Shown: one piece after another, positions 1-64,000 of the stretch | Position numbering within the stretch: the first letter of the stretch is position 1 | How the letters are laid out: each line of letters opens with the position of its first letter | Source of the DNA: Candidatus Azotimanducaceae bacterium | GTDB lineage: Bacteria > Pseudomonadota > Gammaproteobacteria > Pseudomonadales > Azotimanducaceae | Direction of reading: 5' to 3' | Length of the DNA: 64,000 nucleotides | Assembly (NCBI GenBank): GCA_965203615.1 | Contig: OZ241900.1 | Location: forward strand, 3,879,350 to 3,943,349 | The notes under the pieces: model-generated | Told to the model about the DNA's origin: nothing | Database searches by the model: none | Seen by the model: the letters and a program-made list of their open reading frames with translations, nothing else | Made by a program: the position numbers and the translations under genes

Positions 1-1
1 C

Positions 2-595
2 GGTCCGAACGGCGAGGGGCTTGCGCTGTGCGCCCCGGACCAGGGCGCGCGCGAGTTCGTGCTGGAGATGGCCGCGTCTTTGGGATTGCCGAAGGCGAAG
101 TGCATCCTGCTTGCGAAGGAACGCTCGGGTGAGCGCGACGTGGAAATCTCGCTCTTCGAGGGAAGCGAGACGGGTTTCGAGGATGTCGTGGGCCACGACA
201 TCGTGCTGTTCGACGACATGGTGCGCACCGGTTCCACGCTGGTGCAGACCTGCCAGTTCCTGAAGAGGGTCAACCCGGGCCGCCTCGTCTTCGCCGTCAC
301 GCACTTCTACGCGAGCGAAGAGGGTCGCCAGAAGATGGCGGACAGCGCGATCAACGAGATCCTCGCGCTCAATACGCTGCCCGCCGTGCTCAACCGGGAC
401 GAACAGGGCAGGCTGCGCCGGAAGATGGTCGTCCTGAAGATCGAAAAGTGGCTCGCGCGCAAGCTCTGCGAAATCACCGGCGTGCCACAGGAGCCGAGCG
501 AGAACTTCTACCAGATCGACATGTCCTCGAAGAACCCCCGGTTCAGGCGCAAGATCTGGTCGAATGACCAGCTTCCGAGCCTGCGCACGGGTTAG
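2..595 (+). CDS. Ribose-phosphate pyrophosphokinase / phosphoribosyltransferase-family protein, 5'-truncated by the window edge
   Basis: The frame is open from base 2. It has a PRPP-binding loop-like motif 'IVLFDDMVRTGSTL' and an upstream 'APDQGAREF' segment like the Prs C-terminal half. Stop at 593-595. Confidence 0.6.
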   Translation, partial: GPNGEGLALCAPDQGAREFVLEMAASLGLPKAKCILLAKERSGERDVEISLFEGSETGFEDVVGHDIVLFDDMVRTGSTLVQTCQFLKRVNPGRLVFAVTHFYASEEGRQKMADSAINEILALNTLPAVLNRDEQGRLRRKMVVLKIEKWLARKLCEITGVPQEPSENFYQIDMSSKNPRFRRKIWSNDQLPSLRTG

Positions 596-634
596 ATGGG
601 CCGGGGCGGAGGCGAATCACCCCGCGACAAGCCG

Positions 635-1546
635 TCAGGCGAACGCCGGCAGCACCGATTCCGCGAGCAGGCGCTCGTTGTCTGCCACGTAGTTCGAAGG
701 GCAGGCCGAGTTCAGGATGATGGTGCGCGCGCCGGCATCGATGTATTCGCGCAACCGGGCGATGCAATCATCTGGATTGCCTGCCAGCGCGTACCTTCCG
801 GCCAGCTTCGAGAAGTCCTGGTTGTACTGTCGCGACAGCCGCTGTACCGCCATCTTGACGGCGGTGTCGCGGTCTTCGTGCACGGCGAAAAAGATGTGCA
901 GCCCCGGGACTATGGCGTCTTTTCGACCTTCCGCATCGGCGCACCGCGCGATGGTCTCGAGACTGTCCGCAAGGCGGTCCGGCGTGTACATGTAGGGTAG
1001 CCAGCCATTGCCGTGTCGGGCGCAGCGGCGCATCGCGGCTTCGCTGCGCCCCGAGATCCAGATCGGCGGATGGGGCCGCTGCGCGGGTTTGGGAGCGAGT
1101 GTCACGCCGGAGAGCTGCGTAAAGCGTCCCTCGACACTGACGTCGTCCTCCGTCCACAGGCGCTTCATGATTGCGAGAGATTCGTTCGTGCGGGCGCCGC
1201 GTTCGCGTACCGGCACTCCGCAGGCCTCGAATTCCCTTGCGAATTCGCCTCCGATGCCGACGCCGAGATGAAATCGTCCGTTGGACACGATATCGAGGGT
1301 GGCAACCATCCTTGCCAGAAGCGGGGGAGGGTAGAGAGGCACCAGGGTGATCGCGCTCATGAGCTTGATCGAGGTCGTGGCACCGGCGGCCGCGGCGAGG
1401 GTGATGAGACCGTTGTTGACCGGACCGTAGAAGAAGACGTGCTCACCGGTGGACACGAACTGGTAGCCGAGCCGTTCCGCCTCCCGGGCGTTCTCGACGA
1501 TCGTGTCGATTCGCCGCAAGCCGATGCCGAATGCCACCTGGGGCAT
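635..1546 (-). CDS. Luciferase-like monooxygenase (LLM-class flavin/F420-dependent oxidoreductase)
   Basis: Translation has 'RLGYQFVSTGEH', 'NGRFHLGVGIGG' and 'PHPPIWISG', typical of the LLM family. I chose the internal ATG at 1546 (MPQVAFGIG) over the longer ORF start at 1594. Confidence 0.8.
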   Translation of the reverse strand: MPQVAFGIGLRRIDTIVENAREAERLGYQFVSTGEHVFFYGPVNNGLITLAAAAGATTSIKLMSAITLVPLYPPPLLARMVATLDIVSNGRFHLGVGIGGEFAREFEACGVPVRERGARTNESLAIMKRLWTEDDVSVEGRFTQLSGVTLAPKPAQRPHPPIWISGRSEAAMRRCARHGNGWLPYMYTPDRLADSLETIARCADAEGRKDAIVPGLHIFFAVHEDRDTAVKMAVQRLSRQYNQDFSKLAGRYALAGNPDDCIARLREYIDAGARTIILNSACPSNYVADNERLLAESVLPAFA

Positions 1547-1666
1547 GTTCCTGTTCCTTCCGGTCCTTTGCCCTTGCCGAGCCGATGGATCCACGTCCGG
1601 TCAATCAATCACTGCGGTGGCTCGTCGATGGAGCACCGGCGGCTTTTTTCGTCAGGGCCGTGGGGC

Positions 1667-3325
1667 CTATCCCCCGTTCAACAGGTCCTCGTACTTCGAG
1701 AACCGCGTGTCCTGGCGGGTGGCGACCTCGATCAGGCAGACCTCGCCTTCGCTGTTGGCGATCTGCGCGGCCCTGATCGCGGGCGCGATCCCTTCAACCT
1801 CGTTCACGTTTATCGCCTTGGCACCCAGGGCCCGGGCGACACCGGCGTAGTCTCCGCTCTGGTTCCCCGCGCCGTAGCGCTCCATCGCGACCGGCATGTT
1901 CTTGTCGTATCCGCCCATGGTGCGGTTGTTGATGACGATGGTCGTGATCGGGATCTCCGCCCGCACGGCGGTCTCGATGTCCGTGCCGGTGTGGCCGAAA
2001 GCGAGATCGCCCATGAGATTCATGCAGAACTTGCCCGGGTTGGCCATCTTGGCGCCCATGGCGAGCGGGATGCCGTACCCCAGGTGCGTGGTCTTGCCCC
2101 AGCCGATATATCCATGCGGTACCGTCGCCTTGTAGAAGGGCATGATCTGGTCGCGCGGATTGCCCGCATCGTGGGTCACCACGCTATTGGCATGGTCGAG
2201 GCTGCCGTTGATTTCGTTGACGACCCGATAGGGATTGATCGGCGTCTCGTCGGAGTTGAGGAGCGGCGCCCATTCGGCCAGCCACTCCGCCTTGGTGGCG
2301 GCGATATCCGCGGCGAGCGCGGTGTTGGTTTCACGCCCGTTGTCGCCCACGGCCGCCTTCACTTCGTCGATCATGAGTTCGAGCGCAAGCTTGGCGTCGC
2401 CGACGAGCCCGATGTCGACGCCGTAGTCCTTGTTGATGTCCTCGACGGAGACGTTGGCGTGGATCATGAACTTGCCCGGCGGTATGTCGATGCCGAAGTT
2501 CGTTCGTGTCAGGCCCGAGCCGATGCAGAGGATCGTGTCGGACGCGCCCAACCACTTGAATACGGCCTTCGGCGCTGTCCTGTTCGCCGAACCGAGCGCG
2601 AGGGGATGGTCGTCCGGGAACGCGCTCTTGCCCTGCATGGTGGTGATGACGGGAATCTGCGTCAGTTCCGCCAACGTGCGCAGTTCTTCGGCGGCTTCGG
2701 CGTAGAGGACACCCTGTCCGGCCCAGATCACGGGATTGCTGGCGCTGAGCAACGCCTTCACCGCGTCCCTGGTATCGGAGCGGTTGGGCGCGGACTTCAT
2801 GACCCTGGAAGGCCGGTAGTCGAAGGCATTCTCCGGCACCTGCTGGCCCAGAACGTCGCCGTGAAGTTCGACCACCGCCGGCCCCGGCCGGCCGTTCTTC
2901 GCCGCGTGGAATGCGCGGCGCACCTGCCGCGTCGTCAGGTCGATCCTGTCGATGGAGAGCGCCACCTTGGTGACCGACTCGTAGCTCCTGGTGGCGGAGA
3001 AATTCGGCTTGATGTCGTAACCGCGCAGGCCCGCACTGCCGGGGAGAAACACGAGGGGAACTCCCTCGCCCCAGGCCTGGGCGATGCCGCCGAAGGAGTT
3101 CTCGACGCCGGGGCCACCCTGCGATGCGAATACGCCGACGCGCTTGCCGGAGGATTGCCGGCTGAATCCGTCTGCCGCGTTGATACCGCCACGCTCCTGC
3201 CGGAACACGATTGGCCGGATACCGATCTTGGCGACCGCCTCGATGAGTGGGTTGGCGGGAAAGCACGCCATCCAGGACACGCCTTCCGCCTTCAGGCAGC
3301 GCGCGATCAAATCGAAACCGTTCAT
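1667..3325 (-). CDS. Thiamine-diphosphate-dependent enzyme (acetolactate synthase/sulfoacetaldehyde acetyltransferase-like superfamily)
   Basis: 552 aa. The N-terminal Pyr domain has 'RQERGGINAADGF' and the C-terminal PP domain has 'MGDLAFGHTGTDIETAVR...ITTIVINN'. GGAGGAG sits just upstream of the ATG at 3325. Confidence 0.85.
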   Translation of the reverse strand: MNGFDLIARCLKAEGVSWMACFPANPLIEAVAKIGIRPIVFRQERGGINAADGFSRQSSGKRVGVFASQGGPGVENSFGGIAQAWGEGVPLVFLPGSAGLRGYDIKPNFSATRSYESVTKVALSIDRIDLTTRQVRRAFHAAKNGRPGPAVVELHGDVLGQQVPENAFDYRPSRVMKSAPNRSDTRDAVKALLSASNPVIWAGQGVLYAEAAEELRTLAELTQIPVITTMQGKSAFPDDHPLALGSANRTAPKAVFKWLGASDTILCIGSGLTRTNFGIDIPPGKFMIHANVSVEDINKDYGVDIGLVGDAKLALELMIDEVKAAVGDNGRETNTALAADIAATKAEWLAEWAPLLNSDETPINPYRVVNEINGSLDHANSVVTHDAGNPRDQIMPFYKATVPHGYIGWGKTTHLGYGIPLAMGAKMANPGKFCMNLMGDLAFGHTGTDIETAVRAEIPITTIVINNRTMGGYDKNMPVAMERYGAGNQSGDYAGVARALGAKAINVNEVEGIAPAIRAAQIANSEGEVCLIEVATRQDTRFSKYEDLLNGG

Positions 3326-3395
3326 TCTCCTCCCCGGTGCGTTGATGGAAGGGGCGCAAGGTTAGCATGGAGCGGCCTGGCGCCACCCGCTCGAT

Positions 3396-3701
3396 CTATC
3401 TGCCGACGGGGCGGCTCGGTGGTCTGGATGGAGGCTGCGCCGCCTCCCGATCCAGCCATCGGCGCATCAGGACCTTGATCTGTGTCTGGTATGGCACGCC
3501 GGAGAGCCGCGCCTGAACCTTGAAGGCCGCGAGCAACGGCTCGGGAACCTTCAGGCTGATGAGGCGCGACCGGGCATTGGCCGCCCCCTGGATGCGCCTG
3601 AAGTCCTCCAGAAAGCGGACCACGTCGTCGGGCGACAGACTGCGACAGCGTTCGAGATACTCCGAAGTGAATCGCTGAACGGGACGTGGCTTGGCCTCCA
3701 T
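3396..3701 (-). CDS. Ribbon-helix-helix / BrnA-like small DNA-binding protein (putative antitoxin)
   Basis: 'ISLKVPEPLLAAFKVQARLSGVPYQTQIKVLM' resembles the CopG/BrnA RHH motif. I chose the internal ATG at 3701, which lies 4 nt after the upstream gene's stop. Confidence 0.55.
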   Translation of the reverse strand: MEAKPRPVQRFTSEYLERCRSLSPDDVVRFLEDFRRIQGAANARSRLISLKVPEPLLAAFKVQARLSGVPYQTQIKVLMRRWLDREAAQPPSRPPSRPVGR

Positions 3702-3705
3702 CGTG

Positions 3706-4167
3706 CTAGAGCCGCTCGAGTGCCCGAATGTCCTCGATGTCCTGCGGCCGGCCACTCTCGCGCTTCATGGCGATCAGGGCGTCGATGGACAGCACTCGCA
3801 CGGGGCCGGAAGCGAGTTCCACGCGCTTGGTGCGTTTCCCCGTCAGGTCATAGTTGATGATGATGTCCACCTGTTCCAATGGATCGTCCGGATTGTGAAA
3901 TTTCCAGGCGATCAGGTTGCGGTTGCGGACATATTCGTCGCGAAATGCGTGGATTTCCCGGGCACTCACCGGCAAGCCCGACAGGAGACCCATGCCGTTC
4001 AATGCGGCTTCCGCCATGGCCAGCGTCCGTTCTGTCCAGGGAAATACCAGGTCGATGTCGACCGTCCCGCGTACGGCCCCGTGCAACGCCACCGCGTAGC
4101 CGCCTACAACGGCGTAGCGCACGCCGGCATCTTCCAGCGCAGCGCAAACTCGCTCCAGGAAAGTCAT
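3706..4167 (-). CDS. Minimal nucleotidyltransferase-fold protein (DUF2204/MNT-like)
   Basis: 'YAVVGGYAVALHG...VDIDLV' is a GG...DxD nucleotidyltransferase signature. 153 aa, immediately upstream of the RHH gene. Confidence 0.55.
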   Translation of the reverse strand: MTFLERVCAALEDAGVRYAVVGGYAVALHGAVRGTVDIDLVFPWTERTLAMAEAALNGMGLLSGLPVSAREIHAFRDEYVRNRNLIAWKFHNPDDPLEQVDIIINYDLTGKRTKRVELASGPVRVLSIDALIAMKRESGRPQDIEDIRALERL

Positions 4168-4259
4168 CTGGGGAGTATACCGGTATATACCAAAGCTGCC
4201 AGGCGCATCGTCTATGACCGCAACGTATAGAATCCGGGCTTTGGCGTTGGGGGAGGGTG

Positions 4260-5900
4260 ATGTCCGACACGGCGATAGCGCGCTATGACGCCGTGGTCGT
4301 GGGTGCCGGTTTTTCCGGCCTCTACATGCTCCATCGGTTGCGCCGGGCCGGCTTCAGCGTGCGCGTGTTCGAGGCGGGAGCCGGCGTTGGCGGCACCTGG
4401 TACTGGAATCGCTACCCGGGCGCGCGCTGCGACATCGAGAGCATGGAGTACTCCTACAGCTTCTCCGACGCGTTGCAGCAGGAGTGGGAGTGGACCGAAC
4501 GCTTCGCCGGCCAGCCGGAGATCCTGCGTTATATCGAGCACGTCGCCGACCGGTTCGACCTCAGGCGGGACATCACGTTCGAGACCCGGGTCGTCAAGGC
4601 GACCTTCGACGAGGCGGCATGCTGCTGGCGGATCGAAACGGACGCCGGCGAGACCGTGGAGGCGATGGCCCTGGCCATGGCCACCGGCTGCCTGTCCTCC
4701 ACGAACCTGCCTGAGTTCGAAGGGCGGGACAGTTTCCTTGGCGAGACCTACCACACCGGCCGATGGCCCCATGACCACGTCGATTTCGGCGGAAAGCGGA
4801 TCGGGATCATCGGTACGGGATCCTCGGCCATCCAGGCGATCCCGATCATTGCGGCCGAGGCGGAACACCTCACGGTCTTCCAGCGTACGCCCAACTACTC
4901 GGTCCCGGCGCGCAACGGACCCCTCGATCAGGACTACGTTCGCGAAGTCAAGTCCGAGTATCCGGAGTTCCGGTCACGCAACCGGCTGATGCCCGCGGGT
5001 TTCGGGTCGAAGGGGTTGGGCCGCAATGACATGCCCGCGCTGGCGGACGATCCGGCCGCGCGGGAGGTCAGGTTCGCCGAGCGCTGGGATCACGGCGGCT
5101 TCGGTTTCCTTGGCGCCTACAACGATCTCCTGCTCAACCACGACGCCAACGAGACGGCGGCGGATTTCGTGCGCGGGCGGATTCGCGACACCGTCAAGGA
5201 CCCGGAGGTCGCGGAACGTCTGTGTCCGGACAACGTCATCGGCTGCAAACGGATCTGCCTGGACACGCGCTACTTCGAGACCTACAACCGGCCCAACGTC
5301 GAACTCCTGGCCGCGACCACCCACCCCATCGAGCGCATCACGCCGGCGGGCGTCCTGGTCAGGGTGTTGAACGCGGAAACGGGCCAACAGGAAGGCTCCC
5401 GCGAGATCGCGCTCGACTGCATCGTCTTCGCCACGGGGTTCGACGCCATGACGGGCACGGTGCTCCGTGTCGACATCCGCGGCCGCGGCGGCCGGACCCT
5501 GCCCGATGCTTGGTCCGCCGGACCGCTTACCTACCTGGGCCTCGCCACGGCCGGTTTCCCGAACCTGTTCATGATCACCGGCCCCGGCAGCCCGTCGGTG
5601 CTGACCAATATGGTGGTCGCGATCGAGCAACACGTGGACTGGATCGGCGACTGCCTGGAATACCTGCGGCGCGAGAAGCTCGCGACCATCGAGGCGACCT
5701 CGGAGGCCCAGGATGCCTGGGTGGACCACGTCAACTCTGTCGCCGACAAGACCCTGATGCCGACCTGCAACTCCTGGTACCTGGGCAGGAACATTCCCGG
5801 CAAGCCCCAGGTGTTCATGCCGTTGATCGGTTTCCCGCCGTACGTGGAGAAGTGCGCGGAGGTGGCTGCCAACGGCTATGAGGGCTTCGTGCTGCGCTGA
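4260..5900 (+). CDS. Baeyer-Villiger (type I flavin-containing) monooxygenase
   Basis: 'VVVGAGFSGL' FAD-binding site, 'GGTWYWNRYPGARCD', BVMO fingerprint 'FLGETYHTGRWP', and a second Rossmann motif 'GIIGTGSSA'. GGAGGG lies upstream of the ATG at 4260; GTG 4257 is an alternative start. Confidence 0.85.
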   Translation: MSDTAIARYDAVVVGAGFSGLYMLHRLRRAGFSVRVFEAGAGVGGTWYWNRYPGARCDIESMEYSYSFSDALQQEWEWTERFAGQPEILRYIEHVADRFDLRRDITFETRVVKATFDEAACCWRIETDAGETVEAMALAMATGCLSSTNLPEFEGRDSFLGETYHTGRWPHDHVDFGGKRIGIIGTGSSAIQAIPIIAAEAEHLTVFQRTPNYSVPARNGPLDQDYVREVKSEYPEFRSRNRLMPAGFGSKGLGRNDMPALADDPAAREVRFAERWDHGGFGFLGAYNDLLLNHDANETAADFVRGRIRDTVKDPEVAERLCPDNVIGCKRICLDTRYFETYNRPNVELLAATTHPIERITPAGVLVRVLNAETGQQEGSREIALDCIVFATGFDAMTGTVLRVDIRGRGGRTLPDAWSAGPLTYLGLATAGFPNLFMITGPGSPSVLTNMVVAIEQHVDWIGDCLEYLRREKLATIEATSEAQDAWVDHVNSVADKTLMPTCNSWYLGRNIPGKPQVFMPLIGFPPYVEKCAEVAANGYEGFVLR

Positions 5901-5908
5901 GTCCGAGA

Positions 5909-7003
5909 ATGAACGCGCCGCATCTCGATCTTGATCCCGCCCGCGCGCTGCCGGCTGCCGCGTACCGCGATCCGGTGTGGCTGGCGGCGGAGAAGGAGAG
6001 GATCTGGCACGGCGACTGGGTGTTTGTGGCGACTGAAGATGCCCTCGCGACGCCCGGAGACCAGCTTCCCGTGACGATCGGGGACCAGCCCATACTCCTG
6101 TTGCGCAACCGGTCGGGCGAACTCGTCGCGCTATCCAACCTGTGCGCGCATCGGGGCACGTTGCTCGTTGAAGAGCGCACCAACGCACAGCGGATTCAGT
6201 GTCCCTACCATGCCTGGACCTACGACGACGCCGGGCGCCTGGTCGGCGTGCCGTTTGCGCCGAGAGACGCGCTGGACAGGGCAGCGCATCGCCTTCCGAG
6301 TTACCGGGTTGAGTCATGGCACGGACTGGTGTTCGTAAGCCTCAATCAGGAGGTTGAGCCGCTCGCCGTGCGGTTCGCGGCAATCGAACCCCATGTCGCC
6401 GCACGCGGCATCGACCGGCTGCGCCACCAGACCGACTGGCAGGACACCGAGGTGTGGGAGTGCAACTGGAAGGTCGCGATCATGAATGCGATGGAGAGCT
6501 ACCATCTCTTCAAGGTGCACGCGACTACCCTTGAACCCCTCGCACCCACCAGGGAAGCGTACTACGTCACGGGCTCCGCCCGCGCGACGGCCACCGGCGG
6601 CACCTACAAGGATGCGGACGACTACGTGCTGATCAGCCTGCCGCCGGGCTTCGTCGGCATAGTCACCCCGGACAGTCTTGTCTGGCAGGCCGTCCATCCG
6701 GACGGTGTGCACCGTTGCGCTGTGCGTACGGGCGGCGCTTTCGCTTCGTCACGGAGTCGCGGCCCGTTTGGCGGACTCGGGCATTGGTTCTCGCAGGCCG
6801 TTACCGGCTACATGCAGCCGGACTTCCTGAAAGAGGACAAAGCGATTTGCGAACGCGCCCAACGGGGTTTCTCGGGCGATTTCACTCCGGGTACGCTCCT
6901 GCCGATCGAGCGGGTGGTGGCGGACTTCGGCCACTATCTCAACTGGCGGCTCAACGATGTCGAACCGCCCGAGGTTCATACGGAGCGGACACCTTCGCGG
7001 TAG
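5909..7003 (+). CDS. Rieske [2Fe-2S] non-heme iron oxygenase, alpha-subunit type
   Basis: Rieske motif 'CAHRG...' then 'CPYHAWTY'. The catalytic domain has 'NWKVAIMNAMESYHLFKVH'. It starts 9 nt after the BVMO stop. Confidence 0.85.
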   Translation: MNAPHLDLDPARALPAAAYRDPVWLAAEKERIWHGDWVFVATEDALATPGDQLPVTIGDQPILLLRNRSGELVALSNLCAHRGTLLVEERTNAQRIQCPYHAWTYDDAGRLVGVPFAPRDALDRAAHRLPSYRVESWHGLVFVSLNQEVEPLAVRFAAIEPHVAARGIDRLRHQTDWQDTEVWECNWKVAIMNAMESYHLFKVHATTLEPLAPTREAYYVTGSARATATGGTYKDADDYVLISLPPGFVGIVTPDSLVWQAVHPDGVHRCAVRTGGAFASSRSRGPFGGLGHWFSQAVTGYMQPDFLKEDKAICERAQRGFSGDFTPGTLLPIERVVADFGHYLNWRLNDVEPPEVHTERTPSR

Positions 7004-7088
7004 CGGTTCTCCAATAGGCTCTCTTCCACGGTTCTGCCGTCCTCAATGCGCCTCGAACTCGGGTCTTGGGCAGAGACATCCCATTTGG

Positions 7089-7118
7089 TTGACATCAACA
7101 CATCAACCTTCTTATGTT
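7089..7118 (+). promoter_or_regulatory. Candidate sigma70-type promoter with tandem CATCAAC repeats upstream of the VapB-like gene
   Basis: TTGACA (7089-7094), an 18-nt spacer, then TATGTT (7113-7118). The spacer contains 'CATCAACACATCAAC' direct repeats that could be an autoregulatory operator. Confidence 0.35.
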
Positions 7119-7125
7119 CAGGAGC

Positions 7126-7410
7126 ATGAGAACCACGCTGACGCTTGATCCAGACGTGGCCGCCCTGGCCCAACGAATGCAGAGTGCACGCGGATGCACG
7201 TTCAAGGCGATCATCAACGAAGCCCTGCGCCAGGGCCTGCGCGGAATGGAGACGCCGTCCAGCCGTCCAGTTTCCTACAGGACGCCTTCTGTCGATCTTG
7301 GGCGATGCCTGGTCGGCGGCCTCGACGATGTCGCGGAAGCGCTTGCAGTGGCGGAAGGCGATGGGTTTTCCCGATTCGACAGCTTGGAGTGGCTCAACCC
7401 GCTCAAATGA
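7126..7410 (+). CDS. VapB-type antitoxin-like protein whose C-terminus looks like the tail of a VapC PIN toxin (degenerate TA module)
   Basis: 'MRTTLTLDPDVAALAQRM...FKAIINEALRQGL...DDVAEALAVAEGDGF' is VapB-like, and the final 'SRFDSLEWLNPLK' resembles a PIN-toxin C-terminus. AGGAG lies before the ATG at 7126. No PIN ORF follows. Confidence 0.55.
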   Translation: MRTTLTLDPDVAALAQRMQSARGCTFKAIINEALRQGLRGMETPSSRPVSYRTPSVDLGRCLVGGLDDVAEALAVAEGDGFSRFDSLEWLNPLK

Positions 7411-7482
7411 AGCCGACTGCAGCCGAGCGGCCGACCTGCCACTTCGTATCCATGGAAGGGACGGGGACGCGCCGGTAGCCGA

Positions 7483-8004
7483 TCACTTCGATTGGCCGTA
7501 TTCCTCTGCCGCGTCGGCGATCCAGCGCGACACGTAGTCCGCGTAGCTGCGGCGGAACACCAAGTCGAAACTGCCGTCCGCGTTCGCAGCGACCAGCGCG
7601 CCTGCCTGCGCGAACATGGTCTGCACACAGCGTCCTGGCGGAAAGTTCCGGGGATGAAAGTCGTAGGGACTGGATTTCTGCAGCACCTTTCCGGCGTCGT
7701 CGCCGGCAAGGTTCACGTGGACGAAGCCGCCGCTCACGTCCACGACGGAGAAGCGGCCAGGGGCCGACTCCCGTAGTTGTCGCTCGACCCTGGACTGCTC
7801 GCCAGCAGGCACGATCAGGAGCCACTCGTCCGGACCGAGCCAACAGGCGCTGGTTTCCCCAGCCTCGCACCGACTGCACGGCTCGGTCGGGAGGTCTATA
7901 CCGGTGACTCTCGAGACCGCATCGCGAAGATCCTCATCGCCGCGGAGATTCAGATATCCCCGCGATGGGAGTTCGCGAATCCCGACGCCGGGCTTTTCAG
8001 ACAT
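7483..8004 (-). CDS. soxG: Sarcosine oxidase gamma subunit
   Basis: 173 aa with 'LNLRGD...' and 'WLGPDEWLLIV' typical of SoxG. It overlaps the soxA stop by 8 nt. Confidence 0.85.
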   Translation of the reverse strand: MSEKPGVGIRELPSRGYLNLRGDEDLRDAVSRVTGIDLPTEPCSRCEAGETSACWLGPDEWLLIVPAGEQSRVERQLRESAPGRFSVVDVSGGFVHVNLAGDDAGKVLQKSSPYDFHPRNFPPGRCVQTMFAQAGALVAANADGSFDLVFRRSYADYVSRWIADAAEEYGQSK

Positions 8005-10999
8005 TCTGGCGCGCTCCTTCGGGGTCGTAGAAGACGGGGCTGACCACGGTCGCGGCGACGATCCGGCCGTCCGCCAGCGGGGCGTAGAGAATCTGCCCCG
8101 TGCGCTGGCGACCGCGCTTCACCATCGCCAGCGCGATGGAACGCTCAAGCCGCGCGCTGTAGTAGCTGGAGGTGACGTGGCCTTCCATGGGCACCGGCGC
8201 ACGGCGTCCGGGTTCTTCGACGAGTTGCGCGCCCTCGGGCAGCACGGTCTCGGGGTCGGCGGTGGCCAGGCCCACGAGCTGGAACCGGTCCTCGCGCAGG
8301 TGAGCGGCCAGCGCCAGCGAACGGTCGCCGAGGAAGCCGTACGCCTTGTTGCGGCGCACCGCCCAGTCCATGCCGACGTCCGCCGGTGTCACGGAACCGT
8401 CGGTGTCCTGGCCGACGATGATGAATCCCTTCTCGGCGCGCAGCACGTGCATGGCCTCGGTGCCGTAGGGGGTGATGTCGAATTTCGTTCCGGCCTCGAC
8501 CAGGGCATCCCAGACCTCTCGGCCGTGGTTGGCCGGGACGTTCACTTCGAACGACAGTTCGCCGCTGAAGCTGATCCTGAATACCCGCGCAGGTATGCCT
8601 GCGACGTGGCCTTCGCGCACATCCATGAAGTGGAACGCATCGCCGTCGAAGTCGATGTCCGTGCACAGCTTTCGAAGCACCTCCCGGGACTTCGGGCCGA
8701 CTACCGCCGCCGTGGCCCAGTGGTCGGTCACCGACGTGAGATGGACGTCGAGGGACGGCCACTCGGTCTGTTTCCAGAACTCCAGCCACGCGAACACCGC
8801 CTCCGCATTGCCGGTGGTGGTGTGCATCAGGTAGCGGTTCTCCGCCATGCGCGCGGTCACGCCGTCGTCGAAGATGTACCCGTTCTCGTGCAGCATGAGG
8901 CCGTAACGGCACCGGCCGACGCCGAGTCTCCTGAAACCGGTGGTGTATACGCGGTCGAGGAATACCGCCGCGTCCGATCCCTGGATGTCGATCTTGCCGA
9001 GGGTGGACGCATCGAAGATTGCGACACCGTCGCGCACTGCGAGGCACTCGCGATCAACCGCCTGCTGCATCGTCTCCCCGGATTGGGGGTAGTAGTGCGG
9101 GCGTTTCCAGCGCCCCACGTCCTCCCACATGGCGCCGTGGGCCTGGTGCCACGCGTGCATGGGCGTGTGGCGTTCGGGGTCGAACATGCCGCCGGTGTCT
9201 CTTCCCGCGGCGGCGCCGAAGGTCATCGGCGTGTAGGCGGGGCGGAACATGGTCGTGCCCGTGTCGGCGATCTCCTGTCCCAGGGCGCGGGCCAGGATCG
9301 CCACGCCGTTGACGTTGCCGAGCTTGCCCTGGTCGGTGCCGAAACCCAGCGCCGTATAACGTTTGACATGCTCCACGGACGTATAGCCTTCGCGGGCGGC
9401 AAGCTCGATGTCCGCGGCGGTGACGTCCGTTTGCAGGTCGACGAACTGCTTGGGGGCTCGGCTCACCGGCTTCCGGTGGGGTACGAGGTATAGGGCCCGG
9501 GACGGCGCCTCAAGTGACTCTCCCGTATCCGGAATGTCGAACGTGCGCCCGCCGTCGCCGAAACCGGCGCGAGACGCGGCCGTGGCACCTGCGGATGCGC
9601 CTTCCTTGATGCACTCCCGCAAGGGTCGGACGCCCGTGACCGCGCCGGCGCACATGCCGTGCTCTCCCAGATTGCCGGGCAGGAACGCGCTCGCCGTATC
9701 GCTCCAACGGGGCCTGATGCCGGTCTGCGAGCCGAGATGCAGCGTTGGACTCCAGCCGCCGGACACGGCGATCAGGTCGCATTCAAGCCGCCGCGAAGGA
9801 CCGGTCAGCGCGTCGCCCTCTGCGTCCAATGGCGCGATAACGGCGCCGCGAACCCGTCCGCGTCCGAGAGCTTCGATCACGCCATGGCCATCCATCACGT
9901 CGATGCCCGCTTCTTTCGCGGACTGGACCAGCGCGCCTGAGGGATCCTGCCGCGCGTCGACGACCGCAACGACTTCGCGCCCGGCCCGTTGCCAGTCCAT
10001 GGCCGTTCGGTAGGCGTCGTCGTTGGTGGTGAAAAGGACCAGCCTGTCGCCGGGCGCCACGGCGTACCGGTTGACGTAGGCGGAGACCGACGATGCCAGC
10101 ATGACGCCCGGCAGGTCGTTGTTGGCGAACACCAGGGGGCGCTCTATGGCGCCGGTCGCGAGCACCGCCTGGCGCGCGCGTACACGGTGCAGGCGTTGGC
10201 GTGAACCGCCGCCGTTCACGCTTCCCAGGTGATCGGTACGTCGCTCGAGGATCGTGAAGAAGTTGTGATCGTAGTAGCCGATGACCGTGGCGCGGGGCAG
10301 GAGTGTTACGTCCGCAAAGGACGAGAGTTCGGCGAGCGCGTCCTGCACCCAGTCGGTGCCGCTCCCGCCGCCGATGGTCTGGGACCTGGACAGGAGGCTG
10401 CCTCCGAACTCGGGCCGCTCGTCGGCGATCAGAACGCGGGCGCCGGCCCGAGCCGCTTCGAGCGCTGCGGCGAGACCCGCGGGACCGGCGCCGACCACCA
10501 GCACATCGCAGTGATGGTGCATCTTGTCGTAGGTATCCGGGTCGTGTCCGTTCGGCGCTTCGCCGAAACCGGCTGCGCGGCGCAACAGGCGTTCCCACGT
10601 CATCCACAGCCAGGGTGGCTGCATGAACGTCTTGTAGTAGAACCCCGCCGGCAGGAACCTGCTGAAGGCACCGACGAGGCGCTGCGGGCCGGACCGGGTC
10701 GACCGCGCTTCAAGTCCCTCGAACAGTTCCACCTCGGTGGCCCGCAGGTTCGGGACGCCGTGCGCTCCCTTTCCGAGATGCAGGATGGCGTTGGGTTCTT
10801 CCGGCCCGTGTCCGACGATGCCGCGCGGCCGCGCATACTTGAAGCTACGGGCTACGACATCGACGCCGTTCGCGAGCAGCGCCGAGGCCAGCGTGTCGCC
10901 GGCGTAGCCCTGCATGGCGCGGCCGTCGAACGAGAAGTTGAGCGCCCGGCTGCGATCGATCCGGCCGCCCTCGGCCAGGCGGCGTGGTTGCTCCGCCAT
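7997..10999 (-). CDS. soxA: Sarcosine oxidase alpha subunit
   Basis: 1000 aa. N-terminal 'FSFDGRAMQGYAGDTLASALLANG', nucleotide-binding 'VLVVGAGPAGLAAAL', and a C-terminal GcvT-like THF-binding domain. ATGA overlap with soxD. Confidence 0.9.
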   Translation of the reverse strand: MAEQPRRLAEGGRIDRSRALNFSFDGRAMQGYAGDTLASALLANGVDVVARSFKYARPRGIVGHGPEEPNAILHLGKGAHGVPNLRATEVELFEGLEARSTRSGPQRLVGAFSRFLPAGFYYKTFMQPPWLWMTWERLLRRAAGFGEAPNGHDPDTYDKMHHHCDVLVVGAGPAGLAAALEAARAGARVLIADERPEFGGSLLSRSQTIGGGSGTDWVQDALAELSSFADVTLLPRATVIGYYDHNFFTILERRTDHLGSVNGGGSRQRLHRVRARQAVLATGAIERPLVFANNDLPGVMLASSVSAYVNRYAVAPGDRLVLFTTNDDAYRTAMDWQRAGREVVAVVDARQDPSGALVQSAKEAGIDVMDGHGVIEALGRGRVRGAVIAPLDAEGDALTGPSRRLECDLIAVSGGWSPTLHLGSQTGIRPRWSDTASAFLPGNLGEHGMCAGAVTGVRPLRECIKEGASAGATAASRAGFGDGGRTFDIPDTGESLEAPSRALYLVPHRKPVSRAPKQFVDLQTDVTAADIELAAREGYTSVEHVKRYTALGFGTDQGKLGNVNGVAILARALGQEIADTGTTMFRPAYTPMTFGAAAGRDTGGMFDPERHTPMHAWHQAHGAMWEDVGRWKRPHYYPQSGETMQQAVDRECLAVRDGVAIFDASTLGKIDIQGSDAAVFLDRVYTTGFRRLGVGRCRYGLMLHENGYIFDDGVTARMAENRYLMHTTTGNAEAVFAWLEFWKQTEWPSLDVHLTSVTDHWATAAVVGPKSREVLRKLCTDIDFDGDAFHFMDVREGHVAGIPARVFRISFSGELSFEVNVPANHGREVWDALVEAGTKFDITPYGTEAMHVLRAEKGFIIVGQDTDGSVTPADVGMDWAVRRNKAYGFLGDRSLALAAHLREDRFQLVGLATADPETVLPEGAQLVEEPGRRAPVPMEGHVTSSYYSARLERSIALAMVKRGRQRTGQILYAPLADGRIVAATVVSPVFYDPEGARQNV

Positions 11000-11295
11000 C
11001 AGGGCGTGCTCTCTTCAGGCGCGTCCGGGTTCGGTACGCCGGCCGGATAGACGTCGAGAATCTCGTAGCTCACGGTGTCGCGCAGGACGTTGAAGTAGCG
11101 CCGGCAGCCAGCCGTGTGCACCCAGATCTCGCGGTGGGGTCCGCGCGGGTTCTTGCGGAAGTGCAGGTAGTCTCCCCACTCGGCATCGGACAACGCGGCG
11201 GGATCCGGCGGGCGGCGGATATGTGCCTCGCCGGCGTTGCTGAACTCCTCCTCGCTGCGCATCTCCCGGCAGTAGGGACAGCGTATCTGCAGCAT
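10999..11295 (-). CDS. soxD: Sarcosine oxidase delta subunit
   Basis: 98 aa starting '[18 protein letters not shown]', with the Cys-rich SoxD zinc motif continuing at '...HTAGCRRYF'. ATGA overlap with the soxB stop. Confidence 0.85.
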   Translation of the reverse strand: MLQIRCPYCREMRSEEEFSNAGEAHIRRPPDPAALSDAEWGDYLHFRKNPRGPHREIWVHTAGCRRYFNVLRDTVSYEILDVYPAGVPNPDAPEESTP

Positions 11296-12545
11296 CAGTG
11301 CGCTACTCCGGCGGCGCCGTGCTCGTCGATCAGCGCGCCGCTCGCGAAGCGGTCCAGCGCGAAAGGCTCCGCGAGAGGATGCGGCCGCTCGTGGGCGAGG
11401 GTGTCGGCGAACACGTAGCCGGACCCCGGCGTCGCCTTGAAGCCGCCGGTGCCCCAGCCGCAATTGAAGTAGAGCCCCTCGACGGGTGTCGTCCCGATGA
11501 TGGGGCAGGCGTCCGGGCAGATGTCGACGATGCCGCCCCACTGGCGGTTCATGCGTACGCGGCTGAAAGCCGGGAACAGCTCGCATACCGCGGACAGGGT
11601 GTGCTCGATGATGTGGAACGAACCGCGTTGGCCGTAGCCGTTGTAGTGGTCCGCGCCGGCGCCGATGACGAGGTCGCCCTTGTCCGCCTGGCTGATATAG
11701 CAGTGCACGGCGTTGGACATCACCACGGTGTCGAGACACGGCTTCAGCGGCTCGGACACCAGGGCCTGCAGGGGACGCGACTCTATCGGCAGCCGCAGCC
11801 CCGCCATCCCCGCCAGGACGCCGGAGTTGCCCGCGGTGACGCAGGCCACCTTGCGCGCCCCGATGAAGCCCCGGCTGGTCTCGACACCTTCAACGGCGCC
11901 GTTGTGGCAGCGGATGCCCGTGACCTCGGTCTGCTGCAGCAGGTCGACGCCGTGGGCGTCCGCCGCGCGGGCGAAACCCCAGGCCACCGCGTCGTGGCGG
12001 GCGATGCCGCCGCGCGGCTGCCAGGACGCGCCCATCACGGGATAGCGTGAATTCGGGGAGCAGTTGAGCAGGGGCACCCGCTTCTGCACCTGGGCGGTGG
12101 TGAGGATCTCGCCGTCGATGCCGTTCAGCCGGTTTGCGTTCACGCGCCGCTCGATGTCGCGCATCTCCTGCAGCGTGTGGCCGAGGCTCATCACCCCGCG
12201 CGGGCTGAACATCACGTTGAAGTTGAGTTCCTGGCTCAGGCCCTCCCACAGCGTGAGCGAGAAGTCATAGAGACGCGCCGCTTCGTCGCGCAGGTAGTTG
12301 GAGCGCACGATGGTGGTGTTGCGGCCGGTGTTGCCGCCGCCGAGGTACCCCTTCTCGACCACCGCGACATCGGTGACGCCGTGCCTGCTGGCGAGATAGT
12401 AGGCCGTCGCCAGACCGTGCCCGCCACCGCCCACGATCACCGTGTCGTAGCTCTCTTTCGGGGCCGGGTCGCGCCAGGCCCGCGGCCAGTCTTCATGGTG
12501 GCGACCGGCGTGCCGGAAGAGGCTCAGGAGAGAGTATTTTTCCAT
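11295..12545 (-). CDS. soxB: Sarcosine oxidase beta subunit
   Basis: '[20 protein letters not shown]' FAD site and overall SoxB-like sequence. I chose the internal ATG at 12545 (MEKYSLLSL). Confidence 0.9.
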
Positions 12546-12557
12546 GGGTTCGGCGTC

Positions 12558-12585
12558 TTGATCGCGGGGCGTATTTGACCATAAT
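12558..12585 (+). promoter_or_regulatory. Candidate sigma70-type promoter for the HD-domain gene
   Basis: TTGATC (12558-12563), 16 nt, CATAAT (12580-12585). It lies in the 74-nt divergent region between soxB and the HD gene. Confidence 0.3.
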
Positions 12586-12619
12586 TCGACAACCCAGGAC
12601 GGGTTCGAGGAGCACTCCA

Positions 12620-13279
12620 ATGAAGGCCCGAACCACCTTTAGCGGCACCGGCGGCGACGACGCAACCGACGCGTCGGATGCGGTCGCCCAGGCGTCGCAG
12701 ATCGTCACCTTCACCCGTATGGATCAGGGCACGGCAGAGGACTACGCGTTGCTCGACGCACTTGCGAAGCCGTACATCGCGAAGACCGGCGAACGCGTGC
12801 TCTCCTATCTCGAGAACATCGCGGACGGTTTTCCCGGGTACCCCATCGACCGCTACCGGCACTCGCTGCAGACGGCGACGCGGGCGTTGCGGGCCGGCGA
12901 GTGCGAGGAGTACGTCGTGGCCGCCCTGCTGCACGACATCGGCGACGACCTGTCGCCGGAGAACCACGCCGAGTTGGGTGCTTCGGTGCTGCGGCCCTAC
13001 GTTGCGAGGCACACCTATTGGATGGTGCTGCAGCATGGCCTGTTCCAGGGCTACTACTACTTCGACAAGATCGGGCTGGACCCCGACGCGCGCCTGCGTT
13101 ATCGCGACCATCCCGCCTTCGACATGACGGTGCACTTCTGCGACGCATACGATCAGCAGTCGTTCGATCCCGACTACGACACGCTTACCATCGATCACTT
13201 CGTGCCCATGGTCGAGCGCATCTTCGCACGCAAGCCGTGGGGCGCGCATACGACGCGGGACTGGCCGGTCGGGGACTGA
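12620..13279 (+). CDS. HD-domain protein, PhnZ/TmpB-like (possible mixed-valent diiron oxygenase)
   Basis: His/Asp ligand-like pattern 'RYRHSLQ', 'LLHDIGD', 'ENHAELG', 'LQHG', '[10 protein letters not shown]'. GAGGAG lies 7 nt before the ATG at 12620; the longer ORF starts at 12575. Confidence 0.65.
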
Positions 13280-13326
13280 TGGGTCGGCTCCTGCGGCTGC
13301 AGGACTATTTGCTTGCGGGAAAGCGC

Positions 13327-13749
13327 CTAGCTGCCAGCCAGATCGAGTCTTGCCAGAGCCTTGGCGGGATTGACGATTTCGATATCGTCCGCATGTCCCA
13401 AGGCAAGCATGTCCGCCTTGTCACCGGACACGATCAAGTCCGCCTTGCCGGCTATCGCTGTTGCAAGTATTGGGTTATCTGCCGGGTCAGGTGAAAGCGT
13501 GCACTCCGGCAGCTCATGGATTAACGATCCGATAGTCTCCAGGTTGTCAATCAGATCGCGCGCCTCTTCCGACCGGATGTACGGGCTCAGTTTTTCGCGC
13601 CCGAGAACTTCCCGCAGTTCTTCAAGCTGATATTCGGAAGTCACGAGTGCCAAGTCACCGCGCTGGACCGCGGACAGCAGTTGTCCGGGTGGACCCGCGC
13701 TTGAAATCAAGGCGCTGATCAGCACATTGGTATCAAGAACGACCCGCAC
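13327..13749 (-). CDS. PIN-domain toxin (type II TA)
   Basis: 'MRVVLDTNVLISAL', '...DNPILATAIAGKADLIVSGDK' and PIN acidic residues. 140 aa. Confidence 0.8.
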   Translation of the reverse strand: MRVVLDTNVLISALISSAGPPGQLLSAVQRGDLALVTSEYQLEELREVLGREKLSPYIRSEEARDLIDNLETIGSLIHELPECTLSPDPADNPILATAIAGKADLIVSGDKADMLALGHADDIEIVNPAKALARLDLAGS

Positions 13750-13969
13750 GGGCTTGCGTTACAGCCTCATCGGCGAGAGCCTGGACCTCGCCGGGGGAAA
13801 GGTGACGGTTTCTCTGCCAGACGGACTCAAGCGTTTCCCAAAATATCGCTTGGCGCACCGCGCGGTCGACGAAGCGCGACAGATCCCCCTTCTTGCCGCC
13901 GGTTCTGGCAAGGTAGCTCCTCACTGCACGGTTCGTATCATCGGAGATGACGAGATTCCAGCGTGTCAT
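13733..13969 (-). CDS. Ribbon-helix-helix antitoxin partner of the PIN toxin
   Basis: 78 aa with N-terminal 'WNLVISDDTNRAVRSYLA'. It overlaps the PIN gene by 17 nt. Confidence 0.7.
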   Translation of the reverse strand: MTRWNLVISDDTNRAVRSYLARTGGKKGDLSRFVDRAVRQAIFWETLESVWQRNRHLSPGEVQALADEAVTQARAGRS

Positions 13970-14144
13970 GTCGTCTCTTGATAGGTGTATAGGCGCATAA
14001 GCACAATCGGGCGAATCGTAAATGAGAAAATTCGCAGCGGCAACTTTTCAAGTCCACATATCTCCGAGCCGCTGTCTGGCTTATGGAGCGTCGGCGAGTC
14101 TCGCCAGATCCGCGCTGCCCCAGAGAACGCTTGGCTTGACCGGT

Positions 14145-16187
14145 TTAACCGGAGTTGGGGGGCTTGCGCCTCGAGCGCCGGCGTTGCGCCCGGGCTGGCC
14201 GGTCGGGGCCGTTGGCGGTGCGGCGCCTGACCCGGTCAGGGAATGCGTGCGTCCCGGCGGGTATCGCCATGGCGTCGACGAAGTACGCCTGGAAGTTCGA
14301 CTCGATGGCCGTCTCCACTTTCTCCACGCCCCTGACCACTGACTCGATCTCGTCGCGGGAAGCCCGGTTCAACAAGGCGATCCTGGCGCCGTGGCCGGCT
14401 GCGTTGCCTGCCGCCGAAACCGCATCGAGCGGGCAGTCCGGAATCATGCCGAGGGCCATGGCGTAGCGCACGTCGATGTGGCTGCCGAAGGCGCCGGCCA
14501 GGCGAATTCGATCCACCGAGGTCACTTCAAGCCGGTCCATCAGCAGCCTGATGCCGGCGAACAGGGCCGCCTTGGCGAGTTGAATCTGGCGCACATCGGT
14601 CTGCGTGACCGTGACCTGTTGGTCGTCCTGTTCGCCGTAGATGACGAAGGAGAAGGTGCGGCCATCGCGAAGCAGGCGAGGCGAGCGGTCCGCCTGGCTG
14701 CCGTCGATCACCCCGTCGCTGGTGAGGATGCCCGCCAGCCACATCTCCACTACCGCCTCGATGATCCCGGAACCGCAGATGCCGGTGACGCCCTGCGCCG
14801 GCAGTGCGTCGGCGAATCCCGGCTCATCTGACCAGAGATCCGAGCCGATTACGCGAATCCGGCTCTCAAGGGTGATGGGGTCGATCCGTACCCGTTCGAT
14901 GGCACCGGGCGCGGCGCGCTGGCCGGCGCTGACCTGGGCGCCTTCAAAGGCTGGGCCGGTCGGACTGGAGCAGGCCAGCAATCGCTGGCCGGTGCCGAGC
15001 ACGATTTCCGCATTGGTACCGATATCCACCAACAGGGTCACCGCCCCGTTCGCGTGGGGTTGCTCGCAGAGGATCATCCCGGCGGTGTCCGCGCCAACAT
15101 GCCCGGCGATGCAGGGCAGCACATAGGCTGCAGCGCCTGGGTTGGCCTCAAGGTCAAGGTCGCGGGCTGGCAAGTTGACGGCATCCTCCACAGCCAGCGC
15201 GAAAGGCGCCTCGCCCAGCTTCACCGGGCTGATGCCGAGCAGCAGGTGATGCATTATCGGGTTGCAAACGAACGTCAGGCTGAGGATGTCCTGCAGGTCG
15301 ACGCCGCCGTCCGCTGCGGTTCCGGCGACGAGTTCGTTGACGGCCCTGCGCACCTCCCGGGTCAGTTCGTCAGCGCCCTCGGGGTGCATCATGACGTAGG
15401 AGACCCGGCTCATCAGGTCCTCGCCGAAGCGGATCTGGGGATTCATCATGCCGTTCGAACAGAGCACGTCGCCGCTGCCGAGGTCGCACAGGTGGGCGGC
15501 GATGGTGGTTGATCCGACATCGATCGCCACACCGTAAACCGACTCCTTGAAACCTGGCCAGACCGCGAGAATGTCCGCGTCCTGGTGGACGGCGACCGTG
15601 ACCGACCATGCTCCGTCCCGCAGCAGGCCTTGCAGGTCGGGCAGCAACGCCGCCGGGAACGCGGGGCGCAGACCCCATTGCGCCTCCAACGCGTCGAGCA
15701 GGCGCGTCAGGTCGCTGCCCGAGCCCTGGAGATCCGCTGGCGCCACTTCCACCAGGTAGAGACGAACCACCGGATCCAGGCGGATGGGCCGCGAGTCGGC
15801 CTCCTTGCGCACGACTTGGCGGTGAACCTGGCTTTCCGGCGGCACGTCGATCAGCAAGTCACCTTGTATTGTGGCCTGGCAACTCAGCCGGTGGCCCGGC
15901 GCCAGCGGCCGGTTGCGCTCTCCAAAGCGGGTTTCCACGTCCCCGGCGGGGGACAGGTGATCGGGTTTGGAGACGATGCCGTGCTTGGGAAAGTTGCCTT
16001 CGCTGCAGACGACCCGGCAACGCCCGCAGAGTCCGCGGCCTCCGCAGATGGAGGCTATATCCACGCCGAGTTCCCACGCGGCTTGCAGCACCGGTGTGCC
16101 GTGTGGGAACTGGCCACGACGGCCGGACGGCGTGAAAACCACCCGGGCCTGGCGTTCGGTTTCCTCTTCCGTGCCGCGGGCAGTCAC
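14145..16187 (-). CDS. Reductive activator of corrinoid enzymes (N-terminal plant-type 2Fe-2S ferredoxin + ASKHA/DUF4445 ATPase domain)
   Basis: 'VVFTPSGRRGQF...ICGGRGLCGRCRV' is a ferredoxin motif, followed by a long ASKHA-like body ('AIDVGSTTIAAHL', 'LVDIGTNAEIVLG'). The start is set at GTG 16187. The ORF track extends to a TTG at 16316, overlapping the upstream gene by 124 nt. Confidence 0.8.
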   Translation of the reverse strand: MTARGTEEETERQARVVFTPSGRRGQFPHGTPVLQAAWELGVDIASICGGRGLCGRCRVVCSEGNFPKHGIVSKPDHLSPAGDVETRFGERNRPLAPGHRLSCQATIQGDLLIDVPPESQVHRQVVRKEADSRPIRLDPVVRLYLVEVAPADLQGSGSDLTRLLDALEAQWGLRPAFPAALLPDLQGLLRDGAWSVTVAVHQDADILAVWPGFKESVYGVAIDVGSTTIAAHLCDLGSGDVLCSNGMMNPQIRFGEDLMSRVSYVMMHPEGADELTREVRRAVNELVAGTAADGGVDLQDILSLTFVCNPIMHHLLLGISPVKLGEAPFALAVEDAVNLPARDLDLEANPGAAAYVLPCIAGHVGADTAGMILCEQPHANGAVTLLVDIGTNAEIVLGTGQRLLACSSPTGPAFEGAQVSAGQRAAPGAIERVRIDPITLESRIRVIGSDLWSDEPGFADALPAQGVTGICGSGIIEAVVEMWLAGILTSDGVIDGSQADRSPRLLRDGRTFSFVIYGEQDDQQVTVTQTDVRQIQLAKAALFAGIRLLMDRLEVTSVDRIRLAGAFGSHIDVRYAMALGMIPDCPLDAVSAAGNAAGHGARIALLNRASRDEIESVVRGVEKVETAIESNFQAYFVDAMAIPAGTHAFPDRVRRRTANGPDRPARAQRRRSRRKPPNSG

Positions 16188-16192
16188 CGGGA

Positions 16193-17125
16193 TCAGCTTT
16201 CTCGCGAGGGACCCCTTCGGGGGCCCGGCCGGCGGCGGCGGGGCCGGTCCCGCCGGTTGCCTCGCGCGCCCCCGGGGCCACCGGGTTCGCGATACTTGCC
16301 GATCCAGCGCATGCAATCTGGATCGTTGCCCATCATGACGTCGGCGCCGAGCACCGCCTGCATGACCCCGTCGTGCAGCGGGTTGGTGATCGCGGACGTC
16401 ATGCCGGCGCCGATCGCCATGGTGAGGAAGGCGCTGTTGATGCCGTTCCGGTTGGGCAGCCCGAAACTCACGTTGGACGCGCCGCAGGTGGTATTGACCT
16501 TCAGTTCCCCGCGCAGGCGGCTGACGAGATGCATGACCTGCCGACCGGCGGAGTTGATGGCGCCGATCGGCATGACCAGCGGATCGACCACCACGTCGCT
16601 CGGGGGAATGCCGTGGTCCTGCGCCCGTTCGACGATCTTCCTGGCCACCTCGAAGCGCACGTCCGGATCCTCGGAGATTCCGGTTTCGTCGTTGGAGATA
16701 GCCACCACCGCGGCGCCGTGCCGGGCCACCAGCGGCAGCACCGACTCCAGCCGCTCCTCTTCGCCGGTGACCGAGTTGACCAGCGGCTTGCCGTCATAGA
16801 CCGCGAGTCCCGACTCCAGCGCGGCGACGATGGAGGAATCGATGGACAGGGGCACGTCGGTGACCGACTGCACCAGCCTGATGGCCTCGGCCAGAATGGC
16901 GGGTTCGTCCGCCAGCGGGATGCCGGCGTTGACGTCCAGCATGTGGGCGCCGGCCGCGATCTGCGCGACCGCGTCGTCGACCACGCGGTGGTAGTCCCCG
17001 GCTTTCATTTCGCGGGCCAGGATCTTGCGCCCGGTGGGGTTGATACGCTCGCCTATGACCACGAAGGGCCGCTCGAAACCGATCACCACCTCCCGGCTCG
17101 CGGAAGCGACAACCGTGTCCGTCAT
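16193..17125 (-). CDS. Pterin-binding methyltetrahydrofolate:corrinoid methyltransferase (MtgA/AcsE/MetH-pterin-domain-like)
   Basis: 'VIGERINPTGRK...', 'MLDVNAG', 'PLSIDSS', 'PLVNSVTGEEERL', 'TTCGASNVSFGLPNR' are dihydropteroate-synthase-like barrel motifs. It ends in an odd Arg/Pro/Gly-rich tail of about 30 aa. Confidence 0.8.
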   Translation of the reverse strand: MTDTVVASASREVVIGFERPFVVIGERINPTGRKILAREMKAGDYHRVVDDAVAQIAAGAHMLDVNAGIPLADEPAILAEAIRLVQSVTDVPLSIDSSIVAALESGLAVYDGKPLVNSVTGEEERLESVLPLVARHGAAVVAISNDETGISEDPDVRFEVARKIVERAQDHGIPPSDVVVDPLVMPIGAINSAGRQVMHLVSRLRGELKVNTTCGASNVSFGLPNRNGINSAFLTMAIGAGMTSAITNPLHDGVMQAVLGADVMMGNDPDCMRWIGKYREPGGPGGARGNRRDRPRRRRPGPRRGPSRES

Positions 17126-17131
17126 GTCCCT

Positions 17132-17452
17132 TCAGCCCTCCCGCAGACCGTGATTGCGGATGAGCGCGAGCAGCCGCGCGTCGGAAAAATCCGTTTCGAT
17201 CTGCTCCGCCAGCCGGTCGGCGACCGCCTGCAGATCGGTCGCCGCATCGACCGGCTCGGGGGTGATCCGGTCACGCTCCCACTCGCTGATGTAGGCATCG
17301 GCGCTGCGCTTCTTTGCCCGCATGGCGGCGCGGTCAATGGCGTTCTGAAAACGTGGGCTCAACAGTACCTTGGCGCGTCTTCTGCCCTGCCTGACGATGA
17401 TCTGCGACGGAATGTCGCGCCATCTCATGAGGATCGCGTCCACGCGCGTCAC
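17132..17452 (-). CDS. Small 'virulence factor'-domain (PF13769-like) protein of unknown function
   Basis: 'WRDIPSQIIVRQGRRRAKVLLSPRFQNAIDRAAMR' matches my recollection of this small family, which is found next to DUF1638 and corrinoid genes. GTG start overlaps the upstream stop (GTGA). Confidence 0.5.
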   Translation of the reverse strand: MTRVDAILMRWRDIPSQIIVRQGRRRAKVLLSPRFQNAIDRAAMRAKKRSADAYISEWERDRITPEPVDAATDLQAVADRLAEQIETDFSDARLLALIRNHGLREG

Positions 17453-18264
17453 TCCTTTCGTTCGAGGGGTACCGCCTCGTGCTGCTGCTTTCTTTCGAGG
17501 GGTACCCCCTCGTGCTGCTGTTTTCTTTCGAGGGGTACCCCCTCGTGCTGCTGTTTTCTTTCGAGGGGTACCCCCTCGCGCTGCTGTTTTCTTTCGAGGG
17601 GTACCCCCTCGCGCTCCCCGGCGGCAAACCGGACGACTGCGGGTTCCAGTGCGCCGTAGCCGGTATGCACGTGGGTGAATTCGAGCCCCAGGCGGGACGC
17701 GGCCGCTCGGGCGTCGGCGAGCAGGTCCGGGTTCCGGGTCTGTGACAGGTAGGTCAGGCGCCGGTAGTTGCCGAAATACTCGTCGGACAGTTCCGGATGG
17801 TCGTCGATCTGCAGGGTTTCCACCACGAGCCGATCGAAGAAGCGCACGAGGAAGTCGGTGAGGTAGAACGTGCCGGGCTCGTCGTCGGCCATCCGCTCAA
17901 AGCGCTCGGTGCCGGCGAAGAACTCGTAGCAATGCAGCCCCGGCAGGCGCTCGACGCCCGGATAATCGGCGAGCACCTGGTCGATCCCGCCGTAGGTGCC
18001 GCAATCCGCATAGCCGATGAAGATGCGGCGATGCCGGCCCCGGGCCCGCTCGATCTCGGCGCGCAGCCGGGGCGGGATCTGGGCCGGACGGAGGTGCAGT
18101 TCCGGGTCCAGGCAACGGATGCGCAGGTGGTCCCAGCCGTTGGCCTGCCGAATCGCGTGCAGTTCCCTGCCGAGGGCGCCGCAAGCGATCACGAGCACGG
18201 GGTCCCGTTGCCTCTGCAGTTGCGCCTCGCTCGTGTCGCCGCGGATCACATCGGGGTTCAGCAT
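17449..18264 (-). CDS. DUF1638-domain protein with a repeat-encoded C-terminal tail
   Basis: 'VLVIACGALGRELHAI', 'IFIGYADCGTYGGID' and 'PGLHCYEFF' are DUF1638-like. The ATG at 18264 shares one base with the corrinoid-protein stop (TGATG). Confidence 0.7.
   Translation of the reverse strand: MLNPDVIRGDTSEAQLQRQRDPVLVIACGALGRELHAIRQANGWDHLRIRCLDPELHLRPAQIPPRLRAEIERARGRHRRIFIGYADCGTYGGIDQVLADYPGVERLPGLHCYEFFAGTERFERMADDEPGTFYLTDFLVRFFDRLVVETLQIDDHPELSDEYFGNYRRLTYLSQTRNPDLLADARAAASRLGLEFTHVHTGYGALEPAVVRFAAGEREGVPLERKQQREGVPLERKQQHEGVPLERKQQHEGVPLERKQQHEAVPLERKE
17455..17619. repeat. 33-bp tandem repeat x5, each unit with a GGGGTACCCC palindromic core
   Basis: 'TCGAGGGGTACC' recurs at 17462, 17495, 17528, 17561 and 17594, an exact period of 33. 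On the minus strand the units are in frame and encode (EGVPLERKQQH)n at the C-terminus of the DUF1638 ORF. Confidence 0.9.
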
Positions 18265-18986
18265 CAGTAGTTGTGCCTGGCACGCATCAGTTGCATGGCG
18301 GTATCCACTGCGGTGGCGGCATCCCGGCAATAGGCGTCCGCGCCCACCGCCTTGCCGAATTCCTCGTTCAGCGGCGCGCCGCCGACCAGCACGATGTAGT
18401 CGTCGCGGATGGATTGGGCCACCAGTTCGTCGATGACCACTTTCATATAAGGCATGGTGGTGGTCAGCAGGGCGGACATGCCGAGAATGTCCGGACTGTG
18501 CTCCTGCAGCGCCGCGAGGAAGTCCTCGACGCTGTTGTTGATGCCGATGTCCACGACGTCGAAGCCGGCACCCTCCATCATCATGCCGACCAGGTTCTTG
18601 CCGATGTCGTGAATGTCGCCCTTGACCGTGCCGATCACCATCTTGCCCACCGGCTTCGCACCTGTTTCGGCCAGCAACGGCCGCAGGACAGCCATGCCGC
18701 CCTTCATGGCGTTGGCGGCCAGCAGCACTTCGGGCACGAACAGGATGCCATCGCGGAAGTCGATTCCGACGATCGTCATGCCGCCGACCAGGGCGTCGTT
18801 CAGTACCTTGTCGGCGGCCCAGCCCCGCTCCAGCAGGATCTCCGTACCCTCGATGATTTCATCCCTGAGGCCGTCGTACAGATCGTCGTGCATCTGCTCG
18901 ACCAGCTCGTCGTCGTCGAGTTCGGAAAGGACAAGATCGTCGTCCTGCTCTCCGTTCACGTCTTGGTCGTGAACATCGTCGCTCAT
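18264..18986 (-). CDS. Corrinoid (cobalamin)-binding protein, MtgC/MtmC-like
   Basis: B12-binding motif 'GDIHDIGKN' (DxHxxG), '...MSALLTTT', 'GGAPL', and an acidic N-terminal cap-helix domain. Confidence 0.85.
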   Translation of the reverse strand: MSDDVHDQDVNGEQDDDLVLSELDDDELVEQMHDDLYDGLRDEIIEGTEILLERGWAADKVLNDALVGGMTIVGIDFRDGILFVPEVLLAANAMKGGMAVLRPLLAETGAKPVGKMVIGTVKGDIHDIGKNLVGMMMEGAGFDVVDIGINNSVEDFLAALQEHSPDILGMSALLTTTMPYMKVVIDELVAQSIRDDYIVLVGGAPLNEEFGKAVGADAYCRDAATAVDTAMQLMRARHNY

Positions 18987-19303
18987 GGAGACCGCCTCAA
19001 ACCATCAAACATCCTGAAGCGAAGGGTTGCCGTGCCATCCCGAAAGCTCGCCTCTGTCCGAACAGCAGGCCAACGGCAATACCAGACCGTGCAGCCGTTT
19101 CGAGTCATCGTTGCAGACTGCCTCCTGATGGCCGTCGGAGCGAGTCGACCACCTGCCCGCATTCTTCCCGCGTTCAGGGTGTTGGTCAATCCCACCGTGA
19201 CGGTCTGGGGCCTGTCCGCGTCGTCTGACGACTATCTTGGGCTAGGAGTTCGCCTGGCACGCACTGGTGCACAACCTGAAACGGAAATCGAAGAGACGCC
19301 CGA

Positions 19304-20389
19304 TTACGATCCGGAGCGAAACTTCGAAGGCGAAATCCCGTTCCAGCGGATGAATGCGCGCCGAAAGCTCCTTTCGTCCGAATAGTCGAGTTCTTCGGCG
19401 ACTTCGCCAGCGAGGTGATCTTGAGACAACAGGCGCTTTGCGCGCGCGTTCAGGGCCCTTTGCCTGACCTCGTGAAAAGACGTGTTCGATTGCGCCAGGC
19501 GACGCCGCAAGGTCCTGGCGCTGAGATTGAGTTGCAATGCAAGCTCATTGGCCGACATGGTCTGTCTCGACATCAGGTCGATGACCCTGTCGACGATCGG
19601 AACGTTCGCGGGGGAAACCCTGAGATTGCGGTCAATCAGGTTGGCCACTTCCCAAAAGACAGCGTTTGGCCGGGGCAGGTCGGCGGCCCGGAGTCTCACT
19701 GGCAAGGCGGCGACGGAGTAGTCGTAGATCAGCGCGTAGTCCCTGCTTCCGTACGCGATCGGCACACCCCAGTACGCCAGTTGGTCAGGCGGACTGCCCG
19801 CGTGTTCGCGAGGATTGCTCAAAGGCCGCTTGGTCGTGACCTTGCAAAGGTATGCATCGATGTCGGCGCCGGCACAAATGCCGAACAGTGTGTGCATGAG
19901 TATCTGGATGCACTCGAGAAAACTGTGCAACTGGCTGGCCGTCAACTCGAACGGGGTGGGGAAGTCCTTGTTGTCGATGGCGTAGATCAGCTTGTCACCC
20001 TGCGTCGTTACGTGGTTGTAGACACGGCCGTGCAATAGATTGAAGCCGTCCGCGAACTTGCGAAGCATGAGGTCAAAGCGGTTCGAGGCAACTGCCTGGG
20101 ACATCACGAAGTGGAACGCGCCCGGCAACAGGGGCCGCTCTGACATTCGCACGATCTCGTCGCTGGTCAGATCGGCCAGTCTCCCGAGAAGCCTGAAGTA
20201 GTCGGAAACCGGCACGCGTTCCGATTCGTCGTTTTCACCCGTTCCATGGCGGCGTATTTCCCGCAATACGACGGCCAGATCGATACCACTGGACCTGGCA
20301 GCTCTTGCCAGCGGTTCAAACAGGGAGTTGTCCACGCAGGGAATGCCTGGCCCATTCGCCGAACCTGGATGGTCGCTGAAATCCGGCAT
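19304..20389 (-). CDS. AraC-family transcriptional regulator
   Basis: C-terminal HTH 'MSANELALQLNLSARTLRRRLA...' and 'LDYSDERSFRRAFIRWNGISPSKFR'. I chose the ATG at 20389; the longer ORF to 20773 would run into the divergent receptor gene. Confidence 0.75.
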   Translation of the reverse strand: MPDFSDHPGSANGPGIPCVDNSLFEPLARAARSSGIDLAVVLREIRRHGTGENDESERVPVSDYFRLLGRLADLTSDEIVRMSERPLLPGAFHFVMSQAVASNRFDLMLRKFADGFNLLHGRVYNHVTTQGDKLIYAIDNKDFPTPFELTASQLHSFLECIQILMHTLFGICAGADIDAYLCKVTTKRPLSNPREHAGSPPDQLAYWGVPIAYGSRDYALIYDYSVAALPVRLRAADLPRPNAVFWEVANLIDRNLRVSPANVPIVDRVIDLMSRQTMSANELALQLNLSARTLRRRLAQSNTSFHEVRQRALNARAKRLLSQDHLAGEVAEELDYSDERSFRRAFIRWNGISPSKFRSGS

Positions 20390-20528
20390 ATTCGTACAGT
20401 ACCACGGTGCTGGCCACAACTGTCCCCCCTGCCTGACCTGTTGTGTCATTGCGGAGCACCTCAAGCAGTCGTCAAATTCGGATTGGGGGAATGTTCGACC
20501 CGCTGCACGCATCGCGAGGAATTGCACC

Positions 20529-22850
20529 ATGGGGACCAGCAGTACAGTTCGCCGTATTCGACCGGTTGCCGTCTCGAGCGTTGTCGCAATCCTGGCTTTT
20601 CTCGATGCGAGTATTGTCTGTGTCGCCCAGGAGACGACAGGCGACGAGCAGGTCAACGCAATCGAGGAGATCATCGTCACCGCGCGCCGCAGGGAGGAGT
20701 CGCTATTGACCGTGCCGGGCTCGGTTTCGGCCTTCAGTGAACGCCGGCTTCGCGACCTGCAGGCGGCCGACATGCGCCAGGTGCAATACGCGGTGCCGAA
20801 CTTTCATTTTCAGAAAAGCGATTCGTCCAACGCTGCGGTCTACCTGCGCGGCATCGGTCAGAACGACTCTCTGCCTTTCGTCGAGTCGGGCGTCGGGGTC
20901 TACATCGACGACGTATATGTGGCGCGCACCCAGGCCGCTTTCGTCGAGTTGTTCGACATCGAACGCGTCGAGGTCCTGCGCGGGCCGCAAGGGACGCTGT
21001 ACGGGCGAAACTCCCCCGGAGGCGCCGTCAAGCTGATCACTCGCCAGCCATCCGACGAATTTGAAGCTCACGCGGAGGTTGGTGCCGGGAGTCTCAAGGC
21101 CAGGATTTACAAGGGCCGCATTGGCGGACCATTGAGTAGCGATGGCCGTTGGAAAGGGAAGATCGCGTTCTCTGGAATCAACCGCGACGGGCATTCCGAG
21201 AACGCGGTGCTCGGGGGCACCGACGGCGACACCAATACGCTGTCGTTCCGGACTGGCCTCGACTTCGAACCGAGCGACGATCTGAGTTTCGCGCTCCGCT
21301 TCGAAGGAAAATTCGAGCGGCCCGACCGGTCGCTGACACCGATTCGAAAGACGCCGCTCACACTGTTCCCGGACCCGGTTGGCGCTCCGTTCAGCCCGGT
21401 CACCTACCTGCCGACGGAGGAAGCTTTCGGTTCGCCCTATGTCGTCGAAGGCACGGCGAATGTCCTTGCCGACCTGACAACTTACGGGGCCTCGTTCAAG
21501 ATCAGGCGGTACATGGGTGATGCCTGGTATGTGGAGAGCGTTACGGCGTACCGCAAGCTCTCCTGGGATTTCGTTCTGGACGCCGACAGCACGCCGCATC
21601 CGGTCCTCGACATTCCGGTTTACGAGGACGACGATCAGTTTTCCACGGAGCTTCGGGTGGCGTTGGAACGCGATAGTGGCCTGTCGTTCACGGGCGGCGT
21701 TTTCTACTTCATCGACGATGATGTCGTGCTCGCGGGATTCGACGATGCGTCGGCATCATTCGAGTTCTTCGGACTCTTTTTCCCGATCATCAGCGTCGGA
21801 GTCCCATCGGGCGGATACGGCGAAAGCGACCAGCGCACGCGATCGGTCGCGGCATTTGGCGACATTACCTTTCCCATTTCGGATACGACGAGCGTGGAGA
21901 TTGGCGCCCGCTACACCATTGACGAGAAAGAAGTCACGCGGCGCGGCGAATTCTTCTTTGACCCGACGCTGTCCCTGAGTCTCGATCAGCCGCCGTTTCT
22001 GGCCGGTGTCGGGTTTCCCGGCGAGTACCTGCAGGACACCCAGGACTGGAATGCGGTGACACCACGCGCGGTCCTGTCGCACCAGCCAAACGACAGCCTG
22101 ACGCTGTACGCGTCGGTTTCCCGCGGCTTCAAGAGCGGCGGTTTCCCGGGGCGGGCATTTGCGGGTAGTGAGTTCAAGGCGTTTGATCCGGAAACGGTCT
22201 GGACCTTCGAGACGGGCATCAAGGGCCGCGATCCGGAAAACCGTTTCACCTACTCGGCCGCGTATTTCTACAACGACTACAACGACCTGCAGTTGAACGG
22301 CTTCGGACAGGATCCCGTGACCGGGCAATTTGTCAGCCTGTTCACCAACGCCGCGTCCGCGATCACTCGAGGTTGGGAGGGCGAGGTTTCTTACCGGCCC
22401 AGCCACCGTCTTTCGATCAACGCTTCAGTCGGATACCTGAATGCGGAATACGAGGAATTCGAGACGCTGGTCAACGGCGTGCTCACCGACGTCAGCTCGC
22501 GGCGTCTGCCGAATGCACCCGAGTGGACCGGCTTCCTTGGCATGACCTACTCGGATCAGCTCACCCCCGGCATCGCCGGAACCGTGCATGTCGATATCGC
22601 CTACAAGGGCGACCACGCGAACGAGTCGTCGGATTCTCCGAACCTCGCCGTGGCAGCGGCGACCTACCTGAACGCTTTCGTATCGATTTCAGCCAGTGAT
22701 CAGCGTTGGGAAGTGCGTGTGGGAGGTACGAACCTGACGGACGAGGCGCGCGCCGCCCAGAGTTTCAATACCGCGGAGTTCTCCGGCGTGGAGACTGCCT
22801 TTATGGGTGCTCCCCGTCTGTACGAAGTACGACTTCTACTGCAGATCTGA
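20529..22850 (+). CDS. TonB-dependent receptor
   Basis: Signal peptide 'VAVSSVVAILAFLDASIVCVAQE', plug 'IEEIIVTARRREESLLTVPGSVSAF', and a C-terminal beta-barrel ending '...LYEVRLLLQI'. I chose the ATG at 20529. Confidence 0.85.
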   Translation: MGTSSTVRRIRPVAVSSVVAILAFLDASIVCVAQETTGDEQVNAIEEIIVTARRREESLLTVPGSVSAFSERRLRDLQAADMRQVQYAVPNFHFQKSDSSNAAVYLRGIGQNDSLPFVESGVGVYIDDVYVARTQAAFVELFDIERVEVLRGPQGTLYGRNSPGGAVKLITRQPSDEFEAHAEVGAGSLKARIYKGRIGGPLSSDGRWKGKIAFSGINRDGHSENAVLGGTDGDTNTLSFRTGLDFEPSDDLSFALRFEGKFERPDRSLTPIRKTPLTLFPDPVGAPFSPVTYLPTEEAFGSPYVVEGTANVLADLTTYGASFKIRRYMGDAWYVESVTAYRKLSWDFVLDADSTPHPVLDIPVYEDDDQFSTELRVALERDSGLSFTGGVFYFIDDDVVLAGFDDASASFEFFGLFFPIISVGVPSGGYGESDQRTRSVAAFGDITFPISDTTSVEIGARYTIDEKEVTRRGEFFFDPTLSLSLDQPPFLAGVGFPGEYLQDTQDWNAVTPRAVLSHQPNDSLTLYASVSRGFKSGGFPGRAFAGSEFKAFDPETVWTFETGIKGRDPENRFTYSAAYFYNDYNDLQLNGFGQDPVTGQFVSLFTNAASAITRGWEGEVSYRPSHRLSINASVGYLNAEYEEFETLVNGVLTDVSSRRLPNAPEWTGFLGMTYSDQLTPGIAGTVHVDIAYKGDHANESSDSPNLAVAAATYLNAFVSISASDQRWEVRVGGTNLTDEARAAQSFNTAEFSGVETAFMGAPRLYEVRLLLQI

Positions 22851-22875
22851 TTGAGCGCCTCGAAGGACCAGACCG

Positions 22876-23823
22876 ATGATTGACCGGCAGTGTGCGGATC
22901 TGCTCGAAAGTGCCCAGGGCATCCTGGCGAAAATCCTGGTTTCCGAAAGCGACCCGGTCGCCATCGGCCGGAGGTACACGGCCAAACTGATGGAGACTTT
23001 TCTGGGGGTCAGGGCCGATGGTGTGGAAACACGGGACTATCGGATCCCGACAGATTCCGCGGAAATCCCGGCGCGCTTCTACAGGGGAAGTCACGCCGCC
23101 GCAGGCGCGCAGGGGAAACTGGTGCTGTTCTTTCACGGCGGCGGCTGGAGCGTCGGCGATGTCGACACCTACGATGGATTCGTGCGGCGGTTGTGCGCGG
23201 AGACCGGGGCACGCTATCTCTCGGTCGACTTTCGGCGGGCCCCGGAAAACAAGTTTCCCGCCGCCCACGAGGATTGCTATGCGGCCGCGCTCTGGGCGTT
23301 CGAGAATTGCGAAGCCTTAGGGGTCGATCCCGCCCGGATCGGCGCCATGGGAGACAGCGCCGGCGGCGCCCTGGCGACCGCCGTTTCCTGGCAGATTGCG
23401 CGGCAGACGGGCTACCGTGTGAACTCGCTCTACCTGTTGTACCCATTCCTCGACGTGCGGGACGATCACGAGGCCTACGCGTCGAGGATCTCGTTTGGCG
23501 ACGGGAACTACCTGGTCGGGCGTGAAGGCCTGTCGGCCGCCAGGCAGTGGTACGTGGGTGAAGACACCAGCACCGAAGACCCGCTGGTCTCACCGATGTT
23601 CATCCCCGACCTCGAATCACTGCCGCCAACCACGATCATCACGGCCGGACACGACCCGAACCTGGATGAGGGGAAACTGTTTGCCGAGAAGTTGCAGCGA
23701 AGTGGCGTTCGCGTTGGCGCAACACACTTTGCGTCCGCGTTCCACGGCTTCATGCCCTTCGGTGTGCTGGATGTCGCTGGCGACAGCGTCCAGGTACTCG
23801 CAAACGCCATTGCGGAATACTGA
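22876..23823 (+). CDS. Alpha/beta hydrolase, hormone-sensitive-lipase-type esterase
   Basis: 'FFHGGGWSVGD' oxyanion motif, 'GDSAGG' nucleophile elbow, and a late 'H' in 'FHGF'. Confidence 0.85.
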   Translation: MIDRQCADLLESAQGILAKILVSESDPVAIGRRYTAKLMETFLGVRADGVETRDYRIPTDSAEIPARFYRGSHAAAGAQGKLVLFFHGGGWSVGDVDTYDGFVRRLCAETGARYLSVDFRRAPENKFPAAHEDCYAAALWAFENCEALGVDPARIGAMGDSAGGALATAVSWQIARQTGYRVNSLYLLYPFLDVRDDHEAYASRISFGDGNYLVGREGLSAARQWYVGEDTSTEDPLVSPMFIPDLESLPPTTIITAGHDPNLDEGKLFAEKLQRSGVRVGATHFASAFHGFMPFGVLDVAGDSVQVLANAIAEY

Positions 23824-23983
23824 TCACGCCTGACGCCCCGGCTCAAGACCCTCCGCGCAAACCCATGGTTTTCGCAGGCGGGGGTTTCAGGCCGACTTCC
23901 AAACGGCTGTCGCGTGCATATTGCATATCCACCCCAAATGCCGTGAGAATTCGGGCGGTGCCCATCCGCGGCCGGAGCATGCT

Positions 23984-26404
23984 ATGGAGAACCAGGCGCG
24001 CATTGTCATCGTCGGCGGCGGCATCATGGGCGTCGGCCTGCTTTACCACCTGGCGGCAGAGGGCTGCCGCGACGTCCTGCTGATCGAGAAGGGCGAGTTG
24101 ACGTCGGGCTCGACCTGGCACGCGGCTGGCCAATGCCCGAACCTGGTCGGCAACTACAACCTCGCCAAGATTCACGAATACAGCGTTTCCCTGTACCGGA
24201 AGCTGGAGCAACTGACCGGTCAGGCCGTCGGTTGGCATGGCTGCGGCAGCGTCCGATTCGCCCTCACCGAGGGGGACCTCGACTGGTTCCGCTACCTGCG
24301 CGGAATCGCCGCCAACGTCGGCTACCACATGGAGATCGTCGACGTGGAGAAGATCGCCAGGCTCAATCCCTTTGTCTCGACGGAAGGCGTGCTGGCCGGT
24401 GCCTGGACCCGTGACGACGGCCATGCGGACCCGTCCGGGCTTTGCCAGGCGATGGCCACTGGCGCGCGCGCAATGGGCGCCAGAATCGTGCGGAACAACC
24501 GCGTGACCGGCATCAATGCGCTGCCGCACGGCGAATGGGAACTGGTCACGGAACAGGGGTCCGTCATTGCGGAAACCGTCGTCAACGCCGCCGGTTGCTA
24601 CGCCCGGCAAGTGGCCCAGATGGTGGGAGCGGACCTTCCGATCTGCAACATTCAGCACCATTACCTGGTGTCCGGACCTGTGCCGGAACTGGCCGGACGA
24701 AGCGAAGAACTCCCCGTGACCCGCGATCCCTACGCCTCCGCCTACATGCGCCAGGAGCAGCAGTCCGGCCTGATCGGCATCTACGAGGCGGTGCCCGCCG
24801 AAGCCTGGCCGCCGGGCGGGCTGCCGCACTGGGACTCCGAAAGCGAACTGTTTACCGAAGATCTCGAGCGCCTTATGCCTTGGCTGGGGCGCGCTATGGA
24901 GCGCATGCCGGTGTTCGAGCCGGCGGGCATCCGGCGCACCGTCAACGGGGCCATCTCCCACAGCCCCGACGGGCTGCCGCTGCTCGGCCCCGTGGCCGGG
25001 CTGCGCAACTTCTGGCTCTGCTGCGGCTCGTCCTTCGGCATCGCCCAGGGTGCCGGCAGCGGCAAGTACCTGGCGCAGTGGATGCTGCACGGCGACTCCG
25101 AGATCAACATGACCGGCTTCGATCCCCGGCGCTTCGGCGTGTTCGCCGATGTCGAATACATGCGGGCCAAAGGTCGCCAGGACTACGGCAGGACCTATGC
25201 CACGGCGTTGCCCGGGGAAGAACTGCCGGCGGCCCGGGTTTGTCGGACCAGCCCCCTGTACGACAGGCTGAAGGCCCAGGGTTGCGTGTTTACCGAGACC
25301 TTCGGCTGGGAGCGGCCCAAGTGGTTCTCGCCGGACGGTCGCGAGGAACAGTACGGCTTTCGCCACAACAACGTGTTCGATCTGGTGCGCGAGGAGTGCC
25401 TGGCCGTGCGCGAGCGGGTCGGCATCCTGGACCTCTCGGGATTCGCGAAATACGACGTGACGGGCCCCGACGCGCGAACGATGCTGGATCGGCTGTGCGC
25501 CAACCGGGTACCGGGGCGCGGCCGTATCACGCTTACCCACCTGCTTTCCGAGGGCGGGCGCATCGGCGCGGAGGTCACCATCACCCGCCTCGAAGACGAC
25601 GGCTTTTACGTGCTTTCCGCTGCCGGCGCCGAGCTGCGCGACCTCGACCACCTGCAGCAGGGGCGGCGCCCGGGAGAGCAGGTCGACATCGAGAACGTTA
25701 CCGACCGGCGCGGCGTGCTGGTGCTGGCCGGACCGCACGCCCGAGACGTGCTTGCCAGACTGACGAATGCGCCCCTGGACAGCGGTACCTTTCGCTGGCT
25801 GACGGCCAAGGAAATCGACCTCGCGGGGATGCCGGTGCGGGCTCTGCGCGTCAACTATGTCGGCGAACTTGGCTGGGAACTGCACCCGGCCATGGAACAC
25901 ATGGAGGCGCTGTATGACGCGCTGGTGGATGCGGGGGCGGAACATGGCATTCGCAATTTCGGCCTCTACGCGGTCAACAGCCTGCGGCTGGAAAAGGCCT
26001 ACCGCAGTTGGGGCGCGGAGCTGACCAACGAAGTCACCATGTTCGATGCGGCCATGGATCGCTTCATCAAGCTCGACAAGGGCGACTTCATCGGCCGGGA
26101 AGCGACCCTGCGCTCCCTTCAGGAGGAGGACCGCCCGCTGCAGCTCATCTACTTCAGCCTCGACCCCGGCGACGCGGACGTGCAGGGGGGCGAGCCGATC
26201 TTCGCCGGCGACCGCTGCGTGGGGGTAACCACCTCCGGCGGTTACGGCCACGCGGTAGGTCAGAGTCTCGGCTTCGGCTATGTCCCGCCGTCGCTGGCCA
26301 GACCAGGCAACGGGTTGACGGTCGACCTGCTCGGGCAACGGCGGCAGGTGACCGTACACGAAGACCCGGTCTACGATCCGGCCAACCACCGCTTGCGCGC
26401 CTGA
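23984..26404 (+). CDS. Dimethylglycine/sarcosine dehydrogenase-family protein (FAD oxidoreductase + GcvT-like THF domain), paralogue 1
   Basis: 'IVIVGGGIMGVGLLYHLA...LTSGSTWHAAG' and a C-terminal aminomethyltransferase fold ('YVGELGWELH'). ATG at 23984. Confidence 0.85.
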   Translation: MENQARIVIVGGGIMGVGLLYHLAAEGCRDVLLIEKGELTSGSTWHAAGQCPNLVGNYNLAKIHEYSVSLYRKLEQLTGQAVGWHGCGSVRFALTEGDLDWFRYLRGIAANVGYHMEIVDVEKIARLNPFVSTEGVLAGAWTRDDGHADPSGLCQAMATGARAMGARIVRNNRVTGINALPHGEWELVTEQGSVIAETVVNAAGCYARQVAQMVGADLPICNIQHHYLVSGPVPELAGRSEELPVTRDPYASAYMRQEQQSGLIGIYEAVPAEAWPPGGLPHWDSESELFTEDLERLMPWLGRAMERMPVFEPAGIRRTVNGAISHSPDGLPLLGPVAGLRNFWLCCGSSFGIAQGAGSGKYLAQWMLHGDSEINMTGFDPRRFGVFADVEYMRAKGRQDYGRTYATALPGEELPAARVCRTSPLYDRLKAQGCVFTETFGWERPKWFSPDGREEQYGFRHNNVFDLVREECLAVRERVGILDLSGFAKYDVTGPDARTMLDRLCANRVPGRGRITLTHLLSEGGRIGAEVTITRLEDDGFYVLSAAGAELRDLDHLQQGRRPGEQVDIENVTDRRGVLVLAGPHARDVLARLTNAPLDSGTFRWLTAKEIDLAGMPVRALRVNYVGELGWELHPAMEHMEALYDALVDAGAEHGIRNFGLYAVNSLRLEKAYRSWGAELTNEVTMFDAAMDRFIKLDKGDFIGREATLRSLQEEDRPLQLIYFSLDPGDADVQGGEPIFAGDRCVGVTTSGGYGHAVGQSLGFGYVPPSLARPGNGLTVDLLGQRRQVTVHEDPVYDPANHRLRA

Positions 26405-26410
26405 CGATTC

Positions 26411-28858
26411 ATGGCGACCCGTCCCGACGGCCTGCCGCGTCGCGCCAGCGTGATCGTGATCGGCGGCGGCGTGATCGGCTGCTCGGTCGCCTATCACCTG
26501 GCGCGGGCCGGGGTCTCCGACGTGACGCTGCTGGAACGCAGGCAACTCACCTCGGGCACCACCTGGCATGCGGCGGGGCTGGTGGGGCAGTTGCGCACGT
26601 CCATAAACATGACGGAGCTGGCGCGCTATACGAGTACGCTCTACCGGCGCCTCGAGGCGGAAACGGGCCAGGCGACCGGCTACCGGCGCTGCGGTTCCTT
26701 TTCCCTCGCGACCGACGAGGAGCGGTTCGAAGAGCTCAAGCGCAGCGCGTCGATGGCCAAGGTGTTCGGGCTGGAGGTGAACGTCTTCACGCCTCGAGCC
26801 ATCAAGGCCCGGGTTCCGCTACTGCACACGGCGGACGTGCTCGGCGGCATCCACATTCCGTCCGACGGCTACGCCAACGCGGTGGACATCACCAACGCGC
26901 TGGCCAGGGGCGCTCGCGCCGCCGGTGCGCGCATCTTCCAGAACCTGGTGGTCACGGCCATCAATACCTCACGGGGCGGCGTCACCGGCGTGACCACGGA
27001 ACACGGCGATATCGACGCGGACTGCGTGGTGTTGTGCACCGGCATGTGGACCCGGGAGCTGGCGGCGACGGTCGGGGTGAACGTGCCCCTGCATGCCTGC
27101 GAACACTACTACGCCCTGTTCGAATCGGTCGCCGGGCTGGACGTGAACTTCCCGGTCGTGCGCGACTACGACGCCTGCACCTACTACAAGTACGACGCGG
27201 GCAATCTCCTCGTCGGCGCGTTTGAGCCCCATGCCCGTCCCTGGGCCACGGAGGGCATCCCCGAGGACTTCAGTTTTGACGAGATCGCGGGCAGCCTCGA
27301 GCACTTCGAACCGATCCTCGAGCAGGCCATGGTGCGGATCCCGGCGCTGGAATCCGCGGGCCTAAAGACGTTTTTCTGCGGGCCGGAGAGTTTCACGCCG
27401 GACGTGCGCTACCACATCGGCCGGGCGCCCGAACTCGACAACTGTTTCGTGGCGGCCGGGCTGAATTCGATCGGCCTGCAGTCCGCCGGCGGTATCGGCC
27501 GCGTCATCACGGACTGGATTCGCCTCGGCCATCCGCCGTCGGACCTGTGGGAAGTGGATGTGCGCCGCAATCACCCCTTCCAGCGCAACCGCAAGTACCT
27601 GCGGGAGCGCGTCTCCGAGAGCCTCGGCCTCTTGTATGCCACGCACTATCCCTATCGCCAATACGAAACCGCCCGGGGCGTCCGCAAATCGCCCCTCTAC
27701 GATCGGCTGCAATCCATCGGCGCGTGCCACGGCGAGCTCGCGGGTTGGGAGCGGCCGAACTGGTACGCGCCGGAAGCGGGGATGGCCAACTACGAGTACA
27801 GTTATGGGCGACAGAACTGGTTCGAGCATTCCGCTGCGGAGCACCGGGCGGTGCGCGAGCGGGTAGGGCTGTTCGACCTGTCCTCTTTCGGCAAGTTCCG
27901 GCTCCAGGGACGGGACGCGACGCGGGTCCTGAACCACGTCTGCGCGAACGACGTGGACGTGAGGCCGGGCCGCATCGTCTATACCCAATGGTTGAATGAC
28001 CGGGGCGGCATCGAAGCGGACCTCACCGTCACCCGGCTGGCCGAACACGACTACCTGGTCGTGACCGCCGCGGCCACGGAAATGCGGGACTTCGACTGGC
28101 TGAAACGGCACATTCCGCCCGGCGCCCACTGCATCCTGACCAACGTGACCTCAGGCCTGGGTGTGATTTCGATCATGGGGCCGAACGCCCGGGCGCTGTT
28201 GCAATCGCTGACCCCGGATGATCTCTCGCACCGGGCCTTCCCCTTCGCCAACAGCCGGGAAATCGAGCTTGGCTACGCCCTGGTGCGCGCCTCCCGGATC
28301 ACCTACGTTGGCGAACTCGGCTGGGAACTCTACATCCCGACCGAGTTCACGGTCGGCGTCTACGAAACAATCGTCGCCGCGGGCGAACAATTCGGCCTGG
28401 CACACGCCGGCTATCACGCGCTGGACTCGCTGCGCATCGAGAAGGCCTACCGGCATTGGGGCCACGACATCACCGACGAGGACACCCCGCTGGAAGCGGA
28501 CTTGGGCTTTGCCGTGAAGTTCGACAAACCGGGCGGGTTCATGGGACGGGAGGCGCTGCTCAGAGAAAGGGAGGCGGGGCCGGCAAAGCGGTTGCTGCAG
28601 TTCCGGCTGCTGGACCCGGCGCCGTTGCTCTACCACAACGAACCCATCTGGCACGAGGACACCCTGGTCGGATACGTAACCTCGGGCGCCTATGGCCACA
28701 CCCTCGGCGGCGCCATCGGCCTTGGCTACGTCGATACGGCCAAGGTTCCGAACGCGCCAGAGGATGGCTTCAGCATCGAAGTGGCGGGCGACCGGATCCC
28801 GGCGGAGGTTTCGTCAAGACCGATGTACGACCCCGGAAACCGGCGCATCCGACGGTGA
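26411..28858 (+). CDS. Dimethylglycine/sarcosine dehydrogenase-family protein, paralogue 2
   Basis: 'VIVIGGGVIGCSVAYHLA...LTSGTTWHAAG', 'YVGELGWELY'. It starts 7 nt after the paralogue 1 stop. Confidence 0.85.
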   Translation: MATRPDGLPRRASVIVIGGGVIGCSVAYHLARAGVSDVTLLERRQLTSGTTWHAAGLVGQLRTSINMTELARYTSTLYRRLEAETGQATGYRRCGSFSLATDEERFEELKRSASMAKVFGLEVNVFTPRAIKARVPLLHTADVLGGIHIPSDGYANAVDITNALARGARAAGARIFQNLVVTAINTSRGGVTGVTTEHGDIDADCVVLCTGMWTRELAATVGVNVPLHACEHYYALFESVAGLDVNFPVVRDYDACTYYKYDAGNLLVGAFEPHARPWATEGIPEDFSFDEIAGSLEHFEPILEQAMVRIPALESAGLKTFFCGPESFTPDVRYHIGRAPELDNCFVAAGLNSIGLQSAGGIGRVITDWIRLGHPPSDLWEVDVRRNHPFQRNRKYLRERVSESLGLLYATHYPYRQYETARGVRKSPLYDRLQSIGACHGELAGWERPNWYAPEAGMANYEYSYGRQNWFEHSAAEHRAVRERVGLFDLSSFGKFRLQGRDATRVLNHVCANDVDVRPGRIVYTQWLNDRGGIEADLTVTRLAEHDYLVVTAAATEMRDFDWLKRHIPPGAHCILTNVTSGLGVISIMGPNARALLQSLTPDDLSHRAFPFANSREIELGYALVRASRITYVGELGWELYIPTEFTVGVYETIVAAGEQFGLAHAGYHALDSLRIEKAYRHWGHDITDEDTPLEADLGFAVKFDKPGGFMGREALLREREAGPAKRLLQFRLLDPAPLLYHNEPIWHEDTLVGYVTSGAYGHTLGGAIGLGYVDTAKVPNAPEDGFSIEVAGDRIPAEVSSRPMYDPGNRRIRR

Positions 28859-29002
28859 TGGCGGCTGGTTGCCTGGCGCCGTGTAGTCCGTCAGAGCCGA
28901 AGGCGCGCACCCGTCATCCCGTCCGTTGATCGGCACTGCGTGCCGTTCTACGGCGCAGGCCGCCAACCTTCATCATCGGGCATGTGCAGCCCGGGTATTG
29001 AT

Positions 29003-29014
29003 ATGTTATAACGT
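29003..29014. promoter_or_regulatory. Near-perfect palindrome ATGTTATAACGT (Zur-box-like)
   Basis: 11 of 12 positions match the perfect palindrome ATGTTATAACAT, and the core TGTTATAACA-type half-sites resemble Zur operators as I recall them. It lies about 190 nt upstream of the small ORF and His-rich receptor pair. Confidence 0.3.
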
Positions 29015-29205
29015 ACCTGCGGCTGGTTCGCCGCAACGATACCTTTCGCTTGAGTTCTGTGACCGCATCCCATGAATGGTCGGAAAAACGAGTACGACAT
29101 CGCCGATCGCATCAGCGACAGTTGCCCCGGCCGGGCGACCGGCTGCGGTCGGATTCCGTATCCGGGCACGTCGGTCACGTCGCCAGCTCTTGCAGTAGGG
29201 AAACC

Positions 29206-29505
29206 ATGACCAGCGCGGTACCTGGACCGGGTCGCCTGATGCAGCGATGGACTTTGCTTGCCGCGTTGCTGCTGTGCGTCGGGCACTCGGTCGCCGACAC
29301 GCACGTACACCTCGATGAACATGAAGAGGAGGCCTGCACGCTCTGTGCGATCTCCGAACCGGGTCACGTTCCGGGGGTCGGACCGGTTCACGCCCGATCG
29401 TCCGAATGGTGCAGGCCCAACGGCTCGCGGGTGGTCGCGGCCATTCTTTCTCCCCGCCCATACGAAGTCGGCTACCCCCGCGCCCCTCCCTTCTCCGTCT
29501 CCTGA
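29206..29505 (+). CDS. Small Cys/His-containing protein with N-terminal hydrophobic segment (DUF2946-like?)
   Basis: 'WTLLAALLLCVGHSV' hydrophobic segment, then 'THVHLDEHEEEACTLCAIS', with '...PRAPP' near the C-terminus. Sits directly upstream of a metal-type TonB receptor. Start is uncertain (29206 or 29239). Confidence 0.35.
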   Translation: MTSAVPGPGRLMQRWTLLAALLLCVGHSVADTHVHLDEHEEEACTLCAISEPGHVPGVGPVHARSSEWCRPNGSRVVAAILSPRPYEVGYPRAPPFSVS

Positions 29506-29577
29506 CCGCAACGTAAATCGAGTGCGCGCCCGTCCTCGGACGTCGCGCGCCTGTTCGGACTTTTTTGGAGATGCACT

Positions 29578-31767
29578 ATGAATCGCACGCAACGACTCTC
29601 TGCCGCTGTGGCAACTTGCCTCGCCGTGGCCGTGTACGCCGTGGAGGCGTCCGACGAGGAACAACCGTCGGAGATAGAGGAGATTCTCGTTCTGGCACAC
29701 CCGCTGGCAAACGAAGGGCTCGCGCAGGCCAGCGACGTGCTGGACGCCGACGAGCTCGAACGCAAGGCGGTGGACAACATCGGCGCCACCGTGGGCAACG
29801 AGCCGGGCATCCACAACAGTGCCTATGGCGCGGGGGCTGGGCGCCCCGTCATCCACGGCCTCGGCGGCGCACGCGTACGCGTCATGGAGGAACAGATCGA
29901 CACGCTTGACGTTTCCGTCAGCAGCGGCGACCACGCGGTCACGGTCGACCCCTTCATAGCCGAGCGAGTGGAAGTCCTCAAGGGGTCGGCGACCCTGCTA
30001 TACGGCTCAGGCGCCATCGGTGGCGTGGTCGATGTCCACACGGGACGCATACCGCACGAAGTGCCGGATCGCGTCAACGGGATCTTCGACCTGCGCGGCT
30101 CCGACAACGGCGACGGCAGGAACGGGGCGTTCCGGCTCGGTGGCGGCGGCGGCGGCGTGGCGTGGCATGTCGACGGCTTCGCCCGCCAGGCGGACGACTA
30201 CGACATCCCCGGGTTCGCCGAGTCCGCCGCGCTACACGCGCTGGAGGAAGAGGAGGAGCACCACGACGAGGACGAGCACGGCGACGACGACCATGGCCAC
30301 GAGGCGGACGAGCACCACGACGAAGAAGAGCACGAGGAGGAAGCCTATGGGCATCTGCCCGGCAGCGGACTCGAGGTCAACGGCGGTTCCGCCGGCTTGT
30401 CCTTCGTCGGCGACCGCGGTTTCGTCGGGTTCTCTGTCAGCGGCCTCCAGTCCGAGTACGGCATCCCCGGCCACAGCCATGCCCACGGCCACGACGACGA
30501 GCACGGGGACCACGAGGACGAGCACGGGGACCACGACGACGAGCACGAGGAACACGCCGACGATCACGAAGAAGAGGAACATCATGGCGAGGAGGGCGCT
30601 CCCATCGTCGACCTCGATCAGACGCGCATCGACCTGGAGGCTGGCCTGGCCGACCCGTTCGACGGCTTCGAGAGCCTCAACCTCCGGCTTGGTATCAACG
30701 ACTACGAACACGCGGAGAACGAAGCCGGCGAGGTGGGAACGGTATTCTCGAACGACGCCTGGGAAGCGCGCGCGGAACTGACACACGGTCCGGCCGGTGG
30801 CTGGCGCGGCGCCCTCGGCGTCCAGCTCGGCAACCGCGAGTTCTCCGTGGCCGGCGAAGAGGCCTTCACGCCCCCCGTCGACACGTCGTCCTTAGGCCTG
30901 TTCTGGGTCGGCGAGCGCTCCCTCGGCGAACTCGGTCTCGAGGCGGGCCTGCGCTTCGACCGCGTCGCGCACGACCCCGCGAATGGCAGCAGCCGTGACT
31001 TCGGCGGCGCCAGCGCTTCGCTGGGTCTCATCGTGCCGCTCAGCGAGCGCTGGGAGGGTACCCTGCTGGCCGACTACTCGTCCCGTGCTCCGGTGGGCGA
31101 GGAACTCTTCTCCGACAGTCCGCACCCCGGCACGGGCGTCTTCGAGATCGGAGATCCCGAACTCGGCCGGGAGCAGGCCCGCAGCCTGACCGCCACCCTC
31201 GCCGGTGGTGGCGACGGCTGGTCCCTGCGGGGAACCTTTTACTACACGAACTTCGTGGACTTCATCTACCAGGCCGCGACGGGTGAGGAGCGGGACGGCT
31301 TCGACGTGCGCCGGTACTCCCAGGCCAACGCGGCGTTCCCGGGTTTCGAGGTGGAAGGCCAGGTGACCGTCGCCGAGTGGGGCGCCGGACGTCTCGAGAT
31401 CGGGGCTTTCTTCGACACGGTGTCGCCAAAGCTAGATATCTCCGGCAACGACAACCTGCCGCTCATCCCACCCTCGAGGACCGGCGTGTCTCTCGCGTTC
31501 ACGGGTGACCGCCTGCGGGCCAACGTGGACTACGTGCGCGCTTCCGAGCAGGATGACGTCGCCGAGTTCGAGTTGCCGTCGGACTCCTACGACGACCTGC
31601 GCGCCCGCGTCGCATGGCGTTTTCGCCCGGGCGACATGGTCGTCGACCTGTACCTTGCCGGACGCAACCTCACGGACGACGAGCAGCGGCTGCACACGTC
31701 TGTTGTCAAGGACCTGGCGCCCCAGCCGGGACGCACGATCGAAGCGGGACTCCGCATGCGATTCTAG
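29578..31767 (+). CDS. TonB-dependent receptor with two extreme His/Asp/Glu-rich inserts (ZnuD-like metal receptor candidate)
   Basis: Signal peptide 'AAVATCLAVAVYAVEA' and plug 'IEEILVLAHP'. Inserts are 'EEEEEHHDEDEHGDDDHGHEADEHHDEEEHEEE' (~30240-30345) and 'HSHAHGHDDEHGDHEDEHGDHDDEHEEHADDHEEEEHH' (~30466-30595). Terminal '...GLRMRF'. Confidence 0.85.
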   Translation: MNRTQRLSAAVATCLAVAVYAVEASDEEQPSEIEEILVLAHPLANEGLAQASDVLDADELERKAVDNIGATVGNEPGIHNSAYGAGAGRPVIHGLGGARVRVMEEQIDTLDVSVSSGDHAVTVDPFIAERVEVLKGSATLLYGSGAIGGVVDVHTGRIPHEVPDRVNGIFDLRGSDNGDGRNGAFRLGGGGGGVAWHVDGFARQADDYDIPGFAESAALHALEEEEEHHDEDEHGDDDHGHEADEHHDEEEHEEEAYGHLPGSGLEVNGGSAGLSFVGDRGFVGFSVSGLQSEYGIPGHSHAHGHDDEHGDHEDEHGDHDDEHEEHADDHEEEEHHGEEGAPIVDLDQTRIDLEAGLADPFDGFESLNLRLGINDYEHAENEAGEVGTVFSNDAWEARAELTHGPAGGWRGALGVQLGNREFSVAGEEAFTPPVDTSSLGLFWVGERSLGELGLEAGLRFDRVAHDPANGSSRDFGGASASLGLIVPLSERWEGTLLADYSSRAPVGEELFSDSPHPGTGVFEIGDPELGREQARSLTATLAGGGDGWSLRGTFYYTNFVDFIYQAATGEERDGFDVRRYSQANAAFPGFEVEGQVTVAEWGAGRLEIGAFFDTVSPKLDISGNDNLPLIPPSRTGVSLAFTGDRLRANVDYVRASEQDDVAEFELPSDSYDDLRARVAWRFRPGDMVVDLYLAGRNLTDDEQRLHTSVVKDLAPQPGRTIEAGLRMRF

Positions 31768-31835
31768 GAAAACACTATTAAATCAGCATGTTGATGGGGT
31801 GTCCCGATTGCGGTACGCGCGACCCGCGCCGCCGG

Positions 31836-33377
31836 TCAACGCCCCATCTCTGCCGGGGAAAGGAGGATCGGAAACTCCGCCCGCACTCGTGCATCGACTT
31901 CGTCGCTGACGTGGCGCGGGACATGGGTGGCGAGGATGTCCCGTGTCTTCTTGATCGCCTCCTGCAGCAGCACCGGCTTGCCCAGTTCCTCCCAGACATT
32001 CGGGCTGGTGCGGTCGCTGAAGTCCGGATAGAAGTACTCGCTTTGCATCACCTGCAGTGTGTTCCCGGAGCCCAGGTAGTGACCCTCCCCGCTGCTGCAG
32101 ATCTGTTCGATCTCTGCGAAGCTCAACGTGTCGGGGTTGACCTCGATGCCGCGGGTAGCGCGCCCGACAGATCCGAGGAGGTCGTTGTCCAGGATGAGGC
32201 TTTCGGGGCACGTGCCCAGCAGGCTGGCGTACATGCCGGCGGACTCATAGACGATGTTCGCCCCGGACAACGCGGCTGACAGCACCGTCGCGGCCCGTTC
32301 CGCGCCCGCCTGGAAGTCCGGAAACTTGGCGTCGCTCATGCCGCAGGCGGTGCCGAAGGGCAGGTCGAGATGATTACCTGCCTGGGCGCAGGCGGCTGAC
32401 AGCAGGCCCTGCTCCGGCGAACCCCCGCTCATCGCCCCGGTGCGCAGGTCCGAAACGAACGGCCAGGCGCCGAGGATGGCCGGTGCGCCGGGTTCGATCG
32501 CGTTCACGTAAACCAGTCCGCCGAGGCACTCCGCCCAGGCTTGAGAGACCGTCCCGGCAAGATAGGCGGGCGCCGTCGCACCGGCCTGACCAGCGGACAG
32601 CAGCAACACCGGCATGCCGCCTTCCACCGCGACCCGCAGACATTCGAGCGCGTCGGTGGCGAACTTGAGCGGCGGCACCACGAAGCAGTTGGACTGGCTG
32701 ACGAAGGGGCGTGCCCGCCACGCGGCTTCGCCGCCGGCGATCATGTGCAGCATCTCGAGGCTCTTCTCGACATGCGGGCCTACCGTCCAACTGGAACCGA
32801 CGTGCTTGCCGGTGCCCATCACGCAGCAGTAGAGGGTATTGATGTCGAGCGCGTAGTTGTCGGGAGCGTCTCGGGGCACGCAGGTCCGCTGGAACATGTG
32901 AATGTGCTCGCAGGTGTCCGCGATGCGCGCCATGTCGTAGAGATCCTGCGCCTCGGAATCCCGGTAGACGCCGTTCTCCGAGTCGGCGACCATGACCGCG
33001 GCGCCGGCGGTGGAGAAGTGCACCCTGGCACCGCTCAGGTCCAGGTCCCACCGCGGATTCTGACCGTGCAGCACCAGGTTCCGCCGGGCCAGTTGCAACG
33101 TCCGTTCGACCAGGCTTCGCGGCATGCGCAAACGCCCGTCGTCGCCGAGCACCGCGCCAACCGCGGTGCAGGTTTCGATGCAATGGGGTGTGGGGTCTGC
33201 GAAACCCACCCGGTCGAGAATCCGGAACGCATTGTCCACGATGGCCTCAACGCCGGCTGCGGACAGGGGCTGAAAATGACCACCGGTGTGTCCCGGCCGA
33301 ACCGGCTTGACCGCTTCGGCCAGGGGCGCGGCGCGCTGGGCCTTGCGCGCCCGTCTACCGCCTGATCGTCGTGCCAT
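31836..33377 (-). CDS. MttB-superfamily (trimethylamine methyltransferase family) protein, non-pyrrolysine type
   Basis: 513 aa from the ATG at 33377. Family-like blocks include 'IVDNAFRILDRVGF', 'PPLKFATDALECLRVAVEGGMPVLLLS', 'GANIVYESAGMYASLL' and 'GHYLGSGNTLQVM'. The reading frame is continuous with no in-frame TAG. Confidence 0.85.
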   Translation of the reverse strand: MARRSGGRRARKAQRAAPLAEAVKPVRPGHTGGHFQPLSAAGVEAIVDNAFRILDRVGFADPTPHCIETCTAVGAVLGDDGRLRMPRSLVERTLQLARRNLVLHGQNPRWDLDLSGARVHFSTAGAAVMVADSENGVYRDSEAQDLYDMARIADTCEHIHMFQRTCVPRDAPDNYALDINTLYCCVMGTGKHVGSSWTVGPHVEKSLEMLHMIAGGEAAWRARPFVSQSNCFVVPPLKFATDALECLRVAVEGGMPVLLLSAGQAGATAPAYLAGTVSQAWAECLGGLVYVNAIEPGAPAILGAWPFVSDLRTGAMSGGSPEQGLLSAACAQAGNHLDLPFGTACGMSDAKFPDFQAGAERAATVLSAALSGANIVYESAGMYASLLGTCPESLILDNDLLGSVGRATRGIEVNPDTLSFAEIEQICSSGEGHYLGSGNTLQVMQSEYFYPDFSDRTSPNVWEELGKPVLLQEAIKKTRDILATHVPRHVSDEVDARVRAEFPILLSPAEMGR

Positions 33378-33432
33378 GGCAGTTCTCCCTAGACGCTGGA
33401 AACATAGCTTACCGAATCCCCACAGGCGCCTC

Positions 33433-35865
33433 TCATGCGCGCAACCGCGCGTTGTCGGGATCCCAGGGACTTTCCTGCACCACGCGCGCGGGGTATCTCG
33501 CACCGAGAATCTCGATGTCGACCGTGGTACCCACTTCGGCAAGCTCGGGGCGCAGCATCGCCAACGCCAGGGACTGCTCCAGCCGGAAGCCGTAGTTGCC
33601 GCTGGTTGCCCGCCCGACCATCTCGCCGTCGACGTAGAGCGGGTTGTTGCCGATGGGATCGGCGTCTTCGGGGCCGTCCACGGCGAGGGTGACGAAGCGG
33701 TTGGCGAAGCCGCGCTGGTGCCACTCGAGGAGCCCGGCGCGGCCCATGAAGTCGCCCTTGTCGAGGCGCACGAAACGGTCGAGGCCGGACTCGAGCGCGG
33801 CGTACTCGATGGACAGTTCCGTCCCGATCATGCGGTAGGACTTCTCGAGGCGAAGCGAGTCCATGGCGCGGATGCCGAAGGGCCTCAAGCCGAGCCCGTC
33901 GCCGGCTTCCATGAGGGCGTCGAAGATGGCGTTCTGGTACTCGATGCCGTGGTGGATCTCCCAGCCGAGCTCGCCCACGAAGTTGAGCCGCAGGAGCTTC
34001 ACGGGGGCGAGACCGATGGTTGCGTCCTTGCCGGTGAGCCAGCGGAACGCGGCGTTCCCGAGGTCGCTGTCGCAGACGCGCGACAGGAGTTCCCGGGACT
34101 TCGGTCCGGCGATGACCAGCACGCCCATCGCGGCGGTCAGGTTCTCGAACAGCACCGAGCCGTCGGCGGGTAGCTGGTGCCGCAGCCAGTCGTGGTCCAG
34201 CCGCTGGAAGGCCCCGGCCGACACCAGGTAGAAGCGATCCGCCGCTTCTCGGTGGATGGTGAACTCGGAGTGCACGCCGCCCAGCGTGTTGAGGGCGTGG
34301 CACAGTCCGATACGTCCGATCCGGGGCAGGCGATTGGCGACGAAACCATCGAGAAACGCCGCGGCGCCGGGGCCGCTGACGCGGGCCTTGGCAAAGGCGG
34401 TCATGTCGAGCAGGCCAACGTTGTCGCGGACATTGCGGCATTCGTCGCCGACGGCCTCGAACCAGCGGGAACGGCGGAACGACCAGTGGTCTTCCCGGGG
34501 AACGCCCTCCGGGGCGAACCAGTTGGGCCGCTCCCAGCCGAACTTCTGCCCGAATACGGCACCCAGGTCGCGCATTCGACCGTAGCACGGCGCCGTGCGC
34601 AGCGGGCGCCCGGCGGGGCGCTCCTCGTCGGGATAGTGCACGGTGAAGACGTTGGCGTAGGCTTCCTCGTTCTTCGCCTTGAGATAGGCGCCGGTGGCGT
34701 AGTCGCCGAAACGGCGCGGGTCGACGCCTAGCATGTCGATACTCGGCTCGCCTTCAACGATCCACTCGGCAAGCTGCCACCCAGCGCCGGCGGCGGCGGT
34801 GATACCGAAGCTGTGGCCCTCGTTGAGCCAGAAGTTGCGCTTGTCCCATGCGGGGCCGACGATGGGACTGCCATCGGGGGTGTAGGCGATGGCGCCGTTG
34901 TAGACCTGCTTGATGCCCAGCTCGGCGAACGCGGGCACGCGGCGAATGGCCGATTCGATGTGGGGTGTCAGGCGGTCGAGGTCGTCGTTGAAGAGTTCGT
35001 ATTCGCTCTGGGCGTCCGGGCCGTCCAGGTAGCAGGCGGGCGCGCCTTTCTCGTACGGGCCTAGCAGCAGCCCGCCGGCCTCTTCGCGCATGTACCAGGA
35101 GCCGTCGGATTCGCGCAGCACGCCCATCTCCGGCAAACCCTCGGCGTGCCGTGCAAGGATGTCGGGATGCGCATCGGTGACGATGTACTGGTGCTGGACC
35201 GGCAGTACCGGGATGTTGAGGCCGACCATGGCGCCGGTGCGCCGCGCGAAGTTGCCCGTTGCGGAGACGACATGCTCTGCGATCCAGTCACCCTTGTCGG
35301 TCCGCACGAGCCATTCGCCGCCGGAAGTCTGTTCGATACCCGTGACACAGGTCTGGCGATGGATGACCGCGCCCTTCGCGCGGGCGCCCCGGGCCAGGGC
35401 CTGGGTGAGGTCGGCCGGCTGGATATAGCCGTCGTCGGGGTGGCGGATGGCGCCGACGAGGCCATCGGTCACCGCCAGGGGCCAGATCTCGCACACCTCG
35501 TCCGGGGTGAGGTACTCGACATTGACGCCGATTGTGCGGGCAACGCCGGCGTACTGGCGATACTCGTCCATGCGGTCGGGCGTCATGGCGAGGCGTATGT
35601 TGCCGACGGTGCGCAGGCCCACGTCGTCGCCTGTCTCCTCCCTGAGCCGGCGGTAGAGATTCACCGAGTACTTGTGAATCTGGCCCACCGAGTAGCTCAT
35701 GTTGAACAGCGGCAACAGGCCGGCGGCGTGCCAGGTCGACCCGGAGGTCAGCTCCTTGCGCTCCAGCAGGGCCACATCCGACCAGCCCTTTGCCGCCAGG
35801 TGATAGAGGGTGGCAACGCCGACCACTCCGCCGCCGATGACCACGACTCTCGCATGTTGCGCCAT
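33433..35865 (-). CDS. Dimethylglycine dehydrogenase-family protein, paralogue 3
   Basis: 'VVVIGGGVVGVATLYHLA...LTSGSTWHAAG', 'FVGELGWEIH'. Its start codon directly abuts the upstream stop (TAAATG). Confidence 0.85.
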   Translation of the reverse strand: MAQHARVVVIGGGVVGVATLYHLAAKGWSDVALLERKELTSGSTWHAAGLLPLFNMSYSVGQIHKYSVNLYRRLREETGDDVGLRTVGNIRLAMTPDRMDEYRQYAGVARTIGVNVEYLTPDEVCEIWPLAVTDGLVGAIRHPDDGYIQPADLTQALARGARAKGAVIHRQTCVTGIEQTSGGEWLVRTDKGDWIAEHVVSATGNFARRTGAMVGLNIPVLPVQHQYIVTDAHPDILARHAEGLPEMGVLRESDGSWYMREEAGGLLLGPYEKGAPACYLDGPDAQSEYELFNDDLDRLTPHIESAIRRVPAFAELGIKQVYNGAIAYTPDGSPIVGPAWDKRNFWLNEGHSFGITAAAGAGWQLAEWIVEGEPSIDMLGVDPRRFGDYATGAYLKAKNEEAYANVFTVHYPDEERPAGRPLRTAPCYGRMRDLGAVFGQKFGWERPNWFAPEGVPREDHWSFRRSRWFEAVGDECRNVRDNVGLLDMTAFAKARVSGPGAAAFLDGFVANRLPRIGRIGLCHALNTLGGVHSEFTIHREAADRFYLVSAGAFQRLDHDWLRHQLPADGSVLFENLTAAMGVLVIAGPKSRELLSRVCDSDLGNAAFRWLTGKDATIGLAPVKLLRLNFVGELGWEIHHGIEYQNAIFDALMEAGDGLGLRPFGIRAMDSLRLEKSYRMIGTELSIEYAALESGLDRFVRLDKGDFMGRAGLLEWHQRGFANRFVTLAVDGPEDADPIGNNPLYVDGEMVGRATSGNYGFRLEQSLALAMLRPELAEVGTTVDIEILGARYPARVVQESPWDPDNARLRA

Positions 35866-36696
35866 TTACCGTTCTCCGTTGACGCTTGGCCGGCGGAACC
35901 AGCGCCACATTTCTTCCCGTGCCGCGCCATCCACGTTCGGCGCGCCGCGGCCCGCGCTGCGGTCCGGTTCCCACACCGAGCGGGTGTCGACGCCGAACCG
36001 GGTCCGCCCCGATGCATCGCTCACGCCGGCGTGCAGGTGTGCGGCCGAAAAGCCTAGCAGTTGGCCCGGTTCAATGAGGACGGGCGCCCGGGGCTGGACG
36101 GGGCGCCTGCAGGCGACCGGAAGGAGCGGATAGCCGTTCTCGCTGCCGTTCCTGAACGCTTCGAAGCTCCATTCACCGCTGTTGTTCGCGATGGGATGGC
36201 GAAAGACATCCGGCCAGAGCAACATCGTGCTGCTCTCGGCCAGTGGATACAGCGGCAACCACCAGTTGATCTGGGCCATGATGCCGGATCCCCACGTGTC
36301 CCTGTGCGGAGGCACCGTCTGCAGGCGCTGGTGTTCGATATCGTCCCTGGACGGGACGACACGCAACCGGATCCGGTCGAGCCAGGTCGCCTCCCGCCGG
36401 TAGCCGATCACCGCCAGCGCGTCCCACCAGTGCCGGGCGACGGCCGCGTCCGTGGCGACTGCCTCGCGCGCCTGCATTGCCAGGCGGCGAAACTCCGCCG
36501 CAGACAGGCGGCGCTCGGCGAAGGCGGGCTGCTCTGCCTCGAATGTTCCCGTGAGGATTCCCCGCACGCGGTCCACCAGGCGCGCGACAGGCCGCAGGCC
36601 GTCAAATACGATCAGTGCGCCGTCGAACAGCGCTTCGCTCAGCGCGCGCGGCGTAGTTCCGGGTTTCCAACGTTCGAACGCCACCGCCGTGCTCAC
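35866..36696 (-). CDS. Conserved-looking hypothetical protein with HxD...H motif (possible Fe(II)/2-oxoglutarate oxygenase fold)
   Basis: 276 aa with 'VPPHRDTWGS' and 'FSAAHLHAGV...GRTRFGVDTR'. It is embedded in the operon with 17-nt and 0-nt gaps to its neighbours. Confidence 0.5.
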   Translation of the reverse strand: MSTAVAFERWKPGTTPRALSEALFDGALIVFDGLRPVARLVDRVRGILTGTFEAEQPAFAERRLSAAEFRRLAMQAREAVATDAAVARHWWDALAVIGYRREATWLDRIRLRVVPSRDDIEHQRLQTVPPHRDTWGSGIMAQINWWLPLYPLAESSTMLLWPDVFRHPIANNSGEWSFEAFRNGSENGYPLLPVACRRPVQPRAPVLIEPGQLLGFSAAHLHAGVSDASGRTRFGVDTRSVWEPDRSAGRGAPNVDGAAREEMWRWFRRPSVNGER

Positions 36697-36713
36697 GCCG
36701 CGAGAACCGGGGG

Positions 36714-39281
36714 CTACAGTCCGATGACCTGTCCCTGCGCGTCAACCCCGACATCGAGAGCGGCGGGGCGGCGCGGCAGGCCGGGCATCGTCATGATGTC
36801 TCCGCAGATGACGACGACGAACCCGGCGCCGGCGGCGAGTCGCGCTTCCCGCACCGGGAGCACGTGGCCTTCCGGAGCACCCATCGCCTTCGGGTCGGCA
36901 GAGAAGCTGTACTGCGTCTTGGCGATGCAGACGGGCAGGCGGCCGTAGCCAAGCGATTCGAACACATCGAGCTGGTGTGCCGCCGCCCGGCTTGTCGATA
37001 TCCCGGAAGCGCCGTAGAAGCTGGCGGCAATCGCTTCGATCTTGTCTCGCAGGGGCATGTCGTCGGGATACAGCAGTTTGATCGTCGGCCTTTCGTCGAG
37101 CCTGTCGAGCACGGCTCGGGCCAGCGCGCTCGCTCCGGCACCGCCGTCTCTCCAGTGGGTGGCGACGGCGGCTTCGACGCCGTGTTGGTTCGCGATCGCC
37201 TGAATGGCGGCGATCTCTTCTTCGGTGTCCGTGTCGAAGCGGTTGATCGCGACCACGGGCGCCAGGCCGAACCTTGCGAGGTTTGCCATGTGCCGTGCGA
37301 GGTTCGGCGCCCCGGCACGAACCGCTGCCGCATCCGGTTTCGCGAGGTCGCGCTGCCCGGTGCCGCCGTGCAGCTTGAGGGCCCGAACAGTGCATACCAG
37401 CACCGCCGCGTCCGGGCGCAGGCCGGACTGGCGGCACTTGATGTCGAGGAACTTCTCCGCGCCCAGGTCCGCCCCGAAGCCCGCTTCGGTAACCACTACG
37501 TCGGACAGCCCGAGGGCCGCCCGCGTTGCGATAACCGAATTGCAGCCGTGGGCGATGTTGGCGAAGGGGCCGCCATGAATGAAGGCCGGGTTGCCTTCGA
37601 GGGTCTGCACGACGTTCGGTTGCAGGGCATCGGTGAGCACGGCGGCCATCGCCCCGTCGACGCCGAGGTCGCTGGCAGTGACCGGCTTGCCGTCGCGGTT
37701 GCGGGCGACGACGATGCGGCCGAGGCGCTGCTCGAGATCGACCCTGTCGCGCGCGAGGCAGAACACGGCCATGACTTCGGACGCGGCGGTGATATCGAAG
37801 CCGCCGGAGCGGTGGGCGCCGCGGCCGAGGTTGAGTTCCACCTCTCGCAACGCGCGGTCGTTGAGGTCCATGACGCGGCGCCAGGAGATCGTCTCCGGAT
37901 CGATGTCGAGCGGGTTTTTCCAGTAGAGGTGGCTGTCGACAACGGCGGCGAGCAGGTTGTTCGCGGTCGAGACGGCGTGCATGTCGCCGTTGAAGTGCAG
38001 GTTGATATCTGTCTCCGGCACGACCCGCGCCCGGCCGCCGCCGGTCGCGCCGCCCTTCATGCCGAAACAGGGGCCGAGGGACGGTTCGCGCAGGCAGGCC
38101 GTGGCGCGCACGCCGAGCAGGTTGAGCGCATCGGTGAGCCCGATGCTGGTGGTGGTCTTGCCTTCGCCCGCCGCGGTCGGCGAGATGGCGGTGACCAGCA
38201 CCAGCTTGCCGTCCGGCGACCTCGCCCGACCGCCTTCCGCGAGCGCCAGCTTGGCCTTGTAGTGCCCGTACGGGGTCAGGAGATCTGCGCCGATACCGAG
38301 GCGTTCTTCGATGAGCGGGATGATCGGCCCCGGGCCATCACCGGAAACATGACGTGCGACTTCGGGGGCCGTCGCGCGGGACCGGGCCACGTCCCGGGTT
38401 GTCGATCCGTTGGCGCGCAGCCAACGGGACGTGCGGGGCAGGCCGCCGAAAGTGAATATGTGAATCCCGGCGAGGGTCGTGCCGGGGGATTCCACGCGGT
38501 ATTGCGCCAGTCCCTGCAGGACATCATCCGGCGACCAGCTCTTAAGCAACCGTATCACGCTGGGTCGCCGCGTCAGCGCCCGCGCGGATGCGCGCACGCC
38601 GCAGCGCGCGGCATAGGCCAACAAGGTGCGTAGCCGGGCCGGGCCGGGCAGGCCGACATGGACCGGCAACGGGCAACCTCGCTCGCGTATCGCCCTTAGC
38701 CACGCGATGGCGGGCGCGGATGCGAACGTGAACTGGGTGACGATCCACATCTCGGTCCCGGTTGCATTGGCGTAGGCGATCTTGTGCGACAGCGCCGCTT
38801 CGAGATCCCCCCGGGTCGCCAGGGGGTGTCCTTCCGGGTAGGCGGCGACGCCGACGCGGCGGAAGCCGTGCTCGACGAGCTTGCCGGACTCGAGCACATC
38901 GAGGGTGTCGTGATAGGGCCCCGCCGCGCGCGCGTGGTCTCCGGCCACCAGCAGCAGTTCGCCCACCCCGGCGTCGGCGAGCTTGCCCAGCCGGTCGTCG
39001 AGTTGCTGCGCGCTTCTCAACAGTCGCGCCGGAAGGTGTGGCACCGGCAGCATGCCCTCGGCACCGAGGCGCTGGCAGGCGGCCACGGTCTCACGCCACG
39101 CAGCGCCCGGGATGGACGGGATATAGACCCGCGTCCCGCGGGGCAGGTAGTCCGTGAGCGGTCCCGTCGAGCCGAGTTGGCGCGGGGAGAGTTCTACCGA
39201 GGCGTGCCGGGCGAGCTCGCGCTGTGCGTCCAGCACGTCGATCGCATTGAGGGCGGCGGCACCGTGGGACAAGGCATCCAT
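36714..39281 (-). CDS. Fusion protein: N-terminal methylenetetrahydrofolate-reductase-like (MetF-family) domain + C-terminal formate-tetrahydrofolate ligase
   Basis: Residues ~1-290 are MetF-like ('LLLVAGD', 'AAYPEGHP', 'IVTQFTF', 'IHIFTFGG'). Residues ~300-855 are FTHFS ('YGHYKAKL', 'SPTAAGEGKTTT', 'NIAHGCNSV', 'PVCIAKTQYSFS'). It is one uninterrupted 855-aa ORF. Confidence 0.8.
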   Translation of the reverse strand: MDALSHGAAALNAIDVLDAQRELARHASVELSPRQLGSTGPLTDYLPRGTRVYIPSIPGAAWRETVAACQRLGAEGMLPVPHLPARLLRSAQQLDDRLGKLADAGVGELLLVAGDHARAAGPYHDTLDVLESGKLVEHGFRRVGVAAYPEGHPLATRGDLEAALSHKIAYANATGTEMWIVTQFTFASAPAIAWLRAIRERGCPLPVHVGLPGPARLRTLLAYAARCGVRASARALTRRPSVIRLLKSWSPDDVLQGLAQYRVESPGTTLAGIHIFTFGGLPRTSRWLRANGSTTRDVARSRATAPEVARHVSGDGPGPIIPLIEERLGIGADLLTPYGHYKAKLALAEGGRARSPDGKLVLVTAISPTAAGEGKTTTSIGLTDALNLLGVRATACLREPSLGPCFGMKGGATGGGRARVVPETDINLHFNGDMHAVSTANNLLAAVVDSHLYWKNPLDIDPETISWRRVMDLNDRALREVELNLGRGAHRSGGFDITAASEVMAVFCLARDRVDLEQRLGRIVVARNRDGKPVTASDLGVDGAMAAVLTDALQPNVVQTLEGNPAFIHGGPFANIAHGCNSVIATRAALGLSDVVVTEAGFGADLGAEKFLDIKCRQSGLRPDAAVLVCTVRALKLHGGTGQRDLAKPDAAAVRAGAPNLARHMANLARFGLAPVVAINRFDTDTEEEIAAIQAIANQHGVEAAVATHWRDGGAGASALARAVLDRLDERPTIKLLYPDDMPLRDKIEAIAASFYGASGISTSRAAAHQLDVFESLGYGRLPVCIAKTQYSFSADPKAMGAPEGHVLPVREARLAAGAGFVVVICGDIMTMPGLPRRPAALDVGVDAQGQVIGL

Positions 39282-39286
39282 GCGCT

Positions 39287-40633
39287 TCAGTCCACGCTGT
39301 CGCGGCCGCGGTTTCGCGCCACTTCCCTGATGTTCGGGTTGACCGAAGGACGAAACGGCACTTCAACCACCTCGCCGGCCACGGGCTCGCCGGGACGTTC
39401 CGCGTATTCGGTCGGAAGATGCACGCGCAACCCCGTTCCGACCTGGCGCATTTCCCAGGGAACATAGGCCAGCGCGATGTTGGTCTCGAGTTCCGGTGAG
39501 AACCACGGCGAGGTGACGTAGCCCACGGGATCGTCCCCGCCGCCGCCGGAGATGAGCCAGAAGTCGTTGGCGTAGTCGGTCACCGGTTTGCCTCCGAAGA
39601 CGATGCCGACGAGCACATTGCGGAACGGGGGGGAACCTGCGTCGATGGCGCGCCGCGCCGCTTCCAGCGCCCGCTTGCCGACGTAGTCCGCCTGCTTTCC
39701 GCGCGGCACCTGGTAGCCGAGATTGCACTGGAAAGGCAGGGTTTCCTGGTCCAGGTCCTGCCCCCAGGACAGGATGCCGGCGGCTATGCGGCGGTGATGC
39801 GCCGGGGCCGTGACCATGAGCTGATGCCGCTCGCCGGCTTCGAGCACCCCGTGCCAGAGGTCTTCCGCGTAGAGGGTGGCGTCCCTGAGGTAGATCTCGT
39901 AGCCCTTCTCGCCGGTGAACCCGGTTTGCGAGACGATGACGTCGCGACCGTTCACCTGCCCTTCCATCAGCCCGTAGTAGGGGATCTCGCGAACCCGCTC
40001 GCCGAACAGGTCCGTCATCAGCGCCTCCGACTTCGGTCCCTGGATCTGCACCGGCGCGACGTCGATCTCGGCGATGGAAACATCCAGGCGCAGGCCCAGG
40101 TTGACGCCCCTGAGCCACATCTCGATGTCGCTGTCGGCGAGCGAGAACCAGAACTCGTCGTCGGCCACGCGCAAGAGCACCGGATCGTTCAGCACGCCGC
40201 CGTCTTCGTTGCACAGGATGACGTACTTGCCGTGCATGGGCGCGATGCGGGCGGCGTCGCGCGTGATGACGTGGTTGACGAACTTCTCGGCGTCCGGCCC
40301 CTTGACCTGGATCTGCCGCTCCACCGCCACGTTCCAGAGCGTCACGTGGTTGACCAGGGCGTCATACTCCACCATGGCGCCGCCGTCTTCCGGACGCACG
40401 TATCCGCGCGGGTGATAGACGCGGTTGTAGACCGTCGCCCGCCAGCACCCGGCTTGCATGGAAAGGTGCCAGTAGGGCGACTTCCGCACCCGGGTTGAGA
40501 TGAGCAATCCAACCGGGGTCGGGCCGGACTGGCGCAGGTTGATGGGAACTTTCCGGTCCGACTGGTCGACGCTCGCGCATTGGCGCAGCTCGGAGTACCG
40601 AACGGCTCCGTTATCGCTGGTGTCAGTGGTCAT
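39287..40633 (-). CDS. GcvT-family aminomethyltransferase (DmdA-like THF-dependent demethylase)
   Basis: 'TVYNRVYHP...LWNVAVERQIQVKGPDAEKF', 'VQIQGPKS', 'SQTGFTGEKGYEIY', 'VGYVTSPWFSPELETNIALAY'. GGGGGAG lies 5 nt upstream of the ATG at 40633. Confidence 0.8.
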   Translation of the reverse strand: MTTDTSDNGAVRYSELRQCASVDQSDRKVPINLRQSGPTPVGLLISTRVRKSPYWHLSMQAGCWRATVYNRVYHPRGYVRPEDGGAMVEYDALVNHVTLWNVAVERQIQVKGPDAEKFVNHVITRDAARIAPMHGKYVILCNEDGGVLNDPVLLRVADDEFWFSLADSDIEMWLRGVNLGLRLDVSIAEIDVAPVQIQGPKSEALMTDLFGERVREIPYYGLMEGQVNGRDVIVSQTGFTGEKGYEIYLRDATLYAEDLWHGVLEAGERHQLMVTAPAHHRRIAAGILSWGQDLDQETLPFQCNLGYQVPRGKQADYVGKRALEAARRAIDAGSPPFRNVLVGIVFGGKPVTDYANDFWLISGGGGDDPVGYVTSPWFSPELETNIALAYVPWEMRQVGTGLRVHLPTEYAERPGEPVAGEVVEVPFRPSVNPNIREVARNRGRDSVD

Positions 40634-40737
40634 TTGGCTCCCCCTGGGCGGAATTCGAGGCCGCCGGTTCGGGGCCATCCTGCACCAGCGGCAACGGCGG
40701 CAGATTGCCTGAAACTCGCTTAACGCATTGCAGCCAA

Positions 40738-40765
40738 AGGCGACATCGAGTAGTCGAGAAACGAC
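40738..40765. promoter_or_regulatory. Copy 1 of a 28-nt direct repeat (AGGCGACATYGARTAGTCGARAARCGAC) in the operon promoter region
   Basis: AGGCGACATCGAGTAGTCGAGAAACGAC. 24/28 identical to the copy at 40880-40907. It lies about 105-130 nt upstream of the GcvT-like start. Confidence 0.4.
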
Positions 40766-40879
40766 GACCCGAAAAAGTCGCGCCTCCCGACCGATTTCGC
40801 GCGGGTTCGCGCCCGCGTGTCGAAGGGCGGATTGGATGGCAGATGGAACCGTGCGTTCGCGTCAACGGACCCCGAAAAC

Positions 40880-40907
40880 AGGCGACATTGAATAGTCGAA
40901 AAGCGAC
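40880..40907. promoter_or_regulatory. Copy 2 of the 28-nt direct repeat
   Basis: AGGCGACATTGAATAGTCGAAAAGCGAC. It is 142 bp from copy 1, just downstream of the GlxA/GbdR-type regulator gene. Confidence 0.4.
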
Positions 40908-40936
40908 ACGTCGAAACGGGCCGATTCACGTCTTTT

Positions 40937-41995
40937 TCAGGGCGCTGGACGACGCTCGTCGGTGGGCCGTTTCCCATACTTCGCGACGTACGACTTGCCG
41001 AACCGCGCCGCGGTCGAGAATCCGCAGCGGGAGGCGATTTCGGTCACCGACATGCTGGTTTGCAGCAACAGCAGGCGACCCTGGTTCAACCGCAGGTCGA
41101 GGTAGTAGCGGGACGGCGTGCAATCCAGGTGTTCGTGAAACAGGCGCTCCAGTTGGCGCGGCGAGATGTCGGTGTACTCGGCCACCTCGCCGAGACTGAG
41201 CGGCTCCTCGATATTGGCTTCCATGAGCGCGACGGCGTCGACCAGCTTCTGCTGGTTCACGGCGCCGAGCCGGTGCTGCAGCGGCGTTCGCTGCATGTCG
41301 TTCTCGGTGCGGACCCGCTCGAGCAGGATCTGCTCCGAGATATCACGCGCCAATCGCTGTCCGTGGGTGGCGCCGACCAGGTTCAGCATGAGATCGATGG
41401 AACTGATGCCGCCGGAGCACGTGTACCGGTCGCGGTCCACTTCGAACAGGCGGGACGACACCTGTACGCGCGGGAATTGCTCGCGCAGGCTGGACAGGTT
41501 CTCCCAGTGGATCGCGCAGCGGTAGCCGTCAAGAAGGCCGGCGGCGGCGAGGAAGTGCGCGCCGGTGCAAAGGGCGCCCAGGGGGACGCGCTTGGCGAAA
41601 CCGCGCAGCGTGTCGAGCAGAACCCGGCTGCAGTGCCGTTCGCAGTGGTAGCCGCCGCAGACGAACAGCATGTCCAGACGGTCGAGAGAACCTGCGTCTC
41701 CGTCGGGCACGAGGTACAGGCCGTCGCTCGATGGCACCGGCTCGCCGTCGAGGGTCAGGCACGTCCAGCGGTAGAGCTGGCGCTCGCTCATCCGGTTGGC
41801 CATGCGCAATACCGCGATGGCGCTGGCCAGCGTCACCATCGTATAGTCGCGCGTCATCAGGAACGCGACGCGCGTCGGCTCGTCATGACATCCGGAAGGT
41901 CTGCCGCCACTCAATGACTGTCTCGACCACCGCTCTTCGAAATCGTCTCCGAGTTTCGCGCTTTCGTTCCTCGCGCACAATGATTGGGCCACCAT
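40937..41995 (-). CDS. GlxA-family (DJ-1/PfpI + AraC HTH) transcriptional regulator, GbdR/CdhR-like
   Basis: 'RVAFLMTRDYTMVTLASAIAVLRMAN', 'LFVCGG', 'ALCTGAHFLAAAGLLDG' and a C-terminal AraC HTH 'LSLGEVAEYTDISPRQLERLF...'. I chose the ATG at 41995. Confidence 0.8.
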   Translation of the reverse strand: MVAQSLCARNESAKLGDDFEERWSRQSLSGGRPSGCHDEPTRVAFLMTRDYTMVTLASAIAVLRMANRMSERQLYRWTCLTLDGEPVPSSDGLYLVPDGDAGSLDRLDMLFVCGGYHCERHCSRVLLDTLRGFAKRVPLGALCTGAHFLAAAGLLDGYRCAIHWENLSSLREQFPRVQVSSRLFEVDRDRYTCSGGISSIDLMLNLVGATHGQRLARDISEQILLERVRTENDMQRTPLQHRLGAVNQQKLVDAVALMEANIEEPLSLGEVAEYTDISPRQLERLFHEHLDCTPSRYYLDLRLNQGRLLLLQTSMSVTEIASRCGFSTAARFGKSYVAKYGKRPTDERRPAP

Positions 41996-42100
41996 TTTTT
42001 TGCCGTCGGGCCGATATGCGGGCCGTTGCAATGGGACGCTGCTAGTAGTAATACGGTTATCCGTAAGCTTGGAGAGGAAGCTATGGGAGGAGGCTACGCG

Positions 42101-45031
42101 ATGAAGACGCGACGCAAGCAGGTCAAGAGACGGGCGTGCACCACGTTCGGCCCCGCAACGTGGAACAGGAGGCCGTTGGGGGTTGCCATCTCGGCCGCAC
42201 TGGTGACCACTGTTGCAGGTGCTGCCGAAGTCGAAGCCGCCGAAGCCGCAGACCAGACGCGGGGCATTGAAGAGGTCATCGTGACGGCCACCAAGCGGGC
42301 CGAATCCATCCAGGACATCGCGGTATCCGTTTCGGCCTTGCAGGGTGAAGATCTCGACGAATTGAGAATCAACAGCTTTGACGACTACGTCAAGCACCTG
42401 CCCAATGTGGTCATGATGGGCGTCGGCCCCGGGCAGAGCGAAATTTATATCCGGGGTGCGGCCACGGAGCAGTCCAAGAACACTATCGCCAGTATCCAGG
42501 GCTCGTCGCCAGCCACCGCCCTTTACCTGGACGAGCAGCCCGTCTCCTTCGGCGGCCGCAACCTCGATGTCTACGTCACCGACATGAGTCGCATCGAGGT
42601 GCTGCCGGGTCCGCAGGGCACGCTGTTCGGCGCCAGTTCCCAGTCCGGGACCGTGCGTCTCATCACCAACAAGCCTGACACTCTGCGGTTCCAGGGTGGC
42701 GTCGGTGTCAGCGCCTCGACCACGGCGGATGGCGGTGTCAGCAACGCCCAGGAAGCGTTCTTCAACATGCCCGTTTCAGACCGTGCGGCGGTGCGGGTGG
42801 TCGGTTATCGCGACAGCCAGGCCGGCTGGATCGACAACATCCCGAACAATCCGGGGAACGGAGGGTTTTCGCCGAGCATAGACCTGCTCAACCGGAACGA
42901 CATATCGGGTGCGCCGGTGCATCCGGACAGCCCATTCGAGGCCGCGGACAACAGCCGCCTGGTCGAGGACGACTTCAACGATGCGAGCTACGCGGGTGCC
43001 CGCGTCAGCCTCTCCTACGACGTCACCGACGATTGGGGAGTACTGGTGCAGCACGTGCAGCAATCCCTGGAGACCGACGGCGTCTTCGCCTACGACCCCA
43101 ATCTCGACGGCGAGAACAGCGTCAACCGGTTTACCATGGACAGCACGGCCGACGACTTCGGGCTGACGACACTGACCGTCAGCGGTCGGGCCGGCATGCT
43201 GGATGTGATCTATGCGGCCGGCTACCTCGACCGGGAGGTGGAGGCTCTCGTCGACTATTCGGACTACACCAACGGCGGCGGGTACCAAGCCTACTACCTG
43301 TGCACCGGCACCAGGGACTGGGGGGGCAACGGATTCGAGGGGTATGGCGGAACCGTGGGATTGAGCGAGTGCTGGGACCCCGAGGCCCAGTACGAAGAGG
43401 AGACCACGAACAGTCGGACTACCCACGAGTTCCGCATTTCCACACCCCAGGAAAACCAGATCAGCGTCACTGCCGGCGTCTACCTCGACGATCAGACAAC
43501 CACTGGCGTGGCTGCCTTCGAGGATGCGGCGACACGGGATGACGGCGACGGCTCCTGGCCCGTGCTTGCCATGATTGGCGACCAGGGAGAAGGGACGAAT
43601 GCGAGTCCCACCGTGCCATTCAACGGCGCGGTCAGTTTCGTCAACGACTACACGCGCAAGATCGATCAGGTCGCGGTGTTCGGTCACGTCGATTTCGCGG
43701 TTTCGGACAGCGTCACAGCAAGCTTCGGCGCCCGCTGGTACGACCTGAACTTCGACTTCAAGGGGGCGAGCAGCTTCTCGTTCGGGTGCAAGTTCGGCAC
43801 GGACAACTGCGATTCCAGCGTTGGCCGGGGCGGTTTTGATGCCACCAGCCGGACCTCCGGGAACAACGTCACCGAACGCCTCAGGGCGCTTGGGCGGGGA
43901 ACGCTTGATGCTCTCACCACGGTGAACCTCAGCGAATGCCGTCCAGACGCGACCAGGTGTCGGGGCGGACATGTGGACATGTTCGGCGGAAGCGGCGCGG
44001 AAGCGGTGCTGGCCGACATTCAGAGCGGCGCCCTGAACGTCGAGAACCTGAACGAGGACGGTGTTCTGAACGAGTCGGACGTCATTCTCCGCGCGTCGCT
44101 CGACTGGAGGGTCAACGACAACCTGATGGTTTTTGCCACTTTCGGTCAGGGTTTCCGGCACGGGGTCACGAACCGGAACGCCGGGAAGGCCGCCAACAAT
44201 CCGCGTGGATTGCCGGTCTACGACGGCTACCGGGTGCCCGCCATCGCTCTCACCGACCACATGGACAACTTCGAACTGGGCATGAAGGGGGACTTCGCCG
44301 ACAACACCCTGCGGCTCAACGCGACGGCTTTCGCCTCGGAGATCACGGACCTGCAGGTCTCCCGGTTCGACCCGGCCAACGTGGCATTCCTGGTGTTCAT
44401 CGAGAACGTTGGAGACGCGGAAGTCCGTGGCGTCGATGCCGACTTCACTTGGCTTGCGATGCCCAATCTCCTGATATCGGGCGCGGTCAGTCTCGTTAGC
44501 AGCGAGATCACCCGCATCAACCCGCAGTTGCGAGAGATAGCCGTGCCGGAGGGCAGCGAACTGCCATTCTCCCCGGGATTCTCCGGTAGCCTGCAGGCGC
44601 GATACGACTTCCATGGAGCGTTCGACGGACAGACCAACGTCTATCTAACCGGCAGCATCAGCTATTCGGGTGAGAGCAAGTCGGGCATTGCTGGCAGCGC
44701 CTACTTTGTTGAGGACACGCTCAAGCGCAGCCATGGCGGACGAGGCTCCGGCCTCAAGATCGCCAATGAAGGCGGCATCTTCGCCGGTGGTAACTGCGGC
44801 ACTTACGACGCGGAGAGCTTCTGCGCGAACGGCCGTTACGTCCAGGGCGCCTATACGCTGCTGGATGTGGCCGTCGGCGTCACGAGGGACAGTTGGAGTG
44901 CGGAACTGTTCGTGGACAACCTCACGGACACGCGTGCGCAACTGCATGTTGATACATTGCAGTACGTGCCGAAGGTCGTGACCAATCGGCCGCGTACCAT
45001 AGGCTTGCGCGTCTCGTACGATTTCGACTGA
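42101..45031 (+). CDS. TonB-dependent receptor (large, ~975 aa)
   Basis: Signal peptide 'GVAISAALVTTVAGAAEVEA', plug 'IEEVIVTATKRAESIQD', and a C-terminal '...RTIGLRVSYDF' barrel terminus. Start is 42101, or alternatively 42083. Confidence 0.85.
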   Translation: MKTRRKQVKRRACTTFGPATWNRRPLGVAISAALVTTVAGAAEVEAAEAADQTRGIEEVIVTATKRAESIQDIAVSVSALQGEDLDELRINSFDDYVKHLPNVVMMGVGPGQSEIYIRGAATEQSKNTIASIQGSSPATALYLDEQPVSFGGRNLDVYVTDMSRIEVLPGPQGTLFGASSQSGTVRLITNKPDTLRFQGGVGVSASTTADGGVSNAQEAFFNMPVSDRAAVRVVGYRDSQAGWIDNIPNNPGNGGFSPSIDLLNRNDISGAPVHPDSPFEAADNSRLVEDDFNDASYAGARVSLSYDVTDDWGVLVQHVQQSLETDGVFAYDPNLDGENSVNRFTMDSTADDFGLTTLTVSGRAGMLDVIYAAGYLDREVEALVDYSDYTNGGGYQAYYLCTGTRDWGGNGFEGYGGTVGLSECWDPEAQYEEETTNSRTTHEFRISTPQENQISVTAGVYLDDQTTTGVAAFEDAATRDDGDGSWPVLAMIGDQGEGTNASPTVPFNGAVSFVNDYTRKIDQVAVFGHVDFAVSDSVTASFGARWYDLNFDFKGASSFSFGCKFGTDNCDSSVGRGGFDATSRTSGNNVTERLRALGRGTLDALTTVNLSECRPDATRCRGGHVDMFGGSGAEAVLADIQSGALNVENLNEDGVLNESDVILRASLDWRVNDNLMVFATFGQGFRHGVTNRNAGKAANNPRGLPVYDGYRVPAIALTDHMDNFELGMKGDFADNTLRLNATAFASEITDLQVSRFDPANVAFLVFIENVGDAEVRGVDADFTWLAMPNLLISGAVSLVSSEITRINPQLREIAVPEGSELPFSPGFSGSLQARYDFHGAFDGQTNVYLTGSISYSGESKSGIAGSAYFVEDTLKRSHGGRGSGLKIANEGGIFAGGNCGTYDAESFCANGRYVQGAYTLLDVAVGVTRDSWSAELFVDNLTDTRAQLHVDTLQYVPKVVTNRPRTIGLRVSYDFD

Positions 45032-45046
45032 TGGGCTGAGGCCCAT

Positions 45047-45078
45047 GCAAGGGGCAGTCGGTGTAGCCTGCCCCTTGC
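45047..45078 (+). terminator. Stem-loop, candidate intrinsic terminator after the receptor gene
   Basis: GCAAGGGGCAG (45047-57), a 10-nt loop, then CTGCCCCTTGC (45068-78). This is a perfect 11-bp stem followed by a weak T-containing tail (GCAATCGATTTG). Confidence 0.45.
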
Positions 45079-45189
45079 GCAATCGATTTGTCGTTGGACC
45101 GAAGAACGGCAGCGTCGATCCGGTGGGGACCGATGCGGTTCCAGCACCGGTGGTATCATCCGGACCGGCTCCGCACCTGACGCCGGCCG

Positions 45190-47229
45190 ATGCAATCAGA
45201 CCCTGCCAGCACCGCAGCCCCGACGTCGCGCCCCGATAGCGTCGTCGCGCAGCTTGACCAGGCCAGGGAACTGATCCGGTCCGCGAGGCTGGGCGAGGCG
45301 ATGTCGCTCGGAAGGGATCTCCTCGCTTCCGGTCTTGAAGACGAGGAGCGCGCCGAGGCGCTGTACCTGCTCGCGGTAGCGCAACGATTTGCCGACCAGC
45401 CGCGGGAAGCCCTCGCGACATTGCAACGCCTGCATGACGAGAACCACGGCCACGCGCGTGCCTGGCAGGAGCGGGGCCACATCTGCCTGGCGCAGGGTTG
45501 GCATGACGAGGCCATCGCCGCATATGCCCGCGCCGTGGAAAGGAATCCGGCACTCGTCGCCAGTTGGCGGGCTCTCGCGCAACTCCATGAACACAAGGGC
45601 GACCGCGAAGGCGCGTGGCGCGCGCGCCGGCGATTGGAGTTCCTTCGGCGGCTGCCGCCGGAACTCGTGCACGTCACCGACCTGATTCACGAAGGAAAGC
45701 TCTACAAGGCCGAGCAGCTTTGCCGGAACTTCCTGCAGGCGAACCGGCACCATGTCGAGGGTATGCGGCTGCTGGCCGAGATCGGAACGAAACTCAAGAT
45801 CTACGACGATGCGGAGTTCCTGCTCGAAAGCTGTGTCGAGTTCGCGCCCGACCATGTGCAGGCGCGCATCGACTACACCAACGTGTTGATCAGAAAGACA
45901 AGGTTCGAGAAGGCCCACGAGCAAGCGAGGCACCTCCTGAAGCTGCAACCGGAGAACCGCGGCTTCAAGACGACGCTCGCCACGACGCTGGTCGGGCTTG
46001 GCCGATTCGACGAAGGGATCGCGCTCTACCGGGAGATTCTGGATTCAGACCCGGCGCGCAGCGACTTGCACCTGCTGACCGGCCACGCCCAGAAAACCGT
46101 GGGCGCGCTCGACGATGCCATCGAGTCATACCGGCTGGCCTATCGGTTCCGTCCCGATTTCGGCGATGCATTCTGGAGCCTGGCCAATACCAAGACCTAC
46201 CGCTTTAGCGATGCGGAGATTCGCCACATCCGGCGTTACGAACAGACCTCCGGCATTGCCGCCGAGGACCGCATTCACCTGTGTTTCGCGGCTGGCAAGG
46301 CACTGGAAGACCGGGCCGAGTATGACCCTTCCTTCGAGTACTACGAACGGGGCAACGCCCTCAAGAGGATCGAGAACCGCTACAGGGCCGAGGTCAACGA
46401 AGACCGTGCGCAGTCGCAGGTGGAGACCTGCACCAGGGAACTGTTCGAGAACAGGCCCGCGGTGGGTTTCGATGGCCGGGACCCGATCTTCATCGTTGGG
46501 CTGCCCCGGGCGGGATCGACCCTGCTCGAACAGATCCTCGCCTCCCACAGCCTCGTGGACGGCACCATGGAACTGCATAACATACTGGCGCTCGCCCAGC
46601 GGCTCAGGGGGCGGCAGGCGGAGAGCAGCTCGCGCTACCCGCGGGTACTGCACGAACTCGACGACGACTACTTCCGGCGTTTCGGCGAGCAGTACATCGA
46701 GCAGACCCGGGTCTACCGGGGCGCGGCGCCGTTGTTCATCGACAAGATGCCAAACAATTTCGTGCACATCGGACTCATCCGGCTCATCCTGCCCAACGCG
46801 AAGGTGATCGATGCGCGGCGCAGTCCCATGGCCTGCTGCTTCAGTTGCTTCAAGCAACTGTTCGGAGAAGGCCAGGAGTTCACCTACGGACTTCCCGACG
46901 TCGGGCGCTACTACCGCAGCTATGTGCGTCTGATGGACCACTGGGACGAGGTGCTGCCCGGGTTCGTGCTGCGGGTCATGCACGAAGATGTCGTGGACGA
47001 CCTGGAAACGCAGGTCCGGCGCATTCTTGACTTCTGCGGGTTGCCGTTCGAGGAAAACTGCGTTCACTTTCACCGGACGGAGCGCAACATCCGCACGCCG
47101 AGTTCAGAACAGGTGCGGCAACCGATCTTCCGCGAGGGGCTCGAACAGTGGCGCCGATACGAGGCGCACCTCGGGCCACTGGAGGAAGCCCTGGGGGCCG
47201 AGATACTTGACCGCTATCCCGCGGCATAG
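45190..47229 (+). CDS. TPR-repeat + sulfotransferase-domain protein 1
   Basis: N-terminal TPR-like repeats and a C-terminal sulfotransferase domain with PAPS-loop 'GLPRAGSTLLEQIL' and 'IDARRSPMACCFS'. Confidence 0.8.
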   Translation: MQSDPASTAAPTSRPDSVVAQLDQARELIRSARLGEAMSLGRDLLASGLEDEERAEALYLLAVAQRFADQPREALATLQRLHDENHGHARAWQERGHICLAQGWHDEAIAAYARAVERNPALVASWRALAQLHEHKGDREGAWRARRRLEFLRRLPPELVHVTDLIHEGKLYKAEQLCRNFLQANRHHVEGMRLLAEIGTKLKIYDDAEFLLESCVEFAPDHVQARIDYTNVLIRKTRFEKAHEQARHLLKLQPENRGFKTTLATTLVGLGRFDEGIALYREILDSDPARSDLHLLTGHAQKTVGALDDAIESYRLAYRFRPDFGDAFWSLANTKTYRFSDAEIRHIRRYEQTSGIAAEDRIHLCFAAGKALEDRAEYDPSFEYYERGNALKRIENRYRAEVNEDRAQSQVETCTRELFENRPAVGFDGRDPIFIVGLPRAGSTLLEQILASHSLVDGTMELHNILALAQRLRGRQAESSSRYPRVLHELDDDYFRRFGEQYIEQTRVYRGAAPLFIDKMPNNFVHIGLIRLILPNAKVIDARRSPMACCFSCFKQLFGEGQEFTYGLPDVGRYYRSYVRLMDHWDEVLPGFVLRVMHEDVVDDLETQVRRILDFCGLPFEENCVHFHRTERNIRTPSSEQVRQPIFREGLEQWRRYEAHLGPLEEALGAEILDRYPAA

Positions 47230-47256
47230 ACAGCGCATCGAGCGCGCATCGGACCA

Positions 47257-49041
47257 GTGAGCACGATCGACGCATCAACCACGCAATCGCTGTTCGAACT
47301 GTACCGCGCGGGAGAGTTTGAAGCGCTGGCCGAGAAGGTGCGCGGGTTGCTCGCCTCGCATCCGGATCAGCCGGTTCTGCACAGCCTGCAGGGTGCTGCC
47401 TGCCTGGAACTCGGTGAGTACGGCGCTGCCGTCGACAGCTTCCGCTCGGTGCTGGCGATTCGGCCGGACTTCGCGAAAGCGCACAACAGCCTGGGGATAG
47501 CCTACCTTCGCTCCGGTCGCCCGGGGGACGCGGCGGGCAGCTTCGCCCGCGCCATCGACTGCGATTCCCGCTTTGCGGAGCCTCGCTTCAACCTGGGTCT
47601 GGTCTACGAGAACCAGCGGCGTTTGAGCGAGGCGGCGGAGCAGTACGAACAGGCAGTCGGACTGGAGCCGGGATACGGCAAGGCCTGGTGCGCATTGGCC
47701 AAGGTTTCCTGGGAGCTGGGGAACTACGCGCGGGTTGTCGAATACTACGAGCGGGCATTGGCGATCGACCCGGGTTATCCGCCGGCACATCGAGGCCTGA
47801 TGCAATTCCTTGAACAGGCGAACAGGCACGAGGATCTGCGCGCGGCACTCGCGCGTGCGAGGAACTCGCTGGGTGCCGGACATCCGCTGGTCCGGTTCTG
47901 GAAGGGCGTGATCGCGGACATTGACGGGGACAGCCAAGGGGCGAGGGCGCTGCTCGAGAGTTGTCCCATCGAACCTGTAGATGCGTTGACGTTGCACGAC
48001 GAGAGATTGCGGCTGGCCCGACTGACGGCCATCTGCGACAGGCTCGACGATGTCGGCGCGACCCTGCGATATGCCCAGGGCGCGAATCGCCTGTCAAGGC
48101 AGTCGAGTGCCGCCAAGGGCATCGACAAGACGAGGTTTCTCGATTTCATCGAGAATCGAAAGAAGTACTTCACTGAGCCGAACATCGGACAATTGCGCCG
48201 CCGCGTGAGTGAATCGAAGATCGAAGGCCAGCGCCCGGGTGCATCTTCAGCCGACCTGAACGGACCCCGACAACCCGTTTTCATTGTGGGTTTCCCCAGG
48301 TCGGGCACGACCCTCATGGATACCGTTCTCCGTGGCCACCCCGGTATCGAGGTCGCCGAGGAAAGCGATGCGGTGCCGACCATGGTCAACCTGGTTTCCG
48401 GCTCGTCGGACGAACGCCTGGCGGCTCTGGGCGACCTCTCCCCGGTGGCGGTCGGGCGCGCGAGGTCGACCTACTTCGAAGCCCTCGAGCGGCACGTCGA
48501 GGTATCGCGTGCCACGCTGAGCGTGGTCGACCGCTTTGCCCTGAACACGGTCTATGCCGGCGAGATATACAGGGTCTTTCCGAACGCCAGGTTCATCGCG
48601 ATGCTGCGACATCCGGCGGACTGCGTCCTGAGCTGCTATCTGCGGACCTTTGTCGAGTCTTCGGCGAACGACAGCTTTCACACCGTGGAAGAGGCCGCCT
48701 TTCTCTACGACGGCGTCATGAGCCTCTGGAAACAGTACACGGACCTCCTTGAACTGGACGTGATCGAGGTGAAATACGAAAGCCTGGTTTCGGACATCGA
48801 GCTTACCTGCCGCCAGGTTCTGGAGTTCATCGGAGTGCCGTGGGATGCCGGCATTCTGGACCATGAACGAACCGCGCGCAGCCGATCCTTCATTCGGACC
48901 GCGAGTTACAACCAGGTCACCCAGCCGGTCTACATGCGCGCGACCGGACGCTGGCTGCGGTACCGGCAGCACCTGGAATCGGTCCGTCCCATACTTGAGC
49001 CGTGGATCAGAAGGTTCGGGTACAGTTCTGATTTCGCTTAG
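47257..49041 (+). CDS. TPR-repeat + sulfotransferase-domain protein 2
   Basis: TPR repeats ('AHNSLGIAYLRSGR', 'FNLGLVYENQRR') and PAPS-loop 'GFPRSGTTLMDTVL'. GTG start at 47257 is uncertain. Confidence 0.8.
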   Translation: MSTIDASTTQSLFELYRAGEFEALAEKVRGLLASHPDQPVLHSLQGAACLELGEYGAAVDSFRSVLAIRPDFAKAHNSLGIAYLRSGRPGDAAGSFARAIDCDSRFAEPRFNLGLVYENQRRLSEAAEQYEQAVGLEPGYGKAWCALAKVSWELGNYARVVEYYERALAIDPGYPPAHRGLMQFLEQANRHEDLRAALARARNSLGAGHPLVRFWKGVIADIDGDSQGARALLESCPIEPVDALTLHDERLRLARLTAICDRLDDVGATLRYAQGANRLSRQSSAAKGIDKTRFLDFIENRKKYFTEPNIGQLRRRVSESKIEGQRPGASSADLNGPRQPVFIVGFPRSGTTLMDTVLRGHPGIEVAEESDAVPTMVNLVSGSSDERLAALGDLSPVAVGRARSTYFEALERHVEVSRATLSVVDRFALNTVYAGEIYRVFPNARFIAMLRHPADCVLSCYLRTFVESSANDSFHTVEEAAFLYDGVMSLWKQYTDLLELDVIEVKYESLVSDIELTCRQVLEFIGVPWDAGILDHERTARSRSFIRTASYNQVTQPVYMRATGRWLRYRQHLESVRPILEPWIRRFGYSSDFA

Positions 49042-49059
49042 GTTTTTCCGGGGCGACGA

Positions 49060-50022
49060 TCATTCCATGCGCGCATCCGGCACCAGGGCGGCATTCAACA
49101 CCCGTTGCGCGAAGATCGCGTTGACGCCGATACGGTTGCTCTGGACGGTCAGCGCGCGCATGTTCGGATGCAACTGGCGGCGCGTGTTCCGGATCAGCGC
49201 GCGATAGTGCGCAAGACCCTCCTGGCGGTGCCCGTAGAGGAGCCAGAGTTCGCGCCAATCGCTGGCGAAGCCGCGCATCAGGGCGGCATAGGTGGAGACG
49301 AGCCGCGGCTCGTTCTCCGGGTTCGCGGAGAAGTCCGCGATGAGATCCTCTATCAGGGCGGAGCACTCGCCGGGCGCCATGACCGGCAGGCTGGCAAAGC
49401 TCTCCGCCCGCAGCGCGACGGGCTTGCCGGGTCTGAATGGCAGGAACTCGGCGCTCGCCGCCGTGTTCGAAGGGTCGCTGTGTTCCACTGATCGCACCAG
49501 GTCCCAGAACCGCGAGGAGCCCGAGGTGTCGATGACGAGGTGTATGCGGTCCCGGGCGCTCGGGTTGACGACGCGGTGGCGCCGCCAGGAATCGAATATC
49601 CAGCATTCGCCCGGGCGCATGTGCAGGCTCGACTGGCCGCAATGGAAGATCACCGACGGGTCCGTGATGATCGGGATGTGTATGCGCACCCGGCTGAACC
49701 AGTGGTAGTTGAAGTCGACGTGCAGGTTGAGTTGGCACCGCGCATCGATCTTCATCAGTCGCGACCGTGACAGGACCTGTCCAAAACTCGCCATCACCTG
49801 GCGGATGTACTCGCATTCCTCGAGATGCGGTGTCGGCTTCTTCTCGCCTTCGAACGAGTCGTTGTCGCCACCGTTGCTGGAAATGAGCGCGATGGCGGAG
49901 TTGCCGGGCAAGCCGCTCGGATGCGCCATCCATCGATCCGGCGGGAACCGGCGAATCTCTTCGGCCATTCTCTCGGCGTCGAAGCGATACGGCAACCGGA
50001 TGAAGGGTTTGCTCAAGCGCAT
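49060..50022 (-). CDS. Aspartyl/asparaginyl beta-hydroxylase-domain (cupin, Fe/2OG) protein with C-terminal extension
   Basis: 'LNLHVDFNYHW...RIHIPIITDP...MRPGECWIFDSWRRHRVVNPS...RIHLVID' matches the AspH/LpxO-type domain pattern. I chose the ATG at 50022. Confidence 0.7.
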   Translation of the reverse strand: MRLSKPFIRLPYRFDAERMAEEIRRFPPDRWMAHPSGLPGNSAIALISSNGGDNDSFEGEKKPTPHLEECEYIRQVMASFGQVLSRSRLMKIDARCQLNLHVDFNYHWFSRVRIHIPIITDPSVIFHCGQSSLHMRPGECWIFDSWRRHRVVNPSARDRIHLVIDTSGSSRFWDLVRSVEHSDPSNTAASAEFLPFRPGKPVALRAESFASLPVMAPGECSALIEDLIADFSANPENEPRLVSTYAALMRGFASDWRELWLLYGHRQEGLAHYRALIRNTRRQLHPNMRALTVQSNRIGVNAIFAQRVLNAALVPDARME

Positions 50023-50666
50023 GGCATCGCGTCCGCTGAGCGCTCGATTTCGTAGCCCAGGCAGTCGAAGTCTCGCCGGTAGAAATCGTTCACGAGGCCG
50101 AGCAACTCGTCGTCGTAGTAGTGCGTGTAGTCGAGGTGCTCGGTGGCGTTGCTGCGCGCCAGGTCGCATTCGGGGATACCAACCCGCCGGCACACTTCGC
50201 CGAACGACTCCTGCAGGTCTTCGAACCGCCCTACGAAGTCCATGCCGAGCCGGCCGCGCCCATCCGCCAGCATGTCCCACTGTGGCCGGACCAGGGCTCG
50301 CTGCTGAAACCGTCTGACCTTGATTGCCCGTTTCATGAATAGCGTCTCCCTGCCATGGTAGTCGGGGTTGCGCCTGTTCAGCATCGCGCATACGGATACG
50401 AAACGGTCATAGGGGTTTCGCACGAAGGCGAACCTGAAGTAATCGCGCCAGAGGGATTCCGGCAAGTGTGTCTGCACCTGGCGCAATGTGAGGTGCCCGT
50501 GGCCGGCGCGCGCGAGGGCGGGTACGGGTATCCGCACCTGCTCGGTGAGCGACTGCTGCTGCCAGTCCTTGTCGCCAAGACAGGGTGCCAAGGCTGCCCG
50601 CACCGCATGGGTGCCGGTCCTCGGCACGGCGAAGAATATGAACCGGTGACGGTGGGAAACGATCAC
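50013..50666 (-). CDS. Small sulfotransferase-family protein
   Basis: 'FIFFAVPRTGTHAV' PAPS-loop-like motif, 'FAFVRNPYDRFVS', 'GRFEDL'. GTG start overlaps the PhyH stop (GTGA). Its 3' end overlaps the next gene by 10 nt. Confidence 0.7.
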   Translation of the reverse strand: MIVSHRHRFIFFAVPRTGTHAVRAALAPCLGDKDWQQQSLTEQVRIPVPALARAGHGHLTLRQVQTHLPESLWRDYFRFAFVRNPYDRFVSVCAMLNRRNPDYHGRETLFMKRAIKVRRFQQRALVRPQWDMLADGRGRLGMDFVGRFEDLQESFGEVCRRVGIPECDLARSNATEHLDYTHYYDDELLGLVNDFYRRDFDCLGYEIERSADAMPCA

Positions 50667-51499
50667 GAGTGACCCGAAGGAGCGCGAGGGGATTCCTCTC
50701 CCATTGTCGCGCGGACCTGCCGATCGAGTTCGCGCTGTCGGTGAAGCGCATGGGGTTCAAGGTCTACGGATGCCGGGATGTCTTCACCGAAGTGTCGGAA
50801 AGTGTCGACGCCGCACACCAGCATCGCGGTGTCATGGGCGTGTTGTGTCTGACGCATGTTCGTCGCGATGTACTGCGCGTTGAAGCCGATGCGGCGATCC
50901 TCGCCAAGATTGGGAGTCGAAGCGTGCAGCGTCCAGCCGTGGTGGAACGAGGCCTCTCCCGGATGCAGTGTGCAGGCGACCGCCAGTGACTCGTCCACGT
51001 CTTCAACGGTCTGCCCCTGGTACAGCACGTTTGAACTGTCGTCGGTGGTCCGGTGGCCGCGTCGCCCTGGCAGATGGCTGCCTGGCACCATCCGCATGCA
51101 GCCGCTGGTTTCGTTCGCCGGCGATAGCGCCAGCCACATCGATACCTGGCCGTCGCCTTCGAGACCCCAGTAGGCGAGGTCCTGGTGCCAGCTCACGTGG
51201 GCGGCGGAACCGGGCTCCTTGACGATGTAGGTGGCGTTCCAGAGCAGGACGTTGGGGCCAATCAGTGCCATTACCGTCTCAAGCACCCTGGGATGGGTGG
51301 CGAGTTCCAGCGGTGATCGAAGGATCGTGTACACCTTCGCCCGGTAGTGCAGGTCACCGATGGCGGCCTCGGCCCGTTCCATCCTCTCACGGTGGGTTGC
51401 GGCTTCGGCCGGGTCCATGATGTGCACAGGCGCAAGATAGCCGTCGCGCTGGAAGCGCGCCCGCCGCGGGTCCGAATCGTCACGAACCGTCTGTTCCAT
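50663..51499 (-). CDS. Phytanoyl-CoA dioxygenase (PhyH)-family Fe(II)/2OG oxygenase
   Basis: 'FQRDGYL', 'VSWHQDLAYW', 'SMWLALSPA', 'GCMRMVPGSH', 'GEASFHHGWTLHAS'. Confidence 0.8.
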   Translation of the reverse strand: MEQTVRDDSDPRRARFQRDGYLAPVHIMDPAEAATHRERMERAEAAIGDLHYRAKVYTILRSPLELATHPRVLETVMALIGPNVLLWNATYIVKEPGSAAHVSWHQDLAYWGLEGDGQVSMWLALSPANETSGCMRMVPGSHLPGRRGHRTTDDSSNVLYQGQTVEDVDESLAVACTLHPGEASFHHGWTLHASTPNLGEDRRIGFNAQYIATNMRQTQHAHDTAMLVCGVDTFRHFGEDIPASVDLEPHALHRQRELDRQVRATMGEESPRAPSGHS

Positions 51500-51572
51500 G
51501 GCGTGCCACTCCTGCCGCCTCCGAAAGGTGATGATGGCGGCGGCGGACAGGGTGTCAAGCGATAACGCGATG

Positions 51573-52568
<996 letters not shown>

Positions 52569-52656
52569 CCAGGCCGCTCCTGCGTCTGGGCTCGCGCGGG
52601 AGGTTATCAGGTTCCCTGCCGGATATGGTCAACGGGATCGAGACCGACACTTGAAC

Positions 52657-52672
52657 CTGTATGCGCATACAT
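52657..52672. promoter_or_regulatory. LexA (SOS) box-like site within a candidate promoter
   Basis: CTGTATGCGCATACAT compares with the gammaproteobacterial consensus CTGT-N8-ACAG (the last base differs). It contains the perfect palindrome GTATGCGCATAC and is flanked by TTGAAC (52651-56) and TATAAT (52672-77). Confidence 0.45.
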
Positions 52673-52687
52673 ATAATGTTGCTGGCA

Positions 52688-53770
52688 ATGACACTGAACC
52701 GCAAGCAGTTTCACAAGGGTCGCGGCGCGGTATCCAATCCCGCGGGCCGTTTCGACGCCGAGCATAGCGAGGTCGTGGACGACGGCTGGCCTTCGGTGAA
52801 AACCGAGGAGTTTCCGTCCTTCTCGCCGAGGACGGTTTTCTTTCCGGACAGAACGAAGAATCTGATCGCGACGAACACGTCGCCGGACATTCCCTTCGAC
52901 CAGTCAATCAACGCGTACAAGGGTTGCGAGCACGGTTGCGTCTACTGTTTCGCGAGGCCCACGCATTCCTACCTGGACCTTTCGCCCGGACTCGATTTCG
53001 AAACGAAGATCTTCTACAAGACCGACGTCGTGGCGCGCCTCGAGGAGTCCCTCGACCATCCACGCTACGTGTGCTCGACCATCGCCATGGGCACCAATAC
53101 GGACCCCTACCAGCCGGCGGAGAAACGTTTCCGGATCACGCGGCGCGTACTCGAGACACTGCTCGACCGCCGCCATCCCGTCAGCATCACGACCAAGGGT
53201 TCCCTGGTGCTGCGAGATCTGGACCTGCTGCGGGAACTGGCGGAACAGGACCTGGCTTCGGTAATGGTGAGCATCACTACGCTGGACAATGTGCTGAAGA
53301 CGAAACTCGAGCCACGCACGGCGTCGCCCGCCGCCCGCCTGCGTGTTGTCGAGGCCATGGCGAACGCCGGAGTGCCGGTTGCCGTGATGGCGGCGCCGAT
53401 GATCCCGGTCATCAACGACCACGAACTTGAAGCGATCGTCGAGGCTGCGGCCAAAGCCGGTGCCAGGACCGTTCGCTACATCCTCTTGAGGCTGCCGTTC
53501 GAGGTGAAGGACCTGTTCCGCGAATGGCTTTCCGAGCACTACCCCCTGAAGGCGGAGCACGTGATGAATCGCGTGCGCGATATGCGCGGGGGGAGGGACT
53601 ACCGGTCCGAATGGGGGACGCGAATGCGGGGGCAGGGCGCCTTTGCGGAGTTGCTGGCGAAACGCCATGCCATCGCGACGCGCAGGCACGGCGTGGATTC
53701 GGCGCTGCCGGAACTCAGGACCGACCTGTTCCGTCCCAAGAGACGGCAGCGGCAGATGGAGTTATTCTAA
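52688..53770 (+). CDS. PA0069-family radical SAM protein
   Basis: 'KGRGAVSNPAGRF' N-terminus and 'GCEHGCVYCFARP' CxxxCxxC cluster motif. ATG at 52688; alternatives at 52661 and 52676. Confidence 0.8.
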   Translation: MTLNRKQFHKGRGAVSNPAGRFDAEHSEVVDDGWPSVKTEEFPSFSPRTVFFPDRTKNLIATNTSPDIPFDQSINAYKGCEHGCVYCFARPTHSYLDLSPGLDFETKIFYKTDVVARLEESLDHPRYVCSTIAMGTNTDPYQPAEKRFRITRRVLETLLDRRHPVSITTKGSLVLRDLDLLRELAEQDLASVMVSITTLDNVLKTKLEPRTASPAARLRVVEAMANAGVPVAVMAAPMIPVINDHELEAIVEAAAKAGARTVRYILLRLPFEVKDLFREWLSEHYPLKAEHVMNRVRDMRGGRDYRSEWGTRMRGQGAFAELLAKRHAIATRRHGVDSALPELRTDLFRPKRRQRQMELF

Positions 53771-53798
53771 GGGGCGCCTCGAGGAAGAGAGAAAATCA

Positions 53799-54287
53799 AT
53801 GTCACTCACGCCGATGCATTTGGGCCATGTGGTCATGCGGGTCCGCGAGCTGGAACGTTCGGTCGACTTCTACACGCGAATCATGGGCCTGACCATCATG
53901 GTGAAGTCGGAACGCTCCTGCTTCATGTCCGCCAACACCGACAAGTCTCACGAACTGGCCATCTTCGAGTTGGGGCCCGACGCCCCCGGACCCGATCAGT
54001 CGCGGGTCGGTCAGGCGCACATGGCCTGGCAGATGAAGACGTTCGAAGACCTGCAGGAACTGTACAACAGGCTCAGGGAAAACGAGATCCGCATCAAGCA
54101 CATCGCCGATCACGGACTCTCCCTGGGCGTCTACCTGCTCGACCCCGACGACAACGAGATCGAGATCTACTACGAGTTGCCGAAGTCCAAGTGGCAATGG
54201 TCCGAGAGATCGGGCCCGTTCGGCGGATCATTCCCCTTCAAGCTGGAAGAGAAGCTGGAAGAGCCTGCGGAGGCCCTGGCTGACTGA
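53799..54287 (+). CDS. VOC-family (glyoxalase/bleomycin-resistance/extradiol dioxygenase fold) protein
   Basis: 'LGHVVMRVRELERSVDFYTRIMGL', '...HELAIFE', 'HMAWQ', 'SLGVYLLDPDDNEIEIYYE'. Confidence 0.8.
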   Translation: MSLTPMHLGHVVMRVRELERSVDFYTRIMGLTIMVKSERSCFMSANTDKSHELAIFELGPDAPGPDQSRVGQAHMAWQMKTFEDLQELYNRLRENEIRIKHIADHGLSLGVYLLDPDDNEIEIYYELPKSKWQWSERSGPFGGSFPFKLEEKLEEPAEALAD

Positions 54288-54303
54288 CTCGCCGTCCGCG
54301 GGG

Positions 54304-54579
54304 ATGGTCGATCTACCGGTTGGACACAAGACTGTCCGCGTGGCCGTGACGGCCGACGGAGGTCTTGAGTTATGGCTCGACGGTTGCCTGCGCAAGCGGC
54401 GTGAGCCCGCCGATCACGACCCCCTCTACGTGTGGACCAATGTCGAGCTGTACTGGGAAGAGCACCGGTATGTCGAAGCCCGCTACCACCGCCGCGACAG
54501 GGGCCGCCTCGAAGTCACCGTGAACGGCGATACCGTCTACGAGAAAAGCCCTTTCGGGGACAGGGGTGCCGAGGCCTGA
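54304..54579 (+). CDS. Hypothetical small protein
   Basis: 91-aa ORF 17 nt after the VOC gene. No motif recognised. Called only from position and ORF integrity. Confidence 0.35.
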   Translation: MVDLPVGHKTVRVAVTADGGLELWLDGCLRKRREPADHDPLYVWTNVELYWEEHRYVEARYHRRDRGRLEVTVNGDTVYEKSPFGDRGAEA

Positions 54580-54615
54580 TTGTTGCGATCAGCTCGCGAA
54601 GGCGGGCGCCCGCGG

Positions 54616-57600
54616 TCAGGCTCGCGAGGGTTGCAACCCCGTGACCGGCGCTCGCCTTACGTCGGCAACGATGTTGTACAGGCACGGCACCAGCACCAGG
54701 GTAATGACGGTCGCGAACAGGATGCCGAACGCAAGTGAAACCGCCATCGGTATGACCATCTGCGCCTGCAAGGATGTCTCCGCGATCATCGGCGCCAGGC
54801 CGAAGAAGGTCGTAAGGGAAGTGAGCAATATGGGGCGCAGGCGCGCCGCGCCGGACTGAATCGCCGCCTCCATGGGCGACATGCCGCTGGCTGCCGCCTT
54901 GTTGACGAAGTCGATCATGATGAGGCTGTCGTTGACGACGACGCCGGACAGCGCGATGAATCCGATGATCGATACCGAGTTGAGGGCGAGGCCAAGAATC
55001 ATGTGGCCGACAACGGCGCCGACGATGCCGAACGGGATGGCGCTCATGATGATCAACGGCTGGACGTAGGAGCGAAGCGGAATCGCCAGCAGCGCGTAGA
55101 TCCCGAACAGCGCTGCCAGGAAGGCGTAGCCGAGCTCGGTCAGTCCCATGCGTTCGGCTATCGAGCTGCCCGTGAGTTCGAAGCTGACCCCCTGGTGCCG
55201 GAGCAGCAGGTCTGGAATGAAATTCCGCCTGATGTCGTCGACGATCCGGGTGGGTTCCGCGACGTTCGTGTCCGCGTTTGCCCTCACCGTGATGGAGTTG
55301 CGCCCGTCCAGCCGCTGCAATGCATTGTAGCCGCGCGCCGTGTCGTACTCGGCGACTGCGTCGAACGGGAGTTCGCGGCCGTCCGGCATGCGGAACCACA
55401 TGTTCTCAAGGTTGCCGACGGATTCACGCTCCGAACGTGGATAGCGCACCATCACCCTGATTTCGTGACTGTCGCGCTGGATGCGTTGCACTTCCGCCCC
55501 GTAGAAGGCCTCTCGCACCTGGCGGGCCAGGTCCGCGAGGGTGACGCCCATGGCTTCCGCTTCCGGCTTGACCCTGAGCTTGATCTCCTCGGGCCCGGCT
55601 GCGGAGGAACTGCGCACTTCGAAGATGCCTTCGTAGGTCCGCAGGTGATCGGCGAGTTCGTCGGCGGCGGCCTCGACGCGTTCATGGTTGTTGCCCAGCA
55701 ACGCCAGTTCGATGTTTGCCTGGCCGCCCATCCGCCTGGAGGAAGAGAACTTCAATTCCTTGGTTCCAGCGATTTCGCCGACCTTTTCCCGCCACCTGTG
55801 TTCGACGTCCCTCAGCGTCACGGGCCGTTGGCCGCCCTTGGCCAGTTCCACCTGTATGGTCGCTTTTGTCCCTTCCGTGACGTAGGCGAACATGTTCTCG
55901 GCCACATCGATGTCGGTTCCGGTTTCGGCCTTGATCTCCTCGTTGATTTCGCGCAGGGCCGCATCCATGCGGTTCACGATGTCCAGGATCAGGGCATCGG
56001 GGGCGCCTTCATGCAGTTCGACTTCGGCCTTGACGGAGTCGCTGTCAATCTCCGGAAAGAACACGTAGCGCAACGTGCCGCTTGTGACCACGCCTAACAC
56101 TAGGATCAGCAGGCTGATGAAGAACGCGAGCGTCGCGTAGCGGTACGAGATCGCCCTGCGAAGGAACGGCTTGTAGACACGCTCCGAAAAACGTTTCAGG
56201 TTGCGGTCCACCCAGTCGGCGACACCAGCCTTGGGCCCGTGGGAGGATCGCATGGCGGCCAGGTGCGACGGCAGGATGAGTTTCGACTCGATCAAGGAGA
56301 AAAGGAGGCAGAAGACCACCACCCAGGCGAGCGATTCGAACAGGGGCTCCATGCGCGAGCGAACCAGCAGCATGGGCGCGAAGGCGACCATGGTCGTCAA
56401 TACGCCGAAGGTGGCGGGTATAGCCACCCGTCGCGCGCCGGCGACGATGGCGTCGAGGTTGTAGCCGCGCTCCTCGGTGTAGGTATAGGCGCTCTCGGCG
56501 ATGATGATGGCGTCGTCGACCACTATCCCCAGAACGAGAATGAACGCGAACAGGCTCATGATGTTGATCGACACGTCCACAAAGGGAAGTGGCAGCATCG
56601 CCAGTGCCCCGAGGAACGCCACGGGCAGACCGACCACAACCCATGCCGCGATCTTCATGTGCAGGAAAATGCCGAGAATGGCCAGCACGAGCAGACCGCC
56701 TAGAGCCATATTCTTCAACATGAGGTTGAGCCGGCCCTTCAGATAGTAGGTCCTGTCGGACCACGCGGTGAGTTCGACGCCGTCCGGCAGGGTTGATTGC
56801 CGCGCTTCGATGAAACGATGGGCCGCCTCGCTGATCGCTATCTCATTGCTGGTCTTGTCCCCCATCACGTCAATGCCGAAACTGCGTTCGCCGTTGAAGA
56901 ACGAGTAGATCTCGACTTCGACGAATCCGTCGCGAATGGTCGCGATATCGCCGAGGCGCACCCGGGTTCCATCCGGCCGCGTCAGCAGGACGATGTCCTC
57001 GAACTGCGCGCCGGTATACGCCTGCCCCTTGGTCCGCAGCCGTATCTGCCCGGCTTCGGACTGGATCGAGCCGCCCGGCAGGTCGATGGACCACTGCCGT
57101 ATCGTCTGGGCGACCTGGCCCAGGGTCAGTCCGTACTGGCGCAGCGTTTGCTCGGGGACTTCGATGGATATCTCGAACGGGCGTGAACCGGTCACCTCGG
57201 CCATGGGTACCTCCGGCAGAGCCGCGATCTCGTCGCGCAGGTCCTCCGCCAGTTCCTTCATTGAAGGCTCGTCCAGGTTTCCGTGGACCTGGATGCTCAA
57301 CACGGCGAACCTGAATTGACGCTTGGAGATGACCGGTCTCTCGGTCTCCGCCGGAAATGTCGAGATGCTGTCGATGGCCACCTTTATGTCGTTGGCGACC
57401 GTATTGATGTCGTAGCCATGCTCGACTTCGGCGACGACTCGACCCGAGCCTTCCATTGCGGTGGATTTGATCTCGGCGATTCCCTGAACCGACTCGATCG
57501 CCTGTTCGATCTTGACCACTACGCCTTCCGCCACTTCCTGTGGCGCTGCTCCGCGATACGGCACCGATACGGTGATCTCGTCGGAGCCCATACTGGGGAA

Positions 57601-57747
57601 GCTCTCTTTCTTGACGACGAAGAGCGACCAGATGCCCGCGCCGATGATGCAGAACATCAGCAGGTTCGCCGCCACGTGGTTGCGGGCGAACCATCCGATC
57701 AGGCCACGCGCTTCGGGTGGGACGGGAGGGGCCTCGGATTCAGCCAT
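54616..57747 (-). CDS. RND efflux transporter permease (AcrB/HAE family)
   Basis: About 1040 aa with the 12-TM RND pattern: 'VVDDAIIIAES', 'GVVVNDSLIMIDF' and two large periplasmic loops. The ATG at 57747 overlaps the adaptor gene stop. Confidence 0.9.
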   Translation of the reverse strand: MAESEAPPVPPEARGLIGWFARNHVAANLLMFCIIGAGIWSLFVVKKESFPSMGSDEITVSVPYRGAAPQEVAEGVVVKIEQAIESVQGIAEIKSTAMEGSGRVVAEVEHGYDINTVANDIKVAIDSISTFPAETERPVISKRQFRFAVLSIQVHGNLDEPSMKELAEDLRDEIAALPEVPMAEVTGSRPFEISIEVPEQTLRQYGLTLGQVAQTIRQWSIDLPGGSIQSEAGQIRLRTKGQAYTGAQFEDIVLLTRPDGTRVRLGDIATIRDGFVEVEIYSFFNGERSFGIDVMGDKTSNEIAISEAAHRFIEARQSTLPDGVELTAWSDRTYYLKGRLNLMLKNMALGGLLVLAILGIFLHMKIAAWVVVGLPVAFLGALAMLPLPFVDVSINIMSLFAFILVLGIVVDDAIIIAESAYTYTEERGYNLDAIVAGARRVAIPATFGVLTTMVAFAPMLLVRSRMEPLFESLAWVVVFCLLFSLIESKLILPSHLAAMRSSHGPKAGVADWVDRNLKRFSERVYKPFLRRAISYRYATLAFFISLLILVLGVVTSGTLRYVFFPEIDSDSVKAEVELHEGAPDALILDIVNRMDAALREINEEIKAETGTDIDVAENMFAYVTEGTKATIQVELAKGGQRPVTLRDVEHRWREKVGEIAGTKELKFSSSRRMGGQANIELALLGNNHERVEAAADELADHLRTYEGIFEVRSSSAAGPEEIKLRVKPEAEAMGVTLADLARQVREAFYGAEVQRIQRDSHEIRVMVRYPRSERESVGNLENMWFRMPDGRELPFDAVAEYDTARGYNALQRLDGRNSITVRANADTNVAEPTRIVDDIRRNFIPDLLLRHQGVSFELTGSSIAERMGLTELGYAFLAALFGIYALLAIPLRSYVQPLIIMSAIPFGIVGAVVGHMILGLALNSVSIIGFIALSGVVVNDSLIMIDFVNKAAASGMSPMEAAIQSGAARLRPILLTSLTTFFGLAPMIAETSLQAQMVIPMAVSLAFGILFATVITLVLVPCLYNIVADVRRAPVTGLQPSRA

Positions 57748-58897
57748 CAAGGCGTACTCTCATTCCCGGCAACGGATGGTCGATGGGCGTGGTCACGTAG
57801 ATCTCGCCGTCCGCTACGCCGTGGTCCAGGTACGCGAGATCCTCGTCGGTGCGTACCACCCCCACCGAGCGTGGTTGTATGGTGGAGTTCGAGTCCACTA
57901 CCCACAGCGTCGTGCCCCGGGACAGGGCGTGGCGTGGCACTGTCACCAGTTCGCCTCCGGGCAGGCCGGATATCGCCGCGGTAACGAACGTCCCCATGCG
58001 CAATGGCGCCCGTCCGCTGTCGGCGAGGTCGTACGGATCGTCCACCTGTGCGACGACGTAGAGTACCCTGCTGCTAGCGTCGAATACGCCCTCTGAACGG
58101 ACGACGCGCGCTTCCCAGTCAAACCGTTGATCGCCGATGCTGGAGCTCAGCATCACCGGTAGTTCCCCCCCGGTATCCAGTTTCCTGAGATCGAGGAAGC
58201 GCACGTCCTTCTGCGTCACGGGCAATCGAACCTCGGCCAGGTCCACGGCGAACGTGCGGGCGACCTGCGCGCCGACGTTCACGTATTGGCCGACGTCGGC
58301 GAGCTTTTCGCGCACCATGCCGTCGTAGGGCGCGCGGATGACGGTTCGCTGCAGATCTTCCTCGACCTTCTCCAGCTCAGCCTCACTCGATTCCAGTTCG
58401 GCGAGCGCCTGCTGGAGCTGCGGCTTGCGCAATGTGAGTTCGGATGCCGGTCCGGAAGCGGCGTTGAGTTCACGCAGGCGCTCCCAGTCTTCGAATGCAT
58501 ATCCGGCCAGGGCGTTTTCGGTGGCGACCGCCGTGCGGGCTCTTGCCACCTCAGCGCGTGCGCGCTTCACCAACGTCTCGTAGTTGCGCGGGTCGATACG
58601 GATCAGTACGTCACCCCGCGCGAAAAAGCCGCCGCTGACGAAGGCGGGCGACACCGCGGAGATCTGTCCGGATACTTCGGAAACCAACGTCGTCTGCGTG
58701 CGCGGCGACACCAGGCCCCGGGACCTGACGACGAACTCTATGGGCTCCCGCCGGGCCGTCGCCACGGACACCAGCAATGCGGGTTTGGGCACGGCCTCCT
58801 TCGGTGTCTCGGGACGGGCCTGGATCATGGCGAACGACGCGAGGACCGCGGCGACGATGAATGCCACCGGCAGGATGATCTTCAGAATGCGCGTCAT
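57740..58897 (-). CDS. RND efflux periplasmic adaptor (membrane fusion protein)
   Basis: N-terminal anchor 'ILPVAFIVAAVLASFAMI', a coiled-coil 'QQALAELESSEAELEKVEEDLQRT', and beta-barrel segments. Confidence 0.85.
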   Translation of the reverse strand: MTRILKIILPVAFIVAAVLASFAMIQARPETPKEAVPKPALLVSVATARREPIEFVVRSRGLVSPRTQTTLVSEVSGQISAVSPAFVSGGFFARGDVLIRIDPRNYETLVKRARAEVARARTAVATENALAGYAFEDWERLRELNAASGPASELTLRKPQLQQALAELESSEAELEKVEEDLQRTVIRAPYDGMVREKLADVGQYVNVGAQVARTFAVDLAEVRLPVTQKDVRFLDLRKLDTGGELPVMLSSSIGDQRFDWEARVVRSEGVFDASSRVLYVVAQVDDPYDLADSGRAPLRMGTFVTAAISGLPGGELVTVPRHALSRGTTLWVVDSNSTIQPRSVGVVRTDEDLAYLDHGVADGEIYVTTPIDHPLPGMRVRLDG

Positions 58898-58995
58898 GGG
58901 GGTGGGTTAGCGTATCCAGGCGGAAGGTAGGCTGGGCGGGCAATGATAGCGAAAAGGCTTCCCCGGTTCGCCCACTCCGAAGGTTTGCGCAGCGG

Positions 58996-60612
58996 TCACT
59001 CGACGATTTGGGAGGAGCGTGCCACCTCGACTGCGGTTGTGTCGTTGACGGCTTCGCCTACGGTAGGAGTAGAGTCGAAGGCACCTCGGCTGAACACGGT
59101 AAGGCGGTTGTCCACCGAATCGATCAAACGTTCATATGCGGCTGACAGTTCCGACGCATCCAACTCGGCCACGGCCCTGGCGAGGCGTTCGTTCGAATCG
59201 AAGGTGAGCACGCGGTCATCCAGGTCCGCCTGCAGTCGCCCTGACCGATCCGTCAGGTTCCGATCGTCCCGCGTAAGCGCCGAGATAAAGCCGCGCTTGT
59301 GCTCCTCGAGTTCTGCGACAGAAATCTCCCGGAGCCACTTTCGCTGCGCCTCGATGAACGCCCCTGTCGCCGACTGCAGGCCCGCCGTGTCGGTGCCGGG
59401 CGACTGCACGACAAAAACGATCCCCGGGTGCCCCTCAACGCTGAAACGGTAGGCCTGAACGATGTAGCCGCGCTGCTGCTCGGTGCGCAACGTCGTGAAG
59501 TAACGAGGTCCCAACATGCGGCCCAGCAATCCCAGACGGGCTCGTTCGGCCAGCGTTGCGGCGTCTCCCTGCAGGTAGAGCACGTAGACCGCGTCGTCGT
59601 GATCGACTTCGCGTTCAATGTATTTTGCGCCGTCGAGTACCCGCGCCACGGATGGACCAGGATGCCCGGGCCGAGGCGGTAGCTGACATTGAACGTCGGC
59701 TCAAGCACTTCGCCCTCGATGTCGGGGCCGGCGAACGAGACCAGCGAGTTCTCCGGCACGAGGCGGTCGAGGTAGTCACGGATAAGCGCCTCGTCGAAGG
59801 ACTCCATCAGGTAGCCGGCCCGGAGGAGGTCCTCCGGAGGATCATGCACCATGGCTTCGGCGGCCCACACGACGGTACCGATGGGCGAACCCTGTTCCTG
59901 GAAACGGAAAGCGACGTCGTTCATGTCAGCGACTTCCCGGTACCGCCAGGCCGCGATGCCGTCGTTCCTGATCTTGTCTATCCACGCGTATACCAGACCG
60001 ATGATCTCGTCGGTGTGCGGTCTCCCCTTGTCCGTCAACCCTATCGTGATGCCAAAAAACGCGTTCTCGCGGTCAAGCGTGTTGCCCCCGGCGGACAGGG
60101 ACTTGATCCAGCCCCGACTGTGTAACACGTCGTAAAGCGAGCCAGGACCTTCGTGGTGGATCAGGTGTGCGAGGTAAGCTGTGGGCTTGCTGCGGTAGTG
60201 CGGCTGTAGCGGTGGCACGGGAAAGGAAATCCATACACTCTTGTTGTCCCTCAGTCTCTGCCACGCGTAGCTTGCCGGCAGGCTCCCGGGTTTGAAGTAA
60301 CTGGTGGTAGGCGTCGACCGCCGGGTACTTCTCTGTGGCGATGAACAGCATGTGCTCGACGAAGTGAGCGAGCCCCGGATGCGCATCCGGATCGTGATCG
60401 CTGCCTCTCGCGATGCTGACGGCGGCGGCGGACTTGTCGCTGTCCGGCGCGTGGATGAGTAGGGCCCTCACCTTGTTTGGCAATTCGACGTAGCGGTATT
60501 CGCGCTCGTCGTTCGGGCTTTTGATCGGCTGTGCCTGTTGTGGCGGAATGGTCTGACAGGCGGACAGCCCTGCGACGGCAAGGAGGCCAACGATTGTCCG
60601 GCCTATTCGCAT
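58996..60612 (-). pseudogene. Decayed M16 (pitrilysin/insulinase-family) zinc peptidase, lipoprotein-type
   Basis: Frame 1 (60612-~60300) has a lipobox-like 'LLAVAGLSAC' and the inverted zinc motif 'HFVEHMLF'. The sensible translation then jumps to another frame (~60299-59655, '...SLYDVLHSRGWIKSLSAGG...'), and back to the first frame (59649-58996, '...LRTEQQRGYIVQAY...'). The total of ~540 codons compares with >900 expected for this family. Confidence 0.6.
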
Positions 60613-60656
60613 ATTCGGGTGTTGACCGCAGGTTCTCTTCGCCGCGTGACGGGGTA

Positions 60657-61760
60657 CTAGATCCGACCCTTGTCGAGGTCCAGCCGGCCTCGGGCGAGGT
60701 TGAGTCGCAGTACGTCGCTGGCGCCTTCCGCCAGGCGCATGGCCCGAACGCGTCGATACAGCGTCTCCAGGGGGTGTCCAACGGTCAACGCCCTGCCTCC
60801 GACGAGTTGAATGGCGGTATCGACGACTTCGCCCACGGTTTCCGTAGCGAAGACCTTGCAGGCGATGCCTTCGTTCACGGTGTTCTCGCCGGCGTCCGCG
60901 AGCCTGGCGGTGCGGTACACCATGCTGCGCGCGGCATACGCCTTGATGCGCAGGTCGGCGTAGCGTAGCCGCACGCCCTCGCGGCTGCCGAGGGGCGTGC
61001 CGCTGCGATGTGGAGCGGTCAGGTGTGCCGTGAGGTATTCGAGCACCCACCGCATCAGCCCGACGGACTCCGCGGCGAAAGCGATGCGCGTATCGCCGAT
61101 CTGGCGGAGGGCGCGGGGCAGGCCTTCGCCCGGCTTGCCCACGATATGCGCCGCTGGGATCCGCACGTTGTCGAACTCGAACCAGGCATGGTGGGTGCCG
61201 TCGAGCGAACCGAAGACCTGCTTGATGCGAACGCCGGGGGTGTCGGTGTCGATGACGACCATGGCGGGACCTTCGCCGCCGATTTCTACCAGGGCGTTCA
61301 CAAAGTCCGCCTGCGCGCCACCGGTCACATAGGACTTTTGGCCATTGATCGTCAACGTATCGCCATCGATGCGCCCGCTGGTTGGGCGTGCCGCGTCGTC
61401 GGGTTCCGTAAAGCCGAACGCCCCGCGTTTCTCTCCCGCGATGAGGGGTGCGAGGTATCGAGTCGCGATGGGTTCGCCCGCGCCTGCGAGAACGCCGGGA
61501 CCGGGTCCGAATACGGGCAGGTGAGAAAGGTTGTGACGCGCCAGCGTATCTCTGGCCACGGTCAGGGCCAGCGTGCTCGCCTCGCTGCCGCCCAGCGCTT
61601 TCGGCTGGGTCATGAAGAAGAGCCCGGCGGCCTTCGAGGCGTCGATGATCCGTTTCCGATTGGCGGCGACATCGGCGGCGAGAGCCGCCAGCGTGCCGCG
61701 TGCGAACGCGTCCGTCTCGTCGCGCAATTGCCGCAGTTCAGGCGTCAGCGATTCCGGCAC
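60657..61760 (-). CDS. Acyl-CoA dehydrogenase-family protein
   Basis: 'GAFGFTEPDDA', 'INGQKSYVTGG', 'RIAFAAESVGLMR', 'IQLVGGRAL', '...MRLAEGASDVLRL'. GTG start at 61760. Confidence 0.85.
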   Translation of the reverse strand: MPESLTPELRQLRDETDAFARGTLAALAADVAANRKRIIDASKAAGLFFMTQPKALGGSEASTLALTVARDTLARHNLSHLPVFGPGPGVLAGAGEPIATRYLAPLIAGEKRGAFGFTEPDDAARPTSGRIDGDTLTINGQKSYVTGGAQADFVNALVEIGGEGPAMVVIDTDTPGVRIKQVFGSLDGTHHAWFEFDNVRIPAAHIVGKPGEGLPRALRQIGDTRIAFAAESVGLMRWVLEYLTAHLTAPHRSGTPLGSREGVRLRYADLRIKAYAARSMVYRTARLADAGENTVNEGIACKVFATETVGEVVDTAIQLVGGRALTVGHPLETLYRRVRAMRLAEGASDVLRLNLARGRLDLDKGRI

Positions 61761-61770
61761 GTTGAAGGCC

Positions 61771-61976
61771 TTTCATGGAGCAAACGCCTCCCGGGAGCGC
61801 CAGCGACCGGGGGTGTCTGGTCCATGGGCGGCGAGCGGGGCCGGGCCACAGGCGAAGCCGAAGGCTGCGGCTGTGGGGCACTTTCATGGAACAGACGTCG
61901 CCGTGGAGCGTCAGCGACTGGCGGCGATTGTTGCATGGACGAGGGGCTCGGTCGGGCCACGGGCGGCGCGAAGGCG
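61771..61976. repeat. Intergenic tandem duplication, two ~95-nt units with 111-bp period
   Basis: Units start with TTTCATGGA at 61771 and 61882 and are about 75% identical by eye. Each has CATGGAxCAxAC near the start, with an imperfect reverse complement about 40 nt later. Unit 1 contains the palindrome CTCCCGGGAG. Confidence 0.6.
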
Positions 61977-61988
61977 CCGACTGTAGGG

Positions 61989-62348
61989 CTACAACGTCTG
62001 CCACATCAAGAAGGCAATGACGAGGAAACCGCAGAGCACCATGGCGCCGAGCGCGCTGACCAGGTACATCTCTCCCGTGGCGCGCCGCCGCACTCGATCC
62101 TCGACTTTCTCGGGATCCTGTGCGGACGTCGTCGAGGTCAGCCGATAACGGGTCAGCCCGTCGCGTTTCGGCAAACGGACGAAAAGCTCGGGCGTCGCGT
62201 CGAGGCGCTCTTTCACGTCGATCATCGCGATTCCCGTGCGGCGCGCGATCTGTTGCGGGTGCAGGCCGATTCCGGGTTCTTCGCGAAACACCCGGTGGAT
62301 GGCGAGGATGCGGCGCGTCTTGCCCCAGTAGCGCGGCGTCAGCAACAC
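61989..62348 (-). CDS. Hypothetical protein with C-terminal transmembrane segment
   Basis: 119-aa ORF ending in the hydrophobic 'LVSALGAMVLCGFLVIAFLMW'. The N-terminal part is vaguely winged-helix-like. GTG start is uncertain. Confidence 0.35.
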   Translation of the reverse strand: MLLTPRYWGKTRRILAIHRVFREEPGIGLHPQQIARRTGIAMIDVKERLDATPELFVRLPKRDGLTRYRLTSTTSAQDPEKVEDRVRRRATGEMYLVSALGAMVLCGFLVIAFLMWQTL

Positions 62349-62614
62349 GGCGCGGGCCTTGTCGAGTAACGTTCATTCATGCCGAAGATGATAGCCGTCC
62401 GCGAAGTGCCGGGACAGTCGCCGAGAACGGCTTGCGGTCCCGCGATACGCGGCTGGGAGGTTGCGCCGTGGAACGGCACGCAAGTGCCGATCAAGGCGTA
62501 ACATCGTAGGTGGGCTTGGGCGGGGGTGAAAGATGGCGCGCCCGAAGGGTCGACAGATTTCATGGCACTGGGGCATGTCGTGGCATCGTCGGACAGTTTT
62601 GGTATCTTGCCGAC

Positions 62615-64000
62615 ATGGCCGCAAACGTCGATCTTGCCAACCCGGACTTCTATATCAATCGGGAGATCTCCTTTCTCCGATTCAACCGGCGCGTGCTCGA
62701 GCAGGCGAAGAATCCCGACGTGCCGCTCCTGGAGCGTCTCCGGTTCCTCTGCATCACGAGTTCGAATCTCGACGAGTTCTTCGAGATTCGCGTGGCGGGT
62801 CTGAAGCAGCGGAACGCGCTGGGGTCTACGCAGCGGGGGCCGGAAAACCAGACTCCGGCGGAACAGTTGAGCGCGATTTCGGTGGAAGCGCATGATCTCG
62901 TGGACGAGCAGTACGGGGTGCTCAACGACATCCTGTTCCCGGCCCTGGAGCAGGAGGGTATCCATTTCCTCGGCAGCGAGCGTTGGGACAAGAGGCAGAG
63001 TCGCTGGCTCAAGCGATACTTCAACTATGAGCTGGAGCCCATCCTGACGCCGATCGGCCTCGACCCGGCGCATCCGTTTCCGCGGCTCCTGAACAAGAAC
63101 CTGACCTTCATCGTGACCCTGGAGGGCAAGGACGCCTTCGGACGCAGCAGCGGCATGGCGATCGTGCAGGCGCCCCGGGCGTTGCCGAGGGTCGTGCGGC
63201 TGCCCGAAAGCAACGGCGAATCGTCTTACGAACTGGTGTTTCTCTCGTCGATCATCGACGCCAATGTCAACGAACTGTTCTCGGGAATGCGCGTCACCGG
63301 TTGCTATCAGTTCCGGGTGACGCGCAACAGCGACCTCTTCGTGGACGAAGAGGAAGTGGACGATCTCCTTCGGGCGGTGGAGGGGGAGCTTCTGTCGCGC
63401 CGGTTCGGAGATGCGGTGCGCCTGGAGTTGGACGAGGACTGTCCCCCCGATGTCGCGCACTTCCTGCAGATGCAGTTCAACCTGGGCGACGACGATGTCT
63501 ACCGGTGCGATGGTCCGGTCAACCTCATGCGGCTCAACACCATCCCGGACGAGGTCGCGCGTCCGGACCTCAAGTACGCGGGTTTCACGCCGAGAACCTT
63601 GAGCCGCATCCAGCGCGCGTCGAACCTGTTCGCGGCCATTCGCGAAGGGGACATCCTGCTGCACCATCCGTTCGATTCTTTCCTTCCGGTGATCGACTTT
63701 CTGCGCCAGGCGGCGACGGATCCGGCGGTGCTGTCGATTCGTCAGACGCTGTACCGCACGGGCGCCGACTCTGCGGTCGTCAGCGCGCTGATCGAGGCGG
63801 CGGCCAATGGCAAGGAGGTCCTGGTCGTCATCGAACTGCGCGCCCGTTTCGACGAGGAGGCCAATATCGAACTCGCCAACAGCCTGCAGGAAGTGGGCGC
63901 CCAGGTGGTGTACGGCGTCGTCGGATTCAAGACCCACGCCAAGATGTCCATGGTGATCCGCCGGGAAGGCAAGCGCCTGGCCCGGTACGCCCACGTCGGG
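62615..64000 (+). CDS. ppk: Polyphosphate kinase 1, 3'-truncated by the window edge
   Basis: Not in the ORF track because there is no stop in the window. My own translation from the ATG at 62615 gives 'MAANVDLANPDFYINREISFLRFNRRVLEQA...LRFLCITSSNLDEFFEIRVAGL...YRTG...GKEVLVVIELRARFDEE', which is classic PPK1. The frame stays open for 462 codons to base 64000. Confidence 0.9.
   Translation, partial: MAANVDLANPDFYINREISFLRFNRRVLEQAKNPDVPLLERLRFLCITSSNLDEFFEIRVAGLKQRNALGSTQRGPENQTPAEQLSAISVEAHDLVDEQYGVLNDILFPALEQEGIHFLGSERWDKRQSRWLKRYFNYELEPILTPIGLDPAHPFPRLLNKNLTFIVTLEGKDAFGRSSGMAIVQAPRALPRVVRLPESNGESSYELVFLSSIIDANVNELFSGMRVTGCYQFRVTRNSDLFVDEEEVDDLLRAVEGELLSRRFGDAVRLELDEDCPPDVAHFLQMQFNLGDDDVYRCDGPVNLMRLNTIPDEVARPDLKYAGFTPRTLSRIQRASNLFAAIREGDILLHHPFDSFLPVIDFLRQAATDPAVLSIRQTLYRTGADSAVVSALIEAAANGKEVLVVIELRARFDEEANIELANSLQEVGAQVVYGVVGFKTHAKMSMVIRREGKRLARYAHVG

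Follow-up and report, generated by a model that had tools for sequence, protein, structure and literature searches.

The question raised by this locus is whether two conserved proteins, DUF1638 and PF13769, are working parts of the corrinoid methyl-transfer module in which their genes lie, and what kind of system that module is. In this study, a 64,000-nt stretch of DNA from a Candidatus Azotimanducaceae bacterium (contig OZ241900.1, positions 3,879,350 to 3,943,349), hereafter the window, was analysed. An ORF check of the window showed five tightly packed ORFs on the minus strand at 14145–18986, as an earlier note made from the sequence alone had described, and in profile searches the domain assignments of all five passed the Pfam gathering scores.

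The first gene (18264–18986) encodes a 240-aa MtgC-type corrinoid protein composed of a cap and a B12-binding domain (PF02607 B12-binding_2, E = 7.5e-16; PF02310 B12-binding, E = 2.7e-27), with GDIHDIGKN as the DxHxxG motif and an acidic pI of 4.1. Its best NCBIfam matches were the MtgC models, with scores under their cutoffs; identity was 86–96% in relatives, and the S. meliloti and Paracoccus proteins were closely similar (an estimated ~75%). The following genes encode a 271-aa DUF1638 protein (17449–18264; PF07796, E = 2.8e-26, 92.7 bits against a cutoff of 27), a 103-aa protein of PF13769, a family named "Virulence_fact" (17132–17443; E = 1.6e-18, 67.2 bits against a cutoff of 25), and a 310-aa MtgD-type methyl-THF:corrinoid methyltransferase, MeTr (16193–17125; Pterin_bind PF00809, E = 1.5e-30; NCBIfam NF005719, 359 bits against a cutoff of 259), which carries a polybasic C-terminal tail that is kept in relatives. 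The last gene (14145–16187) encodes a RACo/RamA-type ATP-dependent reductive activator with all four Pfam domains, namely [2Fe-2S] Fer2, linker, middle and C-terminal ASKHA (PF00111, PF17650, PF17651 and PF14574; E down to 7.6e-85). It scored 331 bits against the cutoff of 800 of the AcsV "exception" model, indicating that it is a relative of AcsV and not an AcsV equivalog. The purpose of RACo/RamA proteins is the repair of oxidised Co(II). The view that corrinoid protein, MeTr and activator make up the accessory set usual for three-component methyltransferases is supported.

Translational coupling had been proposed from start/stop overlaps of the forms TGATG and GTGA. The former was confirmed, being shared by the stop codon of the corrinoid gene and the ATG of DUF1638. 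GTGA is present at the DUF1638/PF13769 junction, but the start of PF13769 was moved to the GTG at 17443, which is preceded by AGGAG; this start was chosen over an upstream alternative at 17452 because homologues are 98–103 aa long and the gene called in the closest relative encodes 103 aa. The DUF1638/PF13769 spacer is then 5 nt and the PF13769/MeTr spacer 6 nt. The RACo ORF reaches to 16316, but the ATG used as the start in relatives reads ACG in the window, so that GTG 16187 is the likely start, leaving a 5-nt spacer after MeTr. The operon is very compact, with true overlap at one junction only; independent gene calls for the conserved operon gave overlapping starts and stops. Directly upstream, on the same strand, lies a gene for an AraC-type (HTH_18, PF12833) regulator (19304–20773; start codon uncertain).

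The presumed partner methyltransferase lies 13 kb away. As had been claimed, the window holds a single MttB-family gene: tblastn found exactly one, at 33377–31836 on the minus strand (PF06253, E = 6.8e-107), encoding a non-pyrrolysine, MtgB-like substrate:corrinoid methyltransferase of the MttB superfamily. The 513-aa ORF is uninterrupted and scored 310 bits against the cutoff of 525 of TIGR02369, the Pyl-MttB equivalog model; on both grounds, identity as a pyrrolysine-type trimethylamine methyltransferase was rejected. A PYLIS_3 Rfam match falls inside the MttB coding sequence, which contains no UAG. The best solved relative is the glycine betaine methyltransferase MtgB of D. hafniense (E = 5e-56), with about 35% identity as estimated from the alignment. 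In about 20 related genomes the MttB orthologue is the gene that immediately follows RACo, and in about 30 relatives orthologues (84–92% identity) stand right after RACo, or after MeTr or PF13769 where RACo is not local. This adjacency supports the distant gene as the cognate partner.

Genes for demethylation and C1 metabolism surround the operon. They include 1) heterotetrameric sarcosine oxidase genes (7483–12620, minus strand; SoxB, SoxA and SoxG found by Pfam); 2) two DAO-FAO_M-GCV_T dehydrogenases of the dimethylglycine/sarcosine dehydrogenase type (23921–28858, plus strand; Pfam and NCBIfam); 3) a third DAO-FAO_M-GCV_T dehydrogenase found by Pfam, which adjoins MttB (33433–35865, minus strand); and 4) a single 855-aa ORF (36714–39281, minus strand) joining a divergent MetF2-like methylene-THF reductase (weak MTHFR match) to a formate-THF ligase (FTHFS, E = 8.5e-237). 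The last shares 34% identity (E = 4e-50) with a Pseudorhodobacter gene located between PF13769 and MeTr, and it is placed in C1 oxidation downstream of methyl-THF. C1-folate genes and GcvT/DmdA-like genes are likewise present in the window. Pfam searches also confirmed the oxidases and oxygenases described around the operon (SoxB/A/G, a BVMO-like flavin monooxygenase, a Rieske oxygenase and PhyH). How an oxygen-sensitive Co(I) cycle is maintained in such surroundings had been posed as an open question; repair of Co(II) by RACo/RamA bears on it directly. Such a cycle is, moreover, already documented in aerobic marine bacteria (PMC12478193).

The system is already known in kind. It matches the aerobic MtgB/MtgC/MtgD, RamA and DUF1638 glycine betaine demethylase of Ruegeria pomeroyi; genetic evidence shows that the same modular system works in aerobic marine bacteria, and its presence in Gammaproteobacteria has been noted (Mausz 2025, PMC12478193). 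Both share a non-pyrrolysine MttB-family protein, a corrinoid protein, MeTr, RamA/RACo and DUF1638, and in both, genes for dimethylglycine/sarcosine demethylation and folate C1 oxidation are co-located. The parts are dispersed in Ruegeria, whereas in the window a single compact operon holds all five core genes and MttB lies 13 kb off, and no gene for MtgE, a further component there, is visible in the window. The split MetH of Phaeobacter inhibens likewise needs both DUF1638 and a RamA-like protein with its B12-binding and pterin-binding pieces, and their presence–absence pattern agrees with that of DUF1638 and RACo in the loci studied here; in contrast, that system was read as serving methionine synthesis only, PF13769 was not noted and DUF1638 was given no function (PMC5764234). 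The D. hafniense MtgBCA, Eubacterium limosum and methanogen MttB systems share the three-component logic and a RamA-type activator, but these are anaerobes with corrinoid proteins of a different clade (Mausz 2025, PMC12478193). The CoFeSP activator RACo of Carboxydothermus hydrogenoformans has the same [2Fe-2S]–linker–middle–ASKHA order; unlike it, the RACo of the window serves a small MtgC-type protein and is accompanied by DUF1638 and PF13769.

The statement in the earlier note that no role had been assigned was wrong for DUF1638. In Phaeobacter inhibens, DUF1638 mutants are methionine auxotrophs, the gene is required together with that of a RamA-like protein, and the phyletic patterns of the two match across Alphaproteobacteria (Price 2018, PMC5764234); in R. 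pomeroyi, DUF1638 is induced on betaines and labelled as B12 reactivation (Mausz 2025, PMC12478193). In the window protein, the DUF1638 domain spans residues 1–216 and is followed by a repeat tail, (EGVPLERKQQH)n, encoded by a 33-bp tandem repeat of 4.8 copies (TRF; 17456–17615). The repeat core GAGGGGTACCCCCTCG had five matches in the tail region, one copy with one mismatch, and a single match with two mismatches in the rest of the window; copy number differs among relatives. In a set of 41 sequences with 37–57% identity, C28, C88 and C112 were invariant and H57 was present in 40. The AF2 model (pLDDT 85) has two alpha/beta lobes, in which each of these four residues lies just past a predicted beta-strand, and a PDB search found no analogue. 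Conservation of Cys28, His57, Cys88 and Cys112 suggests a predicted metal site.

The reading preferred here, with a probability of roughly 0.72, is that the five genes supply the core and the repair functions of an aerobic MtgBCD-type pathway, with DUF1638, as a putative Cys3-His protein, acting together with RACo, and PF13769, we infer, as an adaptor. The substrate is probably glycine betaine or another quaternary amine related to it, glycine betaine activity being read from the genomic context of Sox, DMGDH-type and folate C1 genes. Judging from homology, and from the genetics published for related bacteria, the MtgB-like MttB protein (31836–33377) would methylate Co(I) on MtgC, and the pterin-binding MtgD would hand the methyl group from MtgC to tetrahydrofolate, to be oxidised by folate enzymes, the MetF2-like::Fhs protein among them. 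The remaining methyl groups would be removed by the three DMGDH-type enzymes and sarcosine oxidase. Oxidation of Co(I) to Co(II), a frequent event in an aerobe, would be reversed by RACo/RamA with ATP. DUF1638, as a two-lobed alpha/beta protein with a putative Cys3-His metal site (Zn or Fe-S), may act with RACo in this reactivation, and PF13769 may be a small bipolar subunit or adaptor docking on DUF1638 and/or the MtgC–MtgD pair.

A possible, if less likely, reading is that methionine synthesis, by a split cobalamin-dependent methionine synthase, is the main or an additional task of the module, with MtgC and MtgD working in reverse and a separate homocysteine methyltransferase, MtgE, as in Phaeobacter and Ruegeria. 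In roseobacters, mutation of mtgC, mtgD, the RamA-like gene or DUF1638 causes auxotrophy for methionine (PMC5764234, PMC12478193), and MetH is missing from about 70% of the marine genomes that carry MtgBCD (PMC12478193). However, no homocysteine methyltransferase domain (PF02574, MtgE) was found among the roughly 45 ORFs scanned in the window, the rest of the genome lying outside it; the operon is situated within a betaine and C1 catabolic island, and MttB is the last gene of the operon in close relatives.

Gene order was compared in 80 genome loci retrieved with the PF13769 profile. The conserved order was MtgC-DUF1638-PF13769-(MetV-MetF)-MeTr-RACo-(MttB), recurring in three proteobacterial classes (Gamma-, Alpha- and Betaproteobacteria); carriers are widespread and include sponge- and soil-associated Gammaproteobacteria, Rhizobiales, Rhodospirillales and Rhodocyclaceae. 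The gene directly upstream of PF13769 was DUF1638 in 69 loci and the corrinoid gene in 8 (together 77/80). In 60 of 66 loci, DUF1638 and RACo were jointly present or jointly absent; none of the 66 had RACo without DUF1638. Paracoccus aminovorans has an otherwise identical operon without PF13769, indicating that PF13769 is not universally required.

The gene downstream of PF13769 was MeTr in 37 loci, MetV in 23, MTHFR in 4 and MetF2-like in about 8, as would be expected if PF13769 had its role in methyl-THF handling, together with MeTr, MetV/MetF or MetF2, and not in corrinoid reactivation. Two further loci fit this rather unlikely alternative: in the annotated S. meliloti record, which carries the operon, PF13769 overlaps a MetV-like gene, DUF1638 being 2.3 kb away, and in Pseudorhodobacter, PF13769 travels with MetF2-MeTr only, and DUF1638, MtgC and RACo are all absent within 9 kb. 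Against it, three loci have MtgC-PF13769-MttB without a nearby MeTr, no reductase gene adjoins the operon in the window, and one lineage fuses DUF1638 to PF13769, followed by an overlapping RACo gene. This fusion was the same in two sequencing runs; it was the only clean fusion found, and a second candidate looks frameshifted. At seven to eight loci PF13769 stays beside MtgC while DUF1638 and RACo are not local, and these MtgC-only and Pseudorhodobacter patterns single out no one partner of PF13769. A more specific form of the preferred reading, that DUF1638, PF13769 and RACo constitute a three-protein machine reactivating small corrinoid proteins in bacteria exposed to oxygen, in which DUF1638, as a Cys3-His metalloprotein (Fe-S or Zn), would gate or deliver an electron to the [2Fe-2S] domain of RACo and PF13769 would tether the assembly to MtgC/MtgD, is doubtful.

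PF13769 was recovered from Proteobacteria-labelled records only, and its listed homologues are all single-domain proteins of about 97–125 aa. The window protein is bipolar, with a basic N-terminal half (pI 12) and an acidic C-terminal half (pI 4.4); its first 55 residues are highly conserved, and the AF2 model is confident (pLDDT 93, pTM 0.83), with no analogue of the predicted fold in a PDB search. Small size, the very basic half and this conservation would suit a nucleic-acid-binding regulator of the operon rather than an enzyme subunit. Such a role is improbable: no helix-turn-helix or ribbon-helix-helix match was found in Pfam or PDB, the gene lies inside the translationally coupled operon and not at its head, one lineage carries a fusion of the protein with DUF1638, and a dedicated AraC gene already stands upstream. 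Every PF13769 context seen was a corrinoid/folate operon in environmental bacteria, and the 103-aa protein is probably not a virulence factor, the database name being misleading. The accession was cited by no paper in the literature searched, and the gene is not mentioned by Mausz 2025 (PMC12478193).

That DUF1638 and PF13769 are unrelated passengers, adjacent by chance, is effectively refuted by the synteny across three proteobacterial classes (77/80 loci) and, for DUF1638, by published cofitness and induction (PMC5764234, PMC12478193); the earlier view of both as real parts of the system is borne out, while the roles that the earlier note suggested for them, in corrinoid loading, oxygen protection or assembly, are candidate roles.

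Cobalamin-dependent betaine demethylation was recently recognised as a major pathway by which aerobic marine bacteria turn over osmolytes and make methionine, and the upkeep of its oxygen-labile cofactor is known in outline only, as RamA plus an uncharacterised DUF1638. The window offers no new system; the comparative work yields three testable handles, namely the candidate metal site in DUF1638, PF13769 as a second conserved accessory protein hidden under a misnomer and absent from the literature searched, and the natural DUF1638::PF13769 fusion beside RACo. The three-protein reactivation machine, if true, would mean that B12 repair has two further components that have gone unrecognised and are required for its mechanism.

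Five consecutive ORFs on the minus strand between positions 14145 and 18986 were confirmed, and all Pfam assignments made for them in the earlier note passed curated thresholds. The first gene (18986-18264) encodes an MtgC-type corrinoid protein that contains GDIHDIGKN, with B12-binding_2 and B12-binding domains above the curated Pfam threshold. It is followed, on the same strand, by genes for a DUF1638 protein (PF07796; 18264-17449; Pfam E 2.8e-26), a PF13769 ('Virulence_fact') protein (17443-17132; Pfam E 1.6e-18), an MtgD-type methyl-THF:corrinoid methyltransferase (MeTr; 17125-16193), and a RACo/RamA-type ATP-dependent reductive activator (RACo; 16187-14145). MeTr matched Pfam Pterin_bind and was also above the cutoff of the NCBIfam domain model for methyl-THF:corrinoid methyltransferases; the activator carries the Pfam Fer2, linker, middle and ASKHA domains. 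An exact-sequence look-up with the corrinoid protein returned no contig.

Start/stop overlaps had been described between these genes. One was observed, TGATG, joining the corrinoid protein stop to the DUF1638 ATG; at the other three junctions the genes are 5-6 nt apart. GTGA is present at the DUF1638/PF13769 junction, but the PF13769 start was placed at the next GTG, which is preceded by AGGAG, because homologues are 98-103 aa long and the closest relative has a gene call of 103 aa. The RACo ATG of most relatives reads ACG in the window (16181-16195) and ATA in the related locus L043; in both, a GTG is preserved five codons upstream, 5 nt past the MeTr stop (16187 in the window, where it is the likely start), and in another close relative the gene call also begins 5 nt past the MeTr stop, consistent with a GTG start. 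With five ORFs, one overlap and spacers of this size, the operon is real and very compact, and the initial observation is confirmed with slight corrections to the start codons. The MeTr protein ends in a polybasic C-terminal tail, RGNRRDRPRRRRPGPRRGPSRES (16193-16290), the RGNRRDRPRRRR portion of which is kept in close relatives. No cobalamin riboswitch was found in the window, a promoter and terminator scan gave background level only, and a PHROGs scan gave nothing informative.

The window matches, part for part, the system described by Mausz et al. 2025 (PMC12478193), in which betaines induce RamA and DUF1638 and the genes in Alpha-, Gamma- and Deltaproteobacteria often cluster with those for later demethylation steps and C1 oxidation; the uncharacterised, betaine-induced R. 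pomeroyi SPO1861, a possible PF13769 protein, adjoins metF2/mtgD. Earlier, Price et al. 2018 (PMC5764234) showed that Phaeobacter inhibens has its methionine synthase divided among individual B12-binding, pterin-binding and homocysteine-binding proteins, and that this synthase needs both a RamA-like and a DUF1638 protein; for DUF1638, no function was offered. The earlier note had asked how an oxygen-sensitive Co(I) cycle is maintained among oxidases; this point, like any claim that the module is new, has largely been overtaken by these papers. Since the window fits a published aerobic system, the survival of Co(I) is already answered in outline: such systems function in aerobes, where the ATP-dependent activator repairs oxidised cofactor.

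The PF13769 profile retrieved 244 relatives from contigs representing one genome per species, and architectures were assigned in the best 80 loci by tblastn with the proteins of the window. Among these 80, the arrangement MtgC-DUF1638-PF13769-MetV-MetF-MeTr-RACo was found in 20 loci, MtgC-DUF1638-PF13769-MeTr-RACo in 16, and the latter with MttB, the substrate methyltransferase gene, at its end in another 16. The upstream neighbour of PF13769 was DUF1638 in 69/80 and MtgC in 8/80, the latter loci having no DUF1638 in between. Downstream of PF13769 were MeTr (37), a MetV-like MTHFR_C gene (23), MTHFR (4), a MetF2-like gene (approximately 8) and MttB (3). The complete eight-gene operon, its stops and starts overlapping, is also seen on an independent metagenome contig that has its own gene calls. 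DUF1638 and RACo were both present in 54 of the 66 loci with enough flank and both absent from 6; DUF1638 occurred alone in 6 and RACo alone in none. This joint presence and absence extends the observation of Price et al. (PMC5764234). The proposal that DUF1638 and PF13769 are functional parts of the system is supported, by synteny for both and by published genetics for DUF1638. In four loci from Pseudomonadales MAGs (L028, L031, L034 and L042), a divergent MttB-family gene, 25-26% identical to that of the window, takes the place of MtgC directly upstream of DUF1638-PF13769, and no corrinoid gene was detected locally.

PF13769 is not universal to the operon: Paracoccus aminovorans has an identical operon without it. 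In S. meliloti (L081), PF13769 is found 2.3 kb away from MtgC-DUF1638, at the head of the MetV-MetF-MeTr-RACo genes and overlapping them; in Pseudorhodobacter it is accompanied only by a MetF2-like gene and MeTr. The S. meliloti locus also has, at 15052-15390 between MeTr and RACo, a gene for a 112-aa hypothetical protein with no Pfam match, which may be another lineage-specific small accessory protein. An acidic MtgC N-terminus was considered as a correlate of PF13769 presence and rejected, since Paracoccus, lacking PF13769, has the same N-terminus.

A 344-aa protein was found to be a clean DUF1638::PF13769 fusion with a low-complexity linker of approximately 55 residues; it is nucleotide-identical in two sequencing runs and is followed by an overlapping RACo gene. 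A second apparent fusion (P0499) was discounted because it looks frameshift-garbled; P0490 is a DUF1638+DAO protein. Overall, PF13769 is part of the system and a probable contact of DUF1638; it may serve either reactivation or the MtgC-MtgD/methyl-THF side.

The 103-aa PF13769 protein of the window is basic over its N-terminal half (pI 12) and acidic over its C-terminal half (pI 4.4), and it has a strongly conserved core, WRDIPxQ...GR...RFxxAxDRAAMRA. Its AF2 model (pLDDT 93, pTM 0.83) has a beta3-alpha-beta-alpha2 arrangement; Foldseek against the PDB gave no match at E <= 0.001 (best E 0.94). Single-sequence and profile searches of the PDB gave nothing below E 0.03 for either PF13769 or DUF1638. 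The PF13769 accession is cited by no paper in the searchable literature, and none of the contexts examined here supports the name 'virulence factor'.

DUF1638 is a family of 1930 clusters at 50% identity. Across 41 sequences at 37-57% identity, C28, C88 and C112 were invariant, H57 was present in 40/41, and D87, H111, T136 and D137 were also conserved; C51, the fourth cysteine in the window, was retained in just 23/41. In the AF2 model (pLDDT 85), which has two alpha/beta lobes, C28, H57, C88 and C112 each directly follow a beta-strand of the first lobe, a placement that would suit a candidate Cys3-His metal site. Foldseek with this model gave no PDB match at E <= 0.001; what it returned were generic two-lobe alpha/beta structures with TM < 0.4. 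The 3' end of the DUF1638 gene (17456-17615) contains an in-frame 33-bp tandem repeat (4.8 copies, 96% matches), the core of which, GAGGGGTACCCCCTC, is nearly palindromic; the repeat adds an (EGVPLERKQQH)n tail right before the PF13769 start. Relatives have 0-3 copies, so the tail length varies. The linker of the DUF1638::PF13769 fusion, from a different lineage, lies at the position matching this tail.

The window represents an island of betaine and C1 catabolism in a gammaproteobacterium, with a GC content of approximately 65% and with sponge- and environment-derived Pseudomonadales/'Ca. Azotimanducaceae' MAGs as nearest relatives. It contains sarcosine oxidase subunits, three DAO-FAO_M-GCV_T dehydrogenases, a DmdA/GcvT-like protein and TonB receptors; an AraC regulator lies directly upstream of the operon. 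As had been stated, only one MttB-family gene is present (31836-33377, minus). It is free of in-frame stops, its score falls short of the cutoff for the pyrrolysine-MttB equivalog, and its best solved relative is the D. hafniense glycine betaine methyltransferase MtgB. An Rfam match to PYLIS_3, the mttB pyrrolysine insertion sequence (32240-32339, minus; 42.9 bits, gathering score 38), sits within this coding sequence, which has no in-frame UAG, and probably represents coding-sequence homology and not a functional element. The protein is 84-92% identical to the MttB of relatives in which MttB directly follows RACo or MeTr, indicating that the 13-kb gap in the window is a local rearrangement. 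Directly downstream of RACo, in the place of MttB in many relatives, is a PIN-domain (VapC-like) gene (13327-13749, minus), which may mark the breakpoint.

An uninterrupted 855-aa ORF (36714-39281, minus) encodes a divergent MetF2-like methylene-THF reductase together with a full formate-THF ligase. The reductase is 34% identical to that of the Pseudorhodobacter gene flanked by PF13769 and MeTr; the related locus L041 matches the ligase part alone, and the ORF may be a real fusion or the result of a lost stop codon. An HD-domain protein (12575-13279, plus) has weak partial matches to TmpB/PhnZ-type phosphonate oxygenases, and a PhyH dioxygenase is encoded at 50663-51607 (minus); with scores far below cutoffs, the two could be a hint that trimethyl-aminoethylphosphonate is broken down to glycine betaine.

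The locus is a further example of an already described system. What still stands out is PF13769, an accessory protein so far unrecognised and widely conserved, whose predicted fold lacks a solved analogue; to this are added a candidate metal site in DUF1638 and the one natural DUF1638::PF13769 fusion, adjoining RACo.

Follow-up and report, generated by a model that had tools for sequence, protein, structure and literature searches.

A putative glycine-betaine-type demethylation cluster in a gammaproteobacterium, with an apparently late-added MttB homologue and a conserved oxygenase module

Can five tightly packed genes carry the methyl groups of a quaternary amine into one-carbon (C1) metabolism, and which amine would they serve? 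This question is raised by a locus in a window of 64,000 nucleotides, the whole stretch of DNA analysed here, from an aerobic marine or sponge-associated gammaproteobacterium near "Candidatus Azotimanducaceae" (Pseudomonadales). The initial annotation read the five genes as a self-contained route from a quaternary amine to C1 units. That part of the reading fails, because the genes for MtgC, MtgD, RACo, and DUF1638 are 13-17 kb distant and that for FolD is outside the window. Our preferred reading, which we hold as a whole to be somewhat better than an even bet, is that the five genes form the promoter-proximal operon of a ~35-kb supercluster (roughly 7.5-42 kb of the window; Table 1), and that this cluster strips a quaternary amine of the glycine betaine type of its methyl groups step by step, down to glycine, with every methyl group passing through tetrahydrofolate (THF).

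Table 1. Features of the putative supercluster and their positions in the window
Feature	Position	Strand	Details
soxB, soxD, soxA, soxG, heterotetrameric sarcosine oxidase	7495..12620	-	Pfam DAO (SoxB), SoxD, SO_alpha_A3 + GCV_T (SoxA); SoxG-like ORF 7495..8004 found by tblastn
HD-domain protein, PhnZ/TmpB mixed-valent diiron oxygenase relative	12698..13279	+	Pfam HD
RACo/RamA-type reductive activase of corrinoid proteins	14145..16316	-	Pfam RACo_C_ter, Raco_middle, RACo_linker, Fer2; true start probably near 16163
Pterin-binding methyl-corrinoid:THF methyltransferase, MtgD/MeTr-like	16193..17125	-	PF00809; NF005719 359 bits, cut-off 259 passed
Small conserved ORF, ~98 aa, between DUF1638 and pterin-methyltransferase genes	17135..17428	-	tblastn 85% identity to L082 gene
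DUF1638 protein	17449..18330	-	PF07796; 84% identity over aligned stretch to L082 protein
MtgC-like corrinoid (B12-binding) protein, probable MttB methyl acceptor	18264..18986	-	Pfam B12-binding_2 + B12-binding
DMGDH3	23984..26404	+	tblastn 90% identity to L082 paralogue
DMGDH2	26411..28858	+	Pfam; tandem with DMGDH3
MttB, non-pyrrolysine MttB-superfamily methyltransferase, 513 aa	31836..33377	-	PF06253 358 bits; ATG after GGGAGAA
DMGDH1, dimethylglycine-dehydrogenase-family flavoprotein, 810 aa	33433..35865	-	Pfam DAO+FAO_M+GCV_T+GCV_T_C
OXY, predicted Fe(II)/2-oxoglutarate-dependent oxygenase, distant PhyH-like fold, 276 aa	35866..36696	-	GTG start
MTHFR::FTHFS fusion protein, 855 aa	36714..39281	-	N-part aa ~20-300 type-4 MTHFR (predicted); C-part aa 323-855 formate-tetrahydrofolate ligase
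GcvT-family, DmdA-sister putative THF-binding protein, 448 aa	39287..40633	-	Pfam GCV_T + GCV_T_C; ATG after GGGGGAG
Conserved upstream region	40696..40908	-	CGACYAYTCRATGTCGCCT x2 (40908..40879, 40768..40733) + TTCAGGCAATCTGCCGCC (40713..40696)
GbdR-like AraC-family regulator	40937..~41995	-	Pfam PF01965 (DJ-1/PfpI) + PF12833 (HTH_18); start 41995, 41914 or 41857

The operon and its conservation

The close packing originally described was confirmed: the genes between 31836 and 40633 are spaced by exactly 5, 17, 0, and 55 nt in transcription order, the ATG of DMGDH1 abutting the TAA of the oxygenase gene, and all five ORFs run without internal stops on the minus strand, with a GC3 of 0.82-0.88 in the called frame. 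A scan of the operon interior found neither a sigma-70-like promoter nor a convincing terminator, and we infer that MttB is co-transcribed with the upstream genes across the 55-nt gap. The regulator upstream had been called GbdR-type. It has DJ-1/PfpI and AraC HTH domains and scores 387 bits on the NCBIfam GbdR model NF052371, below the cut-off of 480; gammaproteobacterial relatives keep its gene in front of the operon. In an alignment of six genomes, the CGACYAYTCRATGTCGCCT and TTCAGGCAATCTGCCGCC blocks in front of the operon are near-invariant and the surrounding intergenic DNA has diverged; the two CGACYAYTCRATGTCGCCT copies and TTCAGGCAATCTGCCGCC are putative operator and promoter elements.

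The order GcvT-like, MetF, FTHFS, oxygenase, DMGDH is common to 22 related loci of the Gamma- and Alphaproteobacteria, and the operon arrangement is thus far beyond chance. MttB, however, follows the DMGDH gene in just four of 29 related loci, those of the four closest relatives, so that conservation of gene order holds for the upstream genes and not for the full five-gene set. The conserved unit is the four genes upstream of MttB, which occur without it elsewhere; cultured carriers of the core genes include Cucumibacter marinus DSM 18995 and Yunchengibacter salinarum. Sister genomes carry their MttB orthologue at the end of a corrinoid operon, and MttB itself looks like a late add-on that joined the operon end recently, in one small lineage.

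Is its place beside DMGDH1, then, a neutral by-product of recent rearrangement, with no regulatory coupling? The restriction to four relatives, the location of the orthologue at the end of the corrinoid operon elsewhere, and an inserted block that resembles a circular permutation of the corrinoid operon block all speak for this. We nevertheless consider it distinctly improbable. Three of the four relatives retain a 50-56 nt spacer with its good ribosome-binding site, no terminator was seen, and the MttB clade in other genomes is always beside DMGDH paralogues, often with GbdR, MTHFR, or FTHFS, which suggests a functional link whatever the exact gene order. In other genomes, the neighbours of MttB orthologues (76-92% identity) are two DMGDH paralogues and a corrinoid protein, joined in one genome or another by RACo, DUF1638, a pterin methyltransferase, MTHFR, FTHFS, or a GbdR-like regulator. 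These neighbourhoods support a functional tie between MttB and enzymes of the DMGDH type, the oxidation of methyl-THF, and a regulator of the GbdR type, and the first two of these links had been proposed from the window itself.

DMGDH1 matches human and rat DMGDH end to end (637 bits), and in 30 of 80 loci its gene comes directly after OXY. It shares 36% identity with DMGDH2, and the three paralogues of the window share 36-43%. In loci L082-L086 a DMGDH-type gene pair flanks the MttB/corrinoid genes, and in most relatives the soxBDAG genes come after DMGDH1.

Corrinoid-dependent methyl transfer and the substrate of MttB

In the sister genome locus L082, the operon order is mtgC-DUF1638-...-mtgD-RACo-MttB, and its counterparts in the window share 84-92% identity with it where they align (RACo, 89%; the MtgD-like gene, 92.5%). 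The corrinoid protein, recognized as such at the outset and carrying B12-binding domains, scores 191 and 168 bits on the NCBIfam MtgC models, both under the cut-offs; over the stretch that aligns, it has 92% identity to its L082 counterpart, whose gene lies in one operon with the MttB orthologue, and this makes it the likely partner of MttB. The L082 orthologue of the small ORF in this set is annotated as PF13769 Virulence_fact in its own record.

In the preferred pathway, MttB would transfer a methyl group from the quaternary amine to Co(I)-MtgC, and MtgD would pass it on to THF, with RACo and DUF1638 repairing oxidised cobalamin. The type-4 MTHFR domain would oxidise methyl-THF to methylene-THF, a FolD encoded elsewhere would make 10-formyl-THF, and the fused FTHFS domain would release formate and ATP and regenerate THF. 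The remaining two methyl groups would leave as methylene-THF via the DMGDH paralogues and sarcosine oxidase. A scan of ~55 larger ORFs of the window (small ORFs were partly covered) agreed with the initial annotation in finding no FolD and neither a BCCT nor an ABC betaine transporter; the missing FolD and inner-membrane betaine transporter count against this pathway.

MttB has no in-frame TAG, Met347 occupies the Pyl position, and its score on the Pyl-MttB model is 309, under the cut-off of 525, all in keeping with its earlier designation as a non-pyrrolysine protein. Its PDB scores are 193.6 bits to MtgB, 184 to Pyl-MttB, and 136 to 4yyc, and it belongs to a distinct, highly conserved clade of marine Gammaproteobacteria with more than 120 clusters at no less than 74% identity. 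The glycine-betaine-binding residues Y97/R312/H348/F356 of Desulfitobacterium hafniense MtgB correspond to G125/G342/E378/L386 in the window protein, invariant in 20 sampled clade members, so that the essential carboxylate-binding Arg (R312) of the Desulfitobacterium enzyme is replaced. In MtgB, R312L and H348E abolish activity, and R312 is retained in MtcB, MtpB, MthB, and MtyB, the characterised enzymes with carboxylate or phosphate substrates (PMC13080624). Because all four residues are replaced, glycine betaine may not be the substrate of MttB, and the caution first expressed on this point was justified and is now sharper.

MttB may instead act on a different quaternary or methylated amine, probably without an MtgB-style bound carboxylate. 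Candidates include choline and other methylammonium compounds that are cationic or neutral, and the tertiary and secondary amines formed would then go to the DMGDH paralogues. Besides the replaced residues, the nearly equal scores to MtgB and Pyl-MttB point this way, the low identity among the three DMGDH paralogues suggests several amine substrates, and one MttB orthologue neighbours an aldehyde dehydrogenase and a GBBH-like dioxygenase. On the other hand, the surroundings suit glycine betaine: in L085/L086 the orthologue has a GbdR-like regulator next to it, DMGDH1 is very near true DMGDH, and SoxBDAG is adjacent. It should also be mentioned that the binding site of the aerobic MtgB of Ruegeria pomeroyi may differ from that of the Desulfitobacterium enzyme. 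We therefore regard a different substrate as a serious contender that falls somewhat short of an even chance.

The THF-linked genes and the oxygenase module

The "MetF-like" fusion to formate-THF ligase stands, with its N-terminal part now refined. On Pfam, FTHFS scores 787 bits and MTHFR a weak 25.5, and on the FTHFS model NF010030 the protein reaches 778.7, above the equivalog cut-off of 652. The N-domain scores 165 bits to PDB 7xg9 vs 43 bits to Thermus MTHFR, and 38-42 of 42 relatives retain the type-4 motifs [L/I/V]-P, Cys219, and F-G-G; replacement of the type-4 motif residues Pro268 and Arg78 by Thr and Leu counts against the assignment. Taken together, the domain is predicted to be an S6MTHFR-like, type-4, methyl-THF-oxidising MTHFR. 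The two activities are encoded by a single ORF in 13 of the 22 loci and by two adjacent genes in the other nine; the fusion length was seen in only one of the 150 best family representatives, which suggests that the fusion is rare.

The first gene of the operon encodes a protein whose homologues are also 448 aa long, and these fall into more than 6000 clusters, every one named just "aminomethyl transferase family protein". Its best PDB match is DmdA (3tfh, 154 bits); its score on the DmdA model is 265, below the cut-off of 410, and the DMSP-specific Trp of DmdA (PMC7487153) is Phe here. Where the oxygenase is absent, orthologues at 81-82% identity are still found paired with DMGDH, and FTHFS may or may not be present.

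The third gene had been left as an unassigned HxD...H protein. The signature is real, and the protein can now be assigned. It has no match in Pfam or NCBIfam. Its family counts 878 homologues, and in the family alignment H131, D133, H220, H222, R233, and R239 are invariant, giving the full HxD...H...R signature. The AlphaFold2 model (pLDDT 92) finds PtlH, SptF, SyrB2, and AndA as its best Foldseek matches (E ~4e-8, TM 0.45-0.5), and the 2OG-Fe(II) oxygenase model TIGR04324 gives weak matches in 35 of 37 family members. We thus predict OXY to be an Fe(II)/2-oxoglutarate oxygenase. The GcvT-like protein and OXY seem to belong to an older conserved core, found without MttB, and most probably provide a second, corrinoid-independent C1 input into the same THF pool. 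What the two might do can be read in three ways.

Firstly, the GcvT-like protein may work without a corrinoid, as a methyltransferase that hands the methyl group of an onium compound directly to THF, giving 5-methyl-THF, like DmdA or LigM; its substrate would be glycine betaine or one of its betaine or sulfonium relatives. DmdA is its nearest characterised relative, its gene lies immediately upstream of the type-4 MTHFR and FTHFS in 22 loci, following the operon logic of SYK-6 (PMC11868366), the protein is very highly conserved, and its pairing with DMGDH persists even without the oxygenase. Its sub-threshold DmdA score and the missing DMSP-binding Trp stand against this, and methyl-THF derived from MtgBCD explains the type-4 MTHFR equally well. 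In R. pomeroyi, an mtgC mutant lost glycine betaine consumption though the GcvT-family proteins SPO0544 and SPO1628 were induced (PMC12478193); if either is the orthologue, this phenotype excludes direct demethylation of glycine betaine. We rate a direct methyltransferase as rather unlikely.

Secondly, OXY may hydroxylate an N-methyl group and the GcvT-like protein trap the formaldehyde as methylene-THF, the two forming an oxidative N-demethylase similar to DMGDH, SoxA, and Tdm, in which a flavin or metal domain works with a GcvT domain. Loci of the Gammaproteobacteria, Alphaproteobacteria, Hyphomicrobiaceae, and Spirochaetia carry the two genes side by side or within one operon, the GcvT-like protein is also similar to the TMAO demethylase GcvT domain (165 bits; 105 bits to 9q59), and the invariant W135, W145, W146, W161, and W176 of OXY would, we speculate, be consistent with an aromatic cage that holds a cationic head group. 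However, DMGDH can also have just one of the two genes beside it, the other being absent within 10 kb (OXY + MetF + DMGDH in L036-type loci, GcvT-like + DMGDH in L087 and L088), and the adjacent methyl-THF-oxidising MTHFR would be left unexplained; such a two-protein enzyme is unlikely in our judgement.

The third reading involves the HD-domain protein. Its best PDB matches are TmpB (6npa, E 4e-5) and PhnZ, and its family profile finds significant relatives only in PhnZ (E 2.6e-7) and TmpB, the third match being non-significant (E 0.2); H55, H79, D80, H90, H113, H138, and D152 are invariant. The HD, GcvT-like, and OXY genes form one same-strand row in six Spirochaetia MAG loci, and in 11-12 gammaproteobacterial loci the HD gene has DMGDH1 on one side and SoxB on the other. 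By gene neighbourhood, OXY thus appears associated with the DmdA-sister GcvT protein and the PhnZ/TmpB-like HD protein in two phyla, and the first and third genes are not simply part of the "next demethylation step" but belong, with the HD gene, to a separate conserved module. OXY and the HD protein may perform a two-step oxidative cleavage of the PhnY*/PhnZ or TmpA/TmpB type, converting N-methylated 2-aminoethylphosphonates to glycine betaine, dimethylglycine, or sarcosine plus phosphate, which the GcvT-like protein and DMGDH then demethylate; an analogous C-C cleavage is possible. Four pathways with a 2OG dioxygenase and an HD oxygenase are known, one yielding glycine betaine (PMC10574752), and OXY has the full HxD...H...R signature. 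Against this, the HD match spans only ~47 residues around the HD motif, the HD gene of the window lies 23 kb from OXY on the opposite strand, and alphaproteobacterial loci carry OXY without it. A GBBH-like TauD dioxygenase (TmpA type) adjoins the HD gene in the Spirochaetia loci and may be its real partner, and neither a phosphonate transporter nor a Pho-regulon signal was seen. We find such cleavage hard to favour and hold it to be improbable.

Comparison with known systems

The role of MttB homologues in aerobic proteobacteria had been described as largely unresolved, a view outdated by Mausz et al. 2025 (PMC12478193). Glycine betaine demethylation by the aerobic R. pomeroyi depends on MtgBCD; MtgBCD, MetF2, RamA, and DUF1638 are induced by glycine betaine and genetically required, and a part in B12 reactivation was proposed for DUF1638. 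In marine Alpha-, Gamma-, and Deltaproteobacteria, MtgBCD genes are co-located with those for later demethylation, B12 reactivation, and C1 oxidation (PMC12478193). The MttB, MtgC-like, and MtgD-like set of the window corresponds to this aerobic MtgBCD-type system, and the initial interpretation, which is partly right, had for the most part been anticipated in the literature. The new part of the locus is the trio of OXY, the DmdA-sister GcvT protein, and the PhnZ/TmpB-like HD protein. Since the "MetF-like" domain is of the predicted type-4 MTHFR, the first three genes mirror the ligM-metF-ligH operon of Sphingobium SYK-6, known together with type-4 MTHFR enzymology (PMC11868366); if the GcvT-like protein were a direct methyltransferase, they would be a nitrogen-compound version of that operon.

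Operon structure, setting and conservation

The five minus-strand genes are real and are separated by gaps of 5, 17, 0 and 55 nt, as the initial annotation had stated; the number of internal stops is 0 in all five open reading frames, GC3 is 0.82-0.88 in the called frames, and the earlier domain calls were upheld by Pfam and NCBIfam. In order of transcription, the genes encode a GcvT-like protein, an MTHFR::FTHFS fusion, a protein that had been left as an unassigned HxD...H protein and is called OXY here, a DMGDH-family protein (DMGDH1), and an MttB-superfamily protein. A simple consensus scan of positions 31000-42600 returned no promoter-like sites and three terminator-like sites, against 5.6 expected, with none convincing inside the operon; the scan argues neither for nor against co-transcription.

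Coordinates of the operon genes and associated features in the window
Feature	Coordinates	Strand	Remarks
soxBDAG	7495..12620		sarcosine oxidase
HD-domain gene (HD)	12698..13279	plus	
RACo-type reductive activase	14145..16316	minus	
Pterin-binding methyltransferase	16193..17125	minus	NF005719, 359 bits, above cut-off
Small conserved ORF	17135..17428	minus	
DUF1638	17449..18330	minus	
MtgC-like corrinoid protein	18264..18986	minus	
Two tandem DMGDH-family paralogues (DMGDH3, then DMGDH2)	23984..26404 and 26411..28858	plus	
MttB	31836..33377	minus	ATG after GGGAGAA
DMGDH1, DMGDH family	33433..35865	minus	ATG abuts TAA of preceding gene
OXY	35866..36696	minus	276 aa; GTG start
MTHFR::FTHFS fusion	36714..39281	minus	
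GcvT/DmdA-like	39287..40633	minus	ATG after GGGGGAG; homologue length, 448 aa
Conserved upstream blocks	40696..40908	minus	two CGACYAYTCRATGTCGCCT copies ~140 bp apart and a third block, TTCAGGCAATCTGCCGCC

The regulator upstream of the operon has a DJ-1/PfpI plus AraC helix-turn-helix architecture in Pfam and scores 386.9 bits against the GbdR model NF052371, whose cut-off is 480. The intergenic DNA between this regulator and the first gene has diverged, yet two copies of CGACYAYTCRATGTCGCCT are near-invariant in six genomes, and the third block, TTCAGGCAATCTGCCGCC, is likewise near-invariant in the same six. This retention fits a regulated promoter in front of the first gene, in which the blocks may serve as operator and promoter elements of the GbdR type.

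The operon itself forms one edge of a far larger catabolic island, in which three TonB-dependent receptors are interspersed. DMGDH1 has the DAO-FAO_M-GCV_T-GCV_T_C architecture (Pfam) and matches human and rat DMGDH with 637 bits over residues 4-799, an end-to-end similarity that places it in the dimethylglycine dehydrogenase family. The presence of the oxygenases and the sarcosine oxidase shows that the host is aerobic. Among the larger open reading frames of the window, we found no FolD, BCCT or ABC betaine transporter, in agreement with the first reading of the sequence. Just past soxG, at 4257..7003 on the plus strand, lie a flavin monooxygenase (FMO/Baeyer-Villiger-like) and a Rieske oxygenase alpha subunit, the latter weakly GbcA-like (100 bits against a cut-off of 670). 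At 41984..49041, there is a TonB-dependent receptor with TPR-sulfotransferases; a TonB receptor with one or two TPR-sulfotransferases also occurs in related loci of other genomes (L001-L019, L083, L085, and L086), many of them adjoining a GbdR-like regulator or an MttB cluster, and this receptor family was found in 16 OXY-seeded loci. Further on, 49060..53770 carries an Asp/Arg hydroxylase-like gene, a PhyH-family dioxygenase, a PdxA-like dehydrogenase and then a radical SAM protein, an oxygenase-type run with no evident tie to the five-gene operon.

Relatives were collected with a profile of OXY, taking one genome per species, which gave 80 loci. The nearest come from marine and sponge-associated gammaproteobacterial MAGs, several of them labelled "Candidatus Azotimanducaceae" or Pseudomonadales. 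The order GcvT-like, MetF, FTHFS, OXY, DMGDH, which we call the core operon, is present in 22 of the 80 loci. Four of the 22 come from outside the Gammaproteobacteria: two are from MAGs, one alphaproteobacterial and one of unclassified Pseudomonadota, and two from cultured bacteria, Cucumibacter marinus DSM 18995 (L029) and Yunchengibacter salinarum (L030). DMGDH directly follows OXY in 30 of the 80. In 29 loci, the sequence reaches far enough to show what comes after DMGDH; it is MttB in only 4 of them, which are the four closest relatives. Most of the other gammaproteobacterial loci continue with the HD gene and soxB, and in 11-12 gammaproteobacterial loci the HD gene lies between DMGDH1 and soxB. 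MttB has joined an older, conserved operon only recently, and the five genes are not the self-contained route for which they had been taken.

MttB and its corrinoid partners

The MttB protein scores 358 bits against Pfam MTTB PF06253 (cut-off, 25), covering profile positions 1-489 of 500. It is not of the pyrrolysine type: there is no in-frame stop, the score against TIGR02369 is 309 bits with a cut-off of 525, and Met347 aligns with the Pyl of Methanosarcina barkeri MttB. The PDB scores are nearly equal for MtgB (193.6 bits) and Pyl-MttB (184 bits). Mutagenesis and a structure with bound ligand have mapped the glycine betaine (GB) site of Desulfitobacterium hafniense MtgB: Y97 and F356 grip the ammonium group by cation-pi contacts, R312 and H348 grip the carboxylate, the substitutions R312L or H348E abolish activity, and R312 is retained in MtcB, MtpB, MthB, and MtyB (PMC13080624). 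A multiple alignment places G125, L386, G342, and E378 of the window protein at the positions of Y97, F356, R312, and H348, respectively, and these four residues are identical in 20 of 20 sampled members of its clade, while the Sinorhizobium meliloti-type structure 4yyc retains Y, R and H at the MtgB binding positions. The protein thus fails the family assignment to MtgB on a defining feature of that family, and we dropped the assignment. The reading we keep is that it may work like MtgB on some methylammonium substrate; the GbdR-like regulator and the context of true DMGDH and Sox genes favour a betaine-type compound.

The clade itself comprises more than 120 clusters at at least 74% identity, all of 513-514 aa, whose members carry only the names "methyltransferase" or "trimethylamine methyltransferase family protein". 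Since this large marine clade lacks the betaine-binding residues known from the literature, finding an MttB gene beside DMGDH is not enough to call it MtgB; judged from its residues, the clade may define a new specificity among aerobic corrinoid methyltransferases.

A pfam06253 protein, MtgC, MtgD, RamA/RACo, and DUF1638 are all present in the window, and the same five kinds of gene form one operon with the MttB orthologue in two other loci, L082 and L084. In L082, which comes from the same sister genome as L007, MttB (92% identity) is the last gene of an operon mtgC-DUF1638-small ORFs-pterin methyltransferase-RACo-MttB, which is divergent from two DMGDH paralogues. The corrinoid genes of the window are 84-92% identical to those of L082 over the aligned stretches, so that the partnership of MttB with the corrinoid protein at 18264..18986, already named by the initial annotation, is well supported by synteny. 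L084 (MttB, 87% identity) has the same operon plus an MTHFR. In L085/L086 (76% identity), a GbdR-like regulator, MttB and the corrinoid protein stand beside FTHFS, two DMGDH paralogues and a TonB receptor, and L083 (78% identity) has a corrinoid protein, an aldehyde dehydrogenase and a GBBH-like dioxygenase nearby. Across these loci the gene order changes, but MttB stays functionally coupled to DMGDH-type enzymes and to the oxidation of methyl-THF.

The corrinoid operon of L084 includes, at 5491..7000 of that locus, a DUF5981 gene and the MTHFR, which is 342 aa long. It has no tblastn match above 40 bits in the window (E limit 1e-4), the N-terminal domain of the fusion included, and it thus appears to be a different type of MTHFR that would do the same job beside MtgD.

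Compared with the sister genome (L007 and L082), DMGDH1 and the HD gene are separated in the window by an inserted corrinoid/DMGDH block, whose order is circularly permuted, with the cut between RACo and MttB, and to which three genes have been added. The block spans 14145..33377 and contains MttB, a TonB receptor, DMGDH2, DMGDH3, a hydrolase, a second TonB receptor, an AraC regulator, and mtgC-DUF1638-mtgD-RACo; its counterpart sits at a different chromosomal site in the sister genome. The permutation suggests relocation via a circular intermediate or a two-step rearrangement. An AraC-family regulator (QhpR-like, 91 bits), a TonB-dependent receptor and an alpha/beta hydrolase (Abhydrolase_3) at 19304..23823 separate the corrinoid operon from DMGDH2 and DMGDH3, and are absent at the equivalent place in L082 and L084.

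How such proteins serve aerobic proteobacteria had been described as largely unresolved. This question has largely been answered by Mausz et al. (PNAS 2025, PMC12478193), who reported that in Ruegeria pomeroyi two pfam06253 proteins, RamA, DUF1638, a MetF paralogue and FTHFS are induced by betaine, choline and carnitine, and that in marine Gamma-, Alpha-, and Deltaproteobacteria such genes often lie near those for later demethylation and C1 oxidation, even in operons. By its gene content, the window is a further instance of this aerobic MtgBCD-type system. What survives of the original interpretation is the coupling of MttB, corrinoid, THF and DMGDH, which is real; the system is of an already described kind, and the operon does not contain all of it.

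The conserved core and its possible roles

The nearest characterised relative of the GcvT-like protein is DmdA (154 bits to 3tfh). It scores 264.7 bits against the DmdA model NF009133, with a cut-off of 410, and has Phe at the position of the DMSP-specific Trp in the alignment to 3tfh; this Trp is W197 in Pelagibacter ubique DmdA (PMC7487153). An identification as DmdA was dropped on these two grounds. The GcvT models likewise give scores below their cut-offs (158.6 versus 300 and 138.9 versus 235.85 bits), and by these comparisons the first gene encodes neither DmdA nor GcvT. Its family is extremely conserved and widespread, with "aminomethyl transferase family protein" as its sole name, and orthologues adjoin DMGDH, with or without FTHFS, in loci that lack OXY.

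The N-terminal 320 residues of the fusion give 165 bits to 7xg9, the MTHFR of Sphingobium lignivorans SYK-6 (S6MTHFR), versus 43 bits to the type-2 MTHFR of Thermus thermophilus. Of the S6MTHFR residues compared, Leu48-Pro49 is kept conservatively as I57-P58, Phe215 as the aromatic Y223, Cys219 as C227, and Phe269-Gly-Gly-Leu as F278-G-G-L, whereas Pro268 is changed to Thr277 and Arg78 to Leu87. Among 42 relatives, 38-42 retain the Pro49, Cys219 and Phe269-Gly-Gly positions, and only 18 retain Pro268. The FTHFS part scores 778.7 against the equivalog model NF010030 (cut-off, 652), and its translation holds the P-loop GEGKTT. The MTHFR part adjoins a GcvT-family gene in 22 loci, where the fusion is a single open reading frame in 13 and two adjacent genes in the remaining nine. 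Only one of the 150 best MetF-like family representatives, from a library of 1.8 billion proteins, is of fusion length; with these two counts, the idea that the fusion is common was abandoned, and it is lineage-specific. In it, a single polypeptide joins the step that opens methyl-THF oxidation to the one that closes it. Type-4 MTHFR oxidises methyl-THF and scarcely uses NADH, and in SYK-6 the operon ligM-metF-ligH encodes a THF-dependent demethylase, MTHFR and FTHFS (Yu et al., Commun Biol 2025, PMC11868366). Given an MTHFR that is type-4-like in score and in most of the signature residues and an FTHFS that passes its cut-off, the first three genes of the operon would reproduce the SYK-6 logic for a nitrogen-compound pathway.

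OXY gave no match to Pfam (PhyH included) or NCBIfam at default thresholds, its family profile found no real match among PDB sequences, and PF05721 is recorded for only 2 of 120 listed homologues. A spurious high-GC reading frame was considered and dropped: there are 878 detected homologues, GC3 is 0.82, and the fold is confident (AlphaFold2 pLDDT, 92). H131, D133, H220, H222, R233, and R239 are invariant in the family, and the iron triad H131-x-D133...H222, with R233 11 residues past the distal His, matches the 2OG dioxygenase signature. Where sequence searches alone failed, OXY was placed by a Foldseek search with the predicted structure, which returned PtlH, SptF, SyrB2, and AndA (probability 1.0, E ~4e-8, TM only 0.45-0.5), together with weak matches to TIGR04324 (2OG-Fe(II) oxygenase) by 35 of 37 family members. 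On this model, OXY is predicted to be an Fe(II)/2OG dioxygenase of the PhyH-like group.

The profile of the HD family finds PhnZ (E 2.6e-7) and TmpB (E 1.1e-5) as its sole significant PDB relatives, in a match that spans ~47 residues; one more match, at E 0.2, is non-significant. The family has enough invariant His and Asp residues for six metal ligands, in a spacing unlike that of PhnZ. A single-sequence structure model of the HD protein reached a pLDDT of 44.7, too low for use. In six Spirochaetia MAG loci, HD, GcvT-like and OXY stand in one row beside a divergent GBBH-like TauD dioxygenase of the TmpA type, an arrangement that points to a module conserved across phyla; the TauD-type enzyme may be the true partner of HD there. 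In these loci (L050, L056, L059, L060, L062, and L063; about 6700..11900 in L050), a Zn-alcohol dehydrogenase completes the row, and a DMGDH-like gene lies 3-5 kb upstream of it in four of the six (L050, L059, L060, and L062). The related locus L006 has, at 14170..14731, a truncated HD gene (query residues 2-144) beside a 33-residue remnant with 85% identity to the C-terminus of the Spirochaetia GBBH-like dioxygenase; the two look like what is left of a TmpA/TmpB-like pair in this gammaproteobacterium.

We consider it possible, though rather doubtful, that the core operon, and not MttB, encodes an undescribed corrinoid-independent entry into the betaine-to-glycine pathway by way of three widespread, uncharacterised enzymes: GcvT-like, OXY and HD. 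This could take two forms. In the first, the GcvT-like protein may be a direct onium-to-THF methyltransferase, a fourth type of GB demethylase after BHMT, GbcAB and MtgBCD; direct methyl transfer to THF, by analogy with DmdA and LigM, would explain its place ahead of a type-4 MTHFR. On the other side, R. pomeroyi mtgC mutants fail to consume GB although GcvT-family proteins are induced (PMC12478193), and if one of the induced proteins is the orthologue, direct demethylation of GB itself is excluded for the GcvT-like protein. Literature searches found no characterised GcvT-type or 2OG-type betaine demethylase, and nothing relevant on the R. pomeroyi DSS-3 genes SPO0544, SPO1628, and SPO0635. 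In the second form, the OXY/HD pair may free methylated glycines from methylated aminoethylphosphonates or related compounds. Since the known pairs of 2OG hydroxylase and HD oxygenase cleave aminoethylphosphonates, TmpA/TmpB yielding glycine betaine (PMC10574752), a phosphonate-type or similar feeder route is conceivable by analogy, though on thin evidence.

Significance and comparison with known systems

Glycine betaine and related methylated osmolytes are major currencies of carbon, nitrogen and energy traded between bacteria and marine hosts or algae, and the marker genes for their breakdown are still being settled. The window unites two recently described routes, the corrinoid MtgBCD-type route and the demethylase/type-4 MTHFR/FTHFS route, and with DMGDH and sarcosine oxidase both would make up one regulon in uncultured Gammaproteobacteria from sponges and the sea. 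Three features are new here: the fusion of MTHFR and FTHFS, which is rare; a large clade of aerobic MttB proteins that lack the betaine-binding residues known so far; and a conserved trio of GcvT-like protein, PhyH-like 2OG oxygenase and PhnZ/TmpB-like HD protein embedded in betaine-to-glycine catabolism. The upside of the system lies in this uncharacterised core, less in MttB: three very conserved unnamed families travel with DMGDH across phyla, and assigning them would improve metagenomic markers for the turnover of osmolytes and possibly phosphonates.

Among known systems, PhnY*/PhnZ and TmpA/TmpB each combine an Fe(II)/2OG hydroxylase and a diiron oxygenase of the HD class, a pairing that OXY and HD may mirror. 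In contrast, OXY is neither PhnY*-like nor TmpA-like (TauD), the HD similarity is short, the two genes lie apart in the window, and none of the genes seen there is phosphonate-related. The anaerobic non-Pyl enzymes, D. hafniense MtgB and Eubacterium limosum MtpB, MtcB, MtyB, and MthB, belong to the same superfamily, also have a non-Pyl residue at the Pyl site, and likewise have a corrinoid protein of their own, together with a methylcorrinoid:THF methyltransferase and a reductive activase. Here, in contrast, the host is aerobic, the follow-up demethylases are flavin- and oxygen-dependent, and all four MtgB positions are changed, including the Arg that the characterised members share. The GB-binding residues missing here are those mapped in the Desulfitobacterium enzyme; the R. 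pomeroyi counterparts MtgB1 and MtgB2 are SPO2108 and SPO2134.

With the R. pomeroyi MtgBCD system, the window has in common a pfam06253 enzyme, a B12-binding protein, a pterin methyltransferase, RamA/RACo, DUF1638, a MetF paralogue, the co-location of genes for dimethylglycine and sarcosine demethylation, and an aerobic host (PMC12478193). It differs in that MttB stands apart from the corrinoid genes, at the end of a DMGDH operon, and that the MetF partner is fused to FTHFS. The scanned window ORFs included no S-methyltransferase gene and no MtgE, the homocysteine-binding module that gives the R. pomeroyi system a second role in methionine synthesis.

DmdA of P. ubique (3tfh) shares the two-domain GcvT fold family with the first protein of the operon and offers the precedent for direct onium-to-THF methyl transfer, but the window gene is set among dimethylglycine/sarcosine genes and not with dmdBCD. 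Finally, the window resembles SYK-6 ligM-metF-ligH in the succession of a GcvT-family THF-dependent enzyme, a methyl-THF-oxidising MTHFR and formate-THF ligase, and its MTHFR keeps the [L/I]-P, aromatic-215, Cys219 and F-G-G-L elements of S6MTHFR; the type-4 MTHFR paper makes no mention of betaine-linked members or fusions (PMC11868366). Unlike in SYK-6, where the substrates are aryl methyl ethers, the pathway here would act on methylated nitrogen (or onium) compounds, it begins with a sister of DmdA and not with LigM, Pro268 and Arg78 are replaced by Thr and Leu, and MTHFR and FTHFS form one polypeptide.
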